Source of the DNA: Candidatus Shapirobacteria bacterium
Lineage (GTDB): Bacteria; Patescibacteriota; Microgenomatia; UBA12405
DNA length: 57,974 bases
Direction of reading: 5' to 3'
Assembly: GCA_003250375.1 (NCBI GenBank)
Contig: QKGR01000026.1
Span: 1-57,974, forward strand
Part shown: positions 1 to 57,974 of the stretch, in pieces
Position numbering within the stretch: the first letter of the stretch is position 1
How the letters are laid out: every line of letters starts with the position of its first letter
Translations under genes and position numbers: made by a program
Notes under the pieces: model-generated
Seen by the model: the letters and a program-made list of their open reading frames with translations, nothing else
Databases searched by the model: none
What the model was told of the DNA's origin: nothing

Positions 1-627
1 GTTACTTTACTTAATAATGATGGAGAAGTAGAAAAACAAAGCAGACCATTTGTGGCACAGACAGTGGAGGTGGAAAATCCAGAAGATGTGTTGTCCAGAA
101 AGATAAGTGTACTGGAAGAAGAGGCCAAAAAAGAGATTGATGAACACGAAAAAGTACTTGCAAAGGAAGAGGAGGAAAAGAAAAAAATGGAGGAAGAAAA
201 AATGAAGATGAATAAGCAATTTGGAGGAGAATTGCCTAAATACCAAGATTTGTTCAAATCATTTGGAAGTCAAAATAGCGGTGGAAGTGGTAGTGGAAAA
301 CTACCTCCCCTACCACCATTACCTCCATTACCAAAATATGACAACAAACAAAGTTTGCCTGTGACTAAAGATAATACACCTAATGATGGGGCAGTAAAGA
401 AAACGAGCGAGGTGATTAATAAAACAATAATGACTGATGTTGTTTCTAGTGGAGCAACGCCAGTGCCAAACGAAGTAAAGAGCGTGACTGATACTAAAGA
501 ATTACCAATAAAAGATGAGAAAGCAAAAGCAGAAATTAAGGTAGAAGTACAACAAAAAGATGGAAATACGGCTGGTAATGATATTGATAAGAAATACGAC
601 GACTTGTTTGGAAATGGGATAGTGTAA
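1..627 (+). CDS. hypothetical Lys/Glu-rich protein with PPLPPLPPLP tract; 5' end may lie outside the window
   Basis: ORF track 52..627 (GTG). The same frame has no stop from base 1. Highly charged N-half and a Pro-rich tract, with no domain recognised. Confidence 0.4.
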   Translation, partial: VTLLNNDGEVEKQSRPFVAQTVEVENPEDVLSRKISVLEEEAKKEIDEHEKVLAKEEEEKKKMEEEKMKMNKQFGGELPKYQDLFKSFGSQNSGGSGSGKLPPLPPLPPLPKYDNKQSLPVTKDNTPNDGAVKKTSEVINKTIMTDVVSSGATPVPNEVKSVTDTKELPIKDEKAKAEIKVEVQQKDGNTAGNDIDKKYDDLFGNGIV

Positions 628-647
628 GCAAAATTTTGACGTATTGC

Positions 648-656
648 TGATATAAT
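648..656 (+). promoter_or_regulatory. extended -10 box TGATATAAT, 9 nt before ATG 666
   Basis: Read directly. Member of the recurrent TGnTAnnnT-start codon pattern. Confidence 0.5.
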
Positions 657-665
657 TCATGGAGA

Positions 666-3600
666 ATGGCACAAGGAAATATTGGACAAAATAATGTAGC
701 TGGAGTGCTAAGGGAAGTTAAGGAGCTGCGTGATAAAACTAAGACTTTTGATGGACTGAGTGAAGAAAGTAAATTGGTGATCGAAAAGTATGGAGCGGAA
801 ATTAATAGTAATGAAAGTTTGAATGAACTAATTACCTTTATTGATGTAGAACTGATTATTGAAAAGGATTTGTCGATTGAAGGATTGCTTGATAAGATCG
901 ATGAAAACAGATTATTAGATGATGATTCTGAAGATGATGGTGATTGGAATAAGGGAATTCCTGAAGAGAAAGAAGAAGATAATGAAGATGATCGGAACAA
1001 CGGAATTCCTGACGAAGAAGAAAGCGTCCCAAGTTCGGAGATAGAATTGGAAAGTAAGGTGCCGGATAGGATTTTGATGGAGGAATTGCTAAGAGAGTTG
1101 GATGAGCATGAAAAGAGTAAAGATAAGAGTAAATTATTGGAAAGTGCAAAAAAACTAGCAGAAAAGAAAGGTTATGCGAAAATTCGAGACCAAGTTGAAA
1201 GACTAATTGAGAAAAAAGTTGAATTGGAAGGAAAGATTGAAAGTGAACTTAGCACTAAGCAAATTAGCAGTGAAGAAAAAGAGATAGTAAGTGAAAGACT
1301 AAGCGAGGCGGTGGCCATAAGTTCAATAGCAATGGAGAACGAGAAGGCTGATAGTGCTGAAATTGCAAAAGTAGAAGAAGAAATTATTAAGAATGTCGAT
1401 AAATTGCTAGTAAACGAAGATACAGAGTTGTATAAGGCCGGAAGAGTAGTAGAAAATATTATTGATAAGGTAAATATTGAGGAAAGTAAAAAAGAACTAT
1501 TGGTTGAAAGTATAAGAGATGAATTAAGTGAAATTAGTGTGGAGAGAATAGCTTCCAAAGAAGCAGAAGAAATAATTCAGAGTTTTGAAGAGTTGAATAT
1601 TGCTAAAGAGACAAAGGTAAAAATTAGGGAAAGAATCGAAGAAAGGATTGTGGAGGTATATAGGGGTAACTTAATTGCAGTAGAATCGAGCCGAGTAGAC
1701 AGGAGTTCGGGACAAAGTAATACAGTGAGAATTGAAGATGAAATTAGACAAATAATAGAAGAAAGTAATACTTTGGGGGATGCAAAACAAATATCGAAGG
1801 ATATTACACAAAGAATTGAGGTAGCACTTAAGGAACCAAGAACAATTACAGATAATAGCGGACAAACAGTAGTATTACCTAGTTTGAATGATGAAATTAA
1901 AGTTAATACTCAAGAAAAAGCAGAGATTGTAGGTGGTTTTAGAAAAAATCTGATTGTAAGAGAATCGGTTGAAGTAGCATTGGAGGCTTGGAATAGGGGT
2001 GAAATTAGTGTTGAGGAAGTTGATGGAGCGTATGAGTCGGCAAGAATTGCAGCAAGAACGGCGTATCCAGATGGTGATTTTGTAAGAAACGAGAATAAAA
2101 TTGAGGAAAAAAATGAGAAAGGAAAGGAATTTTCGAAAATAATTAGTGGAATGGTGAGGAGTGAAACTCCAATTGAGGAACAAGTAAAAGAAGCAAGAGC
2201 AGCAATAAATAAAACAGGCAAGATTTACAATAAACTTCCAATTGAAGTAAAAGCGTTGGATAAGATCAGTTCAGAACTGGAAAAGAATAAGCCACTGGCA
2301 GAATTTTTTGAAAGGGTACGAAAGTTTACGGTGGCAAAAAGAAAAGCCGAGGAAAGGGTGTGGAGAGTAGCCAGCGATGTGGGTAGGTCGGTGGCAAAAA
2401 GCTTGGGAGTAAATATTACTTCGGAAACAATAAACAATATGGCTTTTATTGCCAGTGGTGGTTTGACGAGTCAGGCAATGTGGGCAATTGGACACCAGAT
2501 TATGTCGGGAGCTTTGCCGGCAACACTCGAAGGTATTGGAGCAGTATACACGAGTGGTGGATTTATGGCTGGGGCAACCCAAGCTTTTGAGTCCTTAGGA
2601 TTGTTAAACACACAGGGTGGAGTGGCAGCTTTGTCGTGGCTGGGGAAAGCAAGTGCAAACTTGAATAGCGTAGGAGCTAGAATTGCAGCAAGAAGCCCTG
2701 GTTTGGCAAAATTTGGATCGACAATTTCTAAACCGGTAGTAAATGGTTTGGGAAAAGGAATAAGTTCGGCGGCAAGATGGGCTAGTAGAGTAATACCAGC
2801 AGTGGCGAGTAAAATTGCTGCAATTGGGGGGAGCTTGGCACAGGCTTTGGTAGCATTACCAGAGCTAATTGGAGGAGCAATAGCAGCAATAATTCCGATT
2901 ATTGCAATTGTTGTTGTGGCGGTAATTGTGGGAATATTTGTAATTGCACTGATAAATGGGATGCAAACAGCTTCGGTAGTACCACCACCAACGGAAAATG
3001 TGAGTTGTGTACTTCTTGAAGATACAAAAGAAAATCAAGAAAGTGGACAGATTAACTGTAATCAGAGTTTGGATGAAAAGAATGTGCCTGGAGTAGATAG
3101 AGATAATTTCTTTAGAATGGCAGATCAGTGGAGAGGTGGAACAAATTATGCGAGAGAATGCTATAACGACGTGGTATGTAGAGCGAGATCGGTAGGTGTG
3201 GATGAAGCTTTTGCTTTGTGGGTGTGGTTGCATGAATCGGGAGCAAGTAATTATTCAATTAATGAGGTGGAAGATTTTGGAATACATGGACAGGCTGAAG
3301 TGCCAGTGAAGAATTTTGATAAACAAATTGATTACTTTTTAAGGTTGAGCCATACCAATGCTTGTCCAAATCTTGATTTTTGGCTGGGATGGTCGACTAA
3401 ATACTTAACAGGTGGGTGTGATCCTGACAAATTAGTAGGAGTGAACACAGGTAGGACATATTTGGCGGCATTACAGCAACAATATAATTGGATTACTTCA
3501 AAACCATTGCCGGCGCAAATTAAGAAAAATGGGACAGGAGAATCATGTGGATCGGGAGCTGATTATTCTGATGATAATACAAGTTATACCTATGTGGATG

Positions 3601-4175
3601 AAAACGGAGCAACTTGGCTTTGTAAGAATGAACCTGGATTATCAGCTCCGGGAGGACCAATTGTAGTACCTGATTTTCCTGACTGGGATCCAAACACACC
3701 CGTACCGGAAGGTTGTCCTAATAGATTACCAGTAAGCGGCGGACGTTATACGCAGGGACCTAATGCACCAAATTGTTCTCATCAAAGCATGTCTTCGCCG
3801 GCAATCGATATTGGAATAGGAGGAGGAAGTCCAATTTATGCGACACATACAGGAGTGGTGTCGTATGGAGCAGATAATATTTATGGTTATTATATTGATG
3901 TACATGGAACTTGTAATGGTACACCTTTCTTTACAAGATATGCTCATATGCCAGCAAATGGATACATGGTTGAGAACGGAGCGACAGTACAAGCAGGAGA
4001 AAGGATTGGAACGGTTGACAACACAGGGAGTTCAACAGGAAATCATATTCATTATCATATTAATGGTTTGGATAAAAGTTTATTTGGACAATATCTGGGA
4101 ATAACACCAGCAAAACTAACACAACTATGGGGGTGCTGTGGAAGTCAAAATGGAAAAATATGTCCAAGCATATAA
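666..4175 (+). CDS. giant membrane-anchored putative cell-wall hydrolase: acidic coiled-coil N-region, one TM, C-terminal M23/LytM peptidase domain
   Basis: 1169-aa ORF. Residues ~1-740 are E/K-rich and repetitive. One hydrophobic helix, AIAAIIPIIAIVVVAVIVGIFVIALI. M23-type motifs SPAIDIG..GSPIYATHTGVV and TGSSTGNHIHYHI. A weak SLT-like ES motif (WLHESGASNY) lies upstream of the M23 part. Confidence 0.7.
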   Translation: MAQGNIGQNNVAGVLREVKELRDKTKTFDGLSEESKLVIEKYGAEINSNESLNELITFIDVELIIEKDLSIEGLLDKIDENRLLDDDSEDDGDWNKGIPEEKEEDNEDDRNNGIPDEEESVPSSEIELESKVPDRILMEELLRELDEHEKSKDKSKLLESAKKLAEKKGYAKIRDQVERLIEKKVELEGKIESELSTKQISSEEKEIVSERLSEAVAISSIAMENEKADSAEIAKVEEEIIKNVDKLLVNEDTELYKAGRVVENIIDKVNIEESKKELLVESIRDELSEISVERIASKEAEEIIQSFEELNIAKETKVKIRERIEERIVEVYRGNLIAVESSRVDRSSGQSNTVRIEDEIRQIIEESNTLGDAKQISKDITQRIEVALKEPRTITDNSGQTVVLPSLNDEIKVNTQEKAEIVGGFRKNLIVRESVEVALEAWNRGEISVEEVDGAYESARIAARTAYPDGDFVRNENKIEEKNEKGKEFSKIISGMVRSETPIEEQVKEARAAINKTGKIYNKLPIEVKALDKISSELEKNKPLAEFFERVRKFTVAKRKAEERVWRVASDVGRSVAKSLGVNITSETINNMAFIASGGLTSQAMWAIGHQIMSGALPATLEGIGAVYTSGGFMAGATQAFESLGLLNTQGGVAALSWLGKASANLNSVGARIAARSPGLAKFGSTISKPVVNGLGKGISSAARWASRVIPAVASKIAAIGGSLAQALVALPELIGGAIAAIIPIIAIVVVAVIVGIFVIALINGMQTASVVPPPTENVSCVLLEDTKENQESGQINCNQSLDEKNVPGVDRDNFFRMADQWRGGTNYARECYNDVVCRARSVGVDEAFALWVWLHESGASNYSINEVEDFGIHGQAEVPVKNFDKQIDYFLRLSHTNACPNLDFWLGWSTKYLTGGCDPDKLVGVNTGRTYLAALQQQYNWITSKPLPAQIKKNGTGESCGSGADYSDDNTSYTYVDENGATWLCKNEPGLSAPGGPIVVPDFPDWDPNTPVPEGCPNRLPVSGGRYTQGPNAPNCSHQSMSSPAIDIGIGGGSPIYATHTGVVSYGADNIYGYYIDVHGTCNGTPFFTRYAHMPANGYMVENGATVQAGERIGTVDNTGSSTGNHIHYHINGLDKSLFGQYLGITPAKLTQLWGCCGSQNGKICPSI

Positions 4176-4196
4176 AGCTTAGTTTAAAATTAAATT

Positions 4197-5165
4197 ATGA
4201 ATAAGAAAAAAATTTTGATGGGAGTGGCAAGTGTGGGAATGGTAGGATTTTTGGTTTGGAACTTGTTTGGTAAAAAAACAAATCAAAATGGAGATATAGG
4301 AATTGATATACAGGCACCGGTTGAAGTAGTACCTATGGAAAGAGCAGCTAGGATTAGTTGGCAAATAAGTGGAGATAATTTGCCTAAAACAGCGAATATT
4401 TATATTGGAGAAACTGGAAATGGAGAAAACTTAGATAGATTGCTGAGCGAAGTGGGACTAAGTAGAAGTGAAGTAATTTCGGATGATCCACAAACTATTT
4501 TTTTGGGCAACAGTGCGACAAGAAAGAATGTATACATGTCTAAAAGTAATGGGAAGATAGGATTTAGTTTGGATATTTATTCGAGTGAGGATATACCTAA
4601 AGGAAACTTATTGAACGAAACAGAGGCGGAAGAAAAATTAGTGGACTTGATTAAAAGAATTGAAAATAATGATAAATTGGGGATAAAAATTAATTCGATA
4701 AAGTATAAAAAGGTACTTTTCCCAAGATGGGTAGAATCGACGAAGTCTGAGGCTGATGCGGTTGAGATCAGTGCCTCATGGACAATTGAGGGAATAGAAG
4801 TAAAAACATTTTATGATTCCCCTATTTTGGCTGTGTTTGGAAGAGGGGGAACAATAATTAAGCTGGAATATGTACCATTGGCAAAAGTTAATGAAAAGAA
4901 AGAAGTAAATTTGTTGAGTCTGACTGAAATACAAACTTTGAGTGAAGATAATTTTGGAATATGGAAAAAGGAAGGAAACACAAGTTATAGTTTGAGTGAA
5001 GATAAAGAAATTGTGGGACAAATAGTGGTAAGATCGATTGAATTGATTTATGTACAAGGAGATAGAAGTGAAAAGATTTGGCCTTATTATTTGATTGAAG
5101 GTAATAGTATTAGTAAAAATAATGGGCCAATTAAGGTGTATTTGATGGTTCGAGCAACAAAATAA
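4197..5165 (+). CDS. hypothetical membrane-anchored protein
   Basis: 322-aa ORF with N-terminal TM ILMGVASVGMVGFLVW. TAAAAT (4185-4190) lies 6 nt before the ATG. Confidence 0.55.
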   Translation: MNKKKILMGVASVGMVGFLVWNLFGKKTNQNGDIGIDIQAPVEVVPMERAARISWQISGDNLPKTANIYIGETGNGENLDRLLSEVGLSRSEVISDDPQTIFLGNSATRKNVYMSKSNGKIGFSLDIYSSEDIPKGNLLNETEAEEKLVDLIKRIENNDKLGIKINSIKYKKVLFPRWVESTKSEADAVEISASWTIEGIEVKTFYDSPILAVFGRGGTIIKLEYVPLAKVNEKKEVNLLSLTEIQTLSEDNFGIWKKEGNTSYSLSEDKEIVGQIVVRSIELIYVQGDRSEKIWPYYLIEGNSISKNNGPIKVYLMVRATK

Positions 5166-5166
5166 T

Positions 5167-5538
5167 ATGGAAAAAAGAGGTTTTTGGCAAAGATATGGAT
5201 TGGTTTTAGTTTTGGGAATAGTGGCGGTGTTGATGGTGGCAATTAAGATTAGATATAGCAAGGTGGAATGGGTAGTAGAAAACGAGAATGCGACAGTAAT
5301 TTTGACACCAACAGAGATACCTAAACCAACAGAAAGAGTACTACAGAATATGGACTATCCTTTGTGGCAAGAGTTGCCGTATAAGGGAGAGGGGTTTGTG
5401 ATTGATAGATATATTAATGAAAGTACGGTGGTGGTAATACCAAAGGGCTTGGATAAGAAGATTGTGGAGAAAGAGGTATGGAATTGGTTTGAAGAGAATA
5501 ATGTGGCTACAGAGGAAATGAAGATATCCTGGGAGTGA
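5167..5538 (+). CDS. hypothetical membrane-anchored protein
   Basis: 123-aa ORF with N-terminal TM. The ATG is 1 nt after the preceding stop, so it is probably co-transcribed. Confidence 0.5.
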   Translation: MEKRGFWQRYGLVLVLGIVAVLMVAIKIRYSKVEWVVENENATVILTPTEIPKPTERVLQNMDYPLWQELPYKGEGFVIDRYINESTVVVIPKGLDKKIVEKEVWNWFEENNVATEEMKISWE

Positions 5539-5578
5539 AATAAATTTGATTCTTGAAGGGCGATTCGTGAGCTTTGAA

Positions 5579-5603
5579 GGGCGGGTGCAAGACCCGCCCG
5601 TAC
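5579..5603. repeat. family A GC-rich hairpin repeat GGGCGGGTGCAAGACCCGCCCGTAC
   Basis: Stem GGGCGGGT/ACCCGCCC with loop GCAAG. A truncated variant (GGGCGATTCGTGA) lies at 5558-5570. Confidence 0.9.
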
Positions 5604-5625
5604 AGTACATATTATGTTTGTAATT

Positions 5626-5634
5626 TGTTAAATT
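5626..5634 (+). promoter_or_regulatory. extended -10 box TGTTAAATT, 5 nt before ATG 5640
   Basis: Read directly. Confidence 0.45.
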
Positions 5635-5639
5635 TAATT

Positions 5640-5915
5640 ATGAAGAAATTATTAATAATAGCTTTGGTAGTAGTTAGTGGTTTGGGATTGGGAGGTTGTA
5701 CTAGCAGCGAGCCAAGCGAAAATAAAAGTACGGGAGTAGTGGAAATTAAGGGAACTTTGACGACAAAAATGGGAGATGAATATTTACTTAATACTGAAAG
5801 TGGAATAATAAACATAACAAGCAATATAGTGAATTTAGACAAAGAAATCGGGAAAGAGATTAAGGTAAAAGGAATGTACAGCGGGTCGACCTTGTATGTG
5901 GATGAGATTGAATAA
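5640..5915 (+). CDS. small lipoprotein
   Basis: MKKLLIIALVVVSGLGLGGC is a signal peptide plus lipobox. The track start at 5574 would translate a family A repeat (MKGGCKTRPY), so the internal ATG is preferred. Confidence 0.55.
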   Translation: MKKLLIIALVVVSGLGLGGCTSSEPSENKSTGVVEIKGTLTTKMGDEYLLNTESGIINITSNIVNLDKEIGKEIKVKGMYSGSTLYVDEIE

Positions 5916-5916
5916 G

Positions 5917-5948
5917 TTTGTCAGTTGGTCAGTTTTTCAGATTGTCAG
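5917..5948. repeat. TCAG-type microrepeat, four tandem 8-nt units (TTTGTCAG TTGGTCAG TTTTTCAG ATTGTCAG)
   Basis: Read directly. Lies between two convergent gene ends. Confidence 0.85.
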
Positions 5949-5962
5949 AATAAGAAATGAGT

Positions 5963-7087
5963 TTAGTCCTGGAGACGGACAGGCATGATGACGTGGGTAT
6001 AGGAAGGATCGTGGGAATCATGGAAAAGACCAGGGCTAAGTGATTCATTGAGTTCGATAGTGATTTGATCGCCTTTGACGGAAGCAATGTAGTCGGAAAT
6101 AAATTTGTAGTTGAAAGCAATTTCGAGAGGGTTACCTTCGATTTTAGCTTCGACTTGAGCTTTGTTGTGGCCTAATTGAGGCGCGTTGGCAGTAATTTCG
6201 ACAGAATCGGATTTGAGACTAAAGCGGATAACATTGGCGGATTCACGAGCAAAAACAGAAGCAATTTTAATGGCTTGAGAAAACTCTTCCTTGTCGAGAG
6301 TGATTTTGGTAGCCGAAGTTTTGGGAATAATACGATTGTAGTCGGGAAATTCCCCTTCGACGAGACGAGAGACAATTTCGAGATCGTCGTAAACAAAAAC
6401 AACTTGATGCTGATCTTGAGTGAGACCAATTTTGATGGAAGAGACGTTTTTGGAAAGTCGAACAACTTCGGAAAGGGCTTTGGCGGGAATTAGATAGACA
6501 GCTTCTGATTGATCCTGATGAATTTGGATTGGATTGACTAATTTGATTTCTTTGAGAGAGAGGCGAAAACCATCGGTGGCAGCCATAGTGAAGGTGTCTT
6601 TGGTAAAGCGCCAATAGACGGCAGTGAGAACAGGACGAGTGTCATCGGCAGCGGCAGAAAAAACTGTTTGAGAAACAGATTGGGAGAGAAGTGAGTAATC
6701 GAGTTCGAAGGAGGTGGAAGGATCGAGGGAAGGGATTTGGGGAAAATCGGAAGGAGACATGGTGGCAAAAGATGATTCAGCTTTGGAAGAATTGACAGTA
6801 AGAAGGGAGGAATCGTTGAGTGAGAGAGAGATTTTGCCTGTGGGAAGATAGGAGACAAATTCTGTGATTTCTTTGGATGGTACGGTAATACTCCCCTGCT
6901 TGTCGATTTGGGCTGAGAGCCAATAATTGATTCCCATTTCGAGATTGGTGGCAGAAAGTTTGAGACGAGCAGCATCGGTGGAGATAAGAATATTGCCAAG
7001 AATGGGTAGTTGAGATTTGCCAGTACAAAAGCGAGAGACATGAGTGAGGGCGGTGTTGAGACTTTCCTGAAGAAGCGATACTTGCAT
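5963..7087 (-). CDS. dnaN: DNA polymerase III beta sliding clamp
   Basis: Lies downstream of dnaA and has a beta-clamp-like sequence throughout. ATG 7087 is preferred over the track TTG 7102 because TGTTAACAT lies 5 nt upstream of it. Confidence 0.9.
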   Translation of the reverse strand: MQVSLLQESLNTALTHVSRFCTGKSQLPILGNILISTDAARLKLSATNLEMGINYWLSAQIDKQGSITVPSKEITEFVSYLPTGKISLSLNDSSLLTVNSSKAESSFATMSPSDFPQIPSLDPSTSFELDYSLLSQSVSQTVFSAAADDTRPVLTAVYWRFTKDTFTMAATDGFRLSLKEIKLVNPIQIHQDQSEAVYLIPAKALSEVVRLSKNVSSIKIGLTQDQHQVVFVYDDLEIVSRLVEGEFPDYNRIIPKTSATKITLDKEEFSQAIKIASVFARESANVIRFSLKSDSVEITANAPQLGHNKAQVEAKIEGNPLEIAFNYKFISDYIASVKGDQITIELNESLSPGLFHDSHDPSYTHVIMPVRLQD

Positions 7088-7092
7088 GGTTG

Positions 7093-7101
7093 ATGTTAAC
7101 A
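7093..7101 (-). promoter_or_regulatory. extended -10 box TGTTAACAT (minus strand), 5 nt before dnaN ATG
   Basis: Read directly on the reverse complement. Confidence 0.45.
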
Positions 7102-7174
7102 ATTTAATAAATACGAGTAAACGAGATTTTGTAATGACAATTAAATAAGTGAAGAGAATGTGAGGTTATTTAAG

Positions 7175-7206
7175 TTGGTCAGTTAGTCAGTTGATCGGTT
7201 GGTCAG
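7175..7206. repeat. TCAG-type microrepeat, four 8-nt units (TTGGTCAG TTAGTCAG TTGATCGG TTGGTCAG)
   Basis: Read directly in the dnaA-dnaN spacer. Confidence 0.85.
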
Positions 7207-7514
7207 ATTATTGGATGTCGAAAAGAAATTAAGAGATATTGAATAATGAGAATTAACAAAATGTGTATAAGTTTTTGGTTTTTGAAATTTTGAAAATATC
7301 TTATTTACAAAATAGAAGCAGTATTATTAGGGGCGGTGGATATGTTGAGAAGAGAGGTTTTGGGTGGGAAATTGTAGATAAGATAGGGATAATGGATAAA
7401 AAAGTAGTGGTTGAAAAGTGAAAAATGATGGAAAGTGATACGGAAAAGATAGTGTTTGTCTTATAAGTTTGACTGGGGTTGGGGTTTGTTTCGGGGGAAA
7501 AAGAACAACAGTAA

Positions 7515-7555
7515 TGTGGATAAAGTTGTGGATAAGTGAGAAGAAATGTGGATAA
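7515..7555. promoter_or_regulatory. three perfect DnaA boxes (TGTGGATAA = TTATCCACA), same orientation; candidate oriC core
   Basis: Boxes at 7515-7523, 7527-7535 and 7547-7555. A fourth perfect box lies at 7650-7658 inside the dnaA 3' end. The AT-rich spacer 7103-7320 lies nearby. Confidence 0.7.
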
Positions 7556-7566
7556 GCTTGAATTGA

Positions 7567-7592
7567 GGGCGGGCACGCCGGTCTACTAGTAC
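7567..7592. repeat. degenerate family A repeat (GGGCGGGCACGCCGGTCTACTAGTAC)
   Basis: Shares the GGGCGGG head and GTAC tail. The stem is decayed. Confidence 0.5.
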
Positions 7593-7601
7593 ACAATTTG
7601 A

Positions 7602-8984
7602 TTAAAACTGGGACTTAATATTGTTGATAAGAGTACGAATTTGGGGATTTGTGGATAAGTCGTTGTGGATTTTGTCGCGGGCATGCATGATGCTGGTGTG
7701 ATCGCGACCACCAAGGAGACGACCGACTTCTTCGAGAGGGAGATTGATTTCGGTTAAAAGTAGATAAGCGGTGACATGGCGAGCACTAACTAATTCTTTT
7801 TTACGGCTTTTGCCACATAAATCCCCTGTTTTGATGTCGAAATGTTTGGCACAAACGGAAATAATATGGCGAGGAGTGAGTTTTGAATCGGAGGCTTGAA
7901 TTCGAGATTCTGAAGAGTTGGTGGAGAAGTAATTCTTAACGAATTCAGCATCGACCTCCCCTACCCTATTGGCCATGGAGGCGACAGAAACTTCTTGGAG
8001 TTTGCCTTCAATGTCGCGAATATTGGAAACAATGTTGTCGGCCATGTATTGGGAGGCTTCAGTGGTGATTCTAATCCCCTTCTCTTCGGCTTTTTGGTTG
8101 ATAATGGCGACGCGCATTTCGAAATCGGGAAGCTGAATGTCGACAGTGAGACCACCCATAAAACGTGAAACAAGACGGTCTTCGAGAGATTGAATTTCGG
8201 AGGGTTTACGATCGGAAGTAAGAACAATTTGCTTACCGGCCATATGAAGAGCATTGAAAGTGTGGAAGAATTCTTCTTGAATATACTCTTTGCCTGCAAT
8301 GAATTGGATGTCGTCGACAAGAATACAATCGAGATTGCGGTACTTGTCTTTGAATTGATTCATGTTTTTGGCTTTGAGAGCGTTGATAAGGTCGTTGCCG
8401 AAGGTTTCGGCGGGAAAATAGCGAATTTTGAGATCGGGATTCTTTTTGAGAAGTTCGTGGCCGATGGCTTGCATAAGATGGGTTTTGCCGACTCCTACCC
8501 CACCCCAGATGAAGAATGGATTGTAGAGAAGACCGGGAGTTTTGGTGATACCTTGGGCGGCAGCAAAGGCAAAATTGTTGCTATTGCCAACAACTAGAGT
8601 TTCGAAAGTGTATTTTGGATGGAGACCAGCTTTGACAGAAAGATTGAGGGAAGTGTTGGGCTTGGGAATGTCGAAAAGAGGAAGGTTGTTTTTGGGAGTT
8701 TTTTTGGATTCTTTGGTAGGAGTTGAATCGTCTTGGGTAGTGGCTTGGAGGATAAAATCGAGAGTAGTGTTTTGTTTGGTTTGACTGTCGAGGGCGGTTT
8801 TGAAGAGATGGTAGTAGCGTTTTTTGTTCATGTCGACGAGATAGGCATTGGGACAGGCGATGATAGCTTTGCTATCTTCGAGAGATAAAAGTTGGGTTTT
8901 GGCGACGAAGGTTTGAAAAACGGCAGGGGCCAGCAAAGATTTGAGCTCGGCGACAGTATTTTTCCAAAGTGTTTGAGTATCCAT
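7602..8984 (-). CDS. dnaA: chromosomal replication initiator DnaA
   Basis: 460 aa. Walker A GGVGVGKTHL, and a C-terminal DNA-binding helix region (VSARHVTAYLL..GGRDHTSIMHA). Confidence 0.95.
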   Translation of the reverse strand: MDTQTLWKNTVAELKSLLAPAVFQTFVAKTQLLSLEDSKAIIACPNAYLVDMNKKRYYHLFKTALDSQTKQNTTLDFILQATTQDDSTPTKESKKTPKNNLPLFDIPKPNTSLNLSVKAGLHPKYTFETLVVGNSNNFAFAAAQGITKTPGLLYNPFFIWGGVGVGKTHLMQAIGHELLKKNPDLKIRYFPAETFGNDLINALKAKNMNQFKDKYRNLDCILVDDIQFIAGKEYIQEEFFHTFNALHMAGKQIVLTSDRKPSEIQSLEDRLVSRFMGGLTVDIQLPDFEMRVAIINQKAEEKGIRITTEASQYMADNIVSNIRDIEGKLQEVSVASMANRVGEVDAEFVKNYFSTNSSESRIQASDSKLTPRHIISVCAKHFDIKTGDLCGKSRKKELVSARHVTAYLLLTEINLPLEEVGRLLGGRDHTSIMHARDKIHNDLSTNPQIRTLINNIKSQF

Positions 8985-9079
8985 GATAATTTATCACCAA
9001 TTGATGGAGATACTTATTTTATTGTTTAATTCGTAAAACAGGCAGAAAATAAACCAGATTTCGAGGGGTAGGTTTTGGC

Positions 9080-9111
9080 TTATCCACATGATAATAGAGT
9101 AGTTTTCCACA
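9080..9111. promoter_or_regulatory. DnaA boxes upstream of dnaA (TTATCCACA 9080-9088; TTTTCCACA 9103-9111)
   Basis: Read directly in the divergent dnaA/rpmH spacer. Confidence 0.55.
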
Positions 9112-9147
9112 ATTGGGAATAGATCAAATGATAATTAGAAATATTAA

Positions 9148-9172
9148 GGGCGGGCGCAAGACCCGCCCGTAC
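9148..9172. repeat. family A hairpin repeat (GGGCGGGCGCAAGACCCGCCCGTAC)
   Basis: Read directly. Confidence 0.9.
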
Positions 9173-9188
9173 ATAATATAGAAGGATG

Positions 9189-9197
9189 TGATAAAAT
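9189..9197 (+). promoter_or_regulatory. extended -10 box TGATAAAAT, 7 nt before rpmH ATG
   Basis: Read directly. Confidence 0.5.
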
Positions 9198-9204
9198 AGT
9201 CGTC

Positions 9205-9342
9205 ATGGATAAAGGTACATATCAACCAAAAACAAAAAAAAGAGGACGAGTTCATGGCTTTCTGAAAAGAATGGCTTCGAAGTCGGGAAGAAACGTTCTA
9301 AAAAGAAGAAGGACAGTGGGAAGAAAGAAACTAACAGTGTAA
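9205..9342 (+). CDS. rpmH: 50S ribosomal protein L34
   Basis: 45-aa ORF absent from the track (below the size cutoff): [45 protein letters not shown]. Canonical L34 pattern, in the canonical position before rnpA. Confidence 0.9.
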
Positions 9343-9368
9343 GTGGATTTTTTAAAATATTTAAATAA

Positions 9369-9393
9369 GGGCGGGTGCAAGACCCGCCCGTAC
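9369..9393. repeat. family A hairpin repeat
   Basis: GGGCGGGTGCAAGACCCGCCCGTAC between rpmH and rnpA. Confidence 0.9.
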
Positions 9394-9396
9394 TTT

Positions 9397-9405
9397 TGGT
9401 AAGAT
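9397..9405 (+). promoter_or_regulatory. extended -10 box TGGTAAGAT, 5 nt before rnpA ATG
   Basis: Read directly. Confidence 0.45.
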
Positions 9406-9410
9406 AAATT

Positions 9411-9749
9411 ATGTTGAAAAAGATTAATAGATTATCGAGCCAGAAGGACTTTGAGGAACTAAAGAAGGAAGGGAGAAAGGTGTGGACTCCCCTATTTGGA
9501 TTGGTATATAAAGTTGACGGGGAAAGAAAAGAAGAGAAGAAGGTAGGAATGGTGGTGAGTAAGAAAATAAGTAAAAAAGCAGTGGAAAGAAATAAAATTA
9601 GGAGATTGATGGCTGAGGCAATAAGAAATTATTGGGAAGAAATACCTGAAGGATTTGTGGGGGTATTGTTGGCGACGAAACAGAGTTTGGGAAAGAAATT
9701 TGGTGAAATTGATGAGAAAATGGGAAAGATTGTTAAATTAATAAGATAA
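9411..9749 (+). CDS. rnpA: ribonuclease P protein component
   Basis: 112 aa and basic, with a KKINRLSSQKDFEEL start typical of RnpA. Synteny rpmH-rnpA-yidD-yidC. Confidence 0.85.
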   Translation: MLKKINRLSSQKDFEELKKEGRKVWTPLFGLVYKVDGERKEEKKVGMVVSKKISKKAVERNKIRRLMAEAIRNYWEEIPEGFVGVLLATKQSLGKKFGEIDEKMGKIVKLIR

Positions 9750-9783
9750 AACCCTTTGGTGCTTCGACAAGCTTCAGGGCACA
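9748..9783. repeat. family B-related half element (AAAACCCTTTGGTGCTTCGACAAGCTTCAGGGCAC)
   Basis: Same head as 51580 (AAACCCTTTGGCCTTCGACAAGCTCAGGCC). Confidence 0.6.
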
Positions 9784-9788
9784 CTATA

Positions 9789-9992
9789 ATGAAAAAAATA
9801 ATTCTATATATTTTGAGATTTTATAAGAGGTATATTTCGAGAGGATATCATTGTAGATTTGTGCCGAGTTGTTCGGAGTATACATATGAGGCAGTGGAGA
9901 AATATGGAGTAATGAAAGGGTTGCTAAAAGGTGGGTGGAGAGTGTTGAGATGTAATCCTTGGAGTAAAGGTGGGGTTGATCTGGTAGAATAG
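9789..9992 (+). CDS. yidD: membrane protein insertion efficiency factor YidD
   Basis: MKKIILYILRFYKRYIS..CRFVPSCSEY matches YidD. The track start at 9756 would translate repeat sequence. Confidence 0.85.
   Translation: MKKIILYILRFYKRYISRGYHCRFVPSCSEYTYEAVEKYGVMKGLLKGGWRVLRCNPWSKGGVDLVE
9982..9990 (+). promoter_or_regulatory. extended -10 box TGGTAGAAT, 10 nt before yidC ATG
   Basis: Read directly. Overlaps the yidD stop. Confidence 0.4.
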
Positions 9993-10000
9993 TTGGAGTT

Positions 10001-10795
10001 ATGGACATATTAATAATACCTTTTGTGAATGCCTTGATGGCATTTTATTATTTGACAGGATCGCTGGGATGGGCGGTAATTATTGTGACAGTACTGGTAA
10101 AACTGGTACTTTTCCCACTAGTATTCCCCTCTTTGAAATCGGCAGAAAAAATGAGAGAGATTCAGCCGAAATTAAAAAAACTTCAGGAGAAATATGGGAA
10201 AGATAGTAAGGGTCTGGCGAGTGCGCAAATGGATTTGTATAGAAATGAAGGGGTGAACCCGATGTCGGGTTGTTTGCCTCAGTTGTTGCAATTGTTTGTG
10301 TTGATTGTGTTTTATCAGGCATTTAATAAGGTGGTAATGTTTGCAATGGATAAGGTAGCCTTGGTGGATATTAATAAGTTGTTGGTGAATGGATTTAAAT
10401 TAGATGAAGGAATTAAACTGTCGATGGACTTTTTGGGATCGAATTTGTCGTCGACTCCAAGTAGTACTTTTTCGAGTGGAAATTGGGCTGCAATTGTAAT
10501 TCCATTAATTTTATTGGTAGGTTCGGCATTGGGACAGTATTTGTCGGCTAAGTTGATGATGCCAAATAGTAAAAAGATTGATGAGAATGCCTTTACTAAA
10601 GCGACTCCAGATAAGGAAGACGATATGATGGCTATGATGAGAACACAGTCGACTTATATGATGCCCCTGATGACTTTGTTTATTGGTTGGAATTTTAATT
10701 TGGGAATTTTGCTGTATTGGTTTATTAATTCCTTTTTTGCATACGGACAACAATTGGTGGTGAATGAATTGGTGAAGAGGAATAAGAAAAAATAG
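10001..10795 (+). CDS. yidC: YidC/Oxa1-family membrane protein insertase (short form)
   Basis: 264 aa and polytopic, with GCLPQLLQLFVLIVFYQ. Supported by synteny. Confidence 0.9.
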   Translation: MDILIIPFVNALMAFYYLTGSLGWAVIIVTVLVKLVLFPLVFPSLKSAEKMREIQPKLKKLQEKYGKDSKGLASAQMDLYRNEGVNPMSGCLPQLLQLFVLIVFYQAFNKVVMFAMDKVALVDINKLLVNGFKLDEGIKLSMDFLGSNLSSTPSSTFSSGNWAAIVIPLILLVGSALGQYLSAKLMMPNSKKIDENAFTKATPDKEDDMMAMMRTQSTYMMPLMTLFIGWNFNLGILLYWFINSFFAYGQQLVVNELVKRNKKK

Positions 10796-10839
10796 AAGAT
10801 TAAGCACAGAGAATAAGCGTTATTTTGTTTGGAGTTTTA

Positions 10840-10848
10840 TGATAGAAT
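10840..10848 (+). promoter_or_regulatory. extended -10 box TGATAGAAT, 7 nt before ATG 10856
   Basis: Read directly. Confidence 0.5.
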
Positions 10849-10855
10849 AGTGACC

Positions 10856-11344
10856 ATGGATAACAAAGAAAGAAATGAACAAATTATGGCAATTACAATG
10901 GAGTTACTGGAGTTCCTGAACCAGGAAGTGAGCAACGCTTTTGTAGAAGATATTGAAAGCGAAGAAAATAACCAAGTAATGATTGGGTTGACAGTGTCGA
11001 ATCCAGCATTATTGATCGGTTTTAAGGGTAAAAATTTGGCAGCGTTGCAATTGCTTTTGGCTTTGATGGTGAAAAAGAAATTGGGTGCTTGGGTGAGAGT
11101 ATTAGTAGATGTGAATGATTATAGAAATGAACAAAGAGAAAGATTGGAGACTATGGCAAGAAATTGTGCGACAAAAGCAATACAAACTGGCAATCCGGTG
11201 GCTTTGGCTAGCATGAGCTCGTATGAAAGAAGAATTTGTCATATGGTACTGCAAACAATTGAAGGAATTGAAGAAGAAAGTGTGGGTGAAAATGACGATA
11301 GGCATATTGTGATTAAGCCTTTGGGAACAGTAGAGACTGAATAA
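10856..11344 (+). CDS. jag: Jag/KhpB-type RNA-binding protein (KH + R3H)
   Basis: R3H-like C-terminus (SYERRICHMVLQ..DDRHIVIKP) and a position after yidC. ATG 10856 was chosen over the track TTG 10829 because of the -10 spacing. Confidence 0.75.
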   Translation: MDNKERNEQIMAITMELLEFLNQEVSNAFVEDIESEENNQVMIGLTVSNPALLIGFKGKNLAALQLLLALMVKKKLGAWVRVLVDVNDYRNEQRERLETMARNCATKAIQTGNPVALASMSSYERRICHMVLQTIEGIEEESVGENDDRHIVIKPLGTVETE

Positions 11345-11358
11345 GGACTTGGACTTGA

Positions 11359-11367
11359 TGAGATAAT
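11359..11367 (+). promoter_or_regulatory. extended -10 box TGAGATAAT, 8 nt before GTG 11376
   Basis: Read directly. Confidence 0.4.
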
Positions 11368-11375
11368 AGTTGGAA

Positions 11376-12716
11376 GTGAGGAAAATATTTCTTTTTTTAT
11401 TTTTGCTGTTGATACCAACACAGTTGGGTAGTTTTTTTTGGCCGGAATGGAGCTTGGTGAATGGAATTCGAAGTGATTATTTGTCCCCTACTTTGTACTT
11501 GGTAGATTTGGTGTGGATGGGATGGATTTTGAGTGAAATGTATAGCTATTCAGTTAGTCAGATTGTCGGATTGTCAGAAAGAAAAAGAAAAAAGGAAATT
11601 TTTGATTTTTTGAAAACAAAGAAATGGATACTGATAATGTTGACTGGGGTGGTGGTAGTGGTGAATATACTGATGGCAATAAATTGGCAGGTGGCGATTT
11701 ATAGATGGATAAGAATAGGACAATGGATGGTGACAGTGTGGATGTTGGGAAGATGGAGGAATGAAGGGGCGATTCGCGAATCGCCCGTACAGGAAATTCT
11801 AAGGACAATAATCCCGATTTGGATGATAGTGGAAGGATTGTTGAGTGTGGCCCAGGTGGGAAAAAATGGAAGTTTACAGGGAATATTTTATTGGATTGGT
11901 GAAAGAAAGTTTGATTATATGACGATTGGAACAGCGTTGATGAGCTGGGGTAATGAAGTATTTGTGAGAGCATATGGGAGTTTTTCACATCCGAATAGTT
12001 TGGCTGGTTTTAGTTTGGTGGCGATAATGATGATGAAAACCCTTTCGGCTTCGCCGAATTCCCCTTCAAAAGGGGAAACAAAGATGGTGAAAAGAATTAT
12101 TTGGTGGCTTGGGATTTTTTTTGGAATAGTGATAGTAGTACTGAGTGGAAGCAGGACAGTGTGGGCGCTGGGAGTAATAATATTGGGAGGGCGATTCGTG
12201 AATTGCCCGTACGGAAAAATTAGGGATTGGCAAGATGAATTTTGGAATAAGGGCGGGTGCAAGACCCGCCCGTACAAGGCATTAAGATTTTTTGTTGGAT
12301 TGATGTTATTAATGTTTGTAATTTGGTTTTCTTGGGGAAAGGTTGGTGGTTGGGATAAAGACAGTTGGGGGAAAAGAAAAGATTTGAATAAGGCGGCGTT
12401 TGAAATGATTGAACGAAATCCCCTATTTGGAGTGGGAGCGGGAAATTTTGTGGTGGAAATAGTGAATTATGAAAAGACAGGAATATTGTGGCTACAGCCG
12501 GTGCATAATGTGGTACTGCTAGGATTGAGTGAGATTGGAGTTTTGGGAGTGACTATGGTTTTGATATGGCTGAGTAGAATTAAGAAGATTAGAAAAATTA
12601 AGTTTGAAGGATGGATGATGTTGGGGGCGATATTGGCTTTGGGGATGATGGATCATTATTGGCTGACATTGAGTCAAAATTATTGGCTAATGGCGATAGT
12701 GGTGGCAATAATCTGA
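11376..12716 (+). CDS. O-antigen ligase (Wzy_C/WaaL)-like polytopic membrane protein carrying five in-frame repeat insertions
   Basis: Many TMs, with FSHPNSLAGF and QPVHNVVLLGLSEIGVLG typical of the O-antigen ligase family. The start could also be TTG 11370. Confidence 0.7.
   Translation: MRKIFLFLFLLLIPTQLGSFFWPEWSLVNGIRSDYLSPTLYLVDLVWMGWILSEMYSYSVSQIVGLSERKRKKEIFDFLKTKKWILIMLTGVVVVVNILMAINWQVAIYRWIRIGQWMVTVWMLGRWRNEGAIRESPVQEILRTIIPIWMIVEGLLSVAQVGKNGSLQGIFYWIGERKFDYMTIGTALMSWGNEVFVRAYGSFSHPNSLAGFSLVAIMMMKTLSASPNSPSKGETKMVKRIIWWLGIFFGIVIVVLSGSRTVWALGVIILGGRFVNCPYGKIRDWQDEFWNKGGCKTRPYKALRFFVGLMLLMFVIWFSWGKVGGWDKDSWGKRKDLNKAAFEMIERNPLFGVGAGNFVVEIVNYEKTGILWLQPVHNVVLLGLSEIGVLGVTMVLIWLSRIKKIRKIKFEGWMMLGAILALGMMDHYWLTLSQNYWLMAIVVAII
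11546..11577. repeat. TCAG-type microrepeat inside CDS (CTATTCAG TTAGTCAG ATTGTCGG ATTGTCAG)
   Basis: Translated as YSVSQIVGLS. Confidence 0.7.
11767..11790. repeat. family A variant inside CDS (GGGCGATTCGCGAATCGCCCGTAC)
   Basis: Translated as EGAIRESPVQ. Confidence 0.85.
12036..12080. repeat. family B element inside CDS (AAAACCCTTTCGGCTTCGCCGAATTCCCCTTCAAAAGGGGAAACA)
   Basis: Near-identical to 15283-15326. Translated as KTLSASPNSPSKGET. Confidence 0.9.
12189..12212. repeat. family A variant inside CDS (GGGCGATTCGTGAATTGCCCGTAC)
   Basis: Translated as GRFVNCPY. Confidence 0.85.
12251..12275. repeat. family A canonical copy inside CDS
   Basis: GGGCGGGTGCAAGACCCGCCCGTAC, translated as KGGCKTRPYK. 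Confidence 0.9.
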
Positions 12717-12722
12717 TAAGAT
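12714..12722 (+). promoter_or_regulatory. extended -10 box TGATAAGAT, 6 nt before GTG 12729
   Basis: Read directly. Overlaps the ligase stop. Confidence 0.45.
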
Positions 12723-12728
12723 AAGGAT

Positions 12729-13952
12729 GTGATTAAAGGGGTAATAAGAAATACAGCAGTGCAAACACTGGGAAAGGTAGTAATGGTGCTAGTGAGCCTA
12801 GTGACGACAGGAATACTGACTCGGAGATTGGGAGTGAATGGATATGGAGCTTTTACACTAACGACATCGATATTTCTGCTGATTGATAGCTTGGCGGATA
12901 TGGGGACGAGGATGATTGGGGTGAGAGAGGCGGCTAAGTGTGAGAACTGGAAAAGTAAAAAGAAGGTGCTGGTGAATGTATTTATACTTAGAAAAATATT
13001 AGCTTTGGCGGCATTTGTTCTAGGATTGGGGTTGGTAGCTTGGTACCCAGGATTTGAGGGATTTAGATGGTGGGCTTTAGTGGCTTTGGGGATGAGCTTG
13101 ATGACTAGCTTGGCAGGAGATGAAGAAATAGTGTTCCAGACGGAAGCGAGACTTGATTTGAAGACTATTATGGACGTGCTCTACCCTATTGGATTTTTGG
13201 TAATGGCAATATTTTTAGGTGATAATTTGAGCTTGGGATGGGCTTTTTTGGGATATTTGATTAGCCGAATAATTAGTATTGGGGTGGGATGGAAATTGAT
13301 GCTGGTGAAAATTAAGAAGATTGATTTTGGAGATTGGAGAGATGTGGTGGAAACAAAATTGTGGTGGAAACTGCTGAAACAGAGCTGGCCAATGGGAGTG
13401 TATATGTTGGTATTTATTGGCTACGACAGGGCGGCAGATTCGATGATGATTCGAGCCTTTTGGGACGAGACATATGTGGCAAGCTATGGATTAGCCTACA
13501 AAATGTATAGCAATTTGATTACTCCGGCCTATTTTTTGGCGAGCGCGGTGTTCCCTATTATGGCCAAAAACCAGGAAAAAAATGTGACGAGAAAATCGCT
13601 TTTTGTAGCTGGATTGATGATTTTGTCGATAGTACCGATAGTGTATTTTCTAGCTCCTTGGATGGTGCAAATTTTGGCGGGAAGCGATTTTGATATGGCG
13701 GCGACAGTACTAAGAATTTTGTTGGGAGCGCTGGTGTTTTCATATATAAACCACATAGTTGGATTTAGATTAATTTCGAAAGAAGGACAGAAGGAATTGC
13801 TTTGGTTGGGAGTGTCGGCGCTAGTAATTAATATAAGCCTAAATTGGATTTTTATACCTAAATACGGAATTATTTCGGCGGCATGGGTGACTGTGTGGAC
13901 GGAAGCGGTGATGCTTTTGATGACTTTGATTTCGCTAAGAAAGAAAAATTAA
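12729..13952 (+). CDS. Wzx/MOP-family polysaccharide flippase-like membrane protein
   Basis: 407 aa with ~12 hydrophobic segments. The N-terminus VQTLGKVVMVLVSLVTTGILTRRLG is typical of polysaccharide biosynthesis (PST) proteins. Lies next to the O-antigen ligase. Confidence 0.65.
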   Translation: MIKGVIRNTAVQTLGKVVMVLVSLVTTGILTRRLGVNGYGAFTLTTSIFLLIDSLADMGTRMIGVREAAKCENWKSKKKVLVNVFILRKILALAAFVLGLGLVAWYPGFEGFRWWALVALGMSLMTSLAGDEEIVFQTEARLDLKTIMDVLYPIGFLVMAIFLGDNLSLGWAFLGYLISRIISIGVGWKLMLVKIKKIDFGDWRDVVETKLWWKLLKQSWPMGVYMLVFIGYDRAADSMMIRAFWDETYVASYGLAYKMYSNLITPAYFLASAVFPIMAKNQEKNVTRKSLFVAGLMILSIVPIVYFLAPWMVQILAGSDFDMAATVLRILLGALVFSYINHIVGFRLISKEGQKELLWLGVSALVINISLNWIFIPKYGIISAAWVTVWTEAVMLLMTLISLRKKN

Positions 13953-14366
13953 TTCGATTTTTTGATATATTCCCCTACTTAATATACTGACGTTTTTGGC
14001 CTCTTATAACAATAATACTAACGAATTTTGCTTGGCCTAGATGGAGAGTTGCGAGCATTTTTTGGCTTTGATAGCCTTGGTCGAGTTTTTTTTGGCTCAC
14101 CTCCCTTTCTTGTCCTAACAAATCCCTACCCCTTTTCACGTCATTACATATTTTCATGGGCAGGACTAAACTTACCTTTACTGATAGTTAATTGTTGTTA
14201 TGTACGGAGGGGATGGGAGAAATAATGACATTTACAGCGAAGTAATAACCGCATAATAACCGAAATATTACCGTAAATTAAATCTGACTAGAAAATGGGG
14301 TGGCTGATATGTGGTGAATTGGAAAGAACAAAAGAGGGAGGAATCGGGTATGATTTATGGTAGGAA

Positions 14367-17300
14367 ATGAATCAAGGAGGACCAATTGCAATTGTAAACG
14401 GCTGCGAAAATTTTGTGGCTAAATTTTTGGTGGCTGAATTGATTAAAAAGGATATTGAAGTAATAGAAATAGGGGAAGGTGAGGCAAGTAATAGAAGGGT
14501 GAGAAGAATTGACAATGTAGAAGATTTAGTGGAAGAAGTGAACTATGTGTTTGATTTTGAGGAAGATCAGAAAGTGTGGCAAAAAGCGGTGAATGATGAG
14601 GCAAGGTTGGCGATTGTACGAGTGAATAAGAATGATGGGGAGAAGTTTAAGAAAATGTTGTTGAGTTATCATTTTGATTGGAGAGTGTTGGATTTGAATG
14701 GAGTGTACGGAGAAGGAATGGAAAGAGGGTCGAAGGTGGCAAATATATTTGAGAAGGCAGTGAGGAATCAGGTGTTGGAATTGCCGGCAGTAAATTTGGA
14801 AATAAGACTGATGAATGTGGCGGATGCGGTGGAAGCGATATTTAGGGGAACACTGATGTCGGGGACGAGTGAGGAGAATTGGGAAGTGTGGGGTGATAAG
14901 TATATGAGCGGAAAAGTGGCTGAAATAATGTATAGGGGAGCGAAGATGACTAAGAAGGGAGTGAGTGAAAGTGAAGAGTGGAGAGCAAATCTGAGTGATG
15001 AGGAGATAGAAAAGACTTGGGATAAGCTGAGGTGGAAGCCTGAAATTGAATTGGGAGAAGGAGTAAAAAGCACTTTGCAATACTTTTTTGGATTGATTGA
15101 TGAGGAAGCAAGGAAGACCAAGATTGATTCTAAGAGTAAGATTTTGGATTCTAGAAATAAAGAAAGAGAGGCAAAGAGAATGTGGCAGGTGGAAGTGGAG
15201 GAGGGGGAAGAAGAGATGGTAGATGTTAGATCTCAGGAGGAAGAAGAAGATAGATCTCAGATGACAGATAGAGAAGAAAATGAAACCCTTTCGGCTACGC
15301 CGAATTCCCCTTCAAAAGGGGAAACAGAGATAGAATTTGAAGATAAGGATGAAGAGGAAATTGAGGAAGTGGAGGAAGAAGATGAGGTGGGTGAAAGAAT
15401 GTTGCCTCAGAGTGAGACTGGAGGAGAATTTAGAATAAAAAATTCTAAGCTTGAAGAAGAAAGTAAGCCAATTGTGCTGCCTTATGAGGCAAATGAAATT
15501 AAACCAAAAATATTAAAGGAAATTCCCTTGTCTGATAATAGCAGGAGCAGACTGAAGTTTAAGAATAAACCAAAGATTAGACTGAAAATTAATGTGGAGT
15601 GGGAAAAAATAGCAATTTCGATGGGGGTGGTACTGGTGCTGATGTCGATTGTGCCAATATTTACGATTTGGAGAACTTTGGATGTGGTGAAAGACATTGA
15701 GAAAATGCCGGCAATGTTGGAAGAAAAGAAATATGATGAGCTAAGTAATAAAATTGATAGCGATTTACTAAAAATTAAGAAGATTGAAGGAACAATTGAC
15801 GATTTGGCTTTGAAAAGAATTGCTTTGGTGAGAAATTATTATGGTGGGGCGAAGGTGATTGAGGAAGTGTTGGGATTGGCAAGTAGAGGTGTGGAATTGG
15901 CTAAGATGGGGGAGGAATTTAATGAGGGAGTGTTTGGGGAAAAGGAAATTGATTGGAATAAAGAAGTGACGATAATTAATGACAAGCTGTTGGAGTTTGA
16001 AGAGAAGGCAGGTTTGTTGCAGGCAAGACTGGATGGTGATTGGAGCTGGGTGCCAGCCAGATGGCATAATTTGCCAAATAAGGGTAAGAGCCAATTGAGT
16101 GAGGTGAGAGAAATGGTGAGCTTGACTAGAAAAACATTGGATTTTTTGCCGGAGATGATTGGAGCTGATGGAAAGAGAAAAGAGTATTTGGTATTACTCC
16201 AAAACGAAATGGAACTGAGGCCAGGAGGCGGCTTTATAGGCTCTTACGCGATACTTAGTTTTGAAGGAGGTAAATTACTTAACTTCGATGTAAAAGACGT
16301 GTACGAGGCCGATGGACAACTGAAAGGGCATGTGGAACCACCAGAGGAGATTAAAGAATATTTGGGTGAGGCAAGTTGGTACATGAGAGATGCAAATTGG
16401 AAAGCAGCCTTTGGTTCGTCGTCGAAGGATATTCAATGGTTCTTTGAAAAAGAAACAGGAAGAAAAGTAGATGGAGTGATTGGAGTTGATTTGGCAGTGG
16501 CTAAGGAAATATTGAAAGTGACAGGAGAGATTTATATTCCTGATTTTGATGAGAAGATTGGTGCGGATAATTTGTATGAACAGGCTGAATTTTATTCGGA
16601 AACTAAATTCTTCCCAGGGTCGAATCAAAAAGAAAGCTTTTTGGGATTGGTGGGAAGCCAATTGTTTGGAGCAATTAAAGAGACTAGTCCGACAAAGAGA
16701 TTGGAATTGGCCGGAGCGGCGATTGATTTGTTGGAAAGAAATGAAATACAAATAGCTTTGAACGAGAGTAAGATGGCCGCAAAGGTGGCAGAGCTGGGAT
16801 GGGATGGGGGACTTTATGAGGGGAGATGTGCGGGAGAGAATTGTTATACGGATTATGTGTATGTGGTGGAAGCGAATGTGGGTGTGAATAAGGCAAATTT
16901 CTTTTTGTATAGAAATACTGATTTGACGGTGGATTTGTCGAATAATGCAGTGACAAGAGTGCTGAAAATTAATTATGAGAACACAGCAAAGAATACTAAT
17001 TGGCCGGGAGGTGATTATAAGAATTACATGAGAATTTATATTCCAGTGGAGGCTAATTTGGCGGAAGTGTCGATTTATAATCCGGACGATATGACGACAA
17101 AGAGAGTGTACAGAAGTGATGAAATCAAGATTAATCAGGCGGGAAATAAGAAAGAAATAGGATTTTTGGTGAATGTGCCAGTGACGGCGAAGAGGGCGGT
17201 GGAGGTGAGATACACTAGTCAAATTGATTTGGCGAGTAAAGATAAGTTCTCCTATCTTTGTTATGTGCAAAGACAGCCGGGGTATGGAAATAGTGGACTA

Positions 17301-17435
17301 GTGTCGTTGGTGTCCTTTCCGGAGGAGTGGAAGCCATTGCAGGTGGAGCCGGCGGCAAATTTGGTGGGTGGAAAGCTACTGTTTAATCATAAATTTGATA
17401 GGGATATGAAGATGGGTGTGGAGATTAGTAGATAG
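14367..17435 (+). CDS. fusion protein: N-terminal Rossmann/epimerase-like domain, acidic linker, TM, C-terminal DUF4012-type domain
   Basis: 1022 aa. IAIVNGCENFVAKFLVAELIK is Rossmann-like. The linker is E-rich with repeat insertions. The TM is ISMGVVLVLMSIVPIFTIW. LLQNEMELRPGGGFIGSYAIL is the DUF4012 signature as I remember it. Confidence 0.65.
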   Translation: MNQGGPIAIVNGCENFVAKFLVAELIKKDIEVIEIGEGEASNRRVRRIDNVEDLVEEVNYVFDFEEDQKVWQKAVNDEARLAIVRVNKNDGEKFKKMLLSYHFDWRVLDLNGVYGEGMERGSKVANIFEKAVRNQVLELPAVNLEIRLMNVADAVEAIFRGTLMSGTSEENWEVWGDKYMSGKVAEIMYRGAKMTKKGVSESEEWRANLSDEEIEKTWDKLRWKPEIELGEGVKSTLQYFFGLIDEEARKTKIDSKSKILDSRNKEREAKRMWQVEVEEGEEEMVDVRSQEEEEDRSQMTDREENETLSATPNSPSKGETEIEFEDKDEEEIEEVEEEDEVGERMLPQSETGGEFRIKNSKLEEESKPIVLPYEANEIKPKILKEIPLSDNSRSRLKFKNKPKIRLKINVEWEKIAISMGVVLVLMSIVPIFTIWRTLDVVKDIEKMPAMLEEKKYDELSNKIDSDLLKIKKIEGTIDDLALKRIALVRNYYGGAKVIEEVLGLASRGVELAKMGEEFNEGVFGEKEIDWNKEVTIINDKLLEFEEKAGLLQARLDGDWSWVPARWHNLPNKGKSQLSEVREMVSLTRKTLDFLPEMIGADGKRKEYLVLLQNEMELRPGGGFIGSYAILSFEGGKLLNFDVKDVYEADGQLKGHVEPPEEIKEYLGEASWYMRDANWKAAFGSSSKDIQWFFEKETGRKVDGVIGVDLAVAKEILKVTGEIYIPDFDEKIGADNLYEQAEFYSETKFFPGSNQKESFLGLVGSQLFGAIKETSPTKRLELAGAAIDLLERNEIQIALNESKMAAKVAELGWDGGLYEGRCAGENCYTDYVYVVEANVGVNKANFFLYRNTDLTVDLSNNAVTRVLKINYENTAKNTNWPGGDYKNYMRIYIPVEANLAEVSIYNPDDMTTKRVYRSDEIKINQAGNKKEIGFLVNVPVTAKRAVEVRYTSQIDLASKDKFSYLCYVQRQPGYGNSGLVSLVSFPEEWKPLQVEPAANLVGGKLLFNHKFDRDMKMGVEISR
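15221..15270. repeat. TCAG-type microrepeats inside CDS (AGATGTTAGATCTCAG ... AGATCTCAGATGACAGATA)
   Basis: Same motif as 43691-43720. Translated as DVRSQ..DRSQMTD. Confidence 0.7.
15283..15326. repeat. family B element inside CDS
   Basis: AAACCCTTTCGGCTACGCCGAATTCCCCTTCAAAAGGGGAAACA, translated as ETLSATPNSPSKGET. Confidence 0.9.
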
Positions 17436-17659
17436 AGATTGTACTCATAATAAGCTTTAATCGGACCGATAATCAGCTAGCTGTACCAGATTAATAGACA
17501 GAGTCGGCTGTTATCTACATGCTCGTCGACTACCGAATGAAAACCAAGTCGACTGCGCAAGTTCCTCTTAAAACTTATTAAGATTTATTAGTTGAAATTT
17601 TGTTTTATAAACATGACATAATGGTTTGTGTGTATGTTTATCGGCATAATATTGGCTCA

Positions 17660-17744
17660 TTAAACGAAAATTTGCAGTGCTCGCTACCTTCGGGCTCGGC
17701 GTAAGCTGGCTCGCGTTCGCTGTGCGCTGAAATTTTGTTTAATT
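17660..17744. repeat. family C palindromic element (~85 nt; core GTGCTCGCTACCTTCGGGCTCGGCGTAAGCTGGCTCGCGTTCGCTGTGC)
   Basis: The core is identical to 35378-35467 and 36569-36657. Flanked by imperfect inverted AAATTTT arms. Confidence 0.9.
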
Positions 17745-17768
17745 CGCTACTAGGATTATTGGACAATT

Positions 17769-18068
17769 ATGAAAAATTTTATTAGAAAAATTGAAGATTT
17801 TGTGTGTGAGAACTGTGGATTTGAGGTGGAAGGAAATGGATATACGGATCATTGTCCGAAATGTTTGTGGGGGAAGCATGTGGATGAGGAGATTCCGGGG
17901 GATAGAGCGTCGGAATGCAGAGGTTTGATGGAGCCGGTGGGGGTGAGTTATGAGAAAGGTGATTTTAGAATTCATCATAAGTGTACGAAATGCAGCCATG
18001 AATTTTGGGTGTGGTGTAGTAAAGATGATGATAGAGAGGAGCTGGTGAGGATTGGTAGGGAGTATTGA
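17769..18068 (+). CDS. RNHCP-domain zinc-ribbon protein
   Basis: FVCENCGFEV..YTDHCPKCLWGKHVD..GDRASEC..KCTKCSHEF matches the RNHCP family pattern. Confidence 0.7.
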   Translation: MKNFIRKIEDFVCENCGFEVEGNGYTDHCPKCLWGKHVDEEIPGDRASECRGLMEPVGVSYEKGDFRIHHKCTKCSHEFWVWCSKDDDREELVRIGREY

Positions 18069-18083
18069 TTCTGGATTCTGGAG

Positions 18084-18108
18084 GGGCGGGTGCAAGACCC
18101 GCCCGTAC
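18084..18108. repeat. family A hairpin repeat
   Basis: GGGCGGGTGCAAGACCCGCCCGTAC. Preceded by GATTCTGGATTCTGG microrepeat. Confidence 0.9.
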
Positions 18109-18170
18109 ATTAAATTAATGTGGAAAAAAAGAGACGCATAATAATGCGTCTGTACGATAAATATAAATGA

Positions 18171-18179
18171 TGGTAATAT
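18171..18179 (+). promoter_or_regulatory. extended -10 box TGGTAATAT, 7 nt before ATG 18187
   Basis: Read directly. Confidence 0.5.
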
Positions 18180-18186
18180 AGGATAT

Positions 18187-18438
18187 ATGTTGAGAGGTAG
18201 AGAAGTAACTATTGCGGATTTGACAGATTTTGAGTCGAAAGACAAAAAGCTAGCCAATCAGTTGATTCCTAAGTTTATTGATTTGCAGATAGCTAGAATT
18301 GGAAGTCAGGCAGATCCTGTTGCAGAAATGGCTGCTAAGTATAATATTCGTGAAGCTATAGGGATATTAATTCGAATTAATCCTAATTATCCTGTAAAAG
18401 AAGAATGGGCAAGTTATGTCCCGATCGTGGACAGATAG
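18187..18438 (+). CDS. hypothetical protein
   Basis: 83-aa ORF with a well-placed -10 box. No domain recognised. Confidence 0.4.
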   Translation: MLRGREVTIADLTDFESKDKKLANQLIPKFIDLQIARIGSQADPVAEMAAKYNIREAIGILIRINPNYPVKEEWASYVPIVDR

Positions 18439-18527
18439 TTTGCGGGGATAAAACGGGGAATGTGCGGTAATTAGGAGAGGGAACTTGGCAGAGCGGCTGG
18501 TTGTTTGCTAAATTTTGGGAAAATCGA

Positions 18528-18536
18528 TGATATAAT
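18528..18536 (+). promoter_or_regulatory. extended -10 box TGATATAAT, 7 nt before ATG 18544
   Basis: Read directly. Confidence 0.55.
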
Positions 18537-18543
18537 TTTTAGC

Positions 18544-20484
18544 ATGATAAAAGAAATGAATAAAAAATTGAAAGAGATGTTGGGAATTAAAAATAATAAA
18601 AAAGTAGCTAAGAAAGAAGAAAATGAGATGGGTTTGCCAAAAGAGGTGATGGATAAATTGCCAAAAGATGTGAAGATTAAGAAAATTACAATTGACAGCT
18701 CGACGATTTTGAGAACAGCTTTGTACGGAGTACTGTTGATTTGGTTGTTTGCAGCGGTAAGAGGGGCAGTGGTGGGAGAAAATGTGAGCCATGTACCTAT
18801 TTCGGAGATTGTGAGCCAAGTTAAGGATGGGAAAGTGGATGAATTGAAAGTAATTGATAATGAAATTGTGGCTAAATTAAAAGATAGCGACAAAGTACTG
18901 ACTTCTTCAAAAGAACAGAATATTTCGATGGCAGAAATTTTGCAAAGCGAGGGAGTGGATATTGCTAATGTGAAAGTAGTAGTAGAGAACAGAGAAATGT
19001 GGAAGATGTTTTTGAGTGCAATTGGAATGTTTTTGACGGTAGGATTGCCAATACTGGTACTAATTTGGTTGTTTAGAAAAATGGGAAGCGGGGCAGGAAA
19101 TGGGGGAATGTTTGGATTTGGAAAATCGCCAGCTAAATTGTTCGTGAAAGGTAAACAAAAAACAACTTTTAAGGATGTGGCAGGAGTGGAAGAGGCTAAA
19201 AAAGATTTGGAAGAAGTAGTAGACTTTTTGAAATTTCCTGAGAAATACATGAAAATGGGAGCCAGAGCACCAAAAGGAGTGTTGCTGGTAGGACCAGCTG
19301 GGGTGGGTAAGACTTTGTTGGCGAAGGCAGTGGCAGGAGAGGCAAATGTGTCCTTTTTCTCGATGGCAGGATCGGAATTTATGGAAATGTTGGTGGGTGT
19401 GGGTGCGGCTAGAGTAAGAGATTTGTTTGGAACAGCGAAAAAAGCCGGAAAGGCAATTATCTTTATTGATGAAATTGATGCGATTGGAAGAATGAGGGGT
19501 GGACTGGATGGCGGCCATGGGGAAAGAGAACAGACTTTGAATCAGATTTTGGTAGAAATGGATGGATTTGAGGCTAATACAGCAGTAGTAGTGTTGGCAG
19601 CAACCAACCGGGGAGACTTGTTGGACCCAGCTTTGATGAGACCAGGAAGATTTGATAGAAGAGTGGTACTGGAAATGCCTGATTTGGAGGCAAGATTGGA
19701 AATGCTAAAGATACATTCCAAAGGAAAACCAATGGATACTGATGTTGATTGGGAAGCGGTAGCTAGAAGAACGGTGGGATTTTCGGGAGCTGATATTGAA
19801 AATATGTTGAATGAGGCGGCAATCGGAGCAGCAAGAGAAAATAAAAAGAAAATTAATATGGAAGAAATTGAAGAGGCAGCTTTGAAAGTCAAGCTGGGGG
19901 CGGCTAAGAAGAGAACCCAAACTGAGGAAGATAAACTGATGACGGCTTACCATGAGGCGGGACACGCAATTGTGAACTATGTGGAAGGACTTGATCCGGT
20001 GCATAGAATTTCGATTGTCTCAAGAGGAATGGCGCTAGGATTCACTTTGGTGCCGCCAAAGAGAGACGAAGTGCACCAGACTAAATCGAATTTAATTAAG
20101 AGAATGGCGATGGCGATGGGTGGAAGAGCGGCGGAAGAGATTGTGTTTGGGGATATTACTACCGGGGCAGCTTCGGATATTTCTCATGTGACTAATATTG
20201 CTAGAAATATGGTGACTGAATGGGGAATGTCGGAATTGGGGCCGGTGAACTGGGGAGCCCAGATTGATATTAATGACTTTGGTAAGGCTTATATGGAGCC
20301 GTCGAAGGTGTCGGATGGGATGCTTGAAAAAGTTGACGAGGAAATTAAAAAATTGGTGAATACGGCTCAAGAAAGAGCTGTTGAAATTCTGAAAGCCAAT
20401 AGAGAAAAGATGGAGAAGATTGCCAAACTTCTGGTGGAAAAAGAAACTTTGGATGATAAAGAATTTGCGAAGATGATGGAGTGA
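18544..20484 (+). CDS. ftsH: ATP-dependent zinc metalloprotease FtsH
   Basis: Walker A GPAGVGKTLLAKA, Walker B IIFIDEIDA, and HEAGHA zinc site. The start was moved from the track TTG 18505 to the in-frame ATG 18544. Confidence 0.95.
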   Translation: MIKEMNKKLKEMLGIKNNKKVAKKEENEMGLPKEVMDKLPKDVKIKKITIDSSTILRTALYGVLLIWLFAAVRGAVVGENVSHVPISEIVSQVKDGKVDELKVIDNEIVAKLKDSDKVLTSSKEQNISMAEILQSEGVDIANVKVVVENREMWKMFLSAIGMFLTVGLPILVLIWLFRKMGSGAGNGGMFGFGKSPAKLFVKGKQKTTFKDVAGVEEAKKDLEEVVDFLKFPEKYMKMGARAPKGVLLVGPAGVGKTLLAKAVAGEANVSFFSMAGSEFMEMLVGVGAARVRDLFGTAKKAGKAIIFIDEIDAIGRMRGGLDGGHGEREQTLNQILVEMDGFEANTAVVVLAATNRGDLLDPALMRPGRFDRRVVLEMPDLEARLEMLKIHSKGKPMDTDVDWEAVARRTVGFSGADIENMLNEAAIGAARENKKKINMEEIEEAALKVKLGAAKKRTQTEEDKLMTAYHEAGHAIVNYVEGLDPVHRISIVSRGMALGFTLVPPKRDEVHQTKSNLIKRMAMAMGGRAAEEIVFGDITTGAASDISHVTNIARNMVTEWGMSELGPVNWGAQIDINDFGKAYMEPSKVSDGMLEKVDEEIKKLVNTAQERAVEILKANREKMEKIAKLLVEKETLDDKEFAKMME

Positions 20485-20490
20485 GATATA

Positions 20491-20662
20491 AGACATGATT
20501 CAAGAAGCATGATGCATGATTCATGAAGAAGACAGAAGACATGATTCAAGAAGCATGATGCATGATTCATGAAGAAGACAGAAGACATGATTCAAGAAGC
20601 ATGATGCATGATTCATGAAGAAGACAGAAGACGTGATTCAAGAAGCATGATACATGAGACAG
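20491..20662. repeat. tandem repeat, 46-bp unit x ~3.7 (AGACATGATTCAAGAAGCATGATGCATGATTCATGAAGAAGACAGA)
   Basis: Unit starts at 20491, 20537, 20583 and 20629. Lies between convergent ftsH and the four-helix-bundle gene. Confidence 0.9.
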
Positions 20663-20665
20663 GAT

Positions 20666-21043
20666 TTATGGTAAGAAAGTTTTGGTTTTTTTGATGAGAC
20701 CTTGGAGTAGTTGATGGGTTGTTTGCAGTTGGTTGTAAATTTGTTGGTAATCAGTTTGATTTATGTAATTAAGATCTTTACTTATTATTAATTGGTTTTT
20801 GACTTCTGTTAATGAGCCATGGGCTTGGTAATAGAATTGAATCTTTTCTTTGATTGAATGTCTACCAAAACCTTCTGCAATATTTGAAGTAATTGAAACA
20901 ACCGCTCTTCTTATTTGATCTGATAAAGCATATATTTCTTCTCGAGGAAACTTTATTTTGTAAACCATAAGAACCAACTTGTGTCCTTCTTTCCAGGTAT
21001 TTAGATCAGTAAATTCTTTTATTGTCGTATTATCTTGAATCAT
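20666..21043 (-). CDS. four-helix-bundle protein (23S rRNA intervening-sequence protein / Avd family)
   Basis: FTDLNTWKEGHKL..EEIYALSDQIRRAVVSITSNIAEGFGR..GSLTEVKNQL is the family signature. The track start at 21064 adds MIHDSRN, which is encoded by GATTCATGA-type repeat sequence. Confidence 0.8.
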   Translation of the reverse strand: MIQDNTTIKEFTDLNTWKEGHKLVLMVYKIKFPREEIYALSDQIRRAVVSITSNIAEGFGRHSIKEKIQFYYQAHGSLTEVKNQLIISKDLNYINQTDYQQIYNQLQTTHQLLQGLIKKTKTFLP

Positions 21044-21067
21044 GTTTCGTGAGTCATGAATCAATAT

Positions 21068-22789
21068 TTACGTTTGTTCTTCCAAATTGATAATCCTTTG
21101 GAGAATGGCGAGGGAGCAGAGATATACGGGTTCAATGCCGTCGAGGGTGAGGTTCTTGACACCTAAATTCTTGGCTTTGGAATAGGGAGTGTCGGAAGTG
21201 TAGTTGAGAATGCCGACATCGAAGGGGGCGTTGTTGAGATCGATAATAGTGTTTTTGGGAGTTTGCTGGTCGTAGGAGGCTTCGGTGATGGCGTTGAGAT
21301 AGGGACCGGACTCCATTTCGATGACGGTGAGATTGTTTTTGGAGTAAGTTTCGAGAAGAGCTTCATTTTCCAGAAAGGTGCCAAGAACAGAAACGGCTTT
21401 TTGATTGGTAAGAATTGAGCCTTGATTGTTGACGAAGGGAAAGAAGGAATTGAAACAATTTTTGAAAATATAGGAGTTTTGGGTGTGCTCGTCGAAGACA
21501 AGGCGGTGGACTTGAATGTCGCCAATTTCGCCATTGAGGACGGCAGCTTTGCCCATGACATAGACACCTTTGATTTTGTAGGCGTTGGCTAAAGTTTCGG
21601 AAAGAATGTGGTAGGCAGCAAAGCCGAGTGGGTAGTCGATGTTGAGAATGACAGAATTGGACTTTTGGAGAAGTTGGGGTTTGGAGACTTTGAGGCGGGG
21701 ATCGAGGGACTTTGAATTGATAAGAGAATTGAGAGGAATGATTTGGGTGTTGATGTCCAGATAGTGGGAGGAGGGGACATTGATGATGCCAAGAGATTGA
21801 AGATAGAGGTCGAATTGTTGCTGATGTTCGGTTTCTTTGAAATAGAATTTGGAGGCAAAATAGAGAAAATCGTTGGGATTTAGGAGAGAATCTTTGGATT
21901 CGATAGTTTTCCAAATAGAATAAAGCTCGGGGAAGTTGGATTTGATGTATTGGAGGATTTTGGTTTGATGTTTGAGAACAAAGCCTGAAGTGAGATTGAT
22001 AAGAGAGTGGGTGTTGCTGGAGACGAAATAGATAGTGGGGGTGGAGAGGTGGATTTTGTGGGGATTGGAGGGAGAATTGACATAAGCAAGAGAGATGTTT
22101 TTCCACCATTTTTGGGTGGCTTTGGTGTAGTCGATCCAGGAACCAGCTAGAAGTTGGAGACGAAGATTGATTTTTGATTTGTAGATGTGGCGAAGACGAA
22201 GTTTCCAATTTTTACCAAGAGCAATAGTGAAGGCATTGAAATCGTTGAGGGTGACATTGAAGCGCTTGAGAAATTCGGTAGGATCGGTAGGATTTGAGGG
22301 ACCGCCGGGACCATAGAATGATTTTTTGAGGGCTTGATAGGTGGGAAAATTACTACGAAGGAGGGAATGAAGTTTGTTCCATTCGGTTTGGTAGGCGATG
22401 AGGAGATTGGTGATGTCGTCGACATCGGAGATGGAGGCGGCAAACATGGCTAAAAGATGCTTGGATTGATTGAAATGCATGGAGCGACGACGGCCGGGGG
22501 CAGTGACTTTGGGCCAGGATTCGACGTCGGCGAAGCCACTTTGGGAGAAAATGTCGGTGATTTGGCCGACGACGACTTTTTCGACTTTATCGATGCAGGT
22601 GGGAAGACGGAGAAGGGAATAGACAAAGGCGGCGGTGTCGATTTGGAAGTTGTCCTGAGCGTAGGGATGGAGGATGGGCTCCATTTTGAGATGGGAGTTG
22701 GAGAGGGAGTTGATGGTGACCTCGAGAGTGGATTTGAGGGCAGAGCGGTAGGAACGGACGTGGAGATCGATATCTTGGACAGTTGACAT
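21068..22789 (-). CDS. uncharacterised protein with C-terminal nucleoside-phosphorylase (PNP_UDP_1 / AMP-nucleosidase-like) fold
   Basis: 573 aa. The C-terminal ~200 aa follow the PNP pattern: ILNIDYPLG.., VYVMGKAAVLNGEIGD, VIEMESGPY, NYTSDTP (compare Amn: IGHCGGL..GD, IDMESA, VSDKP). The N-terminal ~370 aa are unrecognised. Confidence 0.5.
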   Translation of the reverse strand: MSTVQDIDLHVRSYRSALKSTLEVTINSLSNSHLKMEPILHPYAQDNFQIDTAAFVYSLLRLPTCIDKVEKVVVGQITDIFSQSGFADVESWPKVTAPGRRRSMHFNQSKHLLAMFAASISDVDDITNLLIAYQTEWNKLHSLLRSNFPTYQALKKSFYGPGGPSNPTDPTEFLKRFNVTLNDFNAFTIALGKNWKLRLRHIYKSKINLRLQLLAGSWIDYTKATQKWWKNISLAYVNSPSNPHKIHLSTPTIYFVSSNTHSLINLTSGFVLKHQTKILQYIKSNFPELYSIWKTIESKDSLLNPNDFLYFASKFYFKETEHQQQFDLYLQSLGIINVPSSHYLDINTQIIPLNSLINSKSLDPRLKVSKPQLLQKSNSVILNIDYPLGFAAYHILSETLANAYKIKGVYVMGKAAVLNGEIGDIQVHRLVFDEHTQNSYIFKNCFNSFFPFVNNQGSILTNQKAVSVLGTFLENEALLETYSKNNLTVIEMESGPYLNAITEASYDQQTPKNTIIDLNNAPFDVGILNYTSDTPYSKAKNLGVKNLTLDGIEPVYLCSLAILQRIINLEEQT

Positions 22790-22925
22790 GAATACATGAT
22801 ACAGGAAATGGGGTGAGAGAGAGTAGAGCTGATGGCTAGGTTTGTAGGTAGGGCAAAAACTGGGTATTGAGTCCTATAATGTAAGTAGTATAATAATGGA
22901 AATTAAAATAGTGTATATTTATAGT

Positions 22926-24770
22926 ATGAGTGAAAAAGCAAGAAATAATGATGGTCAAAGAACTCTTATTCCTCAAGATATGGAGGCAGAAAAAAAGAGG
23001 TGGGAGGCGATAAAAATGAAGATTGACCATGCGGTTGCGTTTGGGAATAGTGAACCAGGAGTTTCGCGTGTTTCTAAAGGAGGTTCCTCATCTGGAATAC
23101 TCGGTGGTGGTGGTTATGATAATGTGTCGGAGAGCTATAGCGGAAGAAGGCTCGATGAGAATACTAGGTATACATATATTCCGGAAAGAAAACATGAAGG
23201 TTTGGATGATAAGTTTTTGAAAAATAATGGTTTGAGTGGAGTTGAAGCTCCTGAAGAAAATGCCGGCTGGAAACCTAATACTACTAACCAGAGATATGAA
23301 GGACCTTCTGAAGAATTTTGGAAGAAAGTCCAAGGATATCATGAGAGTGGAAATGATAGAGTAATCAAATTGATATCTCGAGACGGAGTGGAAGAGAATG
23401 CTTATCTTGAAGATGTTCTTGAGCAATGGTTGGAATTAGACGATGAGGTAAATGAGATTCCTAATCGAAAAAGTGCTAGTTCTGATGAAGAATGGAAAGA
23501 AAGAGAGGCTAAGAGGACTCGAAGAAATGAATTAGCTAGAAAAATGGACAGAGGTATGGGTATTGGTAGAGATGAAGGGGATGAGATTCGAGATGATTTT
23601 AGAATGAAAAAGAGAGAAGAGGAATTTAAGGAGAATCACCCCGAGCCTGTAGTTGAAGAAGACACAAGTGTTGCATCGACTGCTGAGCTTAGCGGAACTG
23701 TGACTGAAGAAAGTGCAGATGTGGCTGCTGTAGATGAGAGAATTGGTGAATATTTACGATTGGCGAGATTGCGTCATGCTGATAGACAAGAAGGTGAAGA
23801 TGAAAGAATGCAGGAATTAATGAGTGAATTAAGAGAAGAGTATGGTGATGAATTAGAGGGTAAGATGAGGGAATATATTAGATCTAAATCTGAGTCTAAT
23901 CAAGTTAGTGAAAGGGAAGAAAAAAGTCCAGTCGTTAATGTGGGATCTTTTGAAAATGATCTTGAAGAAGGTCCAGAGGTTGGACCTGTAGGTGTTGAAG
24001 ATAAAGATATAGATATGGATGAAGGTCCAGATGTTGGTGTGGTTGGTGTTGAAAATAATGATGCGGGCATGGATGATGGTCCGGAGGTTGAAGTATTGCC
24101 TGTTGATGAGGACTTAGGTGAAGAAGGTCCTGATGTGGGTAATAATCTTTTTGATGATTTTAGATTAGGTAGAAATGAACCAGTTCAGGTTGAAAATAAT
24201 CAAGTTGAGATTGATAATAATCTTGGAAACAATGAAAATGAAAGAAGAGGACTTTTTGGATGGTTTGATAGGTTAAGGGATAGGCTTCGTGGAAGAGGTG
24301 ACACTGAAGAGAATAGAAATACAGTTGGAAGGGTGGTTGATCGAATTAGACAGAATGCTAGAGGGGCAATGGAGAGGTTCAGAGAAGCTTGGACGGGATT
24401 TTGGTCGCCTAGGAGAGAAGTTGTTGATGAGGGTAGATTGATAAATGCGATGATGAGCGGAGTAAAATCTATCGAAGATGAGAATGGTAATCCGATTATT
24501 GAAGATTATGATGAGGCTGATAGGGATTTGATTTCTAGTAAATTAAGTGAAAGTAAAAATGTATTGGGTGGTTTAAATAGAACTAGGGTTTTGGCTGATA
24601 GGCAGGTGCAGGAAGCGTTGCTTAGAATTGAAGAAAATGCACGTGTTTTGAGAGAGGTGATGGCAGAAATAGCTGAGCAACGTCCTGAGACAATAAACAA
24701 TTTACAAGCAGCTAGAAGAGCAGCTGATAATTTTAGAATGTCTAATAACAATAGAGGAGGAAGGCAATGA
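22926..24770 (+). CDS. hypothetical highly acidic protein with internal EGP(E/D)VG repeats
   Basis: ORF track 22896..24770. ATG 22896 sits 1 nt after TATAAT (22889-22894), so the in-frame ATG 22926 is preferred. No TM and no known domain. Confidence 0.5.
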   Translation: MSEKARNNDGQRTLIPQDMEAEKKRWEAIKMKIDHAVAFGNSEPGVSRVSKGGSSSGILGGGGYDNVSESYSGRRLDENTRYTYIPERKHEGLDDKFLKNNGLSGVEAPEENAGWKPNTTNQRYEGPSEEFWKKVQGYHESGNDRVIKLISRDGVEENAYLEDVLEQWLELDDEVNEIPNRKSASSDEEWKEREAKRTRRNELARKMDRGMGIGRDEGDEIRDDFRMKKREEEFKENHPEPVVEEDTSVASTAELSGTVTEESADVAAVDERIGEYLRLARLRHADRQEGEDERMQELMSELREEYGDELEGKMREYIRSKSESNQVSEREEKSPVVNVGSFENDLEEGPEVGPVGVEDKDIDMDEGPDVGVVGVENNDAGMDDGPEVEVLPVDEDLGEEGPDVGNNLFDDFRLGRNEPVQVENNQVEIDNNLGNNENERRGLFGWFDRLRDRLRGRGDTEENRNTVGRVVDRIRQNARGAMERFREAWTGFWSPRREVVDEGRLINAMMSGVKSIEDENGNPIIEDYDEADRDLISSKLSESKNVLGGLNRTRVLADRQVQEALLRIEENARVLREVMAEIAEQRPETINNLQAARRAADNFRMSNNNRGGRQ

Positions 24771-25042
24771 ATATAAATGATATTAGAAAAGTACTTGATG
24801 GCGCTAAGTTGTGTGCTGAAAACAGAAAGAAAGCAGAAAAAGTATTTGAAAGGATGAAAAGCGAGGGAGTGACGGATTTACTTAGAGGCCAGCTTGTACA
24901 AATAATTAATGATGAGTTGGAGATGAATAAAACAGAAGCTGCTTATTTTCGTGATTTGAGGACAACAATAGATAATATACTTGATGATGCAGAAAAACGC
25001 CTAAGAATGGCAGATGAAGAGATTGAGGAAGGAGAAAAATAA
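24767..25042 (+). CDS. hypothetical small helical protein
   Basis: 91 aa. ATGA start/stop overlap with the upstream gene suggests translational coupling. Confidence 0.5.
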   Translation: MNINDIRKVLDGAKLCAENRKKAEKVFERMKSEGVTDLLRGQLVQIINDELEMNKTEAAYFRDLRTTIDNILDDAEKRLRMADEEIEEGEK

Positions 25043-25044
25043 GG

Positions 25045-25050
25045 TATAAT
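25045..25050 (+). promoter_or_regulatory. -10 box TATAAT, 7 nt before ATG 25058
   Basis: Read directly. Confidence 0.45.
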
Positions 25051-25057
25051 ATAGCAC

Positions 25058-27247
25058 ATGACAGAGCACTTAAATCGAAGAGAAAGTGAGGCCGACAGGG
25101 CGATGGTTGGGAGGGTGATGAATAGGGTCCTTTTGATAAACAATAACAATCCCGATCATGATAAAAAAACAAGAATTGATCAAAGAAATCAACTAAACGC
25201 AGAATTTTTTAATGATGTGGCAAGTGGATTGAGTGGAAAGATTGAGACAAGAGAAATTAATGGAAACAACATACAAGGAGTCGTAGTGAAAGGTAGTTTG
25301 ATTGCAAACGTGCAAGGGTTGGATGGTTTTATACGAAATTCTTCTGTTGGCGTTGAAGATAGAGAAAAAGCAGCTAGAATTAGAGATAATTATGTGTGGG
25401 GAGCGATATATGCGACGGATGGTGATGTGAGGTTGAGGGATGTTATGGAGAGAGGTGGTGATCCCCGTGAAATTAGAGCACTGCTTGATAGTGGATGGGT
25501 GCTTAGAGGAGCTGAGGATTATGTGGCAGCTTATTACAATCAAAATAATCCCGTTGAGGTGAATGTAGATGAGGAGGAAGGGCCAAGTGTGGGGGGAAGA
25601 GGTGAGAGGCAGGAAAATACACAGGATAATAGACCGAACTTCAGAAATGCTGACTTGAGAGGTATCTATGCAGGTCTTGAGGAGCAAATTGGTGATAGTG
25701 ATTTTTGGAATGCAATGTCGAGAGAGCAGAGGGGGAAGGTGTTAGATGGCGCTGTGGAGAAGCTGGGTGATTTACGGGATACATTGGGCAGGTCTGAGGA
25801 ATTCAAACAATTAGCTAGATTTATTGCCGAGGCACGTAAGAGGTATGTGGAGACAAATACTGGTGATGGTGAGGGTGCTGTTGAGTTAGGTAATTATTCG
25901 GAACAGCTTAAATATGCAAGAGGATTATTGGACAGGATGGAGGTAACTGTGAGAACTACTAGAGATCCGTCTTATACCGGTCAATTAGCAGCGACTTTGG
26001 AGAGATTTTCTGAAACAGAAGGTGTTGACGAGAGAGTTAAGAGGGAAATTCACGCAAGAATCTGCTTGCATGATTGTTCTGTATTGATGAGAAAAGCTAA
26101 TGGTTATATTGAGAGAAATGAAAACGGTAGTGACCCTGAATGTCCCACTGTTGGCTATGCAGCGACTTTGGCTGCCGGAATGAATCATGATTTGGATACA
26201 GATGCGATTAATTTTTTAATTAAAGATGGCTCGAATGGTATTCCGGTTAGTTCTGCTTGGGATGCTTATCAATGGGTGAATTTGAACTATAGACAAGTTT
26301 TAGGTGAGATAGGAAGAATAGATAGACGCGATTATCTTGATAAGATCGAAATGATAATTGATAACGATCCGGACATGGGTAAGATCGACTCCAACTATGT
26401 CACTGATTCTTATTCTAGTCGCAAAGAGAGAGTTGATCAATTTATTATTGATCGTATTATGCATCAGACTAGAAGTAGTAAGAAAGATGCTGAAAAAGCT
26501 TGGAAATTGGCTAAGAACCTAGCTTTAGCTACTGGTGAAGATTCAGTCTTTTTTGTTTCCTTGGCTGGCAATGATGAGATGGCGGAAGCAATGTTTTTGA
26601 GAAAGTATAGAGAAGGTAGGGATGAATCCGGGAGACCAAGGGGGCCTCAAATTCATTTGAAAAAGATTCCTGGAATAGGAAATTCATGGTTACGTCGTGT
26701 TTCAGGAGTGCCACCTTATGGTCCTGATGGTTATATACCATTGAATGCAAAAGATATTGTTGTTGATCCAACTGGTAATAGTAAGAAACCGGGAATTGAG
26801 ACTGGTAGTTATGTGGCTCATTTTGCTGTTTGGTGGTCTGGGAAAATTCATCCTTTAAGACAATTATTATTAGACAGAGCTCCTGACCCAAAAAAGTATA
26901 CAAACTTAGATTTCTTTCAGAAAGCTATTGACTATTTTAATAAAGCTGACCCGAGTGGTGCGCTTCAATTGAGGAAATGGTGGATTGCTGGTGTGTGTGA
27001 TTTGGCGGTGTCTCAGGGTCAATTGGGATGGACCCAGACTGATTTATCTAGGTTTGAACAATTTGCTACAAAAGAAATTTTGTCTGATAATATAAAATTT
27101 TTAGCAAAGGGTGGAGTGTTCTTAAATCCAAAGACTTGGGGTGAACTTGAAGAACAGTATAAATTTACTAAAAGAATGGCGACTATGGAGCTTAAACGTC
27201 TTGGGTCCACTATTGTGGCCGGTTTTACTGGTGGTGCAAGTAGGTAG
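25058..27247 (+). CDS. hypothetical 729-aa soluble protein, no recognisable domain
   Basis: Long uninterrupted ORF. No Walker motifs, no TM and no signal peptide seen. Confidence 0.6.
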   Translation: MTEHLNRRESEADRAMVGRVMNRVLLINNNNPDHDKKTRIDQRNQLNAEFFNDVASGLSGKIETREINGNNIQGVVVKGSLIANVQGLDGFIRNSSVGVEDREKAARIRDNYVWGAIYATDGDVRLRDVMERGGDPREIRALLDSGWVLRGAEDYVAAYYNQNNPVEVNVDEEEGPSVGGRGERQENTQDNRPNFRNADLRGIYAGLEEQIGDSDFWNAMSREQRGKVLDGAVEKLGDLRDTLGRSEEFKQLARFIAEARKRYVETNTGDGEGAVELGNYSEQLKYARGLLDRMEVTVRTTRDPSYTGQLAATLERFSETEGVDERVKREIHARICLHDCSVLMRKANGYIERNENGSDPECPTVGYAATLAAGMNHDLDTDAINFLIKDGSNGIPVSSAWDAYQWVNLNYRQVLGEIGRIDRRDYLDKIEMIIDNDPDMGKIDSNYVTDSYSSRKERVDQFIIDRIMHQTRSSKKDAEKAWKLAKNLALATGEDSVFFVSLAGNDEMAEAMFLRKYREGRDESGRPRGPQIHLKKIPGIGNSWLRRVSGVPPYGPDGYIPLNAKDIVVDPTGNSKKPGIETGSYVAHFAVWWSGKIHPLRQLLLDRAPDPKKYTNLDFFQKAIDYFNKADPSGALQLRKWWIAGVCDLAVSQGQLGWTQTDLSRFEQFATKEILSDNIKFLAKGGVFLNPKTWGELEEQYKFTKRMATMELKRLGSTIVAGFTGGASR

Positions 27248-27319
27248 ATCAAACAATAGCACTTAAAGTAATTTTGCTGATTAGATACGGAAATAAATGT
27301 GAACAAATGTGTAAGCGTC

Positions 27320-28939
27320 TTAATTTGACTCTGGTTGTTGCGGTGCTTTGGTAAGCCCAGCTTTGCTGGCTGCCCACCCAAAGCCTGTACCGACAGCACC
27401 TTGAATACCTTTATCAGCTGCAGCTTTGGAGTTCTTATACAAACCTCCAATTACAGGGATATTTTCAAGCATAACTGATTTACCAATAGCAGAACCCCAT
27501 GGAGATGGTTTGAGGGAGAAGATGACCTGAGGAATCATTTCGGGTAATTTTGATAGAAGAATGAAGGAGCCAATGCCGAAAAGGGCGGCGATGAGACGGC
27601 CACCAAAAGCGGCACCAGCAACACCCATAATGGATGGAGTCCAGAGACCACCGCCTTGGATTCGTTCCATAATAACATTGGAAAATACTAGGAAAATAAG
27701 GACAAAAGGGAAGACGGCTAAGTTGGCAATGAGATCCCAAATCCAATTTGAAAAACCAGCTTTGGAACCCGGAAAGGCACCCATGCCAATTTCGAAAGGA
27801 GCAAGAATGACTTTGAGAAGAACATTGATGTAGACAGAAATTAGACTGAAAAGAAAACCGATTAATTTGATAAGGACTACAACACCGATAATAAGTAGCA
27901 TAAGGGCGGTGAATCCACCCCCACCAATGAGTAATCCTGCACCGGCAGTGATTGGAGAGCCGAAACCTCCACTAAAGAAGAACCCGGCAATACCACCAAT
28001 AATAAAACTGAGTAGGGCGATGAAAGTGGTAGGAACAAGTCTGGAAGTAAGATCGAAGGTTTGAAGAAAACCGTTATTTTGAACTAAATCTGAGAGATTG
28101 TAGGCTGTGTAGGATCCGCCAAAAAGACCACTAAGAGCAGACATAAGACTTTGTCCAAGTCCTGGTTGGATAATACTATCGGCTGATCCAACACCAAGAG
28201 CTGAGAACATAGCACTGATGGCGACACCCTGGATGATGTAGCTGAGATCGATGAGAAGGCCAGCTATGGCATAGGAGAAGCTAACAAGAATAAGAGTGGT
28301 GATAACTTGGGGAATGGCTGCCTGAATGGTGATGACAGCTTGAGGAGAGATTTTGACACGAAGGACAACCATGAGACCGATGATGATAATGACAATGGAA
28401 GACAAAAGATAGACGACATTACGGAAACCTCGCCAAACGGGAAGGAGTGGTTGGAGACCGGTGAATCCGGCACCTTGGGCATAGGCAGGCTTACCAAGAA
28501 AATTATCGAAAGATGAGGCGATATATTCAACACCAGAGGCTGGTTTTTGGTAGAGATAGCCGATCATTTGAGTGGTACCACCAATGGCACCACCAGGGAC
28601 CCAGTTGAGGGTGTTGCCATTGTCGTCGATGAAATTTCCATTGAGAAGATCGTCGGCTTGACCTTTGATGTTCCAAATTAAATCAACAAGAGAGGTGAGA
28701 AAGTCGTTTTGAAGGGAACCGTCGTTGAAAAGAGTGCGGTTGGGGGAGGCAGTGCCGAGAGTGGCGGTTTTGTAGTTGAGTAGGGCGGAAGCAGTTTGAG
28801 TTTGGGCAAGAACAGCACGAGAAAAGTTGACAAGAGTGAGGATGGTAAGAATGAGAACAGCGAATTTGAAGAATTTCGGTTTGGAGATTATTGTTTGATC
28901 TTTACGGTTAAGTTGGTGGAGGAAATTCTTGATGGACAT
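27320..28939 (-). CDS. polytopic membrane protein, VirB6/TrbL-like (tentative)
   Basis: N-terminal signal/TM, a ~110-aa exported segment, then >=7 Gly-rich TMs. Adjacent to the pilin-like gene array. ATG 28939 is preferred over 28957 (TGATAAAAT lies 8 nt upstream). Confidence 0.45.
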   Translation of the reverse strand: MSIKNFLHQLNRKDQTIISKPKFFKFAVLILTILTLVNFSRAVLAQTQTASALLNYKTATLGTASPNRTLFNDGSLQNDFLTSLVDLIWNIKGQADDLLNGNFIDDNGNTLNWVPGGAIGGTTQMIGYLYQKPASGVEYIASSFDNFLGKPAYAQGAGFTGLQPLLPVWRGFRNVVYLLSSIVIIIIGLMVVLRVKISPQAVITIQAAIPQVITTLILVSFSYAIAGLLIDLSYIIQGVAISAMFSALGVGSADSIIQPGLGQSLMSALSGLFGGSYTAYNLSDLVQNNGFLQTFDLTSRLVPTTFIALLSFIIGGIAGFFFSGGFGSPITAGAGLLIGGGGFTALMLLIIGVVVLIKLIGFLFSLISVYINVLLKVILAPFEIGMGAFPGSKAGFSNWIWDLIANLAVFPFVLIFLVFSNVIMERIQGGGLWTPSIMGVAGAAFGGRLIAALFGIGSFILLSKLPEMIPQVIFSLKPSPWGSAIGKSVMLENIPVIGGLYKNSKAAADKGIQGAVGTGFGWAASKAGLTKAPQQPESN

Positions 28940-28947
28940 GATAGGTA

Positions 28948-28956
28948 ATTTTATCA
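28948..28956 (-). promoter_or_regulatory. extended -10 box TGATAAAAT (minus strand), 8 nt before ATG 28939
   Basis: Read on the reverse complement. Confidence 0.45.
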
Positions 28957-28963
28957 TAAATTG

Positions 28964-30421
28964 TTATTGGCAGATGCCTAGCTGTTGCTGTTGTTCGATG
29001 GTGTAGAAATAGCATTTGAAGAGGTTGTCGTAGGTGACAATGGAATCGTTGCCAGGAGAAGCAGAGATGTTTTTGTCGGAGGTGGCATTGGCTTGGAGAG
29101 AATCGAGTTGATATTTGCTTTGGTCCTCGAGAGTGGTGTAATTGCGAAGCATGGTGTTGAAACTATTGAAAACTTGTTGTTGTTTGGCGGGTTGGACTTG
29201 TTTAATGACAATAGTTTCTGAATGGGTGACAAGAGTGTCTGTAACCCAAATTTGGAGACGATTGACTAAATCTTTGACGTAGGCCATGAAACTGATAGGA
29301 TTTTTTTCGTCGATGGTTTCGTTGTCGGTGGTGTCGGCACAGGGATCGCGGGTGATGAGTTTTTGACCGGAACCGATGCGATGGCTGTAGATATTTTTGG
29401 AATTGTCGCCGTGGTTGGCGCCAAAAGGAATGGCACGTTGGATTATGGTGGGGGTGACACTACTGTCCTCTTCGATGTTGTAGACAATTAATTCTTCGTT
29501 GGTGGAACCAATAGGAGAGAGGGCTAAGTTTTTGTAGATAGTTTTGGCGTAGGAGGTGGTACCAGTACTGCCAATAAGTCCAAGGATACTGTCTGCTGGA
29601 GGACAGCGTTCTTCGCCATACTTACTGACACAACTATTGTAGGTGACATTGATGGCTGATTCGAGAGAATAGGCTTTGGTTTTGGCGGTACATTCGGCAT
29701 AGTAATCGTAAAATATGGGAGAACCTTTGAGTGAGTTGGCGATTTGGGAGAGGAAAATGTTGGTGTTGGATTTGATTTTGGAGGAACAGCGACCGCCCAG
29801 ATCGTAGGCAACAGGCATGTCGTTGCTGACATTGTCGGGGAGGGAAAGATCCTTGTAGAGAGAAAAAATAGAACCGACAAGGTGGCGACCTTTGAGGCAT
29901 TCCTGTTCTTGGAGAGTGGTGGAGCGATCGGACATGTTGAGGCCTTCGAGGAGGTTGTAGTTGGCTAATTGATTGTGAACTTCGTCGTCGGAAGCACAAA
30001 CATCGGGTTTGTTGGTGGTGTAGAGGGCAGTGTCGCGATTTTTGACGGCGAGGGCGGTGTTGGGAGCAACGCCAGTTTGAACTTGTCGAACTAAGTAGGG
30101 GTCGTAGCCGATCACCTCAGTGATGGTTTCACCGGTGTTGGGATCGACGGTGGTGGCTGTTTTTTCTTTAGGTTCGAAAGAATTGGTGATGGTGTAGCTT
30201 CGGCTACAGATGTCTTGAGTGTCGTTTTTGACAGCATTGGCATTGTTGCCAGAAAAAGTTGATTGAAGATCGCCGGCAGGGGCTGGTTGACGCTGAGAAT
30301 ATGGAGTTCTAACGGCTGGATAGACTAAAGTTGAACTTGATTGGGCTAAAATTTGGGGTGGAGTAAGGGAGTATTGAAAAAAGAGAGCGAGAAGTAAAAA
30401 AAGAAGAGGGAGCTTCCTCAT
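28964..30421 (-). CDS. secreted Cys-containing protein of unknown function
   Basis: The internal ATG 30421 gives the signal peptide MRKLPLLFLLLALFFQYSLTPPQILAQ. The track start at 30499 overlaps the upstream gene. Confidence 0.55.
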   Translation of the reverse strand: MRKLPLLFLLLALFFQYSLTPPQILAQSSSTLVYPAVRTPYSQRQPAPAGDLQSTFSGNNANAVKNDTQDICSRSYTITNSFEPKEKTATTVDPNTGETITEVIGYDPYLVRQVQTGVAPNTALAVKNRDTALYTTNKPDVCASDDEVHNQLANYNLLEGLNMSDRSTTLQEQECLKGRHLVGSIFSLYKDLSLPDNVSNDMPVAYDLGGRCSSKIKSNTNIFLSQIANSLKGSPIFYDYYAECTAKTKAYSLESAINVTYNSCVSKYGEERCPPADSILGLIGSTGTTSYAKTIYKNLALSPIGSTNEELIVYNIEEDSSVTPTIIQRAIPFGANHGDNSKNIYSHRIGSGQKLITRDPCADTTDNETIDEKNPISFMAYVKDLVNRLQIWVTDTLVTHSETIVIKQVQPAKQQQVFNSFNTMLRNYTTLEDQSKYQLDSLQANATSDKNISASPGNDSIVTYDNLFKCYFYTIEQQQQLGICQ

Positions 30422-30426
30422 TGTGT

Positions 30427-30810
30427 TTATGGGCCAGGAATAGTGAAATCGATAATGTTGACGCCGGTGAAATTGTTGATGAAGAGAATGACTAGCCAAG
30501 AAATGACGATGCCGACGAGGCCGACGATGGCCATGGTAAGGGTGGATGAAGCGGCGGCAACTTTCTTTTGATCGTTGCTAGAAAAAAGATAATTGAAACC
30601 GCCAATGATAAACATAATGAAAAAAGCGAGACCAGCGGCATAGGAGATAATCTGGAGAAGATTATAGAAAAGACATTCGAGTCCTTGGATGGTGGCGACG
30701 TCGGTGTTGGCGACACAACGGCCGGTCCAAGCGGTTTGGGCAAAGGATGTTTTGGGGAAAGTGAGGGAAATGAGGGATAGGACAGGTAATAATTTAAGGC
30801 GTTTTAACAT
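30427..30810 (-). CDS. VirB2/TrbC-like T4SS mini-pilin paralogue 1
   Basis: Signal peptide, two TMs, and a shared loop motif GGFNYLFSSNDQKKVAAA. Confidence 0.6.
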   Translation of the reverse strand: MLKRLKLLPVLSLISLTFPKTSFAQTAWTGRCVANTDVATIQGLECLFYNLLQIISYAAGLAFFIMFIIGGFNYLFSSNDQKKVAAASSTLTMAIVGLVGIVISWLVILFINNFTGVNIIDFTIPGP

Positions 30811-30815
30811 GGCAT

Positions 30816-30824
30816 ATTATAGCA
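30816..30824 (-). promoter_or_regulatory. extended -10 box TGCTATAAT (minus strand), 5 nt before ATG 30810
   Basis: Read on the reverse complement. Confidence 0.55.
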
Positions 30825-30828
30825 AAAG

Positions 30829-30852
30829 TTGATCAGATAATCAGTTTGTCAG
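30829..30852. repeat. TCAG-type microrepeat (TTGATCAG ATAATCAG TTTGTCAG)
   Basis: Read directly. Confidence 0.8.
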
Positions 30853-30866
30853 ATAAAAGAAATATG

Positions 30867-30912
30867 AAACCCACCCGCCCTACGGGCACCCTCCCTTGAA
30901 AAAGGAGGGTGG
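30867..30912. repeat. family D element (AAACCCACCCGCCCTACGGGCACCCTCCCTTGAAAAAGGAGGGTGG)
   Basis: Second copy at 52575-52619. Confidence 0.85.
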
Positions 30913-30949
30913 ATGTGAAATATAAAAGGGGAAACTGAGAAAAATTGAA

Positions 30950-30987
30950 GAAACAAAAAAATCCCCCAGGTTGCCCTAGGGGATTTT
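30950..30987 (-). terminator. rho-independent terminator after pilin paralogue 2
   Basis: 8-bp stem AAATCCCC/GGGGATTT plus 3 inner pairs, followed on the minus strand by TTTTTTTGTTT. Confidence 0.55.
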
Positions 30988-30999
30988 GATTGACGAAAA

Positions 31000-31383
31000 T
31001 TAGGCTCCAGTTTGAACTGAGGGAATAGTGAGATTGAGAATGTTGATGCCGAAGACGAGTTCGATGAGCTTAACGATGGCCCAAGCAGCAAAGACAATGG
31101 CCAAACCAATGAGAGCATTGGTAATTTGATTGCGAGCAGCTTCGACATTCTTTTGATCGCCACCAGACATGACCCATTTGAGTCCGCCCCAGACGAGCAT
31201 GAAGAAGAAAACTAAAGCAACGATTAACATGACTAAGGAAATGGCTCCAGAGACTAAGCTAGCAGGAGTGATGTTGGTGAGACCTTCAAATTCACCATTG
31301 GGAGAGAGGTTGAGCTCTCTTTGAGCTAGTGCAGGAACTGCTAAGGCTGCCATTTGGACTTTGTGGGACAGTTTTTTGAACAT
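31000..31383 (-). CDS. VirB2/TrbC-like T4SS mini-pilin paralogue 2
   Basis: Two TMs, with loop WGGLKWVMSGGDQKNVEAA. Confidence 0.6.
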   Translation of the reverse strand: MFKKLSHKVQMAALAVPALAQRELNLSPNGEFEGLTNITPASLVSGAISLVMLIVALVFFFMLVWGGLKWVMSGGDQKNVEAARNQITNALIGLAIVFAAWAIVKLIELVFGINILNLTIPSVQTGA

Positions 31384-31443
31384 TTTGTCTATGTGTTGAT
31401 AAATTTTTAATATAACGGTATTTTAACAGGATTATTGTTATTT

Positions 31444-31806
31444 TTAAAGTGTGAGAGAAGGAAGACTAATTTGGAGATTGGCAAGGTTGTCGAGACCGAA
31501 AGCTAAACCAAGTAATTTGAGAATGGCAAAGATGGAGAAAACAACAACAACTCCGAGAACGGCGTTGGTGAGAGAATTGCGACCTTCTTCGAGCTTCTTG
31601 GCATCACCCTGGGAGGTGATAATACGAATACCACCGTTGATGAAATGATAAACGAAGAAAATTACCGCAATAATGATGAACCAATTGAAGAAAGTTTGGA
31701 CTAAATTTTGAGTGGTAGTAATAGGGTCGGGGTTGCTGGTGCAATTGGGATTAAAAAGAGTATTGCAGACTTCGGCGTAAACTGGTTTGACTAGTTGAAA
31801 ATTCAT
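31444..31806 (-). CDS. VirB2/TrbC-like T4SS mini-pilin paralogue 3
   Basis: Two TMs, with loop INGGIRIITSQGDAKKLEEG. Confidence 0.6.
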   Translation of the reverse strand: MNFQLVKPVYAEVCNTLFNPNCTSNPDPITTTQNLVQTFFNWFIIIAVIFFVYHFINGGIRIITSQGDAKKLEEGRNSLTNAVLGVVVVFSIFAILKLLGLAFGLDNLANLQISLPSLTL

Positions 31807-31812
31807 GTTGAT

Positions 31813-32172
31813 TTAGAGACCTAAGCTGGTGAAGAATCCGTTGAGATCGAGGATGCTTTGAATGCCAGCAAGTCGGCCGAGTAAATTGGTAAGTGTGACA
31901 GCAACAACAACGACGACAATACCGAGAATGCCGTTGGTAATTCTGGTTTTGGCAGCATCGAGACGTTTGGGATCGCCTTGGGAAGAAATGAATTCATAGC
32001 CAGCAAAGATAATTTGGATGGCAAAAAAGATGAAAGCTACGACAGAAAGAACACCAATGACAACACTAATTATTCGTTCCATGGTGACGACTGGAGTGCC
32101 GGTAGGGTCGACACCTGGACCAGTGAGTTGGTAGGTGGCGGCTTGAGCGTAAAGTGTATGAATGAGACTCAT
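31813..32172 (-). CDS. VirB2/TrbC-like T4SS mini-pilin paralogue 4
   Basis: The in-frame ATG 32172 (MSLIHTLYAQAA..) avoids overlap with paralogue 5. Loop FAGYEFISSQGDPKRLDAA. Confidence 0.6.
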   Translation of the reverse strand: MSLIHTLYAQAATYQLTGPGVDPTGTPVVTMERIISVVIGVLSVVAFIFFAIQIIFAGYEFISSQGDPKRLDAAKTRITNGILGIVVVVVAVTLTNLLGRLAGIQSILDLNGFFTSLGL

Positions 32173-32174
32173 AG

Positions 32175-32501
32175 TTAGTTGATAGTAGGATTGAGAATAT
32201 TTAAACCTGTAAGTCGACCGACAACGGCAGCAATGGTGAAGGCAGAGGCGATAATGACTAAACCAAGAATAGCCTGCCAAATTTTTGTCCAGGCTTGTTC
32301 GGTCTTTTTGACGTCGCCGTTGGCGGAAATGTACATGTAGCCAGCGAGGACAAACTGAACGACCATGACAATGCCAGCGATGACAGCGGCAAATTTGAGA
32401 ACATTGCTAAGAAAGAGAAATAAGCCCTGGCCTTGAGTACCAGCAGTGGTGTACTTGCTTAATTGTGTTGGTGCTTGGATGTTGCCGAATATGCCAGCCA
32501 T
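32175..32501 (-). CDS. VirB2/TrbC-like T4SS mini-pilin paralogue 5
   Basis: Two TMs, with loop LAGYMYISANGDVKKTEQA. Confidence 0.6.
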   Translation of the reverse strand: MAGIFGNIQAPTQLSKYTTAGTQGQGLFLFLSNVLKFAAVIAGIVMVVQFVLAGYMYISANGDVKKTEQAWTKIWQAILGLVIIASAFTIAAVVGRLTGLNILNPTIN

Positions 32502-32544
32502 AAATTCAATTTTTAATTTTCAATTTATAATTTTAAATTAGTTT

Positions 32545-32877
32545 CTAAATACCGGAATTGAGAATTCTCATGCCGGTGATGACTTCGACTATCTGAATAA
32601 TAAAGAAAGCTAAGAAAACAACAGCGAAGCCAATTAGAGCGTCGGTAATGATGGCTTGTGCCTGTGCGGACTTTTTGGGGTCGCCACTACCTGCGGAAAT
32701 TATATAGTTAACTCCGCCAAAAATCAAAAGGACAACCAAAAGAACACTAATGACAGCAAAGGAGTTGCGGAGGATGGAGGAGACGAGGACGGAGGCATCG
32801 GAATAGGCGCCGGAGAGATTGACACCATTGGCAATGGGGGTGTCGGAACCGATGTTGACTGCGAGCAGCGATTTCAT
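32545..32877 (-). CDS. VirB2/TrbC-like T4SS mini-pilin paralogue 6
   Basis: Two TMs, with loop FGGVNYIISAGSGDPKKSAQA. TAGAAT (32885-32890, minus strand) lies 7 nt before the ATG. Confidence 0.6.
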   Translation of the reverse strand: MKSLLAVNIGSDTPIANGVNLSGAYSDASVLVSSILRNSFAVISVLLVVLLIFGGVNYIISAGSGDPKKSAQAQAIITDALIGFAVVFLAFFIIQIVEVITGMRILNSGI

Positions 32878-33015
32878 TGCCTTTATTCTATAATATAAAC
32901 AGAGATTTTTAAATATTGCAGTTGGAAGTAAAATCTTGGATTTTTGGGCTTTATCTGTTATTATACGCCGAGGTCAAAATTTAATATTTAATAAGTTATA
33001 AATTTACCCTATTCT

Positions 33016-33957
33016 ATGAGAAAATATTTAATAGTACTGATGGTAAGTTTGATGTTTGTGGTGGGCGGAAAAAGAGAGGTTTTGGGGGTGGTGGAGCCTG
33101 TGGCTTCCGAAAGTGCGGTTGAAGCAACGATGGCAGCAACAATTGAGCCAACAGCAACTGTGGTTCCAGTGAAAGAAAATATTACTGAACCTGGTGAGAA
33201 AAATGTGAGTTATAGATTGGAGTCGGTACTAGATAGCCAGGAAGTGGGAAAATGGAATGGGTTGAATTCTTTGAAGTGGTTAGTGAGACTAGCGGTGAGC
33301 AGAGGGGTGGCAGCTAATACTATAGTATTGTTGCTTTTGTTGCCAATGGTGGCAACGATTGTGTCGGTGCTGCATTATGTGTTTGGGGTGACTGGATACG
33401 GAATTTTTACCCCAACAATGGTGGCAATTACTTTTTTGGCAACGGGAATTTTTGGAGGATTGGCTTTGTTTGCAATGATTTTGGGAATTTCGATTGTGGC
33501 TAATATGTTTTTGAAGAAGCTGAAATTGCATTTTTGGCCAGCCAGGTCGATGGGTCTGGTATTTATTTCAATAGGAGCTTTCTTGTTGATGATTTTGTCG
33601 TCTTATTTTGAGCTAATTAATTTGTCGAAGGTGTCGATTTTCCCGGTTCTCCTGATGATTTTGTTGGCAGAAGATTTTGTGAGAACCCAGCTAGTGAAGA
33701 GTAAAAGTGAGGCAAAAAAGCTAACGATTGGGACCCTAATTTTGTCGATGGTGGGTGCTTTGGGGATGTCGGTGAGAGTGGTACAAGAATCGGTGATACT
33801 GCACCCAGAGATTGTGATTGTGGCAGTACTGGTAATTAATTTGTGGGTAGGAAGCTACAGTGGGATAAGATTGACTGAAATTGGTAGATTTAAAGAAGCA
33901 GTTAGAGTGAAGAACAAGAAGCAAGATTCAAGATTCAGGATTCAGGATAAAAAATAA
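33016..33957 (+). CDS. 7-TM membrane protein (7TM_transglut-like, without transglutaminase domain; tentative)
   Basis: 313 aa: signal-like N-terminus, a ~90-aa exported part, then 7 hydrophobic helices. First gene of the ATP-grasp cluster. Confidence 0.45.
   Translation: MRKYLIVLMVSLMFVVGGKREVLGVVEPVASESAVEATMAATIEPTATVVPVKENITEPGEKNVSYRLESVLDSQEVGKWNGLNSLKWLVRLAVSRGVAANTIVLLLLLPMVATIVSVLHYVFGVTGYGIFTPTMVAITFLATGIFGGLALFAMILGISIVANMFLKKLKLHFWPARSMGLVFISIGAFLLMILSSYFELINLSKVSIFPVLLMILLAEDFVRTQLVKSKSEAKKLTIGTLILSMVGALGMSVRVVQESVILHPEIVIVAVLVINLWVGSYSGIRLTEIGRFKEAVRVKNKKQDSRFRIQDKK
33925..33947. repeat. 7-nt microrepeat inside CDS 3' end (GATTCAA GATTCAG GATTCAG GA)
   Basis: Translated as DSRFRIQD. 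Confidence 0.75.
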
Positions 33958-33975
33958 GATACAAAATATAGAATT

Positions 33976-35361
33976 ATGCTAAAGAATTTAATAAAGACAA
34001 TTAAGAAGGTGGGGGAACTAAAACAGTATAGGAAGTTCTTAACGAAGAATGAAAGAAACAAAATGTACTTGAGGAAGAATTCGGCGAGCGGAAGATCGTT
34101 GGCGGATTCTAAATTTAAGACTAAATTGAAATTGGCTAAGGCTGGAGTAGGAGTACCAAAGCTATTAGCAAGATTTAGAACAGAGGAAGATGTAGAAAAA
34201 TTTGAGTGGAATAAGCTTGAGGGAAATTTCGTGATTAAACCGGTGTCGGGATATGGTGGTGATGGAATTATTATTATTAGGAAAAGAGGTAAGTGGGCTG
34301 GAGATTGGGTGAAGATGGATGGGGAGACGGTGAGTACTCAGGATATACAGGCACATTGTATGGAGATTCTGGCGGGAAAATATAGCTTATATGGAATGCC
34401 GGATAGCGTGCTAGTGGAAGAAAGAATTAAGATTCATCCGATGTTTTTGTCGATTACGAAGGCGGGGACGCCTGATATTAGGGTGATTGTATATAATAGT
34501 GTGCCAGTGATGGCAATGTTTAGAATTCCGACGGAAAAATCGGGAGGTAAGGCTAATTTGCAGCAGGGAGCTTATGGACTGGGAATTGATTTGGCAACTG
34601 GAATTACGACTTTTGGGACAGAGGGTAAGAGTGAGACGGTGACAAAGATATATGATTTTGGAAAAAAGAAAATGCGAAAGGTGAATGGAATTAAGATTCC
34701 GTTTTGGAAAGAAGTGTTGGAGACGGCAATTAAGTGCCAGAAAGCGATTGGGGGGTTGGGATTTTTGGGAGTAGATATTGTACTTGATAAGGATAAGGGT
34801 CCGGTAGTGCTAGAAGTGAATGCGAGACCAGGCTTATCGATTCAAATTTGTAATAAGGCTGGGTTGAAAGCAAGAATGGAAAAGGTGGAAGATATGGAGG
34901 TGAGATCGGTGGAACATGGAGTGACCTTGGCTAAATATTTGTTTGGAGAGAGTTTTTTTGAAAAGGTGGAAGCTAAAGAAAAGACTCAAGTGGTGAAGCC
35001 ACTAGAGCAAATTAAAATAAAACTAGGTCCCGACTTCGCCAAGGCTTCGACGGGTAAAAAAGGGAAACATTGGGTGAAGGAAATTAGGGCCAAGGTGGAT
35101 ACTGGGGCATTTAGGAGTTCGATTGACAAGAGTTTTGCGGAATCTTTGGGATTGCTTGATGAGAGTAAAATTCTTTATTATAGACATTATAGATCGAGTT
35201 TGGGGAAGCATAGGGATAGGCCGGTGGTCGGTTTGACTTTTTGGTTGAAGGGGAAGAAGATTGTGACGGCAGTGAATGTGGCTGATAGACATAAACTGAG
35301 GACGAAGTTTTTGTTGGGAAGAAAAGATTTGGAAGGATTTTTAGTTAGTGCTAAAAAATAA
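33976..35361 (+). CDS. ATP-grasp ligase fused to C-terminal retropepsin-like (RimB / 'ATP-dependent zinc protease' PF05618-type) domain
   Basis: ATP-grasp core (FVIKPVSGYGGDGIIII.., LVEERI, VLEVNARPGL). C-terminal IRAKVDTGAFRSSID...VADRHKLRTKFLLGRKDLEGFLV matches the retropepsin-like family pattern. Confidence 0.6.
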   Translation: MLKNLIKTIKKVGELKQYRKFLTKNERNKMYLRKNSASGRSLADSKFKTKLKLAKAGVGVPKLLARFRTEEDVEKFEWNKLEGNFVIKPVSGYGGDGIIIIRKRGKWAGDWVKMDGETVSTQDIQAHCMEILAGKYSLYGMPDSVLVEERIKIHPMFLSITKAGTPDIRVIVYNSVPVMAMFRIPTEKSGGKANLQQGAYGLGIDLATGITTFGTEGKSETVTKIYDFGKKKMRKVNGIKIPFWKEVLETAIKCQKAIGGLGFLGVDIVLDKDKGPVVLEVNARPGLSIQICNKAGLKARMEKVEDMEVRSVEHGVTLAKYLFGESFFEKVEAKEKTQVVKPLEQIKIKLGPDFAKASTGKKGKHWVKEIRAKVDTGAFRSSIDKSFAESLGLLDESKILYYRHYRSSLGKHRDRPVVGLTFWLKGKKIVTAVNVADRHKLRTKFLLGRKDLEGFLVSAKK

Positions 35362-35377
35362 TATGAAAATACTGCAA

Positions 35378-35467
35378 CTTGATAATAAATTTTTCGTACT
35401 CGCTACCTTCGGGCTCGGCGTAAGCTGGCTCGCGTTCGCTGCGTGCGAAAAATTAATTATCTTCGTT
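35378..35467. repeat. family C palindromic element
   Basis: Same core as 17660-17744. Arms GATAATAAATTTTT / AAAAATTAATTATC. Confidence 0.9.
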
Positions 35468-35499
35468 GCTTTAGTTTGAATAAAAATTAACTTAATAAT

Positions 35500-36558
35500 A
35501 TGAAAGATAAAGCTAAAATCGGACTGTTCTTTGGAGGTAAGATTTCCCAACATTTACTATTGCTTAAAAAGGCGGCAAAGAGATTGGGGGTGAGGTTGGA
35601 TTTGCTCTCTTATAATAGAGTATGTTTTGATTCTGAGAATCAAAAAGTGATGATACGAGGGTCGGTGGGAGAAGAATCGAGATTGGGCTATGAGGGATCG
35701 ATGAAGGAAGTGGGAGAGTATGATGTGTTGTTTTTTAGAACTACAGGAAAACATTGGGAAGAAGTGGATTTGGTGATTAGGGCTGTGGAGGAAAACAAAA
35801 ATAAAGACGTGGTGGTGATTGATCCTTTGGTGAGATTTGGAAAGCCATCGTATGCCTGCAAGGCTTGGCAAATGTTGAAGTTGAAAGAGGCTGGAATTGA
35901 GGTGCCGAAGACTGTTTATGGATCCTTGTGGTATTTGTATGAGTTTATGAAAATCAGTTCAGATTCTCGTCAACGAATTTTGTCCGTGCTCACGCCCTTC
36001 GGGGATAAACCCACTCGGATGATTGCGCGCGGAAAAATTGTTGACTCCGAATCTATTGCAAACATGCATTTTCCGGTGATCTTGAAGGGAAGTGGAGGTG
36101 ATAGGGGGACTCGAGTGTTTAAAGCTAATAATTTGGAAGAATTGGGTTCTTTGGTGAGAGAGCTAAGAATGAGTGAAATTAAGGAAGGAAGAAGGTATAT
36201 GTTGCAGGAATATATTGAAAATGATGGTGATTATAGAGTGTTGGTGTTGGGAGATAGAGTGCTTGGAGTGATGAAAAGATCGAGCCAAAGCAAGGCTGAA
36301 TTTAGAAATAATTTTTCGGCGGGAGGGAAAGTGGAAGTGGCTGATTTGCCTGAGAATATTAAAAAGATGGCAGTGGAGGCGGCCAGAGTATGCGGATTGG
36401 CGATTGCTGGTGTGGATGTGGCCTTTAGGAATTTTGATATGAGTAAGCCAGTGGTGTGGGAAGTGAACAAAGGGCCGCAATTTAAAGGATTTATGGAAGC
36501 GACTGGAATTGATGTACCTGAAGAAATAGTTAAATATTTAGTTAGTTTAAAAAAATAG
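35500..36558 (+). CDS. RimK-type ATP-grasp ligase (alpha-L-glutamate-ligase-like), with in-frame palindromic insertion
   Basis: FPVILKGSGGDRGTRVFK, MLQEYIE..DYRVLVLGDRVLGVMKR, FRNNFSAGG, AGVDV..VWEVNKGPQF. Confidence 0.7.
   Translation: MKDKAKIGLFFGGKISQHLLLLKKAAKRLGVRLDLLSYNRVCFDSENQKVMIRGSVGEESRLGYEGSMKEVGEYDVLFFRTTGKHWEEVDLVIRAVEENKNKDVVVIDPLVRFGKPSYACKAWQMLKLKEAGIEVPKTVYGSLWYLYEFMKISSDSRQRILSVLTPFGDKPTRMIARGKIVDSESIANMHFPVILKGSGGDRGTRVFKANNLEELGSLVRELRMSEIKEGRRYMLQEYIENDGDYRVLVLGDRVLGVMKRSSQSKAEFRNNFSAGGKVEVADLPENIKKMAVEAARVCGLAIAGVDVAFRNFDMSKPVVWEVNKGPQFKGFMEATGIDVPEEIVKYLVSLKK
35961..36054. repeat. family C' palindromic element inside CDS (core GTGCTCACGCCCTTCGGGGATAAACCCACTCGGATGATTGCGCGCGG)
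   Basis: Near-identical intergenic copy at 57714-57804. Translated as SDSRQRILSVLTPFGDKPTRMIARGKIVDSES. Confidence 0.85.
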
Positions 36559-36568
36559 ATGATAATAG

Positions 36569-36657
36569 ACTCGATACTAAATTTTTAGTGCTCGCTACCT
36601 TCGGGCTCGGCGTAAGCTGGCTCGCGTTCGCTGTGCTCTAAAAATTTAGTATCTTCG
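36569..36657. repeat. family C palindromic element
   Basis: Arms GATACTAAATTTTTA / TAAAAATTTAGTATC. Core identical to the other copies. Confidence 0.9.
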
Positions 36658-36683
36658 TCTAGATATATATTTAAATAAATAGT

Positions 36684-37667
36684 ATGAAAAGAAAAATATT
36701 AGTCTTAACAATGTCGCAATCGCAAAGTAATTTTGAGGTGACAAGATTGGTGGAAGAAGCGGCAAAACATGGGATTGAGGTGGAGAGAGCTTTGTACAGA
36801 GATTTAACTTTTGATTTGACCAGTGATAAGGAAAAAGTGTTTGTGAAAGGGAAAGAAATTACTCCAGAAAACACAATGGCAGTGTGGTTTAGGGTGGCAG
36901 GGACAATTAGTGGAAAATATACTGAGGGAAGGAATTTGCTGATTCGAGTATTGAGATCGAGAGGAATTTTTTGCGCCAACCACAAAGGATATTTGGGCTG
37001 GACGAGAATGGGGAAGATTGCTCAACACGCAGTGTTTGTGGAGAATCAGATTCCAGTAGTGCCAACCAGAATTTTTTATCAAATTAGCCAGGTGCTAGAT
37101 TTGAAAAACAAGTCGAAAGAGAAATTTGGAGATTGGGATTTTCCAATTATTGCCAAGCACGAGAGAGGCTACCAGGGGAAGTCGGTACGAAAATTTAAGA
37201 GCTGGAAGAGAGTGGAAAGATGGCTAAATAAAATAGATGAGATTAATTTGGGAATGTTTTTGTGGCAAAAATGTTTGCCGACCAGATGGGATTTGAGAAT
37301 AATTGTGCTGGGTGGAAAAGCGATTGGAGCCATGAAAAGATCGGCAGTAGGAAAAGAATTTAGAAGTAATTTTTCACTAGGTGGGAATGTGGAAAAGTGG
37401 GAATTGTCCGAAGATGATAAAGTTTTGGCGGAAAAAGTGGCTAAGGTGTGCGGGCTTGATTATTGTGGTGTGGATATTATGAAGGACGATGAAGGTAATA
37501 GTTATATTCTGGAGGTAAACCGACAGTGTCAATATCAGGGATTTGAGAAAGCGACGGGGATTAATGTGGCTGAGAAAGTAGTGGAAATGCTTTCAGAAAT
37601 GACTTATGATGGTAGTAGTGAAAAGGAGTCGATGGATACAATTTTTGGCAATATTAGCTGTTGTTAG
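36684..37667 (+). CDS. RimK-type ATP-grasp ligase paralogue
   Basis: FPIIAKHERGYQGKSVRKF, DLRIIVLGGKAIGAMKR, FRSNFSLGG, CGVDIM..ILEVNRQCQYQGF. Confidence 0.7.
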   Translation: MKRKILVLTMSQSQSNFEVTRLVEEAAKHGIEVERALYRDLTFDLTSDKEKVFVKGKEITPENTMAVWFRVAGTISGKYTEGRNLLIRVLRSRGIFCANHKGYLGWTRMGKIAQHAVFVENQIPVVPTRIFYQISQVLDLKNKSKEKFGDWDFPIIAKHERGYQGKSVRKFKSWKRVERWLNKIDEINLGMFLWQKCLPTRWDLRIIVLGGKAIGAMKRSAVGKEFRSNFSLGGNVEKWELSEDDKVLAEKVAKVCGLDYCGVDIMKDDEGNSYILEVNRQCQYQGFEKATGINVAEKVVEMLSEMTYDGSSEKESMDTIFGNISCC

Positions 37668-38352
37668 CATTGGAACGTACAAAAGCGTAGTTCCTTCTGA
37701 GGCAGCACTAACCACACCTTATTGTGGAAAATGTGGTGATACTTGTGTGGATACACCAGAATCTTTTGCGGCATGTCCGGCGACAACAAGAGATGATTTT
37801 GAATGTTTGATGGTGGATGGGGTTTGCGAGACGGTGACCATTGGTGATCCTGAAGTGCCGACATTGACGCCAACAGTGGCGGCTCCAACACCATCCGATA
37901 GAGATCAATCTTGTATGGCATGTGGAAGCGAGTGCAAGTGGGTGGTACCAGGAATAGATAGTTGTTTGCCAACTATTGGCAATTTTGTATGTATGGAGCA
38001 GGGGGCAAACTGTGTGGTGAAAGAAGTGTCGTACCAGATTACACCGACGTCGGGTGCACCAACAAGCGATTTAGATGTGTGTGTGGTTTGTGGAACAAAA
38101 GAGTATGGAGATGCAAATTGTGATGGATCGGTGGAATTGGATGATTTTGTAGTATGGAGAGCTGATTATATAAATGGTATGAATAGTAGTTGTACAAATG
38201 GTGACTTTGATGGGGATGGGAGAGTGGAACTGTCTGACTTTGTAATATGGAGGAGTGGGTATATTAATGGACTACCTAAGAAGACATTATCGGGCGAAAT
38301 TGAGAATCCTGGTCCAATTAAACCAACAATTACTGGTTTTGAAGAATATTAA
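37606..38352 (+). CDS. secreted Cys-rich protein with C-terminal paired dockerin-like repeats
   Basis: Signal peptide MMVVVKRSRWIQFLAILAVVSIGTYKSVVPSEA. 2.5 six-Cys modules. DANCDGSVELDDFVVWRADY and NGDFDGDGRVELSDFVIWRSGY. The start overlaps the upstream gene by 62 nt and is uncertain. Confidence 0.55.
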   Translation: MMVVVKRSRWIQFLAILAVVSIGTYKSVVPSEAALTTPYCGKCGDTCVDTPESFAACPATTRDDFECLMVDGVCETVTIGDPEVPTLTPTVAAPTPSDRDQSCMACGSECKWVVPGIDSCLPTIGNFVCMEQGANCVVKEVSYQITPTSGAPTSDLDVCVVCGTKEYGDANCDGSVELDDFVVWRADYINGMNSSCTNGDFDGDGRVELSDFVIWRSGYINGLPKKTLSGEIENPGPIKPTITGFEEY

Positions 38353-38376
38353 TTTAAGGTAATATTTATATAGCAA

Positions 38377-39981
38377 ATGAAAATAGTAGGTAAAATTTTA
38401 ACTTTGGTAATAGTGTTGGCAGCTTTGGGAGCAGGAGTGTACTTGGTGATGAAAAACCAGGAAACCAGAAGAGGAGCGGCAGCAATTACACCATCGTTGA
38501 TATTTCAATCGCCTAAGAATGAAGGCTTGGCGGTGGGAGAGCAATTTACTATTAATTTGGCGGTAGATACTAAATCGAGTTCGATGAAAGTGTCGGCTTT
38601 TGAGGTTCATTTGGCTTTTGATAACACTAAGATAAGAATTGATGAGGCGACGCCAAGTTGGTATAGTTGGGATTCAGCCAGTTTGTATAGTAGACAAACA
38701 AGTTTCTTTAAACACCTGGAAGGGGATGATTTGTCGGATTTGAGCAAACCCGCTGATTTGAAAGGAAGATTTGAAATTAATAATGATACGGGAGTGCTGA
38801 CTTTGAGTGGTATTTCGACGAGAGGAAATGATGATTTGTGTTCGGGAGTGGTGCAAACTTATAAAATTAAGGGAACGATTTTGGCGGAGGGACAAAGTAA
38901 ATTTACGCTAACTGGAACATTAAATAATGCAGCTATTACTGAAATTAGTTCGAGTGGAGCAGGACAACCTGAGACGATTGCAATCGACCCAGCAGTAGAG
39001 TTCTTCGTGAGTACTGGTAGTAGTAATGTGAGTCCGGAAGAATCGAGCCCGACACCAACTCCAAGCGGAGTGATTGATGGAAATGATATGACGTCAACAC
39101 CAGGTGATGAGCCAGAAGCAACAGCAACACCAACTAGTCCTGCAGCAACAGCGACTCCAACAAAGCCTGCAGCAACAGCGACTCCAACTAGTGGGATTAG
39201 TGATAGTTGTAGTAGTGATAATGATTGTGGAAACAATGAGAGCTGTGGAAATGATGGAACTTGTAGTGCTTTGAGCTGCCAAGACAATAGCGGGGTAGAT
39301 ATGACTTGTAAGAATTTGGTGACTGCGGCACACGAATGTAGTGTGGTGACTAATAAAAATGATGGGGTGAGTTGTGGAAGCGGAAAGGTGTGTACAGCGG
39401 GTGAGTGCATTAGTAGCGGTAGTGTGGGAATACTGAACTTTAAGATGGCTTTTGCCGGAGTGAGTGCTAAATCGAAATGTGCCACTGATTGGAAAGTAAA
39501 AGCGATTGTGCGGGATGCTAATGGAACAATGAAGACTTATGAGGATGTGGTACTGAGTTTGGATGAAAGTTCGGCGGCGAAGAATATATATAAGGGTAGT
39601 ATTGCCTTGGAAGGAATTAGCTCACAAAGTGGTTTGTCGGTGTTCTTGAAGGGTCCTAAGCATATTCAAGTGAAATATGGTGAGGATAGTCAATCGGAAA
39701 TGTATAACCGAGAAGGTGGAAACTTGAGTGTGACGACCGATATTAATACAAGCAAGTGGTATGACTTTAGTAACTATGCCATGGGTCCTGGAGATGTGAA
39801 TCAGGATGGAGTAGTAAACGCTTTGGATTTCTCGATTGTGAAGTCGAAATCCTTGTCGCATGAGGTAGTAAGCGAGGGAGTTTACTTAGAAGAAGACTTG
39901 GATGGAAACTGTATTATGAATACAAATGATGTGTTGCTTTTGAGAGAAACTTTGAAAGATAAACAAGATCAAATTTATTAA
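38377..39981 (+). CDS. membrane-anchored surface protein: cohesin-like N-domain (tentative), Thr/Pro linkers, Cys-rich module, C-terminal dockerin
   Basis: N-terminal TM. LAVGEQFTINLAVDT..VSAFEVHLAFDNTKIRI is cohesin-like. ATATPTSPAATATPTKPAATATPTSG is a linker. GDVNQDGVVNALDFSIV...DLDGNCIMNTNDVLLL is a dockerin pair. Confidence 0.55.
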   Translation: MKIVGKILTLVIVLAALGAGVYLVMKNQETRRGAAAITPSLIFQSPKNEGLAVGEQFTINLAVDTKSSSMKVSAFEVHLAFDNTKIRIDEATPSWYSWDSASLYSRQTSFFKHLEGDDLSDLSKPADLKGRFEINNDTGVLTLSGISTRGNDDLCSGVVQTYKIKGTILAEGQSKFTLTGTLNNAAITEISSSGAGQPETIAIDPAVEFFVSTGSSNVSPEESSPTPTPSGVIDGNDMTSTPGDEPEATATPTSPAATATPTKPAATATPTSGISDSCSSDNDCGNNESCGNDGTCSALSCQDNSGVDMTCKNLVTAAHECSVVTNKNDGVSCGSGKVCTAGECISSGSVGILNFKMAFAGVSAKSKCATDWKVKAIVRDANGTMKTYEDVVLSLDESSAAKNIYKGSIALEGISSQSGLSVFLKGPKHIQVKYGEDSQSEMYNREGGNLSVTTDINTSKWYDFSNYAMGPGDVNQDGVVNALDFSIVKSKSLSHEVVSEGVYLEEDLDGNCIMNTNDVLLLRETLKDKQDQIY

Positions 39982-40007
39982 AGATTGTGTTATACTAACT
40001 GCACAGT

Positions 40008-40039
40008 CCATTCGCCTTCGCATGAAGCTATGGCGTAAC
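40008..40039. repeat. short hairpin element G (CCATTCGCCTTCGCATGAAGCTATGGCGTAAC)
   Basis: Related copy at 52504-52531 (GGTCGCCTTCGCTAATGCTACGGCGAAC). Confidence 0.5.
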
Positions 40040-40042
40040 AAT

Positions 40043-40116
40043 GGGTGATTAGCTCAGTTGGTTAGAGCACCGTCCTGATAAGACGGGGGTCGGAGATTCG
40101 AGTTCTCCATCACCCA
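40043..40116 (+). tRNA. tRNA-Ile (anticodon GAU), CCA not encoded
   Basis: Cloverleaf read by eye: acceptor GGGTGAT/ATCACCC, anticodon stem CCGTC/GACGG with loop CTGATAA, T-arm GGAGATTCGAGTTCTCC. Confidence 0.9.
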
Positions 40117-40181
40117 CACTTTGTAATAATCGAATAGTCATCTGGGTCGGACCCAGCCTACGCAAGCTTCGGCGGGCAAAG

Positions 40182-40205
40182 GATTCGAGTTCTCCATCAC
40201 CCACA
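40182..40205 (+). repeat. duplicated 3' end of tRNA-Ile (24 nt identical to 40095-40118)
   Basis: GATTCGAGTTCTCCATCACCCACA occurs twice, 87 nt apart. No matching 5' half for the second copy. Confidence 0.9.
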
Positions 40206-40363
40206 AAAAACCCTTCCTCACTCCTTCCCTTCACAGGGCAGGACGTTGGATAGAAGAGGAATACAAAGATAGATGATCTCTCGATCGGATGATTACTTTG
40301 AATAAACCCCTCGGTGCAAAAGCCCCATCCCCTTTAAAAGGGAACGCTTATTCTTGAGTGGTA

Positions 40364-40372
40364 TGAGATAAT
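40364..40372 (+). promoter_or_regulatory. extended -10 box TGAGATAAT, 6 nt before GTG 40379
   Basis: Read directly. Confidence 0.45.
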
Positions 40373-40378
40373 TAAAGG

Positions 40379-41563
40379 GTGAAAAAATGGTATTGGATAT
40401 TGGTTGTGGTTGGGGTAGTAATAATAGGATTGGTGAGTTGGATGGTTTGGAAAGATAAAATTCCTTTGAACGATCCTTTGGGAAGAAATAATGGGTATGT
40501 GAGAAATAGGGGAGACTATAAAGTAATTGGATTCTTGCCGACTTGGATGATTGGGAAAACAAAAGACTATACGACTGAGCTGGATGAATTGGTGTTTTTG
40601 GGGATTGAGGCAGATGAGAATGGAGATTTGATATGGGAGCTGCAATCGAAAAAGATAAATAATGAGACATATATTGGAATGAAGAATAAAATTCGGGCGG
40701 CGGGAGGCAAAAATATTGTGGGAATTAAACTATTTGATGATGAAAAATTACATACATTTTTGGCGAGTGATACGGCGAGAAGAAACTTGATAGAACAAAT
40801 TAAGGCAGTGGTGGTGACGGGAAATTTTGATGGTGTGAATATTGATTTTGAATTTATGAATGACCCGAACGCAGTGATGGGAGATGAGAATTATAGATTT
40901 ATGAAAGAGCTAAGCGAAGCGGAAGTAGGAGTAATTAGCTTGGATGTGTTTGCGAATACGGTGATTAAAGGAGATGTGGGTGAACTAAATAGAATGCTGG
41001 AAGTAATCGATAATTTGATTGTGATGGCGTATGATTTTCATAGACCGGGGAGTAATAATGTGGGGCCAGTGGCACCGATTAAATCGGAAGTGGGTGAGAG
41101 GAATATTATGGAAGTGGTGACGAAAGTGGTGGATGGAGGATTGAACAAAAAGAAAGTGATTTTGGCTTATCCTTTGTATGGATATGAATGGAAAACTAGT
41201 GTGGATGAGTACGGAGCGAAGGCGGTGAAGGGGTGGTCGGCAATGGCTTCGTACAAGAGGGTAAAAGAATTGATTCACGATTCACAATTCACGATTCAGG
41301 AAGTAAAAACAGAAGATGATGAGAAAATTAAACTGGAAGATGGGGTTTTAAAATTAAGGTGGGATGAGTTGTCGATGAGTCCGTGGCTATCGTATTTTGA
41401 TGGAGGAGAAATGATGCAGATTTATTTTGAGAATTTGGAAAGTTTGAGATTGAAATTTAATTTGGTGGCAGAAAGCCAGATGGGAGGAGTAGGGTTTTGG
41501 GCTTTGGGATATGAGGGGGAGACAAATGAGGTGTGGAAGACGGTGGATGAGGAGCTGAAATAG
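40379..41563 (+). CDS. glycoside hydrolase family 18 (chitinase-like) membrane-anchored protein
   Basis: N-terminal TM. FDGVNIDFEF is a DxxDxDxE-type motif with the second Asp replaced by Asn. MAYDFH and GFWALGYE are also present. Confidence 0.7.
   Translation: MKKWYWILVVVGVVIIGLVSWMVWKDKIPLNDPLGRNNGYVRNRGDYKVIGFLPTWMIGKTKDYTTELDELVFLGIEADENGDLIWELQSKKINNETYIGMKNKIRAAGGKNIVGIKLFDDEKLHTFLASDTARRNLIEQIKAVVVTGNFDGVNIDFEFMNDPNAVMGDENYRFMKELSEAEVGVISLDVFANTVIKGDVGELNRMLEVIDNLIVMAYDFHRPGSNNVGPVAPIKSEVGERNIMEVVTKVVDGGLNKKKVILAYPLYGYEWKTSVDEYGAKAVKGWSAMASYKRVKELIHDSQFTIQEVKTEDDEKIKLEDGVLKLRWDELSMSPWLSYFDGGEMMQIYFENLESLRLKFNLVAESQMGGVGFWALGYEGETNEVWKTVDEELK
41272..41300. repeat. 7-nt microrepeat inside CDS (GATTCAC GATTCAC AATTCAC GATTCAG G)
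   Basis: Translated as IHDSQFTIQE. Confidence 0.75.
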
Positions 41564-41602
41564 CTTGGTGATATAATTCGAGTAGTATTGATTTAATTAT
41601 AA

Positions 41603-41989
41603 ATGGCTAGAAGAGTTGAAGCAGAAGAGTATCTTAAAGGTGATAATTCAGAAAAAGTTAGATATATCTGGAGTGCGTGGCTTGTTGATCGTGGTATACA
41701 TGAAATGTATCAAATGGTGAGGGGTTTCCTTGAACATGGGAGGGTGGACTTAAAGTTTTTATTTGAGATCAATTTTAATAATTCACCGACAGAAATTTTC
41801 GATTGTATACAATTCTATTTTAAGTCTCACGATTTGTACGCAGGACAATTTTTTAGAAAAACAGTTGAGATTTGGAGGACGATGGATGATGATAGAAAAA
41901 GCATATTAACGTCTGGAGATATAACAATTGAAGATGAATATGACAGGTTTGTTGAGACATTGGAGAGTAAACTTAATGATCCTAATTGA
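41603..41989 (+). CDS. hypothetical protein
   Basis: 128-aa ORF. TGATATAAT lies at 41569-41577 upstream. No domain recognised. Confidence 0.45.
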   Translation: MARRVEAEEYLKGDNSEKVRYIWSAWLVDRGIHEMYQMVRGFLEHGRVDLKFLFEINFNNSPTEIFDCIQFYFKSHDLYAGQFFRKTVEIWRTMDDDRKSILTSGDITIEDEYDRFVETLESKLNDPN

Positions 41990-42031
41990 GTTGATTGGTA
42001 CTGGAGATAGAGGCTGAGATGTGATTAAATT

Positions 42032-42718
42032 ATGCTCATGACAGCAATAAAATGGGCGATTGAGTTCTTTTTGCATATTGATAAACATTTGGCCGAGATA
42101 ATCGGAATGTTTGGAGGTTGGAGCTATGCAATTTTGTTTGCGGTGATTTTTGTGGAAACAGGATTGGTGATTATGCCTTTTTTGCCTGGAGATTCTTTGC
42201 TTTTTGCAGCTGGAGCTTTGACGGCATCGCTGGGAGTATTCAATCATTGGCTACTTTGGGTGTTGATGATGTTGGCGGCAGTGGTTGGGGATACGGCTAA
42301 TTATTGGATTGGCCATACGGTGGGAGCTAAAGCATTTGACCCAAATTTTGAAGTAAGTTTGATGGGAAAGAAAATTAAGATGAGTAAAATTTTGAAGCCA
42401 GAATATATGGAGAAAGCCCAGGGTTTTTATGAGAAGCATGGTGGGAAGGCAATTGTATTGGCAAGATTTGTACCAATTGTGAGAACTTTTGCACCTTTTG
42501 TGGCTGGAGTAGGCAAGATGAATTATTCGAAATTCATTTCTTATAATGTGATCGGCGGAGTGGCTTGGGTGTCGGCATTTTTGTGGGGAGGATATTTCTT
42601 TGGTAATTTGCCAATAATTAAGGACAATTTCCATTATTCGGTGGTGATTATTATTGCGGTGTCGTTTGTGCCGGTGGTGATGGAATTGGTGAAGGCGAGA
42701 AGGGAAAAGACTTCTTAA
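42032..42718 (+). CDS. dedA: DedA-family (VTT domain) membrane protein
   Basis: FVETGLVIMPFLPGDSLLFAAGAL and ARFVPIVRTFAPFVAGV are DedA signatures. Confidence 0.8.
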   Translation: MLMTAIKWAIEFFLHIDKHLAEIIGMFGGWSYAILFAVIFVETGLVIMPFLPGDSLLFAAGALTASLGVFNHWLLWVLMMLAAVVGDTANYWIGHTVGAKAFDPNFEVSLMGKKIKMSKILKPEYMEKAQGFYEKHGGKAIVLARFVPIVRTFAPFVAGVGKMNYSKFISYNVIGGVAWVSAFLWGGYFFGNLPIIKDNFHYSVVIIIAVSFVPVVMELVKARREKTS

Positions 42719-42745
42719 TGACGTAGATAATGGGTATACTAGTGT

Positions 42746-43351
42746 ATGTCTGATGGTGTTGGAGAAAAAATCGTATTTGGGGGAGATAAAAGATGGGATG
42801 ATTCACCAGTATGGAAGTCTAATTTGGTTGGTTTACCGAAGAACTTGCAAGGTAAGGTGGTGGTGGAGTTTTATTCTGGTAGTGATAAGGAAAGTATTGG
42901 CAGTGAGGTGTTGGGTAGAGGAGGAAGGTATGTGTCGGTTACATTGAGTGATGACAATACTCATGATGTAAGTTTTAGGGGTAGAGCAGGGGAGATAGTG
43001 AGAGGGTTTGAGGATAATTCAGTTGATTATGTGGTGTTGTATGGACCACCATGGTGGGAGGGTAATAGAGATATGGGGAGAGTATCGAGGTTTAGTAGTA
43101 TTGGTGTTGAACAGCTAGAAGAAGTGGTTGTGAATTCGATGCGCATAATTAAGAAAGAGAACGGTAATTTTATGGCTATGGGAATTGGTTTTTCGAGGAA
43201 TGACTTTGAAAAGGCACGGGAAATCGTGGGGAAGACTGATCCTGGTTGGATGTGGAGTTGGGAGGAGGTGCCTGAGATGGGTAAAGATAATAGAGGAGAG
43301 TCGTATGGTTTTATTAAAATCGAGTACAAGAAACTGGTTTGGGGAGAATAA
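42746..43351 (+). CDS. hypothetical protein
   Basis: 201-aa ORF. TATACT (42735-42740) lies 5 nt before the ATG. The weak methyltransferase-like motifs (FYSGSD, LYGPPW) were not judged sufficient. Confidence 0.45.
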   Translation: MSDGVGEKIVFGGDKRWDDSPVWKSNLVGLPKNLQGKVVVEFYSGSDKESIGSEVLGRGGRYVSVTLSDDNTHDVSFRGRAGEIVRGFEDNSVDYVVLYGPPWWEGNRDMGRVSRFSSIGVEQLEEVVVNSMRIIKKENGNFMAMGIGFSRNDFEKAREIVGKTDPGWMWSWEEVPEMGKDNRGESYGFIKIEYKKLVWGE

Positions 43352-43372
43352 TTTTTACTTGTAATTTGGTCG

Positions 43373-43401
43373 TTGACTAGGCACAAGTGATCGTATAAAA
43401 T
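43373..43401 (+). promoter_or_regulatory. candidate sigma70-type promoter of the tRNA-Ala/23S/5S unit (TTGACT-N17-TAAAAT)
   Basis: TTGACT at 43373-43378 and TAAAAT at 43396-43401, about 210 nt upstream of tRNA-Ala. Confidence 0.45.
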
Positions 43402-43610
43402 AGGGACACTTGCTTGATATGCAAGGCGCTAAAGTAAATGAGGATAAAATCTTTAGAGGTAAAGAAAAATACGTAAGAATAGGGGTTTTATATAGCGCCG
43501 GAAGCTTTTGAGCAACCGGTCTTTTTTATTATAGAAAAAGCCGAAGTACATTGAACAAAAAAGGATCGTACCTGCTTGGGGCAGGATAGCCAAGTGAGCA
43601 GGGTCTTTGA

Positions 43611-43684
43611 GGGCCTGTGGCTTAGTTGGTTATAGCGCTTCATTTGCAATGAAGAGGTCGGGAGTTCGAATCTCCCCAGGTCCA
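43611..43684 (+). tRNA. tRNA-Ala (anticodon UGC), CCA not encoded
   Basis: Acceptor GGGCCTG/CAGGTCC with the G3:U70 Ala identity pair. Anticodon loop TTTGCAA. T-arm GGGAGTTCGAATCTCCC. Confidence 0.9.
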
Positions 43685-43690
43685 CAAAAA

Positions 43691-43720
43691 AGATGTCAGA
43701 TCTCAGATGTCAGATCTCAG
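43691..43720. repeat. direct microrepeat AGATGTCAGATCTC x2 (+AG)
   Basis: Read directly, right after tRNA-Ala. Confidence 0.85.
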
Positions 43721-43861
43721 AAATGAGACGATAAATGCGACTGAATCTTGTCCGCCTAGTGCGGATCAAACGTTAACAATCTGTTTTTTTGGTTTACTTT
43801 CAATTTCTTGGCAACTTAATTGAGTTGCCTAACCCGCCTCATCGGCGGGTAAATTTTATTG

Positions 43862-46839
<2,978 letters not shown>

Positions 46840-46950
46840 CAATAAAATCTGGCTCTTTGGACGTCTTTTCTTGACGATCAAGGAGCTGGAGTAGGTAACT
46901 CAATTAAGAGGCCAAGATAATTAGTAGTAAACCAAATAGTTTGATTTTTG

Positions 46951-47072
46951 AATTCCGGTCGCCTGAGCGAGATGGTACCACCTCTTCCCATTTCGAACAG
47001 AGTCGTGAAACGTTTTAGCGCCGACAATAGTTTTCCCGCAAGGGATCTTGAAGATAGGTCGCGGCCGGAATT
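46951..47072 (+). rRNA. rrf: 5S ribosomal RNA
   Basis: Terminal helix TTCCGGTCGC/GCGGCCGGAA. The internal CCACCTCTTCCCATTTCGAACAGAGTCGTGAAACG resembles the universal 5S loop region. Confidence 0.85.
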
Positions 47073-47181
47073 GAGAAATCAACTAAATCTCCCTTTGACA
47101 AGGGAGACTTAAAAGATAAAACAGATTGTTAATATATCCGCTTTCGCTGAAGCTTCAGCGTGACAAGGGCGGATTTTTTTT
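47057..47181. repeat. direct repeat copy 1 (5S 3' end + downstream hairpins + terminator)
   Basis: GGTCGCGGCCGGAATTGAGAAATCAA...GTGACAAGGGCGGATTTTTTTT is repeated at 47469-47603. Confidence 0.9.
47136..47181 (+). terminator. rho-independent terminator after 5S rRNA
   Basis: ATCCGC...CGCTGAAGCTTCAGCG (perfect palindrome)...GCGGAT, followed by T8. Confidence 0.6.
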
Positions 47182-47189
47182 GGTATCAT
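47181..47189 (+). promoter_or_regulatory. extended -10 box TGGTATCAT, 6 nt before ATG 47196
   Basis: Read directly. Confidence 0.45.
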
Positions 47190-47195
47190 GATTTC

Positions 47196-47465
47196 ATGAA
47201 CATGGTTTTGTTGGTAGTTATTTTGTCCTGTGCATTGATGATGATATTTTGGTTAATAAAACATATTAATCTAGTATTGAAGAATTACGGCATTAGGATA
47301 AAGATAGGTGGAGATTACAATGGGACTTCAATGAGTTTTGTGAAACCAGGACAGGCGAGTTTTTATGAAAAATTTAGATTGAAAGTGTTAGTGATCACTT
47401 ATTTATTTTTTATTTTTTATTTAATTCTCATATTGTATAGAATAGTTTTGAGAATGATAGGATAA
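47196..47465 (+). CDS. small two-TM membrane protein (orphan) nested between the direct repeats
   Basis: In-frame ATG within track ORF 47160..47465: MNMVLLVVILSCALMMIFWLI....LVITYLFFIFYLILILY. The insert is AT-rich. Confidence 0.4.
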   Translation: MNMVLLVVILSCALMMIFWLIKHINLVLKNYGIRIKIGGDYNGTSMSFVKPGQASFYEKFRLKVLVITYLFFIFYLILILYRIVLRMIG

Positions 47466-47468
47466 TGT

Positions 47469-47603
47469 GGTCGCGGCCGGAATTGAGAAATCAAGCAAAT
47501 CCCTCTAAATCTCCCTCTGGCAAGGGAGACTTAAAAGATAAAACAGATTGTTAATATATCCGCTTTCGCTGAAGCTTCAGCGTGACAAGGGTTGATTTTT
47601 TTT
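47469..47603. repeat. direct repeat copy 2 (contains a 10-nt insertion and a decayed terminator stem)
   Basis: Aligned by eye to 47057-47181. GGGCGGA has become GGGTTGA. Confidence 0.9.
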
Positions 47604-47617
47604 GTGATAACGGATGA

Positions 47618-47643
47618 GGGCGGACACGTCGGTCCGCCCGTAC
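47618..47643. repeat. family A variant (GGGCGGACACGTCGGTCCGCCCGTAC)
   Basis: Same head and tail as family A, with a different stem-loop. Confidence 0.8.
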
Positions 47644-47666
47644 ATATGGATTATATCGGATTGATG

Positions 47667-47675
47667 TGCTAGAAT
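47667..47675 (+). promoter_or_regulatory. extended -10 box TGCTAGAAT, ~105 nt upstream of rpsA (one of the few genes with a long leader)
   Basis: Read directly. Confidence 0.4.
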
Positions 47676-47781
47676 AGACGAGTTCATTTTGAGCGAATTA
47701 TTGGTTTATTTAGGGTATTTAATCCCATGAATAAACTCCCTTGAGGAGTTTTTTTAATTCCGCCTCGTCGGCGGACTAAAG

Positions 47782-48876
47782 ATGGCTAAAAAAATAAAGA
47801 AAGGAAAAAGACAGATTTTATCGATGGAAGATCTGTTGAAAATTGAAGGTATTGAACTGTCCGGTCTTAAGAAAGGACAGGAAACAAGAGGAAAAATCAC
47901 CTCGATAAAAAATAAAGCAATCTACATTGATGTTGGAGGAAAATCCGACGCAGTAGTAAGCGGAAAGGAATTCGAATTTGTGCGTGATTATGTGAATGAT
48001 TTGAAAGTTGGTGATGAAATTGAAGTTCAAATTAAATCGCCTGAGAACGATAAGGGTCAGATTCTAGTGTCGATTCGAGGCGCAGCTTCGGGATACGGCT
48101 GGAATTACTTTACTGAAAAGCAAAAAGCTGAAGGTGAGGTGACTGTATTTGCAAAGGAATTGAACCGAGGCGGGGCAGTGGTTATTGCACCGTTTGGTTT
48201 TTATGGATTCATTCCTGGTTCTCAGATCGGATCGAAATATGATGGAGATCCTGATAAGATGATCAATAAGAAAATTAAAGTTAAGGTGTTGGAAGTAGAC
48301 CAAGCCAAAAACAGATTGGTTTTCTCGGAAAGATTGGTGTCTGAACCTAATAAAGTAGGCGAGGAAGTGTCGGCTATCGGCGATTTGGAAATCGGTGATG
48401 TGTTTGATGCTGAAATCGTGAGAGTTGAACCTTTCGGAATTTTCGTAAGAATTGATTATGGTGAATTAACTTTGGAAGGTTTGGTGCATATTTCGGAAAT
48501 CTCTTGGGAGAAAGTAGACAATGTGTCCCAGATGTACAAAGCTAAAGAGAAGATTAAAGTAAAATTGATTAATAAGACTGAAGGAAGACTGCAATTCTCA
48601 ATTAAGAGAATGAGTAATGATCCTTGGGAGAATATTTCCGACAGATATCCAAAAGACAAAGAGGTTGATGGCGAAGTAGTTCGAATTGCCAACTTCGGTG
48701 CTTTGGTGAAATTGGAATCGGGAATTGAAGGATTGATTCATGTGTCTAAATTGGCTGGAAATCCTGGATTGAAAGAAGGAGAGAAAGTCCAAGTTTACAT
48801 TGAATCGATTGACGTGGCTAAAAGAAAAATTTCTTTGGGCTTGGTGACTTCGAATAAAAACGTGATTTATAAATAA
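47782..48876 (+). CDS. rpsA: 30S ribosomal protein S1 (four S1 domains)
   Basis: 364 aa with repeated S1/OB motifs (GDEIEVQIK, GFIPGSQI, FGIFVRI..GLVHISEISW, FGALVKL..GLIHVSKL). Confidence 0.85.
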   Translation: MAKKIKKGKRQILSMEDLLKIEGIELSGLKKGQETRGKITSIKNKAIYIDVGGKSDAVVSGKEFEFVRDYVNDLKVGDEIEVQIKSPENDKGQILVSIRGAASGYGWNYFTEKQKAEGEVTVFAKELNRGGAVVIAPFGFYGFIPGSQIGSKYDGDPDKMINKKIKVKVLEVDQAKNRLVFSERLVSEPNKVGEEVSAIGDLEIGDVFDAEIVRVEPFGIFVRIDYGELTLEGLVHISEISWEKVDNVSQMYKAKEKIKVKLINKTEGRLQFSIKRMSNDPWENISDRYPKDKEVDGEVVRIANFGALVKLESGIEGLIHVSKLAGNPGLKEGEKVQVYIESIDVAKRKISLGLVTSNKNVIYK

Positions 48877-48887
48877 AATCTCCCCTG

Positions 48888-48909
48888 CCCCTCTTTGAAG
48901 AAAGAGGGG
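48888..48909. repeat. short hairpin of the CCCCTTCAAAAGGGG class (CCCCTCTTTGAAGAAAGAGGGG)
   Basis: 9-bp stem with a 4-nt loop. Confidence 0.7.
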
Positions 48910-48916
48910 TAAAAGA

Positions 48917-48942
48917 GACCCCGGGGAAACTCGGGGTTTTTT
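48917..48942 (+). terminator. rho-independent terminator after rpsA
   Basis: ACCCCG/CGGGGT stem followed by TTTTTT. Confidence 0.6.
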
Positions 48943-48944
48943 GG

Positions 48945-48953
48945 TGGTATAAT
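48945..48953 (+). promoter_or_regulatory. extended -10 box TGGTATAAT, 7 nt before ATG 48961
   Basis: Read directly. Confidence 0.55.
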
Positions 48954-48960
48954 AGGCAGT

Positions 48961-49206
48961 ATGGTAAATAATAAAATTGAAGAAATGCTTAATCCGTTTG
49001 TTGGACGATTGTGTAGAAATTGTGGTGAGGATGGATGTCCGAAGACAATAGTTGTTGATGATGGTAATAGTGTGTTGCCACATTGTTATAGAAAAAGAGA
49101 TAGGGTGACTAATCTCATGTTACTTTTGGTTGAAGAGTATCCCGAGATGTCGGATGCTACAGTGGAGAAAATTGATCAGTATCTGGGTGAAATTGTTTGT
49201 CGATAG
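48961..49206 (+). CDS. hypothetical small Cys-containing protein
   Basis: 81 aa with CRNCGEDGC..HC (zinc-ribbon-like). Confidence 0.4.
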   Translation: MVNNKIEEMLNPFVGRLCRNCGEDGCPKTIVVDDGNSVLPHCYRKRDRVTNLMLLLVEEYPEMSDATVEKIDQYLGEIVCR

Positions 49207-49224
49207 AAATTAATATATGGAAAG

Positions 49225-49458
49225 ATGGGGTGTTGTCGTAGATTTCCAGAAGTACAAATTGAAGCACTAAGTTTGCTTAATTATGTGTGTCCGATGAAAA
49301 GAGGTGGGGTATGTGGTATGGTTGGAATTGGGGACCAAACTTGTGATTATGAGAGATCGGAACTAGGGCAGGATAGGAAAAGTGTGGCTTATGGGGAGGT
49401 GGTGCAAGAGAGAAAAAAACAACATGGAATAATTTCAAGGAAGGATAAGGTATTATAA
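49225..49458 (+). CDS. hypothetical small protein
   Basis: 77-aa ORF. TAATAT lies 8 nt upstream of the ATG. Confidence 0.3.
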   Translation: MGCCRRFPEVQIEALSLLNYVCPMKRGGVCGMVGIGDQTCDYERSELGQDRKSVAYGEVVQERKKQHGIISRKDKVL

Positions 49459-49466
49459 TTGTAGAT

Positions 49467-49814
49467 ATGAAAAAACAAAAAGAAGTAGAAAAGGGAATTA
49501 GCTATGATACAAAAACAATAATTACGGTGATCTGTTTGGTGGTACTGTATCCTGTTGGAGTGGTGTTGATGTTTGTGTGGATGAAGTGGAAGTGGTGGGT
49601 AAAATTGTTGGTGTTGTTGCCAGTTTCATTGTTTATATTTTTGCCAATATTGGCGGCAGCAATTTTGATAGCAATTAATCCAAGTGCCCAAATTGAGAAG
49701 GCTAAAAAGGTAAATGACTGTAATACTGTTTGTGCGATGAAGTATGATGATAGTCAGAGTGTGGATATGTGTATAAAAGAATGTGTGGCTACGACAGTTG
49801 GACAAGAGGAGTAG
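49467..49814 (+). CDS. hypothetical membrane protein
   Basis: 115 aa with three hydrophobic helices. TATAAT (49454-49459) lies 7 nt before the ATG. Confidence 0.45.
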   Translation: MKKQKEVEKGISYDTKTIITVICLVVLYPVGVVLMFVWMKWKWWVKLLVLLPVSLFIFLPILAAAILIAINPSAQIEKAKKVNDCNTVCAMKYDDSQSVDMCIKECVATTVGQEE

Positions 49815-49834
49815 AAAGGGTTATGATGGTGTAG

Positions 49835-50056
49835 ATGCCAGAAAATTGTGCGTGGTGCAGAAAAGTTAAAAGTGACGTAGGTTTGTGGTTGGATGGAAGT
49901 ATGTACGTATGTTTTAGTCCAAGATGTAAAAGCAGATTTGCAAGAAGAGTGTTGACAGTTGAACACGGAGAGGTAAGGAATTGTCATAAAGAGAATGCAA
50001 AGGCGAATAGGCGAAGAATACGGCAAGCTAAGGCAGAAAATCAAACAACTTCGTGA
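49835..50056 (+). CDS. hypothetical zinc-ribbon-like basic protein
   Basis: 73 aa with CAWC..C..PRC. TATGAT (49822-49827) lies 7 nt before the ATG. Confidence 0.4.
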   Translation: MPENCAWCRKVKSDVGLWLDGSMYVCFSPRCKSRFARRVLTVEHGEVRNCHKENAKANRRRIRQAKAENQTTS

Positions 50057-50080
50057 GAGGCGCTAGAAATGAAGATTTTT

Positions 50081-50105
50081 AGATATCAGATGTTCAGATA
50101 CTCAG
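50081..50105. repeat. TCAG-type microrepeat (AGATATCAG ATGTTCAG ATACTCAG)
   Basis: Read directly. Confidence 0.75.
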
Positions 50106-50142
50106 AAATATGAGATGAGTGATATGCGAATAATACCCGAAG

Positions 50143-50151
50143 TGGTAGAAT
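50143..50151 (+). promoter_or_regulatory. extended -10 box TGGTAGAAT, 5 nt before ATG 50157
   Basis: Read directly. Confidence 0.5.
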
Positions 50152-50156
50152 GAGTG

Positions 50157-51548
50157 ATGAAGAAAATTTCAGGAACTGTTTTTGTGTGTTCAAATTGTGG
50201 AAATGAATTTAGGAGATGGGCGGGACAGTGCCCGAGTTGTAAGGAATGGAATAGTTTGAAAGAAGTGACAGGGAGAATTTCGGGGACAACATCGAAAGGG
50301 GGAAGAGTACAGAGGTCCTCCCGGACAGAAAATAAAAGTGAGGTCGTAAATTTGGGCCGCCTTCGTCAAAACTCCGGCGAGCCGAGGGAAATTGTAGATG
50401 TGTTTTCGACCAACATAGGGGAATTTGATAGAGTATTGGGTAAGGGAGTTGTTCGAGGAGCAGTGGTGCTGTTTGCGGGAGAGCCAGGGATTGGAAAGTC
50501 GACACTTTTGACGCAACTTGTGGGTAATGTTGGTGGGTTGTATGCGGCAGGAGAGGAGTCGGCGGAGCAGATTGGATTGAGAGTGAAGAGATTGGGTTTG
50601 GATGCAAATAAGTTCGATGTTTTAGGGACAAATTCAATTGATGAAATTATTGAAGTTTTGGAACGAACAAATAAGTTGTACAAATTAGTGGTGGTGGACA
50701 GTATTCAGGTGATGATGGCGTCGGAGGCGAGTGGAGCGACGGGGTCGCCGAGCCAAATTAGGGAAGGAACCTTCCGACTAGTAGAAGCAGCAAAAAGATT
50801 GGGGGTGGCAATTTTTATTGTGGGGCATGTGACCAAAGACGGGGACATTGCCGGACCGAAATTGTTGGAGCATATGGTGGACACGGTACTTTATTTTGAG
50901 GGAGAGAAAAATGGAGACTTGAGAATTTTGAGATGTAGTAAGAATCGATTTGGAAGTAATGATGAGGTGGGAGTGTTCGTGATGGAAGAAAAAGGATTGA
51001 AGGAAATGAGATCGGATGAAATTAATTTGGTTGCGTCGAATGCGATGGCGCCTGGAAAAGTTTTGACGGTGGTGATGGAGGGGAGCAGACCGATGATGGT
51101 GGAGATTCAGGCTTTAGTGACCGAAAGTTTTGGACAGTTTCCAAAAAGAGTATTTTCGGGAGTGGATTTTAATAGAGGACAATTACTGATGGCGGTGGCT
51201 CAGAAGGTGCTGGGAATTCCGATGTATAACCAGGATGTGTATGTGTCGGTGAGTGGAGGACTACGAATTGAAGATACGGGAGCAGATTTGGCAGTGGTGG
51301 GAGCGATATGGAGTAGTTTTAAAAATCAAGCGTTAAAATCCGCCCCTAACCCATCCTTTGACAAGGAGGGGAAAAACGATGGGCAGACACACCGGTCTGC
51401 CCGTACTAATGTTTTGTGTGGGGAAGTGTCGCTTTTGGGAGAAGTGAAGAAAGTACGAGGCTGGGAAAGAAGAAAAAAAGAGGCTGAAAGATTGGGGAGG
51501 AAGATGGTGGAAATAGAGAAATTGGTGGATTTGAAAAAGATGGTTTAA
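50157..51548 (+). CDS. radA: DNA repair protein RadA/Sms, with an in-frame repeat-derived insertion
   Basis: Zinc finger CSNCG..CPSCKEWNS, Walker A GEPGIGKSTLL, KNRFG motif, and a Lon-like C-domain. The track start GTG 50154 is also possible. Confidence 0.9.
   Translation: MKKISGTVFVCSNCGNEFRRWAGQCPSCKEWNSLKEVTGRISGTTSKGGRVQRSSRTENKSEVVNLGRLRQNSGEPREIVDVFSTNIGEFDRVLGKGVVRGAVVLFAGEPGIGKSTLLTQLVGNVGGLYAAGEESAEQIGLRVKRLGLDANKFDVLGTNSIDEIIEVLERTNKLYKLVVVDSIQVMMASEASGATGSPSQIREGTFRLVEAAKRLGVAIFIVGHVTKDGDIAGPKLLEHMVDTVLYFEGEKNGDLRILRCSKNRFGSNDEVGVFVMEEKGLKEMRSDEINLVASNAMAPGKVLTVVMEGSRPMMVEIQALVTESFGQFPKRVFSGVDFNRGQLLMAVAQKVLGIPMYNQDVYVSVSGGLRIEDTGADLAVVGAIWSSFKNQALKSAPNPSFDKEGKNDGQTHRSARTNVLCGEVSLLGEVKKVRGWERRKKEAERLGRKMVEIEKLVDLKKMV
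51330..51410. repeat. 81-nt repeat-derived insertion inside radA (hairpin TCCTTTGACAAGGA + family A variant GGGCAGACACACCGGTCTGCCCGTAC at 51381-51406)
   Basis: Encodes ALKSAPNPSFDKEGKNDGQTHRSARTN between conserved RadA blocks. Confidence 0.8.
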
Positions 51549-51579
51549 AACCATTCAAAAGAGGAAACGGAGAGGGAAG

Positions 51580-51634
51580 AAACCCTTTGGCCTTCGACAA
51601 GCTCAGGCCATTCCCCTTCAAAAGGGGAAACGGA
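51580..51634. repeat. family B variant (AAACCCTTTGGCCTTCGACAAGCTCAGGCCATTCCCCTTCAAAAGGGGAAACGGA)
   Basis: The head matches 9748-9783. The tail matches 12061-12080. Confidence 0.8.
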
Positions 51635-51676
51635 GGGGGAAAATGAGTAAGAATTTGATGAATCAAAATTTCTAAA

Positions 51677-51701
51677 GGGCGGGCGCAAGACCCGCCCGTA
51701 C
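51677..51701. repeat. family A hairpin repeat
   Basis: GGGCGGGCGCAAGACCCGCCCGTAC. Confidence 0.9.
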
Positions 51702-51861
51702 CTGATACATTAGTGGGAAAATAAAAAATCGTGCGTTTTGGGGGATGTGAGAGTGTGGGTAGGAAAATGTGTGGTAGGAAAGGTTAATTTTTAATTTGTA
51801 TAATTGTTGGATGATCGGCTGGTGAAAAAGAGGGGATAATCCGCCTCAACGGCGGAATAAA

Positions 51862-51929
51862 TAGTTTTCCACAATGAGTTGATTGGATGTTGATTAAGGA
51901 ATTTTGGGGTTGTTCTTTAGTTATCCACA
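51862..51929. promoter_or_regulatory. second DnaA-box pair (TTTTCCACA 51865-51873; TTATCCACA 51921-51929)
   Basis: The 14-mer TAGTTTTCCACAAT is identical to 9100-9113 upstream of dnaA. An AT-rich tract follows. Confidence 0.45.
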
Positions 51930-52064
51930 ATGATATTTATACGTATTGATACATGAAACATGAATTATGATTCATGAATATATAAATATAGGATACTGAT
52001 AAAAAGACGAGATAATTAATATGGGATATAGACATGGCAAAAAGGGAATTATATAATGAGATTA

Positions 52065-52193
52065 ATGATTAGCTGGATTAAAAAGTTACTCGGGAAAAGT
52101 GAAGTTAAGAAATCGAAGGAAGTGGCTAATAAGTGGGCGAGAACACAGATTCGGGAGATGGCAAAACTGAAAGGAAAGCTGATTCTGATGTAG
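52065..52193 (+). CDS. candidate 42-aa basic small ORF (speculative)
   Basis: TATAAT (52052-52057) lies 7 nt before the ATG: MISWIKKLLGKSEVKKSKEVANKWARTQIREMAKLKGKLILM. Below the track size cutoff. Confidence 0.2.
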   Translation: MISWIKKLLGKSEVKKSKEVANKWARTQIREMAKLKGKLILM

Positions 52194-52503
52194 TTTGAAA
52201 ATTAGGGAGATTGCTCCGATACTCATTGGATTCGATCGGAGTTGTGTTTTTGAACAAATTTTCATCGCCAAACAGCTTGAAAATTTATGCAAAGATACAA
52301 AAAAATAAGAAACAATCTTATCGATATTCTCAAAGCAGGTGGAACACGTAAAAGATTGTTTCTTGTTTTTAAAATACAGTTTTGGGGAATGATTGTCAAA
52401 TTTAGCCTTGAGGCTAAAAGTGATAAATTTAGCGGTACTGTTGAGAGTGGCAGAGGGGGCAGGTCTGCCACTTTCAACAGTGTTGCTTGATTGTGTTTGG
52501 TAG

Positions 52504-52531
52504 GGTCGCCTTCGCTAATGCTACGGCGAAC
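52504..52531. repeat. short hairpin element G, second copy
   Basis: GGTCGCCTTCGCTAATGCTACGGCGAAC, compared with 40008-40039. Confidence 0.5.
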
Positions 52532-52574
52532 TAAATCCTCTACTTTCAACTTGGGAGCTCTTTTTTTTGAAATT

Positions 52575-52619
52575 AAACCACCCACCCTGCGGGCACCCTC
52601 CCTTGAAAAGGGAGGGCTG
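52575..52619. repeat. family D element, second copy
   Basis: AAACCACCCACCCTGCGGGCACCCTCCCTTGAAAAGGGAGGGCTG. Confidence 0.85.
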
Positions 52620-52630
52620 AAAAAAGAGAA

Positions 52631-52695
52631 AAACCCTTTCGGCTGCGCCGAATTCCCCCTACCTCAACGGCAGGCAAGCTTCAAAAGGGGAAACA
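52631..52695. repeat. family B element with ~20-nt internal insertion
   Basis: AAACCCTTTCGGCTGCGCCGAATTCCCC[CTACCTCAACGGCAGGCAAGC]TTCAAAAGGGGAAACA. Confidence 0.8.
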
Positions 52696-52734
52696 GAGAG
52701 AAGAAATTATGAAGAGAATTGTCTATACTGAAGT

Positions 52735-54153
52735 GTGAAATTTAGAAGTTGGTATGTAGTACTTGGATTGGTAGTAGTATTGTGCTGGCCAATGAGCGTG
52801 GAAGCAGTGGAACCTAAGGGAAATATAGATGGAATTTCGAATGGGGTGATAAGTGGCTGGGCCTATGATCCTGATGAGCCGAGCAAATCGATAACAATAC
52901 ATGTGTATGTGGATGGGCCAGTGGGAAATGGAAGAGTGGTAGGATCGGCAACAGCAAATAAACTAAGAAATGATGTGAATGCGGCTTACGGAATAAGCGG
53001 GAATCATGGATTTGGATTTACAATACCGAGTGAATTGTTGAAAGGGTATAGGAAATTTTATGTGTATGCGATTGATAGTCAGGGTGGGGTGAATCCTTTG
53101 GTGGCGGGAAGTCCAAAAGAAAATGGGGTGCGTCCGACGGGAAATATGAGTATTAGTAAGTCGGTACTAGGAAGTGAATTGAAAATTACGGCGATGGAAA
53201 GATTTGGAGGAGCAATTGGGTCGCTAACTTGGAAGGGAGTGGAATTTGTGGATATTGCTGACCATGGAAGGCAATTGCAAAGCGCTTGTCATTTTGATGA
53301 TGAAGGCGAGTGCTACAATCCAACGGAAGCAGGGTCGATGGCTGACGGAACAAAACAAACGTCGACTTCGGAATGGCAGTATGGGAGTAATGAGGGAGGA
53401 GCGCTGAAAACTCAATCGAGAATGGCTTTTTGGTTGAGCCCAGGAGGGGTGCTTGGGGGAGGATGTGTGAGTGGGAGGGTGATTAATACTGCGCCGGTGT
53501 CGAATTTTATTTTTGGCAAGGAAATTAAGATTGGATATGATAACTGGGAAAACGTGATTGAGTATGATGTGAATTTTTGGGTGGCAGAGGATCATGGGAA
53601 GGGGGTGTTTGAAATTTTGACGGGGTATATGCCGATTAAATTTAATAAATTTTATGCCTTTGATAAGGCAACAAAATCGATTAAAAGTATTGTTTCGGGG
53701 GGAAGTGATAAGCCGGTGATTCAGGCGACAGCAGATGGGAGCTTGGCGATGGGGATTTATACGCCATGGAAACAATTGGGGGTGAGGGGGACTGATTATT
53801 ATGCGGCTTATTATTCGGTGAGAGATTTTAGTGATGTGAGCGTGGCGGCAACAAAATGGAATGTGGCGATGCATAACATGACAGCGAAAAAAGGAAATTA
53901 TGCATTTAAGAATTTTGTAATAGTAGGAAGTTTGGAGGAGGTGGTGAAGACGATGGGAGAGTTGATGGATTTTGAAGAAAGTGATTTGGAAGGTGACGCA
54001 AATGGAGACGGAAAGGTAGACTTGGAAGATTTTGTGATTTGGAGAGGGGAATATACAGGGGTATTGAATACAAAGAGGGCGGATTTTAATGGGGATGGAA
54101 AAGTTGATTTGGGGGATTTTGTGGTGTGGAGGGGAGCTTATGTGGGGAATTAG
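52735..54153 (+). CDS. secreted modular protein: shared N-module, unknown central domain, C-terminal paired dockerin-like repeats
   Basis: Signal peptide MKFRSWYVVLGLVVVLCWPMSVEA. The N-module is similar to the next gene. GDANGDGKVDLEDFVIWRGEY and ADFNGDGKVDLGDFVVWRGAY. TATACT lies 5 nt before the GTG. Confidence 0.65.
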   Translation: MKFRSWYVVLGLVVVLCWPMSVEAVEPKGNIDGISNGVISGWAYDPDEPSKSITIHVYVDGPVGNGRVVGSATANKLRNDVNAAYGISGNHGFGFTIPSELLKGYRKFYVYAIDSQGGVNPLVAGSPKENGVRPTGNMSISKSVLGSELKITAMERFGGAIGSLTWKGVEFVDIADHGRQLQSACHFDDEGECYNPTEAGSMADGTKQTSTSEWQYGSNEGGALKTQSRMAFWLSPGGVLGGGCVSGRVINTAPVSNFIFGKEIKIGYDNWENVIEYDVNFWVAEDHGKGVFEILTGYMPIKFNKFYAFDKATKSIKSIVSGGSDKPVIQATADGSLAMGIYTPWKQLGVRGTDYYAAYYSVRDFSDVSVAATKWNVAMHNMTAKKGNYAFKNFVIVGSLEEVVKTMGELMDFEESDLEGDANGDGKVDLEDFVIWRGEYTGVLNTKRADFNGDGKVDLGDFVVWRGAYVGN

Positions 54154-55675
54154 GTTGATTAAAATATTTTTAGTATTGGCCTTGTTGGGTTGTTGGATGC
54201 CGGTGCGGGTGGAGGCAGCAGAACCAAAAGGAGTGGTTGATGGAATTTCAAATGGAGTAATTAGTGGTTGGGCTTATGATCCAGATGAGACTGCTAAGTC
54301 GATTAATGTTCATTTTTATGTGGAAAATGAGAATGGAGGGAAGACTTTGATGGGGGGAAAAGCGACTGATGTATTGAGAAATGATGTTAATACGATATTT
54401 TCGATTAGTGGAAACCATGGGTTTGGATATGGCTTAGCGGAGGAATATCTGACTGGTTATAGAAAGTTTTTTGTGTATGGAATAGATAGTGCTGGTGGTG
54501 TGAATCCACAAATTAGTGGTTCGCCTAAGGATGGATTTAATGTTGGCGGAGGGGCGGACTATGAGATTGTGGTGTTGCCGGATACTCAGATGTATACGTA
54601 CTACGATAAGTGGGTTGATAGGTTGAAGTCACAAATAGATTGGATAATTAATAACAAGGATAAAGAAAAAATTAAGATGGTGATACAGGTGGGGGACTTG
54701 ACTAATATGAGTGAGGATCGTGAATGGTTGATAATTCAAGAACAGATGATGCGATTGGAGAGAGCAGGTATACCGTGGTTGGTTGCATATGGAAACCATG
54801 ATACAGATGAGACAAACAGACGGTTTACTGAACGGCTGACAACAAAATATAATAAATACTTCCCGCTGAGCAGATATACAAGTAAAGGTTATTTTTATGA
54901 TGAGTACGAAGAAGGTAAATCGGACAATGTGGCTTTAAAGATGGATATTGGAGATAAAAGTTGGGTATTTGTCTCTCTGGAGCATACGCCTAGAGATGGA
55001 GTATTGGCATGGGCGAGAAAGATAATGGATGACAATCCTGAGAGTGTTGGGGTAGTAATAGTTCATTCATATTTGGTTTATACAAATGAGTGGTCAGGAG
55101 AAAAGTCGTCTAGCGGTGATGCTAATAGTGGTAGAGATATATGGGATGAATTAGTGTACCCGAGTAAAAACATACGGATGGTGTTGAGTGGACACGATAA
55201 TACAAATATAGGTGGTTGGGGAACTTATGGTAGGAGAGTTGATAAGAATAGCGGTGGCTTGGAAGTGTACCAGATGATGGGTAATTATCAGGGAAACAAA
55301 GATACGTATTTGGCTTTGAATGGTGGTGATGGGTATTTGAGAAGGATTAGTGTTTTTGAGAATAAGAAAAAAATTGGAGTGGCAACTTACTCGCCATATT
55401 TAAATAAATATTTTGTGAATGATGGTAATCAATTCAGATTTACCAATGTTGATTTGGAAGGAAAGAGTATTGAGGTGTCTCCAGTGGCAACAGCAACGCC
55501 AAGCATGGCAAAAGTAGCAGGAGATGCAACGGGGGATGGGAAAGTAGAACTAGATGATTTTGTAATATGGAGAAGTGAGTACTTGGGAAATGTGACAACT
55601 AAGAAAGCTGATTTTAATGGAGATGGAAAAGTAGAGCTGGATGATTTTGTAGTGTGGAGGGGGAGGTATATTTAG
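54140..55675 (+). CDS. secreted modular protein: shared N-module, calcineurin-like metallophosphoesterase domain, dockerin-like repeats
   Basis: VVLPDTQMY, QVGDLTN, YGNHD, VIVHSY and LSGHDN are phosphoesterase motifs. C-terminal GDATGDGKVELDDFVIWRSEY and ADFNGDGKVELDDFVVWRGRY. ATG 54140 is preferred over the track 54089; TTG 54155 is also possible. Confidence 0.65.
   Translation: MWGIRLIKIFLVLALLGCWMPVRVEAAEPKGVVDGISNGVISGWAYDPDETAKSINVHFYVENENGGKTLMGGKATDVLRNDVNTIFSISGNHGFGYGLAEEYLTGYRKFFVYGIDSAGGVNPQISGSPKDGFNVGGGADYEIVVLPDTQMYTYYDKWVDRLKSQIDWIINNKDKEKIKMVIQVGDLTNMSEDREWLIIQEQMMRLERAGIPWLVAYGNHDTDETNRRFTERLTTKYNKYFPLSRYTSKGYFYDEYEEGKSDNVALKMDIGDKSWVFVSLEHTPRDGVLAWARKIMDDNPESVGVVIVHSYLVYTNEWSGEKSSSGDANSGRDIWDELVYPSKNIRMVLSGHDNTNIGGWGTYGRRVDKNSGGLEVYQMMGNYQGNKDTYLALNGGDGYLRRISVFENKKKIGVATYSPYLNKYFVNDGNQFRFTNVDLEGKSIEVSPVATATPSMAKVAGDATGDGKVELDDFVIWRSEYLGNVTTKKADFNGDGKVELDDFVVWRGRYI
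55487..55675. repeat. 189-nt dockerin-encoding segment nearly identical to 57512-57700
   Basis: Aligned by eye: 15 substitutions over 189 nt, mostly at third codon positions. Confidence 0.85.
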
Positions 55676-55708
55676 GAAATTTAGAAGAGAATTGTTTATA
55701 CTGAGAGT

Positions 55709-57700
55709 GTGAAATGCTACAAATGGAGTTTATGGTTGGGATTGATACTGATATCGTGTTGGCCAAGAGGGGTAGAGGCGGCGTCGGCAGAACATTTGAA
55801 AAATGTGCAGGAAATGACTTTGGGGAAGATTGCCAGAATTTCGGATTTGTATCCAAGTAATGATACTAATTCGACCTATTTTAAGACGATAATTGATTTT
55901 AGTAATAAGGGCTATACGATTTTTAATGTGAGATTGCCGGGGAAGTTGGATGATACGGCAGGAAGTGTGAAGATGGCGGTGGAGATGATGAAAAAGATTG
56001 ATACGACAACAGGGAAGAAAAATAAATATTTGGTGAATGTGGATATTTATACTGCGAATTCGAGTAGTTTATTGAAGGACAGATTGAATAATGGGAAAGA
56101 GATAGTTCAGTCGTCAATAATATGTCCGAATTTTGCTTTTGTAGATGTGACTGATACAAATCAAAGGAAGTATGTAATAGATTATTCTTCGGAATATACA
56201 AGACTAATGAATGCATCGGAAATTGGAAGCCAGGTGGTGGGGTATTTACCATACTATGGAATGTATGGAGAGACGGGAATCTATGTGGGAGATGCGGGGT
56301 GTAGTGGTAGAAATGGTGAATTTGATAGCTTTAAACATGGTTATTTGGATGTGGTAGCAGGGTATTCGGTGAATAGTTTGACTGAATTTAAGAGCTTTTA
56401 TGCGACGAAAAAGACTGAAGGAGTAATTCCGGCCAATAGTGCAGTGGATGCATTGGTGGACAAAATAGATGTGAATGTGAGTTCGACTTGGCCAAAGCCG
56501 AGTGAATATGAGGCTAATAGAATTATGTATGCCTATTATTTGATGTATAGAAAAGGTGAGTCGAGAAGTTTTAATGGAGAAATTGCAAAAGCAATTGCTG
56601 GGTCGGGAGAAAGTAAGGCAATAGCTTCATTTTGTTATTTGCCGGTGAGGTATGCTCAGGCAGCTAATGGCTGGGCTGATTTTCCCGGGGCAGATTTTTG
56701 TATGGCACAAATTGGAACAGGAACTTATGGAACTAGAAAGATACTGTTGGAGACTGATTGTGTTGGTGGGAGCGATTATTCTGGGGGTAATTCTTGTTCG
56801 AGGTCGGGTAGTAATTGGTTTAGAGTGGAGACAGAGAGGACTATAAAAATGGGAGGGAATACTGCAACATTTAACAGAGCAGAGTATTGGCCAGATGAGG
56901 TGAACGCGGTGACTGAGGGGCTAAATAACAGGAGTAGTCTGTTGAATAATCAATATAAATATAGTAGACAAATTGCAATTTTAATTCCAAGTTATTCGAG
57001 AGCATTGATTAAACAGTCCAGTGGAGACCCTGCTTTTAGATTGGCCTTATTGGAACATAACTTGACAGTGGTGAGTAAATTGAATGAATTGGGTGTGTCG
57101 TATGATTTTATTTCAGAAGACGAGCTGTTTGATTTGGATGGTTTGAAGAATTATAAAGTTATCGTGATTCATGATCAGAATTTATTTTCAAAGTTGTTCC
57201 CAAGCCAATGGCAGAAGTTTTTGGCTAGGTACGCGGGGGTGGCTTTTGGTGATAATAACGGAAGTTTAGATTATGCTGGGTTGGTAACAAGAGTGAGGAA
57301 TTCGGTGATGAATGTGGCTGATAGGTGTGCGAATATTTGTACTAACGCGACTTATGCTTATTTGGAAAATACGAGTTGTAGAAAGACTTGTCCGGCGGCT
57401 ACAGCATTGGCAACAGCGACGCCAACAATTAAAGCAACAGCGACGCCAACTATTATGCCGAGTCCAACCGTAACAATTAAGCCAAGCGCAACGGCGACGA
57501 TTAAGCCAAATGCAACAGCAACGCCAAGCATGGCAAAGGTAGTAGGAGATGCTAATGGGGATGGGAAAGTAGAACTAGATGATTTTGTGATTTGGAGAAG
57601 TGAGTATTTGGGAAATGTGACAACAAAGAAAGCTGATTTTAATGGAGATGGGAAAGTAGAGTTGGATGATTTTGTAGTGTGGAGAGGGAGGTATATTTAG
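55709..57700 (+). CDS. secreted protein, unknown large domain, ATATP-type linkers, C-terminal paired dockerin-like repeats
   Basis: Signal peptide MKCYKWSLWLGLILISCWPRGVEA. ATATPTIKATATPTIMPSPTVTIKPSATATIKPNATATPS linker. The dockerin pair is identical in protein sequence to that of the preceding gene, apart from a few residues. TATACT lies 6 nt before the GTG. Confidence 0.65.
   Translation: MKCYKWSLWLGLILISCWPRGVEAASAEHLKNVQEMTLGKIARISDLYPSNDTNSTYFKTIIDFSNKGYTIFNVRLPGKLDDTAGSVKMAVEMMKKIDTTTGKKNKYLVNVDIYTANSSSLLKDRLNNGKEIVQSSIICPNFAFVDVTDTNQRKYVIDYSSEYTRLMNASEIGSQVVGYLPYYGMYGETGIYVGDAGCSGRNGEFDSFKHGYLDVVAGYSVNSLTEFKSFYATKKTEGVIPANSAVDALVDKIDVNVSSTWPKPSEYEANRIMYAYYLMYRKGESRSFNGEIAKAIAGSGESKAIASFCYLPVRYAQAANGWADFPGADFCMAQIGTGTYGTRKILLETDCVGGSDYSGGNSCSRSGSNWFRVETERTIKMGGNTATFNRAEYWPDEVNAVTEGLNNRSSLLNNQYKYSRQIAILIPSYSRALIKQSSGDPAFRLALLEHNLTVVSKLNELGVSYDFISEDELFDLDGLKNYKVIVIHDQNLFSKLFPSQWQKFLARYAGVAFGDNNGSLDYAGLVTRVRNSVMNVADRCANICTNATYAYLENTSCRKTCPAATALATATPTIKATATPTIMPSPTVTIKPSATATIKPNATATPSMAKVVGDANGDGKVELDDFVIWRSEYLGNVTTKKADFNGDGKVELDDFVVWRGRYI
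57512..57700. repeat. second copy of the 189-nt dockerin-encoding segment
   Basis: See 55487-55675. Confidence 0.85.
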
Positions 57701-57713
57701 AAGTTGGCTTTGT

Positions 57714-57804
57714 TTCGCCTCATGACGAAATTTTGCCGTGCTCACGCCCTTCGGGGATAAACCCCTCGGATGATTGCGCGCGGAAAATTTGTCATTTCGG
57801 CGAA
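57714..57804. repeat. family C' palindromic element (intergenic copy)
   Basis: TTCGCCTCATGACGAAATTTTGCCGTGCTCACGCCCTTCGGGGATAAACCCCTCGGATGATTGCGCGCGGAAAATTTGTCATTTCGGCGAA. Confidence 0.9.
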
Positions 57805-57974
57805 TGTTTAGTCGGTTGCCTGAAGTTGGTTTGGAGTTGACAAGGGGAGGGGGAGGAGGTAGAATAGTTAAGTTTTGAAATAATTTCCCCTGTTTTATTG
57901 GAAAAATCCCTTTTTAATGCAAACGATTGAATGAAACCCCCTTATATTTTGTTTTTTTATTAATTTTTATATTT

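What the first reader, a model, noticed from the sequence alone, without database searches (positions are those of the whole stretch)
33016..37667. 7TM + three ATP-grasp ligases, one fused to a RimB-like retropepsin: an expanded, uncharacterised peptide/amino-acid ligase module
Seen: there are four co-directional genes.
- (1) A 7-helix membrane protein.
- (2) An ATP-grasp ligase whose C-terminus is a retropepsin-like domain (AKVDTGAFRSS...LLGRKDLEGFLV).
- (3) and (4) Two RimK-type ATP-grasp paralogues.

Established: RimK adds poly-alpha-glutamate tails to ribosomal protein S6, and in Pseudomonas the retropepsin-like RimB trims them. Comparative genomics (the Iyer/Aravind amidoligase survey) predicted neighbourhoods combining 7TM-(inactive transglutaminase), ATP-grasp and this protease as functionally unknown peptide-ligase systems. 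This locus differs in several ways. Ligase and protease are fused in one polypeptide. The 7TM protein lacks the transglutaminase part. Three ligases are present. The genes are punctuated by identical palindromic elements. No substrate gene is evident. Hypotheses: stepwise building and trimming of an amino-acid tail on a protein target, or synthesis and export of a small poly-amino-acid via the 7TM protein. The next genes encode secreted Cys-rich/dockerin proteins.
Basis: partly seen in the sequence, partly recalled or inferred. Interest (0 to 1): 0.7.

Follow-up and report, generated by a model that had tools for sequence, protein, structure and literature searches.

The report
CPR ligase–protease operon (Rlo/Rim-like)
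This is a conserved four-gene operon of tiny "candidate phyla radiation" bacteria in which a membrane protein works with three amino-acid-adding enzymes, one of them welded to a protease that probably trims what they build; it is a new variant of the recently named but biochemically unsolved Rlo/Rim systems, not a new kind of system.

Summary
Window 33016-37667 (+) encodes four genes:
- an RloB-type 7TM protein without the transglutaminase ectodomain;
- an RloC-type ATP-grasp ligase fused C-terminally to an intact RimB/RloA-type retropepsin domain (DTGA; K373/R415/R438);
- two divergent RimK-family ligases.

The 7TM-then-ligase pair occurs in almost all 80 related loci, including Pseudomonas/Legionella rloBC. 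The ligase::retropepsin fusion is general in Patescibacteria. One or two extra ATP-grasp genes sit directly downstream in 29 of 39 Patescibacteria-type loci, against one 0.85 kb downstream in 40 proteobacterial loci.

Other family members fuse the ligase to a MATCAP carboxypeptidase (retropepsin Asp then lost), to a second ligase, to YdjC, or to the 7TM protein itself.

Best reading: membrane-docked ligases build an acidic, probably Glu-rich, chain that the built-in peptidase trims. The acceptor is unknown.

The kind is known: Iyer/Aravind prediction, rloABC 2025, RimBK hybrid 2025. This is a new variant.

The "identical palindromes" are Rickettsia-palindromic-element-like hairpin repeats. There are five copies in the window, and one is inserted in frame inside gene 3. 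The dockerin and pilin neighbours are not conserved beyond close relatives.

The parts
33016..33957 (+). g1: RloB-type 7TM membrane protein (313 aa) lacking the transglutaminase ectodomain. It has a signal anchor, a ~65-aa acidic/Thr/Pro linker, 7 TM spans, then the conserved cytoplasmic motif G-x-R-L-x-E-x-x-R-F and a basic tail.
   Evidence: PF14402 1.3e-24. NCBIfam RloB matched only at positions 312-506 of 508. Hydropathy. Conserved P110, G124, P133, G148, E219, P264, G279, G283, R285, E288, R291 and F292 across 72 CPR and proteobacterial homologues. C-terminal motif.
33976..35361 (+). g2: cytoplasmic RloC-type ATP-grasp ligase fused to a C-terminal retropepsin domain (461 aa). No hydrophobic segment and no signal peptide.
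   Evidence: The 120 best homologues are 70-85% identical and 440-504 aa. The ligase part is 41-46% identical to Pseudomonas/Legionella RloC.
34054..34890 (+). ATP-grasp ligase domain of g2 (residues 27-305). Mg/ATP motif GVD...LEVN is intact.
   Evidence: PF14397 207 bits; TIGR02291 272 bits, below its cut-off of 314. AF2 pLDDT 70-93 over this part, and Foldseek top hits are ArgX/LysX/RimK/Ddl/cyanophycin synthetase. Invariant columns in A1.
35071..35349 (+). Retropepsin (RimB/RloA, PF05618) domain of g2 (residues ~366-458). The catalytic Asp375 codon is at 35098-35100 (KVDTGAF).
   Evidence: PF05618 28.1 bits. Profile against PDB: 9g59 5e-15, 9g58 6e-12, 2pma 2e-6. DTGA, K373, R415, R438 and LLGRKDL are invariant in 24 homologues. 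They correspond to the RloA polyGlu contacts K46/R114/R137 (PMC12239564). Translation check.
35377..35466 (+). Hairpin repeat element, copy in the g2|g3 spacer.
   Evidence: -40.7 kcal/mol, z -6.2; covariance model, 81 bits.
35500..36558 (+). g3: RimK-family ATP-grasp ligase, accessory type A (352 aa).
   Evidence: PF08443 2.6e-28; TIGR00768 129.7 bits against a cut-off of 143.4. RimK structures hit at 1e-16. Positional orthologues are found in Shapirobacteria-type loci, L022, L018, L025 and L034.
35967..36050 (+). Hairpin repeat element inserted in frame inside g3. It is translated as the ~28-aa insert SDSRQRILSVLTPFGDKPTRMIARGKIVDSE.
   Evidence: Covariance-model hit of 56 bits, E 3e-11. The insert is absent from L001/L005/L007/L014 orthologues, and a related insert is present in L008-L010. 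It folds at -35.9 kcal/mol.
36569..36658 (+). Hairpin repeat element, copy in the g3|g4 spacer.
   Evidence: (-41.8 kcal/mol, z -6.3).
36684..37667 (+). g4: RimK-family ATP-grasp ligase, accessory type B (327 aa), with a RimK_N-like pre-ATP-grasp domain.
   Evidence: PF08443 2.6e-28; PF18030 25.3 bits; TIGR00768 136.6 bits against 143.4. RimK structures hit at 5e-15. 35% identical to g3 over the catalytic half. Positional orthologue in L022.

Best explanation
The region is a single operon. It is the Patescibacteria (CPR; closest relatives are labelled Candidatus Shapirobacteria) version of the proteobacterial rloABC / rimBK 'amino-acid ligase plus retropepsin' systems.

Shown by sequence:
- The RloB-type 7TM protein has its C-terminus in the cytoplasm.
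- The RloC-type ATP-grasp ligase carries, on the same cytoplasmic polypeptide, a catalytically intact RimB/RloA-type aspartic endopeptidase domain.
- That domain keeps the basic residues that bind polyglutamate in RloA.
- Two further, mutually divergent RimK-family ligases have intact ATP/Mg motifs.

Inferred mechanism:
- The ligases work at the cytoplasmic face of the 7TM protein. They may dock on its conserved RLxExxRF tail, and in some relatives the 7TM protein and the ligase are one polypeptide.
- They add amino acids, using ATP, to a carboxylate acceptor, producing an alpha-linked, acidic, probably glutamate-rich chain.
- The three ligases divide the work, for example into initiation, elongation or different residues.
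- The fused retropepsin, acting as a dimer, cuts the chain. Its length or turnover is therefore set by the balance between ligase and peptidase, as RimB does for RimK.
- The 7TM protein scaffolds the enzymes and may pass the product, or a signal, across the membrane.

Not identified: the acceptor (a protein C-terminus, a free peptide or an envelope precursor).
For: Domain identities and intact catalytic motifs:
- Domain searches and alignments.
- RloA polyGlu-contact residues K46/R114/R137 (PMC12239564) align with the invariant K373/R415/R438.

Gene order and distribution:
- The 7TM-then-ligase adjacency is seen in nearly all of the 80 loci from the genome scan. This includes 40 proteobacterial rloBC loci.
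- The fusion is present across Shapiro-, Moran-, Levy-, Kaiser- and Peregrinibacteria-type loci.
- Accessory ATP-grasp genes sit directly downstream in 29 of 39 CPR-type loci, with two of them in 11 loci. In the 40 proteobacterial loci only one (L084) has such a gene, 0.85 kb downstream.
- The a/b positional orthology of g3/g4 extends to the distant locus L022.

Rosetta-stone fusions in the same ligase family:
- 7TM+ligase (P0240).
- Transglutaminase+7TM+ligase (P0260).
- Ligase+retropepsin+MATCAP carboxypeptidase (P0130, P0141).
- Ligase+retropepsin+second ATP-grasp (P0167).
- In the three genome loci with a MATCAP fusion, the retropepsin catalytic Asp is replaced. This looks like displacement by another peptidase.

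Established knowledge used:
- RimK makes poly-alpha-Glu, and RimB trims it and stimulates RimK (PMC11957791).
- Loss of rloB or rloC rescues the triple rloA mutant (PMC12239564).
Against: - No acceptor or substrate gene was found. There is no room for a precursor ORF in relatives with 5-bp gene spacers. There are no poly-acidic runs in the window, and only one acidic C-terminus, far away. rpsF is not in the window.
- g2 scores below the TIGR02291 cut-off, and g3/g4 score below the TIGR00768 cut-off. Amino-acid specificity therefore cannot be transferred with confidence.
- In Pseudomonas the protease is periplasmic, while here it is cytoplasmic. The two systems may not act on the same kind of product.
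- The 7TM C-terminus is basic, not acidic, so it is not an obvious RimK-type acceptor.
- The AF2 model of the protease domain is only of moderate confidence (pLDDT 55-77).
Confidence: 0.6

Rival explanations
1. Envelope-precursor modification. The ligases add amino acids to a sugar- or lipid-linked carboxylate, such as a peptidoglycan or glycopolymer precursor, at the inner face of the membrane. The 7TM protein flips or presents it, and the peptidase edits it.
For: - Pfam names the g2 ligase family 'sugar-transfer associated'.
- One family member is fused to a YdjC-like sugar deacetylase (P0132).
- Moranbacteria-type loci have GT4, GNAT and class A PBP genes just downstream.
- Pseudomonas rlo mutants have defects in cell shape, beta-lactam sensitivity and hypo-osmotic tolerance, and the Vibrio operon is under VxrAB (PMC12239564).
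Against: - The peptidase domain keeps the residues that bind polyGlu peptides.
- The alternative fused peptidase, MATCAP, is a protein C-terminal carboxypeptidase family.
- Glycan genes are not adjacent in the window or in the Shapirobacteria clade. GH18 and VTT genes follow at variable distance.
Confidence: 0.2
2. g3 and g4 are ordinary RimK enzymes that polyglutamylate ribosomal protein S6. They merely lie next to an rloBC-like pair, so the 'three-ligase module' is not one functional unit.
For: Their best solved relatives are RimK of E. coli and Pseudomonas. The FR(S/N)N..GG, GVD and EVN motifs are shared, and TIGR00768 scores are just under threshold.
Against: - There are two old paralogues (35% identical) rather than one rimK.
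- Scores against the S6-ligase equivalog are 61-65 bits against a cut-off of 331.
- Accessory ATP-grasp genes follow the fusion gene directly in many deep CPR lineages, but not the unfused proteobacterial rloC.
- Some relatives fuse a second ATP-grasp to the same polypeptide (P0167).
- The accessory ligase types change between lineages.
Confidence: 0.12
3. The genes are adjacent only through shared ancestry of close relatives and have no functional coupling.
For: The divergent pilin array and the GH18/VTT neighbours are also syntenic within the Shapirobacteria clade without any evident link.
Against: - The core order persists in lineages whose g2 is only 35-50% identical and whose other neighbours are entirely different. 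Those neighbours are ruvB/yebC/ruvC upstream and mnmA or a PBP downstream.
- Domain fusions join the components.
Confidence: 0.03

Closest known systems
rloABC operon of Pseudomonas aeruginosa (Lormand et al., mBio 2025, PMC12239564)
   Same: - The same two protein families are adjacent in the same order: a 7TM (PF14402) protein followed by an RloC-type ATP-grasp (PF14397/TIGR02291-like, 41-46% identical).
- A PF05618 retropepsin is associated, with the conserved DTGA motif and polyGlu-contact residues.
   Different: - Here the protease has no signal peptide. It is fused to the C-terminus of the cytoplasmic ligase instead of being a secreted protein encoded upstream.
- The 7TM protein lacks the inactive transglutaminase ectodomain.
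- Two extra RimK-family ligases belong to the operon.
- The host is a CPR bacterium without an outer membrane.
RimK-RimB and the RimBK hybrid (Little et al., JBC 2025, PMC11957791)
   Same: A cytoplasmic ATP-grasp ligase is paired, or fused, with a retropepsin that cleaves poly-alpha-glutamate. g3 and g4 are RimK-family by sequence.
   Different: - In RimBK the protease is N-terminal to a true RimK. Here it is C-terminal to an RloC-type ligase.
- No 7TM partner exists in rim loci.
- The acceptor S6 is not shown here.
Iyer/Abhiman/Burroughs/Aravind 2009 amidoligase survey: predicted 7TM-(inactive transglutaminase) + ATP-grasp + aspartyl protease neighbourhoods. Recalled from memory and from the Pfam family descriptions; the paper could not be read here.
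   Same: The same three families are predicted to form a peptide-ligase system of unknown product.
   Different: The CPR-wide fused form, the accessory ligases and the MATCAP variants could not be checked against that paper.
Eukaryotic tubulin tail cycle: TTL/TTLL ATP-grasp ligases versus MATCAP/CCP carboxypeptidases. This is an analogy only.
   Same: ATP-grasp ligases add Tyr or Glu to an acidic C-terminal tail and dedicated peptidases remove them. MATCAP-family (PF08014) domains are fused to this very ligase family in some CPR lineages.
   Different: No tubulin-like acceptor is known here. The window's own protein has a retropepsin, not MATCAP.
Rickettsia palindromic elements and REP/MITE-like repeats (review PMC10969869), for the hairpin elements only
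   Same: Short dispersed palindromic repeats lie in intergenic spacers, and one is inserted in frame in a coding gene and translated.
   Different: These are ~85-90 nt. Their GC-rich core is identical or near-identical within a genome, while the A/T-rich arms are copy-specific. No transposase or target-site duplications were identified.

Membership tests
rloABC system | RloC-type cytoplasmic ATP-grasp ligase (PF14397 / TIGR02291) | tested here: met
   PF14397 scores 207 bits against a cut-off of 31.4. The ligase part is 41-46% identical to Pseudomonas/Legionella RloC. TIGR02291 scores 272 bits, which is below its cut-off of 314.
rloABC system | [quoted passage not shown] | tested here: not met
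   The 7TM part is present (PF14402 1.3e-24). There is no transglutaminase match. Only positions 312-506 of the 508-position RloB model align.
rloABC system | RloA: secreted, signal-peptide-bearing stand-alone retropepsin | tested here: not met
   The domain is present, but it is fused to the C-terminus of a protein with no hydrophobic segment. It is therefore predicted to be cytoplasmic.
rloABC system | 7TM gene immediately upstream of the ligase gene, on the same strand | tested here: met
   The gap in the window is 18 bp. The same order is found in nearly all 80 loci.
rloABC system | Role in hypo-osmotic tolerance, with loss of rloB/rloC epistatic to loss of the proteases | not testable with these tools
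   This is a genetic phenotype (PMC12239564).
RimK / RimBK | RimK family membership by the NCBIfam subfamily model TIGR00768 (cut-off 143.4) or the S6-ligase equivalog PRK10446 (cut-off 331) | tested here: not met
   g3 scores 129.7 and g4 136.6 bits on TIGR00768. They score 65 and 61 bits on PRK10446. The Pfam RimK domain is met at 99 bits each.
RimK / RimBK | Protease domain N-terminal to RimK in the hybrid | tested here: not met
   The protease is C-terminal to an RloC-type ligase. The RimBK description is in PMC11957791.
RimK / RimBK | Acceptor is ribosomal protein S6 with a C-terminal Glu | not testable with these tools
   rpsF is not in the window. The rest of the genome could not be fetched.
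PF05618 RimB/RloA-type retropepsin | Catalytic D-T-G-A motif, the family fold and basic substrate-channel residues | tested here: met
   - PF05618 scores 28.1 bits against a cut-off of 27.
- The domain profile hits solved family members at 5e-15 and 6e-12.
- D375-T-G-A, K373, R415 and R438 are invariant.
- The flap insert is about 25 aa shorter than in RloA.
ATP-grasp ligases (all three) | ATP-binding Lys and the Mg-binding D...E-x-N motifs | tested here: met
   The Mg motifs are GVD...LEVN in g2, GVD...WEVN in g3 and GVD...LEVN in g4. The Lys lies in FPVILK (g3) and FPIIAK (g4), aligned to RimK PLVVK.
Anti-phage defence systems (PADLOC) | Match to any defence-system protein model | tested here: not met
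   None of the four proteins has a hit at E <= 0.01.

The most novel reading that the evidence does not exclude
The module could be a prokaryotic 'tail code'. Several dedicated ATP-grasp ligases would write a hetero-amino-acid (Glu-rich) C-terminal tail on a membrane or envelope protein of CPR bacteria at the 7TM scaffold. Built-in erasers would remove it: a retropepsin endopeptidase, or in sister lineages a MATCAP carboxypeptidase. This would be mechanistically parallel to, and possibly evolutionarily connected with, the eukaryotic TTL/TTLL-MATCAP tubulin tail cycle.
Probability: 0.15. Interest if true: 0.8.

Novelty: new variant of a known kind. Interest (0 to 1): 0.55.

Why it matters
The biochemical product and acceptor of the Rlo system are still unknown, even in Pseudomonas, where the system affects antibiotic tolerance, biofilm formation and cell shape.

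The CPR variants are natural experiments that constrain the mechanism:
- The protease can act in cis with the ligase in the cytoplasm.
- The 7TM protein and the ligase can be one polypeptide.
- The retropepsin can be replaced by a C-terminal carboxypeptidase.
- Additional ligases are recruited.

Together these point to a chain that is built and trimmed on a carboxyl terminus.

The operon is also one of the more strongly conserved gene sets in these reduced genomes (70-85% identity across the clade). That suggests an important, unstudied function in CPR cell biology. It also offers small, soluble fusion enzymes suitable for in-vitro work.

Tried and rejected
**Dead ends**
- Foldseek of the whole g2 model against the PDB returned only ATP-grasp folds. 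The protease domain was swamped, so profile-versus-PDB sequence search was used instead.
- The Iyer 2009 paper could not be read.
- The cluster look-up gave no names for the four proteins.

**Searches for the hairpin core**
- Rfam gave no hit at the gathering threshold or at E <= 1.
- There was no exact match to the 43-nt or 23-nt core in metagenome contigs (two scans), in viral contigs, or in the 86 loci.

**Searches for a substrate**
- Small ORFs in the spacers are only artefacts of the hairpins.
- Acidic C-termini or acidic runs in the window gave one distant ORF.
- An E. coli S6 tblastn found nothing.
- The 7TM C-terminus as an acidic acceptor was rejected, because it is basic in nearly all homologues.

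**Links considered and rejected**
- Functional link to the divergent T4SS_pilin array: it is syntenic only within the Shapirobacteria clade.
- Link to the dockerin/Cys-rich genes: they are not syntenic in relatives.
- Defence system: no PADLOC hits.
- The promoter/terminator consensus scan was not above shuffled expectation.

Full report
**1. What is in the sequence**

Window 33016-37667 holds four co-directional ORFs on the + strand.

- **g1 (313 aa)** matches Pfam 7TM_transglut (PF14402, 1.3e-24, residues 102-294).
  - In NCBIfam it matches only the C-terminal 7TM part (positions 312-506 of 508) of 'osmotic stress tolerance membrane protein RloB'.
  - Hydropathy shows an N-terminal signal anchor, a ~65-aa acidic/Thr/Pro-rich linker, seven hydrophobic spans and a basic C-terminal tail.
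  - This means an outside N-terminus and a cytoplasmic C-terminus. No transglutaminase domain is detectable.
- **g2 (461 aa)** has no hydrophobic segment.
  - Residues 27-305 are an ATPgrasp_ST domain (PF14397, 4e-61). TIGR02291 'alpha-L-glutamate ligase-like' scores 272 bits, below its cut-off of 314.
  - Residues ~366-458 match PF05618 (RimB-like/'Zn_protease') at 28.1 bits against a cut-off of 27.
  - Because that score is marginal, I built a profile of the C-terminal domain from 16 diverse loci. It hits the solved family members 9g59 (5e-15), 9g58 (6e-12; identical in the aligned stretch except one residue to the rloA product upstream of rloB in Pseudomonas locus L075) and 2pma (2e-6).
  - The catalytic KVDTGAF is at 35092-35112.
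- **g3 (352 aa) and g4 (327 aa)** are RimK-domain proteins (PF08443, 2.6e-28 each).
  - Their closest solved relatives are RimK of Pseudomonas and E. coli. The ATP-Lys, FR(S/N)N..GG, GVD and EVN motifs are conserved.
  - They are only 35% identical to each other.
  - They fall just below the TIGR00768 cut-off and far below the S6-ligase equivalog cut-off.

**2. Conservation**

- The 120 best database relatives of g2 are all 70-85% identical and 440-504 aa. Where named, they come from Candidatus Shapirobacteria, Woesebacteria or the Patescibacteria group.
- DTGA, K373, R415, R438 and LLGRKDL are invariant in a 24-sequence alignment.
- Three relatives looked up by exact sequence all show the same layout:
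  - a minus-strand array of 5-7 genes with Pfam T4SS_pilin hits (one or two further small genes in the run have none);
  - then, on the plus strand, 7TM, ligase::retropepsin, RimK, RimK;
  - then GH18 and VTT genes at variable distance.
- A scan of one genome per GTDB species returned 80 loci. I analysed them with tblastn and a home-built ATP-grasp HMM.
- The 7TM-then-ligase adjacency holds in nearly all loci. This includes 40 proteobacterial loci (Pseudomonas, Legionella, Luteimonas, Thioalkalivibrio and others). There the ligase is 41-46% identical but ends at about residue 325, and the 7TM protein is ~505-520 aa. These are rloBC.
- The fusion to a retropepsin domain is present in all CPR-type loci with a ~430-510-aa ligase, including the Moranbacteria type, where tblastn missed it but AKIDTGADSTSI is present.
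- Many of these MAGs carry implausible labels such as 'uncultured Gammaproteobacteria'. I rely on architecture and identity, not on those labels.

**3. The extra ligases belong to the module**

- One or two additional ATP-grasp genes lie directly downstream of the fusion gene in 29 of 39 CPR-type loci, with two of them in 11 loci. In the 40 proteobacterial loci only one (L084) has such a gene, 0.85 kb downstream. Pfam confirmed this for L018, L022, L023 and L034.
- In these distant lineages g2 is only 39-49% identical and the other neighbours are unrelated: ruvB/yebC/ruvC upstream, and mnmA, GT4, GNAT or a class A PBP downstream. Inherited synteny alone therefore does not explain the association.
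- Reciprocal best hits show that the first and second accessory genes of L022 correspond to g3 and g4 respectively.
- The first accessory gene of L018/L025/L034 groups next with the g3 type. Their second gene is a third type, shared with the single accessory gene of L023/L024/L036/L040.
- So the core is constant and the accessory ligases vary by lineage.

**4. Fusions that tie the parts together**

A search of 1.84 billion 50%-identity representatives with g2 gave 378 proteins at E <= 1e-30. The best 150 break down by length as follows:

| Class | Count |
|---|---|
| Two-domain forms like g2 | 32 |
| 740-930 aa forms (24 of them aligned through the retropepsin domain) | 45 |
| Ligase-only forms | 28 |

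Pfam on ten of them shows the following architectures:
- ligase+retropepsin+MATCAP (PF08014) carboxypeptidase (P0130, P0141), and ligase+MATCAP (P0146, P0152);
- ligase+retropepsin+second ATP-grasp (P0167);
- ligase+retropepsin+YdjC (P0132);
- 7TM+ligase (P0240);
- transglutaminase+7TM+ligase (P0260);
- ligase+TPR (P0246).

In the three genome loci with MATCAP fusions (L043, L045, L060), the intervening retropepsin-like segment has lost the catalytic Asp (INT instead of DTG) but keeps the LGRKDL-like end.

These Rosetta-stone fusions argue for three things:
- The 7TM protein and the ligase act together at the cytoplasmic face.
- A peptidase is an obligatory partner of the ligase.
- Different peptidases can fill that role.

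**5. Mechanism**

Published work supplies the reference points:
- RimB is a retropepsin-like endopeptidase that removes the Glu tails and stimulates RimK.
- A RimB-RimK hybrid (protease N-terminal) exists in Desulfotalea, Flavobacteriales and Rhodobacterales (PMC11957791).
- In P. aeruginosa, three secreted RloA retropepsins cleave stretches of 8 or more Glu. Their loss is lethal under hypo-osmotic stress and is rescued by deleting rloB or rloC. The substrate is unknown (PMC12239564).

The RloA residues that contact polyGlu (K46, R114, R137) correspond to the invariant K373, R415 and R438 of g2. The flap region is about 25 residues shorter but is rich in Arg/Lys/His.

My best reading is therefore this:
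- The three ligases work on the cytoplasmic side of the 7TM protein.
- They build an acidic, probably Glu-rich, alpha-linked chain on a carboxylate acceptor.
- The fused retropepsin trims it.

Shown are the domain identities, intact active sites, topology, conserved order and fusions. Inferred are the amino acid added, the division of labour among the ligases, and the role of the 7TM protein as scaffold, exporter or sensor.

**6. The acceptor was not found**
- Relatives with 5-bp spacers leave no room for a precursor gene.
- The spacer ORFs in the window are products of the hairpin repeats.
- The window has no poly-acidic run and only one distant acidic C-terminus.
- S6 is not in the window.
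- The 7TM C-terminus is basic.

**7. Rivals**

*Envelope-precursor modification* is a serious alternative.
- For it: the YdjC fusion, the GT4/GNAT/PBP neighbours in Moranbacteria, the Pfam family name and the Pseudomonas cell-wall-like phenotypes.
- Against it: the peptide-type peptidases.

*Plain RimK-S6 modification by g3/g4* is weakened by several points:
- there are two divergent paralogues;
- the equivalog scores are low;
- the accessory types are lineage-specific;
- they sit strictly beside the fused ligase.

*A defence-system reading* has no support.

**8. The 'palindromic elements'**

- The two spacers carry ~90-nt elements that are 89% identical. Each has an identical 43-nt GC-rich core and copy-specific, mutually complementary A/T-rich arms plus an outer helix. 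They fold at -41 to -42 kcal/mol, z about -6.
- A covariance model built from window and relative copies (7 of 15 pairs covary) finds five copies in the window, all on the + strand: 17657-17747, 35377-35466, 35967-36050, 36569-36658 and 57719-57801.
- The third copy lies inside g3, in frame. It is translated as a ~28-aa insert that is absent from the L001/L005/L007/L014 orthologues. L008-L010 have a related insert at the same site, with homologous flanks but a different core. This explains why g3 is longer than its orthologues.
- Relatives also have hairpins of the same build in the g2|g3 and/or g3|g4 spacers, with two apex types. Others, such as L001 and L010, have no spacer at all.
- The elements thus resemble REP/MITE-like repeats, and especially Rickettsia palindromic elements, which insert in frame into genes (PMC10969869).
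- They are not a defining component of the module. They may affect processing or stability of the operon mRNA, but this is untested.
- No Rfam family matches. The core was not found by exact search in the metagenome or viral collections.

**9. Novelty and verdict**

- The kind of system is known. It was predicted in 2009 and named and genetically studied in 2025, and a ligase-protease hybrid was described in 2025.
- New, as far as the held literature shows, is the CPR-wide architecture:
  - a 7TM protein without transglutaminase;
  - an RloC-type ligase with a C-terminal cytoplasmic retropepsin;
  - one or two accessory RimK-family ligases;
  - sister forms with MATCAP.
- I rate it a new variant of a known kind. 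Interest is moderate, because these natural fusions give testable constraints on a system whose chemistry is unsolved.

Noticed in passing
window 17657-17747, 35377-35466, 35967-36050, 36569-36658, 57719-57801 (all + strand): A family of ~85-90-nt hairpin repeats with a GC-rich apex (identical 43-nt core in three copies) and copy-specific complementary A/T-rich arms. One copy (35967-36050) is inserted in frame in g3 and translated as a ~28-aa loop, as Rickettsia palindromic elements are. Related hairpins sit in the same spacers in relatives (L003, L005, L007, L008, L009, L014). There is no Rfam match.
   Followed up: partly
whole window (1-57974): There is extreme strand asymmetry. GC skew on the + strand is +0.19 to +0.54 in every 2-kb bin, including over minus-strand genes (pilin array +0.23, 511-aa gene +0.38) and 23S rRNA (+0.18). 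Related Shapirobacteria-type loci show +0.17 to +0.36, and other CPR lineages -0.15 to +0.26. The G-poor minus strand yields many long spurious ORFs.
   Followed up: partly
window 30427-32877 (- strand): A tandem array of six small two-TM paralogues, divergent from g1. Only the first (32545-32877) was scanned here and matches T4SS_pilin, PF18895. The array is followed by large secreted proteins without Pfam hits (28964-30499, 27320-28957). The corresponding arrays in relatives carry PF18895 hits and are syntenic only within the Shapirobacteria clade. No link to the ligase module could be shown.
   Followed up: partly
L043 5947-8319, L045 8968-11340, L060 8965-11352; proteins P0130, P0141, P0146, P0152: In some CPR lineages the same ligase is fused to a MATCAP-family (PF08014) carboxypeptidase. 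In the three genome loci the retropepsin-like middle segment has lost its catalytic Asp (INT for DTG). This looks like peptidase displacement and recalls the eukaryotic TTL/MATCAP pair.
   Followed up: partly
proteins P0240, P0260, P0167, P0132, P0246 (representatives of the g2 family): Further architectures are 7TM+ligase, transglutaminase+7TM+ligase, ligase+retropepsin+second ATP-grasp, ligase+retropepsin+YdjC, and ligase+TPR.
   Followed up: partly
L044 3267-4805, L060 7423-8961; L023-L041 7TM genes: The ectodomain of the 7TM protein is modular. It is transglutaminase-like in Proteobacteria (~510 aa) and carries a PKD-like WDFGDGN motif in Peregrini-/Peribacteria-type loci (512 aa). It is a short linker in the Shapirobacteria type (~290-313 aa) and almost absent in the Moranbacteria type (~218 aa). 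The cytoplasmic GxRLxExxRF motif after TM7 is conserved in all.
   Followed up: partly
window 43611-47070: There is a tRNA, 23S and 5S rRNA cluster, but no 16S rRNA gene anywhere in the 58-kb window. The rRNA operon therefore appears to be split.
   Followed up: no
loci L007, L009, L011, L012, L014, L016-L022, L026-L028, L033, L036, L041, L042: These MAG records are titled 'uncultured Gammaproteobacteria/Pseudomonadales/Bdellovibrionales'. Yet they carry CPR-type gene content and proteins up to about 75% identical to the window's Shapirobacteria-type g2. The taxonomic labels of these third-party assemblies look unreliable.
   Followed up: no
window 37606-38352 and 38377-39981: Two secreted Cys-rich proteins lie downstream of g4; the first ORF overlaps the g4 end by 62 nt. 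The dockerin match is above the Pfam threshold only in the second (28.8 bits against 22.9). These genes are absent from the corresponding position in relatives.
   Followed up: partly
window 17436-17656: A ~220-nt intergenic stretch upstream of one hairpin copy has no ORF and no Rfam match. It was not examined further.
   Followed up: no

What the first reader, a model, noticed from the sequence alone, without database searches (positions are those of the whole stretch)
35961..36054. A ~94-nt palindromic element (family C') sits in frame inside a RimK-type ATP-grasp ligase
Seen: the core GTGCTCACGCCCTTCGGGGATAAACCC(A/C)CTCGGATGATTGCGCGCGG, with inverted AATTTT-containing arms, occurs twice. 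One copy is intergenic at 57714-57804. The other is inside CDS 35500..36558, where it is translated as SDSRQRILSVLTPFGDKPTRMIARGKIVDSES, just before the nucleotide-binding strand FPVILKGSGG. The element contains a C(UUCG)G-type tetraloop hairpin (CCCTTCGGGG). Inference: this is a recent insertion into a linker of the enzyme. The paralogous ligase 36684..37667 has no such segment at the equivalent place (..GDWDFPIIAKHERG).
Basis: partly seen in the sequence, partly recalled or inferred. Interest (0 to 1): 0.6.

Follow-up and report, generated by a model that had tools for sequence, protein, structure and literature searches.

The report
Translated hairpin repeat inside RimK-like ligase
A 96-base hairpin-forming repeat element lies in frame in a floppy hinge loop of a RimK-like enzyme of an ultra-small (CPR) bacterium. 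This is the kind of "selfish DNA inside proteins" long known from Rickettsia, but here related bacteria fill, empty and refill the same loop again and again.

Summary
Window 35959-36054 (32 codons) and 57714-57804 are the only two copies of one palindromic element in this 868-kb genome. Their cores are 95% identical.

The in-gene copy adds a 32-residue loop between the helix GSLWYLYEFMK and the strand FPVILKGSGG. AlphaFold predicts this loop to be disordered. The paralogue and many orthologues lack it.

It belongs to a low-copy family (1-4 per genome) confined to this Shapirobacteria-like family.
- Most copies are intergenic.
- Other copies lie in frame in LeuRS, MnmA, MurB and GT4 genes, in both orientations.
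- All 43 copies examined keep the same strand on the G-rich (probably leading) strand. This points to spread as single-stranded DNA.

"Recent insertion" is only partly supported.
- Orthologues from other genera carry the same family, with homologous arms, at the same site, read in three different frames.
- The loop is a turnover hotspot, with at least 47 changes of insert type among 121 orthologues.
- Genes about 90% identical in DNA can differ as filled versus empty.

All 67 loci tested keep the frame and have no stop, so the insert is translated, not removed.

The closest known things are Rickettsia palindromic elements and intragenic REPs. This scan has seen the same phenomenon, and probably this family, on other DNA.

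The parts
35500..36558 (+). Host gene: RimK-like ATP-grasp ligase (352 aa). It is the third gene of a conserved module: 7TM_transglut, ATPgrasp_ST, RimK-like, RimK-like.
   Evidence: PF08443 E=2.6e-28 and PF02955. AF2 pTM 0.80. Foldseek top hits are RimK 5zk6/7qyr, TM 0.79-0.80 normalised to the target. The same gene order is seen in L149, L150 and L154-L156.
35959..36054 (+). In-frame insert of 96 nt, i.e. 32 codons (residues 154-185). This is C' element copy 1.
   Evidence: Alignment with empty orthologues and with the paralogue. Hairpin of -35.9 kcal/mol, z -3.3. Residues 161-184 have pLDDT below 50.
35959..35985 (+). Left arm: outer stem AGATTC, loop TC(G), middle stem GTCAAC, then the A/T run GAATTTTGTCC.
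   Evidence: Complementary to 36032-36054. Homologous to the left arms of the RimK-site copies L108, L117, L131, L150, L036 and L042.
35986..36031 (+). GC-rich core GTGCTCACGCC...GGATGATTGCGCGCG.
   Evidence: Nearly invariant in 42 copies from metagenomes. Two stem pairs covary: UA 21 / CG 20, and CG 35 / UA 7.
36032..36054 (+). Right arm GAAAAATTGTTGACTCCGAATCT.
   Evidence: Pairs with the left arm. Own-arm duplex energy is -14.0 kcal/mol, against a cross-copy mean of -4.4.
57714..57804 (+). C' element copy 2. It is intergenic, just 3' of the dockerin-repeat ORF that ends at 57700.
   Evidence: Core 95% identical to copy 1. The arms differ in sequence but are self-complementary. Frame A of this copy runs into TGA.
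35377..35466 (+). Related 'family C' element in the gap before the host gene.
   Evidence: the repeat finder family D7. The C' profile detects it at E=0.002.
36569..36658 (+). Related 'family C' element in the gap after the host gene.
   Evidence: the repeat finder family D7. nhmmer E=9e-28 with the family C profile.
36684..37667 (+). Paralogous RimK-like ligase without the insert.
   Evidence: BLASTP 35% identity over the ATP-grasp domain. It has a 13-residue linker in the alignment.

Best explanation
The 96 nt are one copy of a small, non-autonomous palindromic repeat element that landed in, or was renewed in, the hinge loop between the N-domain helix and the first strand of the ATP-grasp domain of a RimK-like ligase. 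The element has a GC-rich core, A/T-run inner arms and copy-specific outer arms, about 85-95 nt in all.

The ribosome reads straight through it. This adds about 32 residues, predicted to be disordered, to a loop that tolerates anything from 7 to 69 residues.

The family is low-copy, limited to this Shapirobacteria-like family, and mostly intergenic. It survives inside genes only where length and frame leave the protein intact.

Every copy has the same strand on the G-rich strand, whatever the direction of the host gene. From this I infer that the element spreads as single-stranded DNA at the replication fork, the way Y1 (HUH) transposases of the IS200/IS605-RAYT type move hairpin elements. The genome encodes two RAYT-like proteins.

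Once a hairpin occupies the loop, the site becomes a hotspot. Cores are replaced, nested, duplicated or deleted while the arms persist.

Shown: the repeat, the hairpin, in-frame translation constraint, loop tolerance, the hotspot and the strand lock.
Inferred: the ssDNA/Y1 mechanism, neutrality for the enzyme, and the direction of copying between the two copies.
For: Repeat and hairpin:
- Two copies, 95% identical in the core.
- Hairpin z-scores of -3.0 to -5.0.

Family:
- A metagenome scan gives 42 AT-rich copies.
- 26 are intergenic. Others lie in frame in LeuRS (twice), MnmA, MurB, GT4 and further genes, sense and antisense.
- The core stem has two covarying pairs.
- Outer arms are complementary only within a copy: -9.4 versus -4.4 kcal/mol, p=1e-17.

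Translation:
- In 67 of 67 orthologous loci the anchors on either side are in one frame with no stop, across 33 different lengths.
- The in-gene copy differs from the intergenic one by a 1-nt indel that avoids TGA.

Tolerance:
- Linker lengths run from 7 to 69 aa.
- pLDDT is below 50 for residues 161-184 in an otherwise confident RimK fold.

Hotspot:
- At least 47 changes of insert type on a tree of 121 orthologues.
- Filled versus empty or replaced loops in genes 90-91% identical in DNA.
- The family is read in three frames at this one site.
- Tandem and nested elements occur in L068 and L036.

Strand lock:
- 43 of 43 copies lie on the G-rich strand.
- Antisense host ORFs have third-position GC skew of -0.44 to -0.67; sense ORFs have +0.47 to +0.64.

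Candidate enzyme and copy number:
- Two RAYT-like ORFs: NF047646 E=3.5e-15 and 2.6e-13.
- 13 of 132 genomes of the order carry the strict pattern, all in this family, with 1-4 copies each.
Against: - No transposase sits next to any C' copy.
- The RAYT-like proteins score below the NCBIfam cut-off. The hairpin beside one of them is a different, small GTAG-tagged repeat.
- I found no target-site duplication or common target motif.
- In G041 and G042 the in-gene hairpin is the only copy in the genome. Ongoing mobility is therefore not evident everywhere.
- Strand lock could also come from strand-specific selection.
- Neither expression of the loop nor enzyme activity has been measured.
- The 43 copies are not fully independent. 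Some are orthologous sites or come from the same contig.
Confidence: 0.72

Rival explanations
1. The hairpin is kept at this position because it does something as RNA or DNA. Examples would be a pause or processing site at the boundary of the two protein domains, or a regulator of the operon. On this reading the extra peptide is only a by-product.
For: - Dozens of orthologues carry some hairpin-forming sequence at exactly this place.
- Stems covary.
- Related elements fill the gaps between the genes of the same operon here and in L149/L150.
Against: - About 36 of 121 orthologues have a short linker with no hairpin.
- In the large SGEAARQAQ clade the peptide persists while the palindrome has eroded: L007 folds at -24 kcal/mol, and not as one hairpin.
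- The same family sits in unrelated genes in either orientation.
- There is no Rfam match.
Confidence: 0.1
2. The loop is an adaptive hypervariable region. On this reading, turnover of hairpin modules is selected because it diversifies a surface of the ligase, for example partner or substrate recognition, or escape from an inhibitor.
For: - Very fast turnover compared with the rest of the gene.
- Three frames are used, giving different peptides from one DNA family.
Against: - The peptides are predicted to be disordered.
- The same kind of insert occurs in housekeeping enzymes with no obvious need for diversity (and the scan notes).
- I made no test of selection on the loop.
Confidence: 0.1
3. 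The insert is not translated. It is removed from the mRNA or skipped by the ribosome, as with the hop in T4 gene 60 or the GC-rich 'byp' elements of yeast mitochondria.
For: A strong hairpin inside a coding region of an AT-rich genome resembles those cases (my own knowledge).
Against: If the insert were skipped, frame and stops would be free to vary. Instead 67 of 67 loci are in frame and free of stops, across 33 lengths. The in-gene copy also carries a 1-nt change that avoids TGA.
Confidence: 0.03
4. The in-gene hairpin is an old resident part of the gene, and the intergenic copy at 57714 is a secondary copy derived from it. On this reading the gene is the donor, not the target.
For: - The arms at the RimK site are shared across genera.
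- In G041 and G042 the in-gene element is single-copy.
- The two copies of this genome share the same apical variant, GGGGATAAACCC.
Against: - The family has many independent intergenic and intragenic sites in other genomes.
- Empty orthologues exist.
- The direction of copying cannot be read from two copies.
Confidence: 0.05

Closest known systems
Rickettsia palindromic elements (RPE-1 to RPE-10; Ogata et al. 2000/2002, as summarised in PMC10969869 and PMC3733652)
   Same: - Both are roughly 100-150-nt palindromic repeats in a small AT-rich genome.
- Both are found between genes and also in frame inside unrelated housekeeping genes.
- Both are translated as extra surface peptides compatible with the fold.
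   Different: - I know of no sequence relation, and did not test for one.
- This family has a far lower copy number (1-4 per genome).
- Its orientation is locked to the G-rich strand.
- One loop is filled, emptied and refilled in close relatives and read in three frames. From my own knowledge, RPE insertions are described as shared, stable insertions.
REP / REPIN elements mobilised by RAYT (Y1 HUH transposases), including intragenic REPs (Di Nocera et al. 2013, PMC3733652)
   Same: - Both are hairpin repeats, mostly just downstream of genes and sometimes inside genes.
- The genome encodes RAYT-like proteins.
- A structure-dependent, single-strand mechanism is plausible for both.
   Different: - C' is about 90 nt with a composite core, not a 20-40-nt stem-loop.
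- It has no GTAG tag.
- It does not flank the RAYT-like genes.
- It is low-copy.
IS200/IS605-family single-strand transposition (orientation tied to replication direction; from my own knowledge)
   Same: The orientation bias relative to strand asymmetry is absolute, at 43 of 43 copies.
   Different: - No TnpA or TnpB gene is associated with the element.
- No sub-terminal hairpin pair is seen.
- No defined target tetranucleotide was found.
MITEs
   Same: Both are short, non-coding and dispersed, and both have inverted terminal sequences.
   Different: - The outer arms differ between copies.
- No target-site duplication was seen.
- No parent IS was found.

Membership tests
Rickettsia palindromic elements (RPE)-type in-frame palindromic repeats | A repeated palindromic element with copies both between genes and inside ORFs of unrelated genes | tested here: met
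   Two copies in the genome. 42 copies in metagenomes: 26 intergenic, the others in LeuRS, MnmA, MurB, GT4 and RimK-like genes.
Rickettsia palindromic elements (RPE)-type in-frame palindromic repeats | Intragenic copies keep the reading frame and have no stop, so they are translated | tested here: met
   67 of 67 loci are in frame and free of stops. There is no direct protein evidence.
Rickettsia palindromic elements (RPE)-type in-frame palindromic repeats | The insert lies at a position compatible with the protein fold (a surface loop) | tested here: met
   AF2: insert pLDDT below 50, the rest confident, pTM 0.80. RimK fold retained. The linker varies from 7 to 69 aa.
Rickettsia palindromic elements (RPE)-type in-frame palindromic repeats | Sequence homology to RPE families, or a CGTC end tag (Di Nocera 2013) | tested here: not met
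   CGTC occurs in the left arm of this copy (35968-35971). It is not conserved in the family, where CTCGATAAC and CTTGATAAC are seen instead. Homology to RPE sequences was not tested.
REP/REPIN-RAYT | A short (20-40 nt) stem-loop with a GTAG tag | tested here: not met
   The element is about 85-95 nt and has no GTAG. A different small hairpin in this genome does carry GTAG, next to a RAYT-like gene.
REP/REPIN-RAYT | A RAYT gene in the genome, flanked by the repeats | tested here: inconclusive
   There are two RAYT-like ORFs: PF01797 over its cut-off, NF047646 E=3.5e-15 but below its cut-off. No C' copy is adjacent to any of them.
IS200/IS605-like single-strand mobilisation | Orientation fixed relative to replication strand asymmetry | tested here: met
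   43 of 43 copies lie on the G-rich strand, independent of host-gene direction. The replication origin itself was not mapped.
MITE | Conserved terminal inverted repeats plus a target-site duplication | tested here: not met
   Only the inner A/T arms are conserved. The outer arms are copy-specific. No duplication was seen at the ends.
Integron attC site | R''/R' core sites (RYYYAAC ... GTTRRRY) at the foot of the hairpin | tested here: not met
   By eye on the aligned arms: GTAAC/GTTAC-like stems occur, but the 7-mers do not fit. The gene order around the elements is conserved, not cassette-like.
RimK-type ATP-grasp ligase (host gene) | RimK ATP-grasp domain and fold | tested here: met
   PF08443 E=2.6e-28. 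PDB sequence hits to RimK at about 1e-16. Foldseek top hits are RimK. The substrate was not tested.

The most novel reading that the evidence does not exclude
A resident hairpin scaffold inside coding DNA may act as a landing pad. Strand-specific single-strand recombination would swap, nest or delete apical GC-rich modules there. The result would be a self-perpetuating generator of hypervariable protein loops in CPR bacteria, rather than a set of unrelated chance insertions.
Probability: 0.15. Interest if true: 0.7.

Novelty: new member of a known kind. Interest (0 to 1): 0.42.

Why it matters
- It shows that proteins of ultra-small CPR bacteria gain and lose loop residues through selfish hairpin DNA, as Rickettsia proteins do. 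Two full-text searches of the paper library found no report of this for the group.
- For annotation: odd 'insertions' in CPR proteins that translate to peptides such as SVLTP..RMIARG, SCSRP.., GAHALR.. or FFRAQSSE..EGREHEKK are repeat DNA, not functional motifs.
- The absolute strand lock and the refilling of one loop give a concrete handle on how such elements move.

Tried and rejected
- **Rfam.** Neither gathering nor permissive thresholds gave a match to the element.
- **Intrinsic terminator.** The T-run precedes the hairpin and the A-run follows it, on both strands, which is the wrong way round (read).
- **Integron attC.** The core-site motifs do not fit, and the operon is syntenic rather than cassette-like.
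- **Splicing or ribosomal bypass.** Rejected by the frame and stop test.
- **Hairpin arm copied backwards from the host flank** (idea from scan note e1-1034323). The empty allele L154 holds no trace of either arm of the filled allele L153, so this has no support here.
- **C(UUCG)G tetraloop as a family feature.** Only the GGGG sub-variant can form that stem.
- **Target motif or target-site duplication.** Ends defined by MFE folding run into chance pairing in AT-rich flanks, and no common motif emerged.
- **RAYT next to C' copies.** RAYT-like genes lie 0.8-8.5 kb away in 5 of 49 loci, which include duplicate records, and are never adjacent.

Full report
**Observation**

The window holds two copies of one element: 35961-36054 and 57714-57804.
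- The shared core is 95% identical over 66 nt.
- BLAST and an nhmmer profile find no third copy in the 868,382-base, 61-contig assembly, which is 93.7% complete.
- Both copies fold into one long hairpin on either strand, at -36 to -40 kcal/mol with z-scores of -3.0 to -5.0.
- The first copy lies inside ORF 35500-36558.

The ORF is a RimK-type ATP-grasp protein.
- PF08443 scores E=2.6e-28.
- PDB sequence hits to RimK are about 1e-16.
- The AlphaFold model has pTM 0.80, and its best structural matches are RimK 5zk6 and 7qyr.

**It is an insert in a tolerant loop**

Between the helix GSLWYLYE and the strand FPVIxKGSGG this protein has 43 residues. The paralogue 36684-37667 and many orthologues have 7-13.
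- Removing the 32 codons leaves EFMKIS-IANMH, which lines up with empty orthologues such as EFMKEGNISNTFS.
- In the model, residues 161-184 have pLDDT below 50 while the rest is confident.
- Pfam's RimK profile matches only from residue 183 onwards in this protein. In the paralogue it matches from profile position 4.

**The element belongs to a dispersed family**

I scanned metagenome contigs with GTGCTCRCGCC-N(18-48)-TGCGCGCGRAAAA. This gave 47 stretches. Five are chance hits in GC-rich DNA, and 42 distinct AT-rich copies remain.
- Twenty-six are intergenic, usually 20-60 nt from co-directional genes.
- Others lie inside long ORFs that I recognise by eye as LeuRS (two copies), MnmA, MurB (two species), a GT4 glycosyltransferase (two species), a large membrane protein and others. 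I did not run these ORFs against Pfam.
- Sense copies read as SVLTP..DDCARK or SCSRP... Antisense copies read as FFRAQSSE..EGREHEKK or FSARNIRGAMP...
- In GTDB genomes of the order, the strict pattern occurs in 13 of 132 genomes. All are in the window's own family, with 1-4 copies each. It occurs in 0 of 28 genomes of the six other families, and the reversed control pattern gives 0 hits.
- Contig titles of the orthologues name Candidatus Shapirobacteria / Microgenomates.

**Anatomy**

The family shares four parts:
- a near-invariant GC-rich core;
- inner arms made of an A/T run (AAATTTT ... AAAATTT);
- a middle stem and an outer stem whose sequences differ from copy to copy;
- a recurrent internal loop, CTCG/CTTG on the left and CTTCG on the right.

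RNAalifold supports the core stem with two covarying pairs: UA 21 / CG 20, and CG 35 / UA 7.

The outer arms are complementary only within a copy. Own left-right duplexes average -9.4 kcal/mol, against -4.4 for left arms paired with the right arms of other copies (Mann-Whitney p=1e-17).

The 'family C' elements at 17658, 35377 and 36569, plus two more on other contigs, are weakly detected by the C' profile and vice versa. I take them to be relatives.

There is no Rfam match.

**Translated, not removed**

I located the anchors FFRTTG and WEVNK independently of frame. In 67 of 67 orthologous loci they lie in one frame with no stop between them, although the distance takes 33 different values from 612 to 747 nt.

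Read in the gene's frame, the intergenic copy of this genome hits TGA. The in-gene copy has one extra A (CCCACTCGG) that avoids it.

**Not simply 'recent'**

The same family sits at the same site in orthologues of other genera (G016, G024, G094; L108, L117, L131, L150). Their arms are homologous to those here: CAGATTCTCGYCAMC ... TTCGAATCT.

Orthologues with a different core (the 111-nt 'SGESAKQAQ' type; L042, L006) share those arms too. BLAST of the L042 element hits 35963-35984 and 36031-36052 of the window at 86% identity. These hits are short, so E=0.4.

At this one site the C' core is read in three frames:
- VLTP: own copy, L108, L131, L150;
- CSRP/CSRL: L036, L068;
- GAHA/GARP: L051, L153, L155.

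In G041 and G042 the in-gene hairpin is the only copy in the genome.

So the site has been occupied for a long time or many times. The 95% identity between the two copies of this genome points to a late copying or conversion event whose direction is unknown.

**Hotspot**

I built a tree of 121 orthologues with the loop removed. On it the insert type needs at least 47 changes; label shuffles average 73 and were never as low in 200 trials.
- Sister genes 90% identical in DNA differ as filled (126 nt, C' core) versus empty (21 nt): L153 versus L154.
- L155 and L156, 91% identical, carry a C' core versus an unrelated 60-nt segment.
- L068 carries two elements in tandem.
- L036 has a small hairpin nested in the C' apex, and an identical 23-nt copy of that hairpin occurs in another genome.
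- In the large SGEAARQAQ clade the peptide persists while the palindrome has eroded (L007). This argues against selection for the hairpin itself.

**Strand lock**

I oriented every copy so that it reads GTGCTC...GCGCGCG. The flanking DNA then has positive GC skew in 43 of 43 cases (binomial p=2e-13; the copies are not all independent).

This is not a gene-direction effect.
- Host ORFs that carry the element antisense have third-position GC skew of -0.44 to -0.67.
- Those that carry it in sense have +0.47 to +0.64.
- The window itself has skew of +0.19 to +0.49 throughout.
- All seven C/C' copies of this genome lie on the G-rich strand.

This reproduces, on independent loci, a claim made by an earlier follow-up of this scan for what looks like the same family (e1-860444).

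**Mechanism (inferred)**

An absolute orientation bias relative to strand asymmetry is what single-strand transposition by Y1 HUH enzymes gives. That statement rests on my own knowledge of IS608 and ISDra2.

The genome has two RAYT-like ORFs.
- Both have the HUH motif.
- One has SYHDRII and the other SFFDEII at the expected tyrosine.
- Both pass the PF01797 cut-off, and NF047646 scores E=3.5e-15 and 2.6e-13, below its cut-off.
- The C7 copy lies between ruvA and ruvB. It is followed by a small GTAG-tagged hairpin, not by a C' element.
- No RAYT-like gene is adjacent to any C' copy.

The enzyme assignment is therefore a lead, not a result. I found no target-site duplication or common target motif.

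**What is known**

In-frame palindromic repeats are well known from Rickettsia (RPEs) and from intragenic REPs (PMC10969869, PMC3733652). Two full-text searches gave no paper on such elements in CPR/Patescibacteria.

This scan has about 38 earlier notes of in-frame hairpins in Patescibacteria, including two in this very window (radA, and an O-antigen-ligase-like gene). I therefore file this as a new member of a known kind. Two features go beyond the classical picture: repeated refilling of one loop in three frames, and an absolute strand lock.

**Limits**

- No close relative of this genome is available; the best orthologue is 78% identical in protein. The age of this particular copy therefore cannot be measured.

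Noticed in passing
window 1-57974: GC skew on the + strand is very strong and uniform, at +0.19 to +0.49 in 4-kb bins. Third-codon positions reach +0.6. The strand asymmetry in this lineage is extreme.
   Followed up: partly
orthologues P0094/P0109 (alignment A2 columns ~30-39) and P0019/P0033/P0042 (columns ~133-142): RimK-like orthologues have two further in-frame variable inserts at other sites. TRLRQGYGGQ lies after KKAA. GQT(Q/R)GS(A/V)RTP lies before PVIVDP and looks like a translated GGGC...GCCCGTAC small hairpin (window family at 5577, 9146, 9367, 12249, 18082, 51675).
   Followed up: no
genome contig C7:9281-9772 (L152:1297-1788) and L152:1830-1858: A RAYT-like Y1 transposase gene sits between ruvA and ruvB. 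It is followed by a GTAG-tagged hairpin, GTAGGGAACAGGCATGCCTGTTCCGTAC. A second RAYT-like gene (C11:2070-2540) has F in place of the expected catalytic Y.
   Followed up: partly
window 20438-20664: Four head-to-tail copies of a 46-nt unit (…CATGATTCAAGAAGCATGATGCATGATTCATGAAGAAGACAGAAGA…).
   Followed up: no
window 43806-43840 / 46883-46917 and 47083-47182 / 47505-47604: A 35-nt inverted repeat brackets the 23S rRNA gene and is probably a processing stem. Two 96%-identical 100-nt direct repeats follow the 5S gene. No 16S gene lies next to the 23S in this window.
   Followed up: no
window 38096-38262, 53959-54147, 55487-55675, 57512-57700: Repeated dockerin-like DGDGKVELDDFVxWR modules occur at the C-termini of several secreted-looking proteins. 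The intergenic C' copy follows one of them.
   Followed up: no
L036:3463-3600 (genome G041/G094): Here the C' core carries a nested small hairpin (GACCCGCCTGCCGGACGGGCAGGTG). An identical 23-nt copy of it occurs on contig C79 of another genome (G014), and a 96%-identical one on C99.
   Followed up: partly
L156:1501-2493 loop (RSQISDLRSQENKIK): In some orthologues the same loop is filled by a 7-nt tandem repeat (TCAGATC/TCAGATT) instead of a hairpin. It resembles the TCAGTTGGTCAGTT repeats at window 5913, 7171, 11550 and 30825.
   Followed up: no
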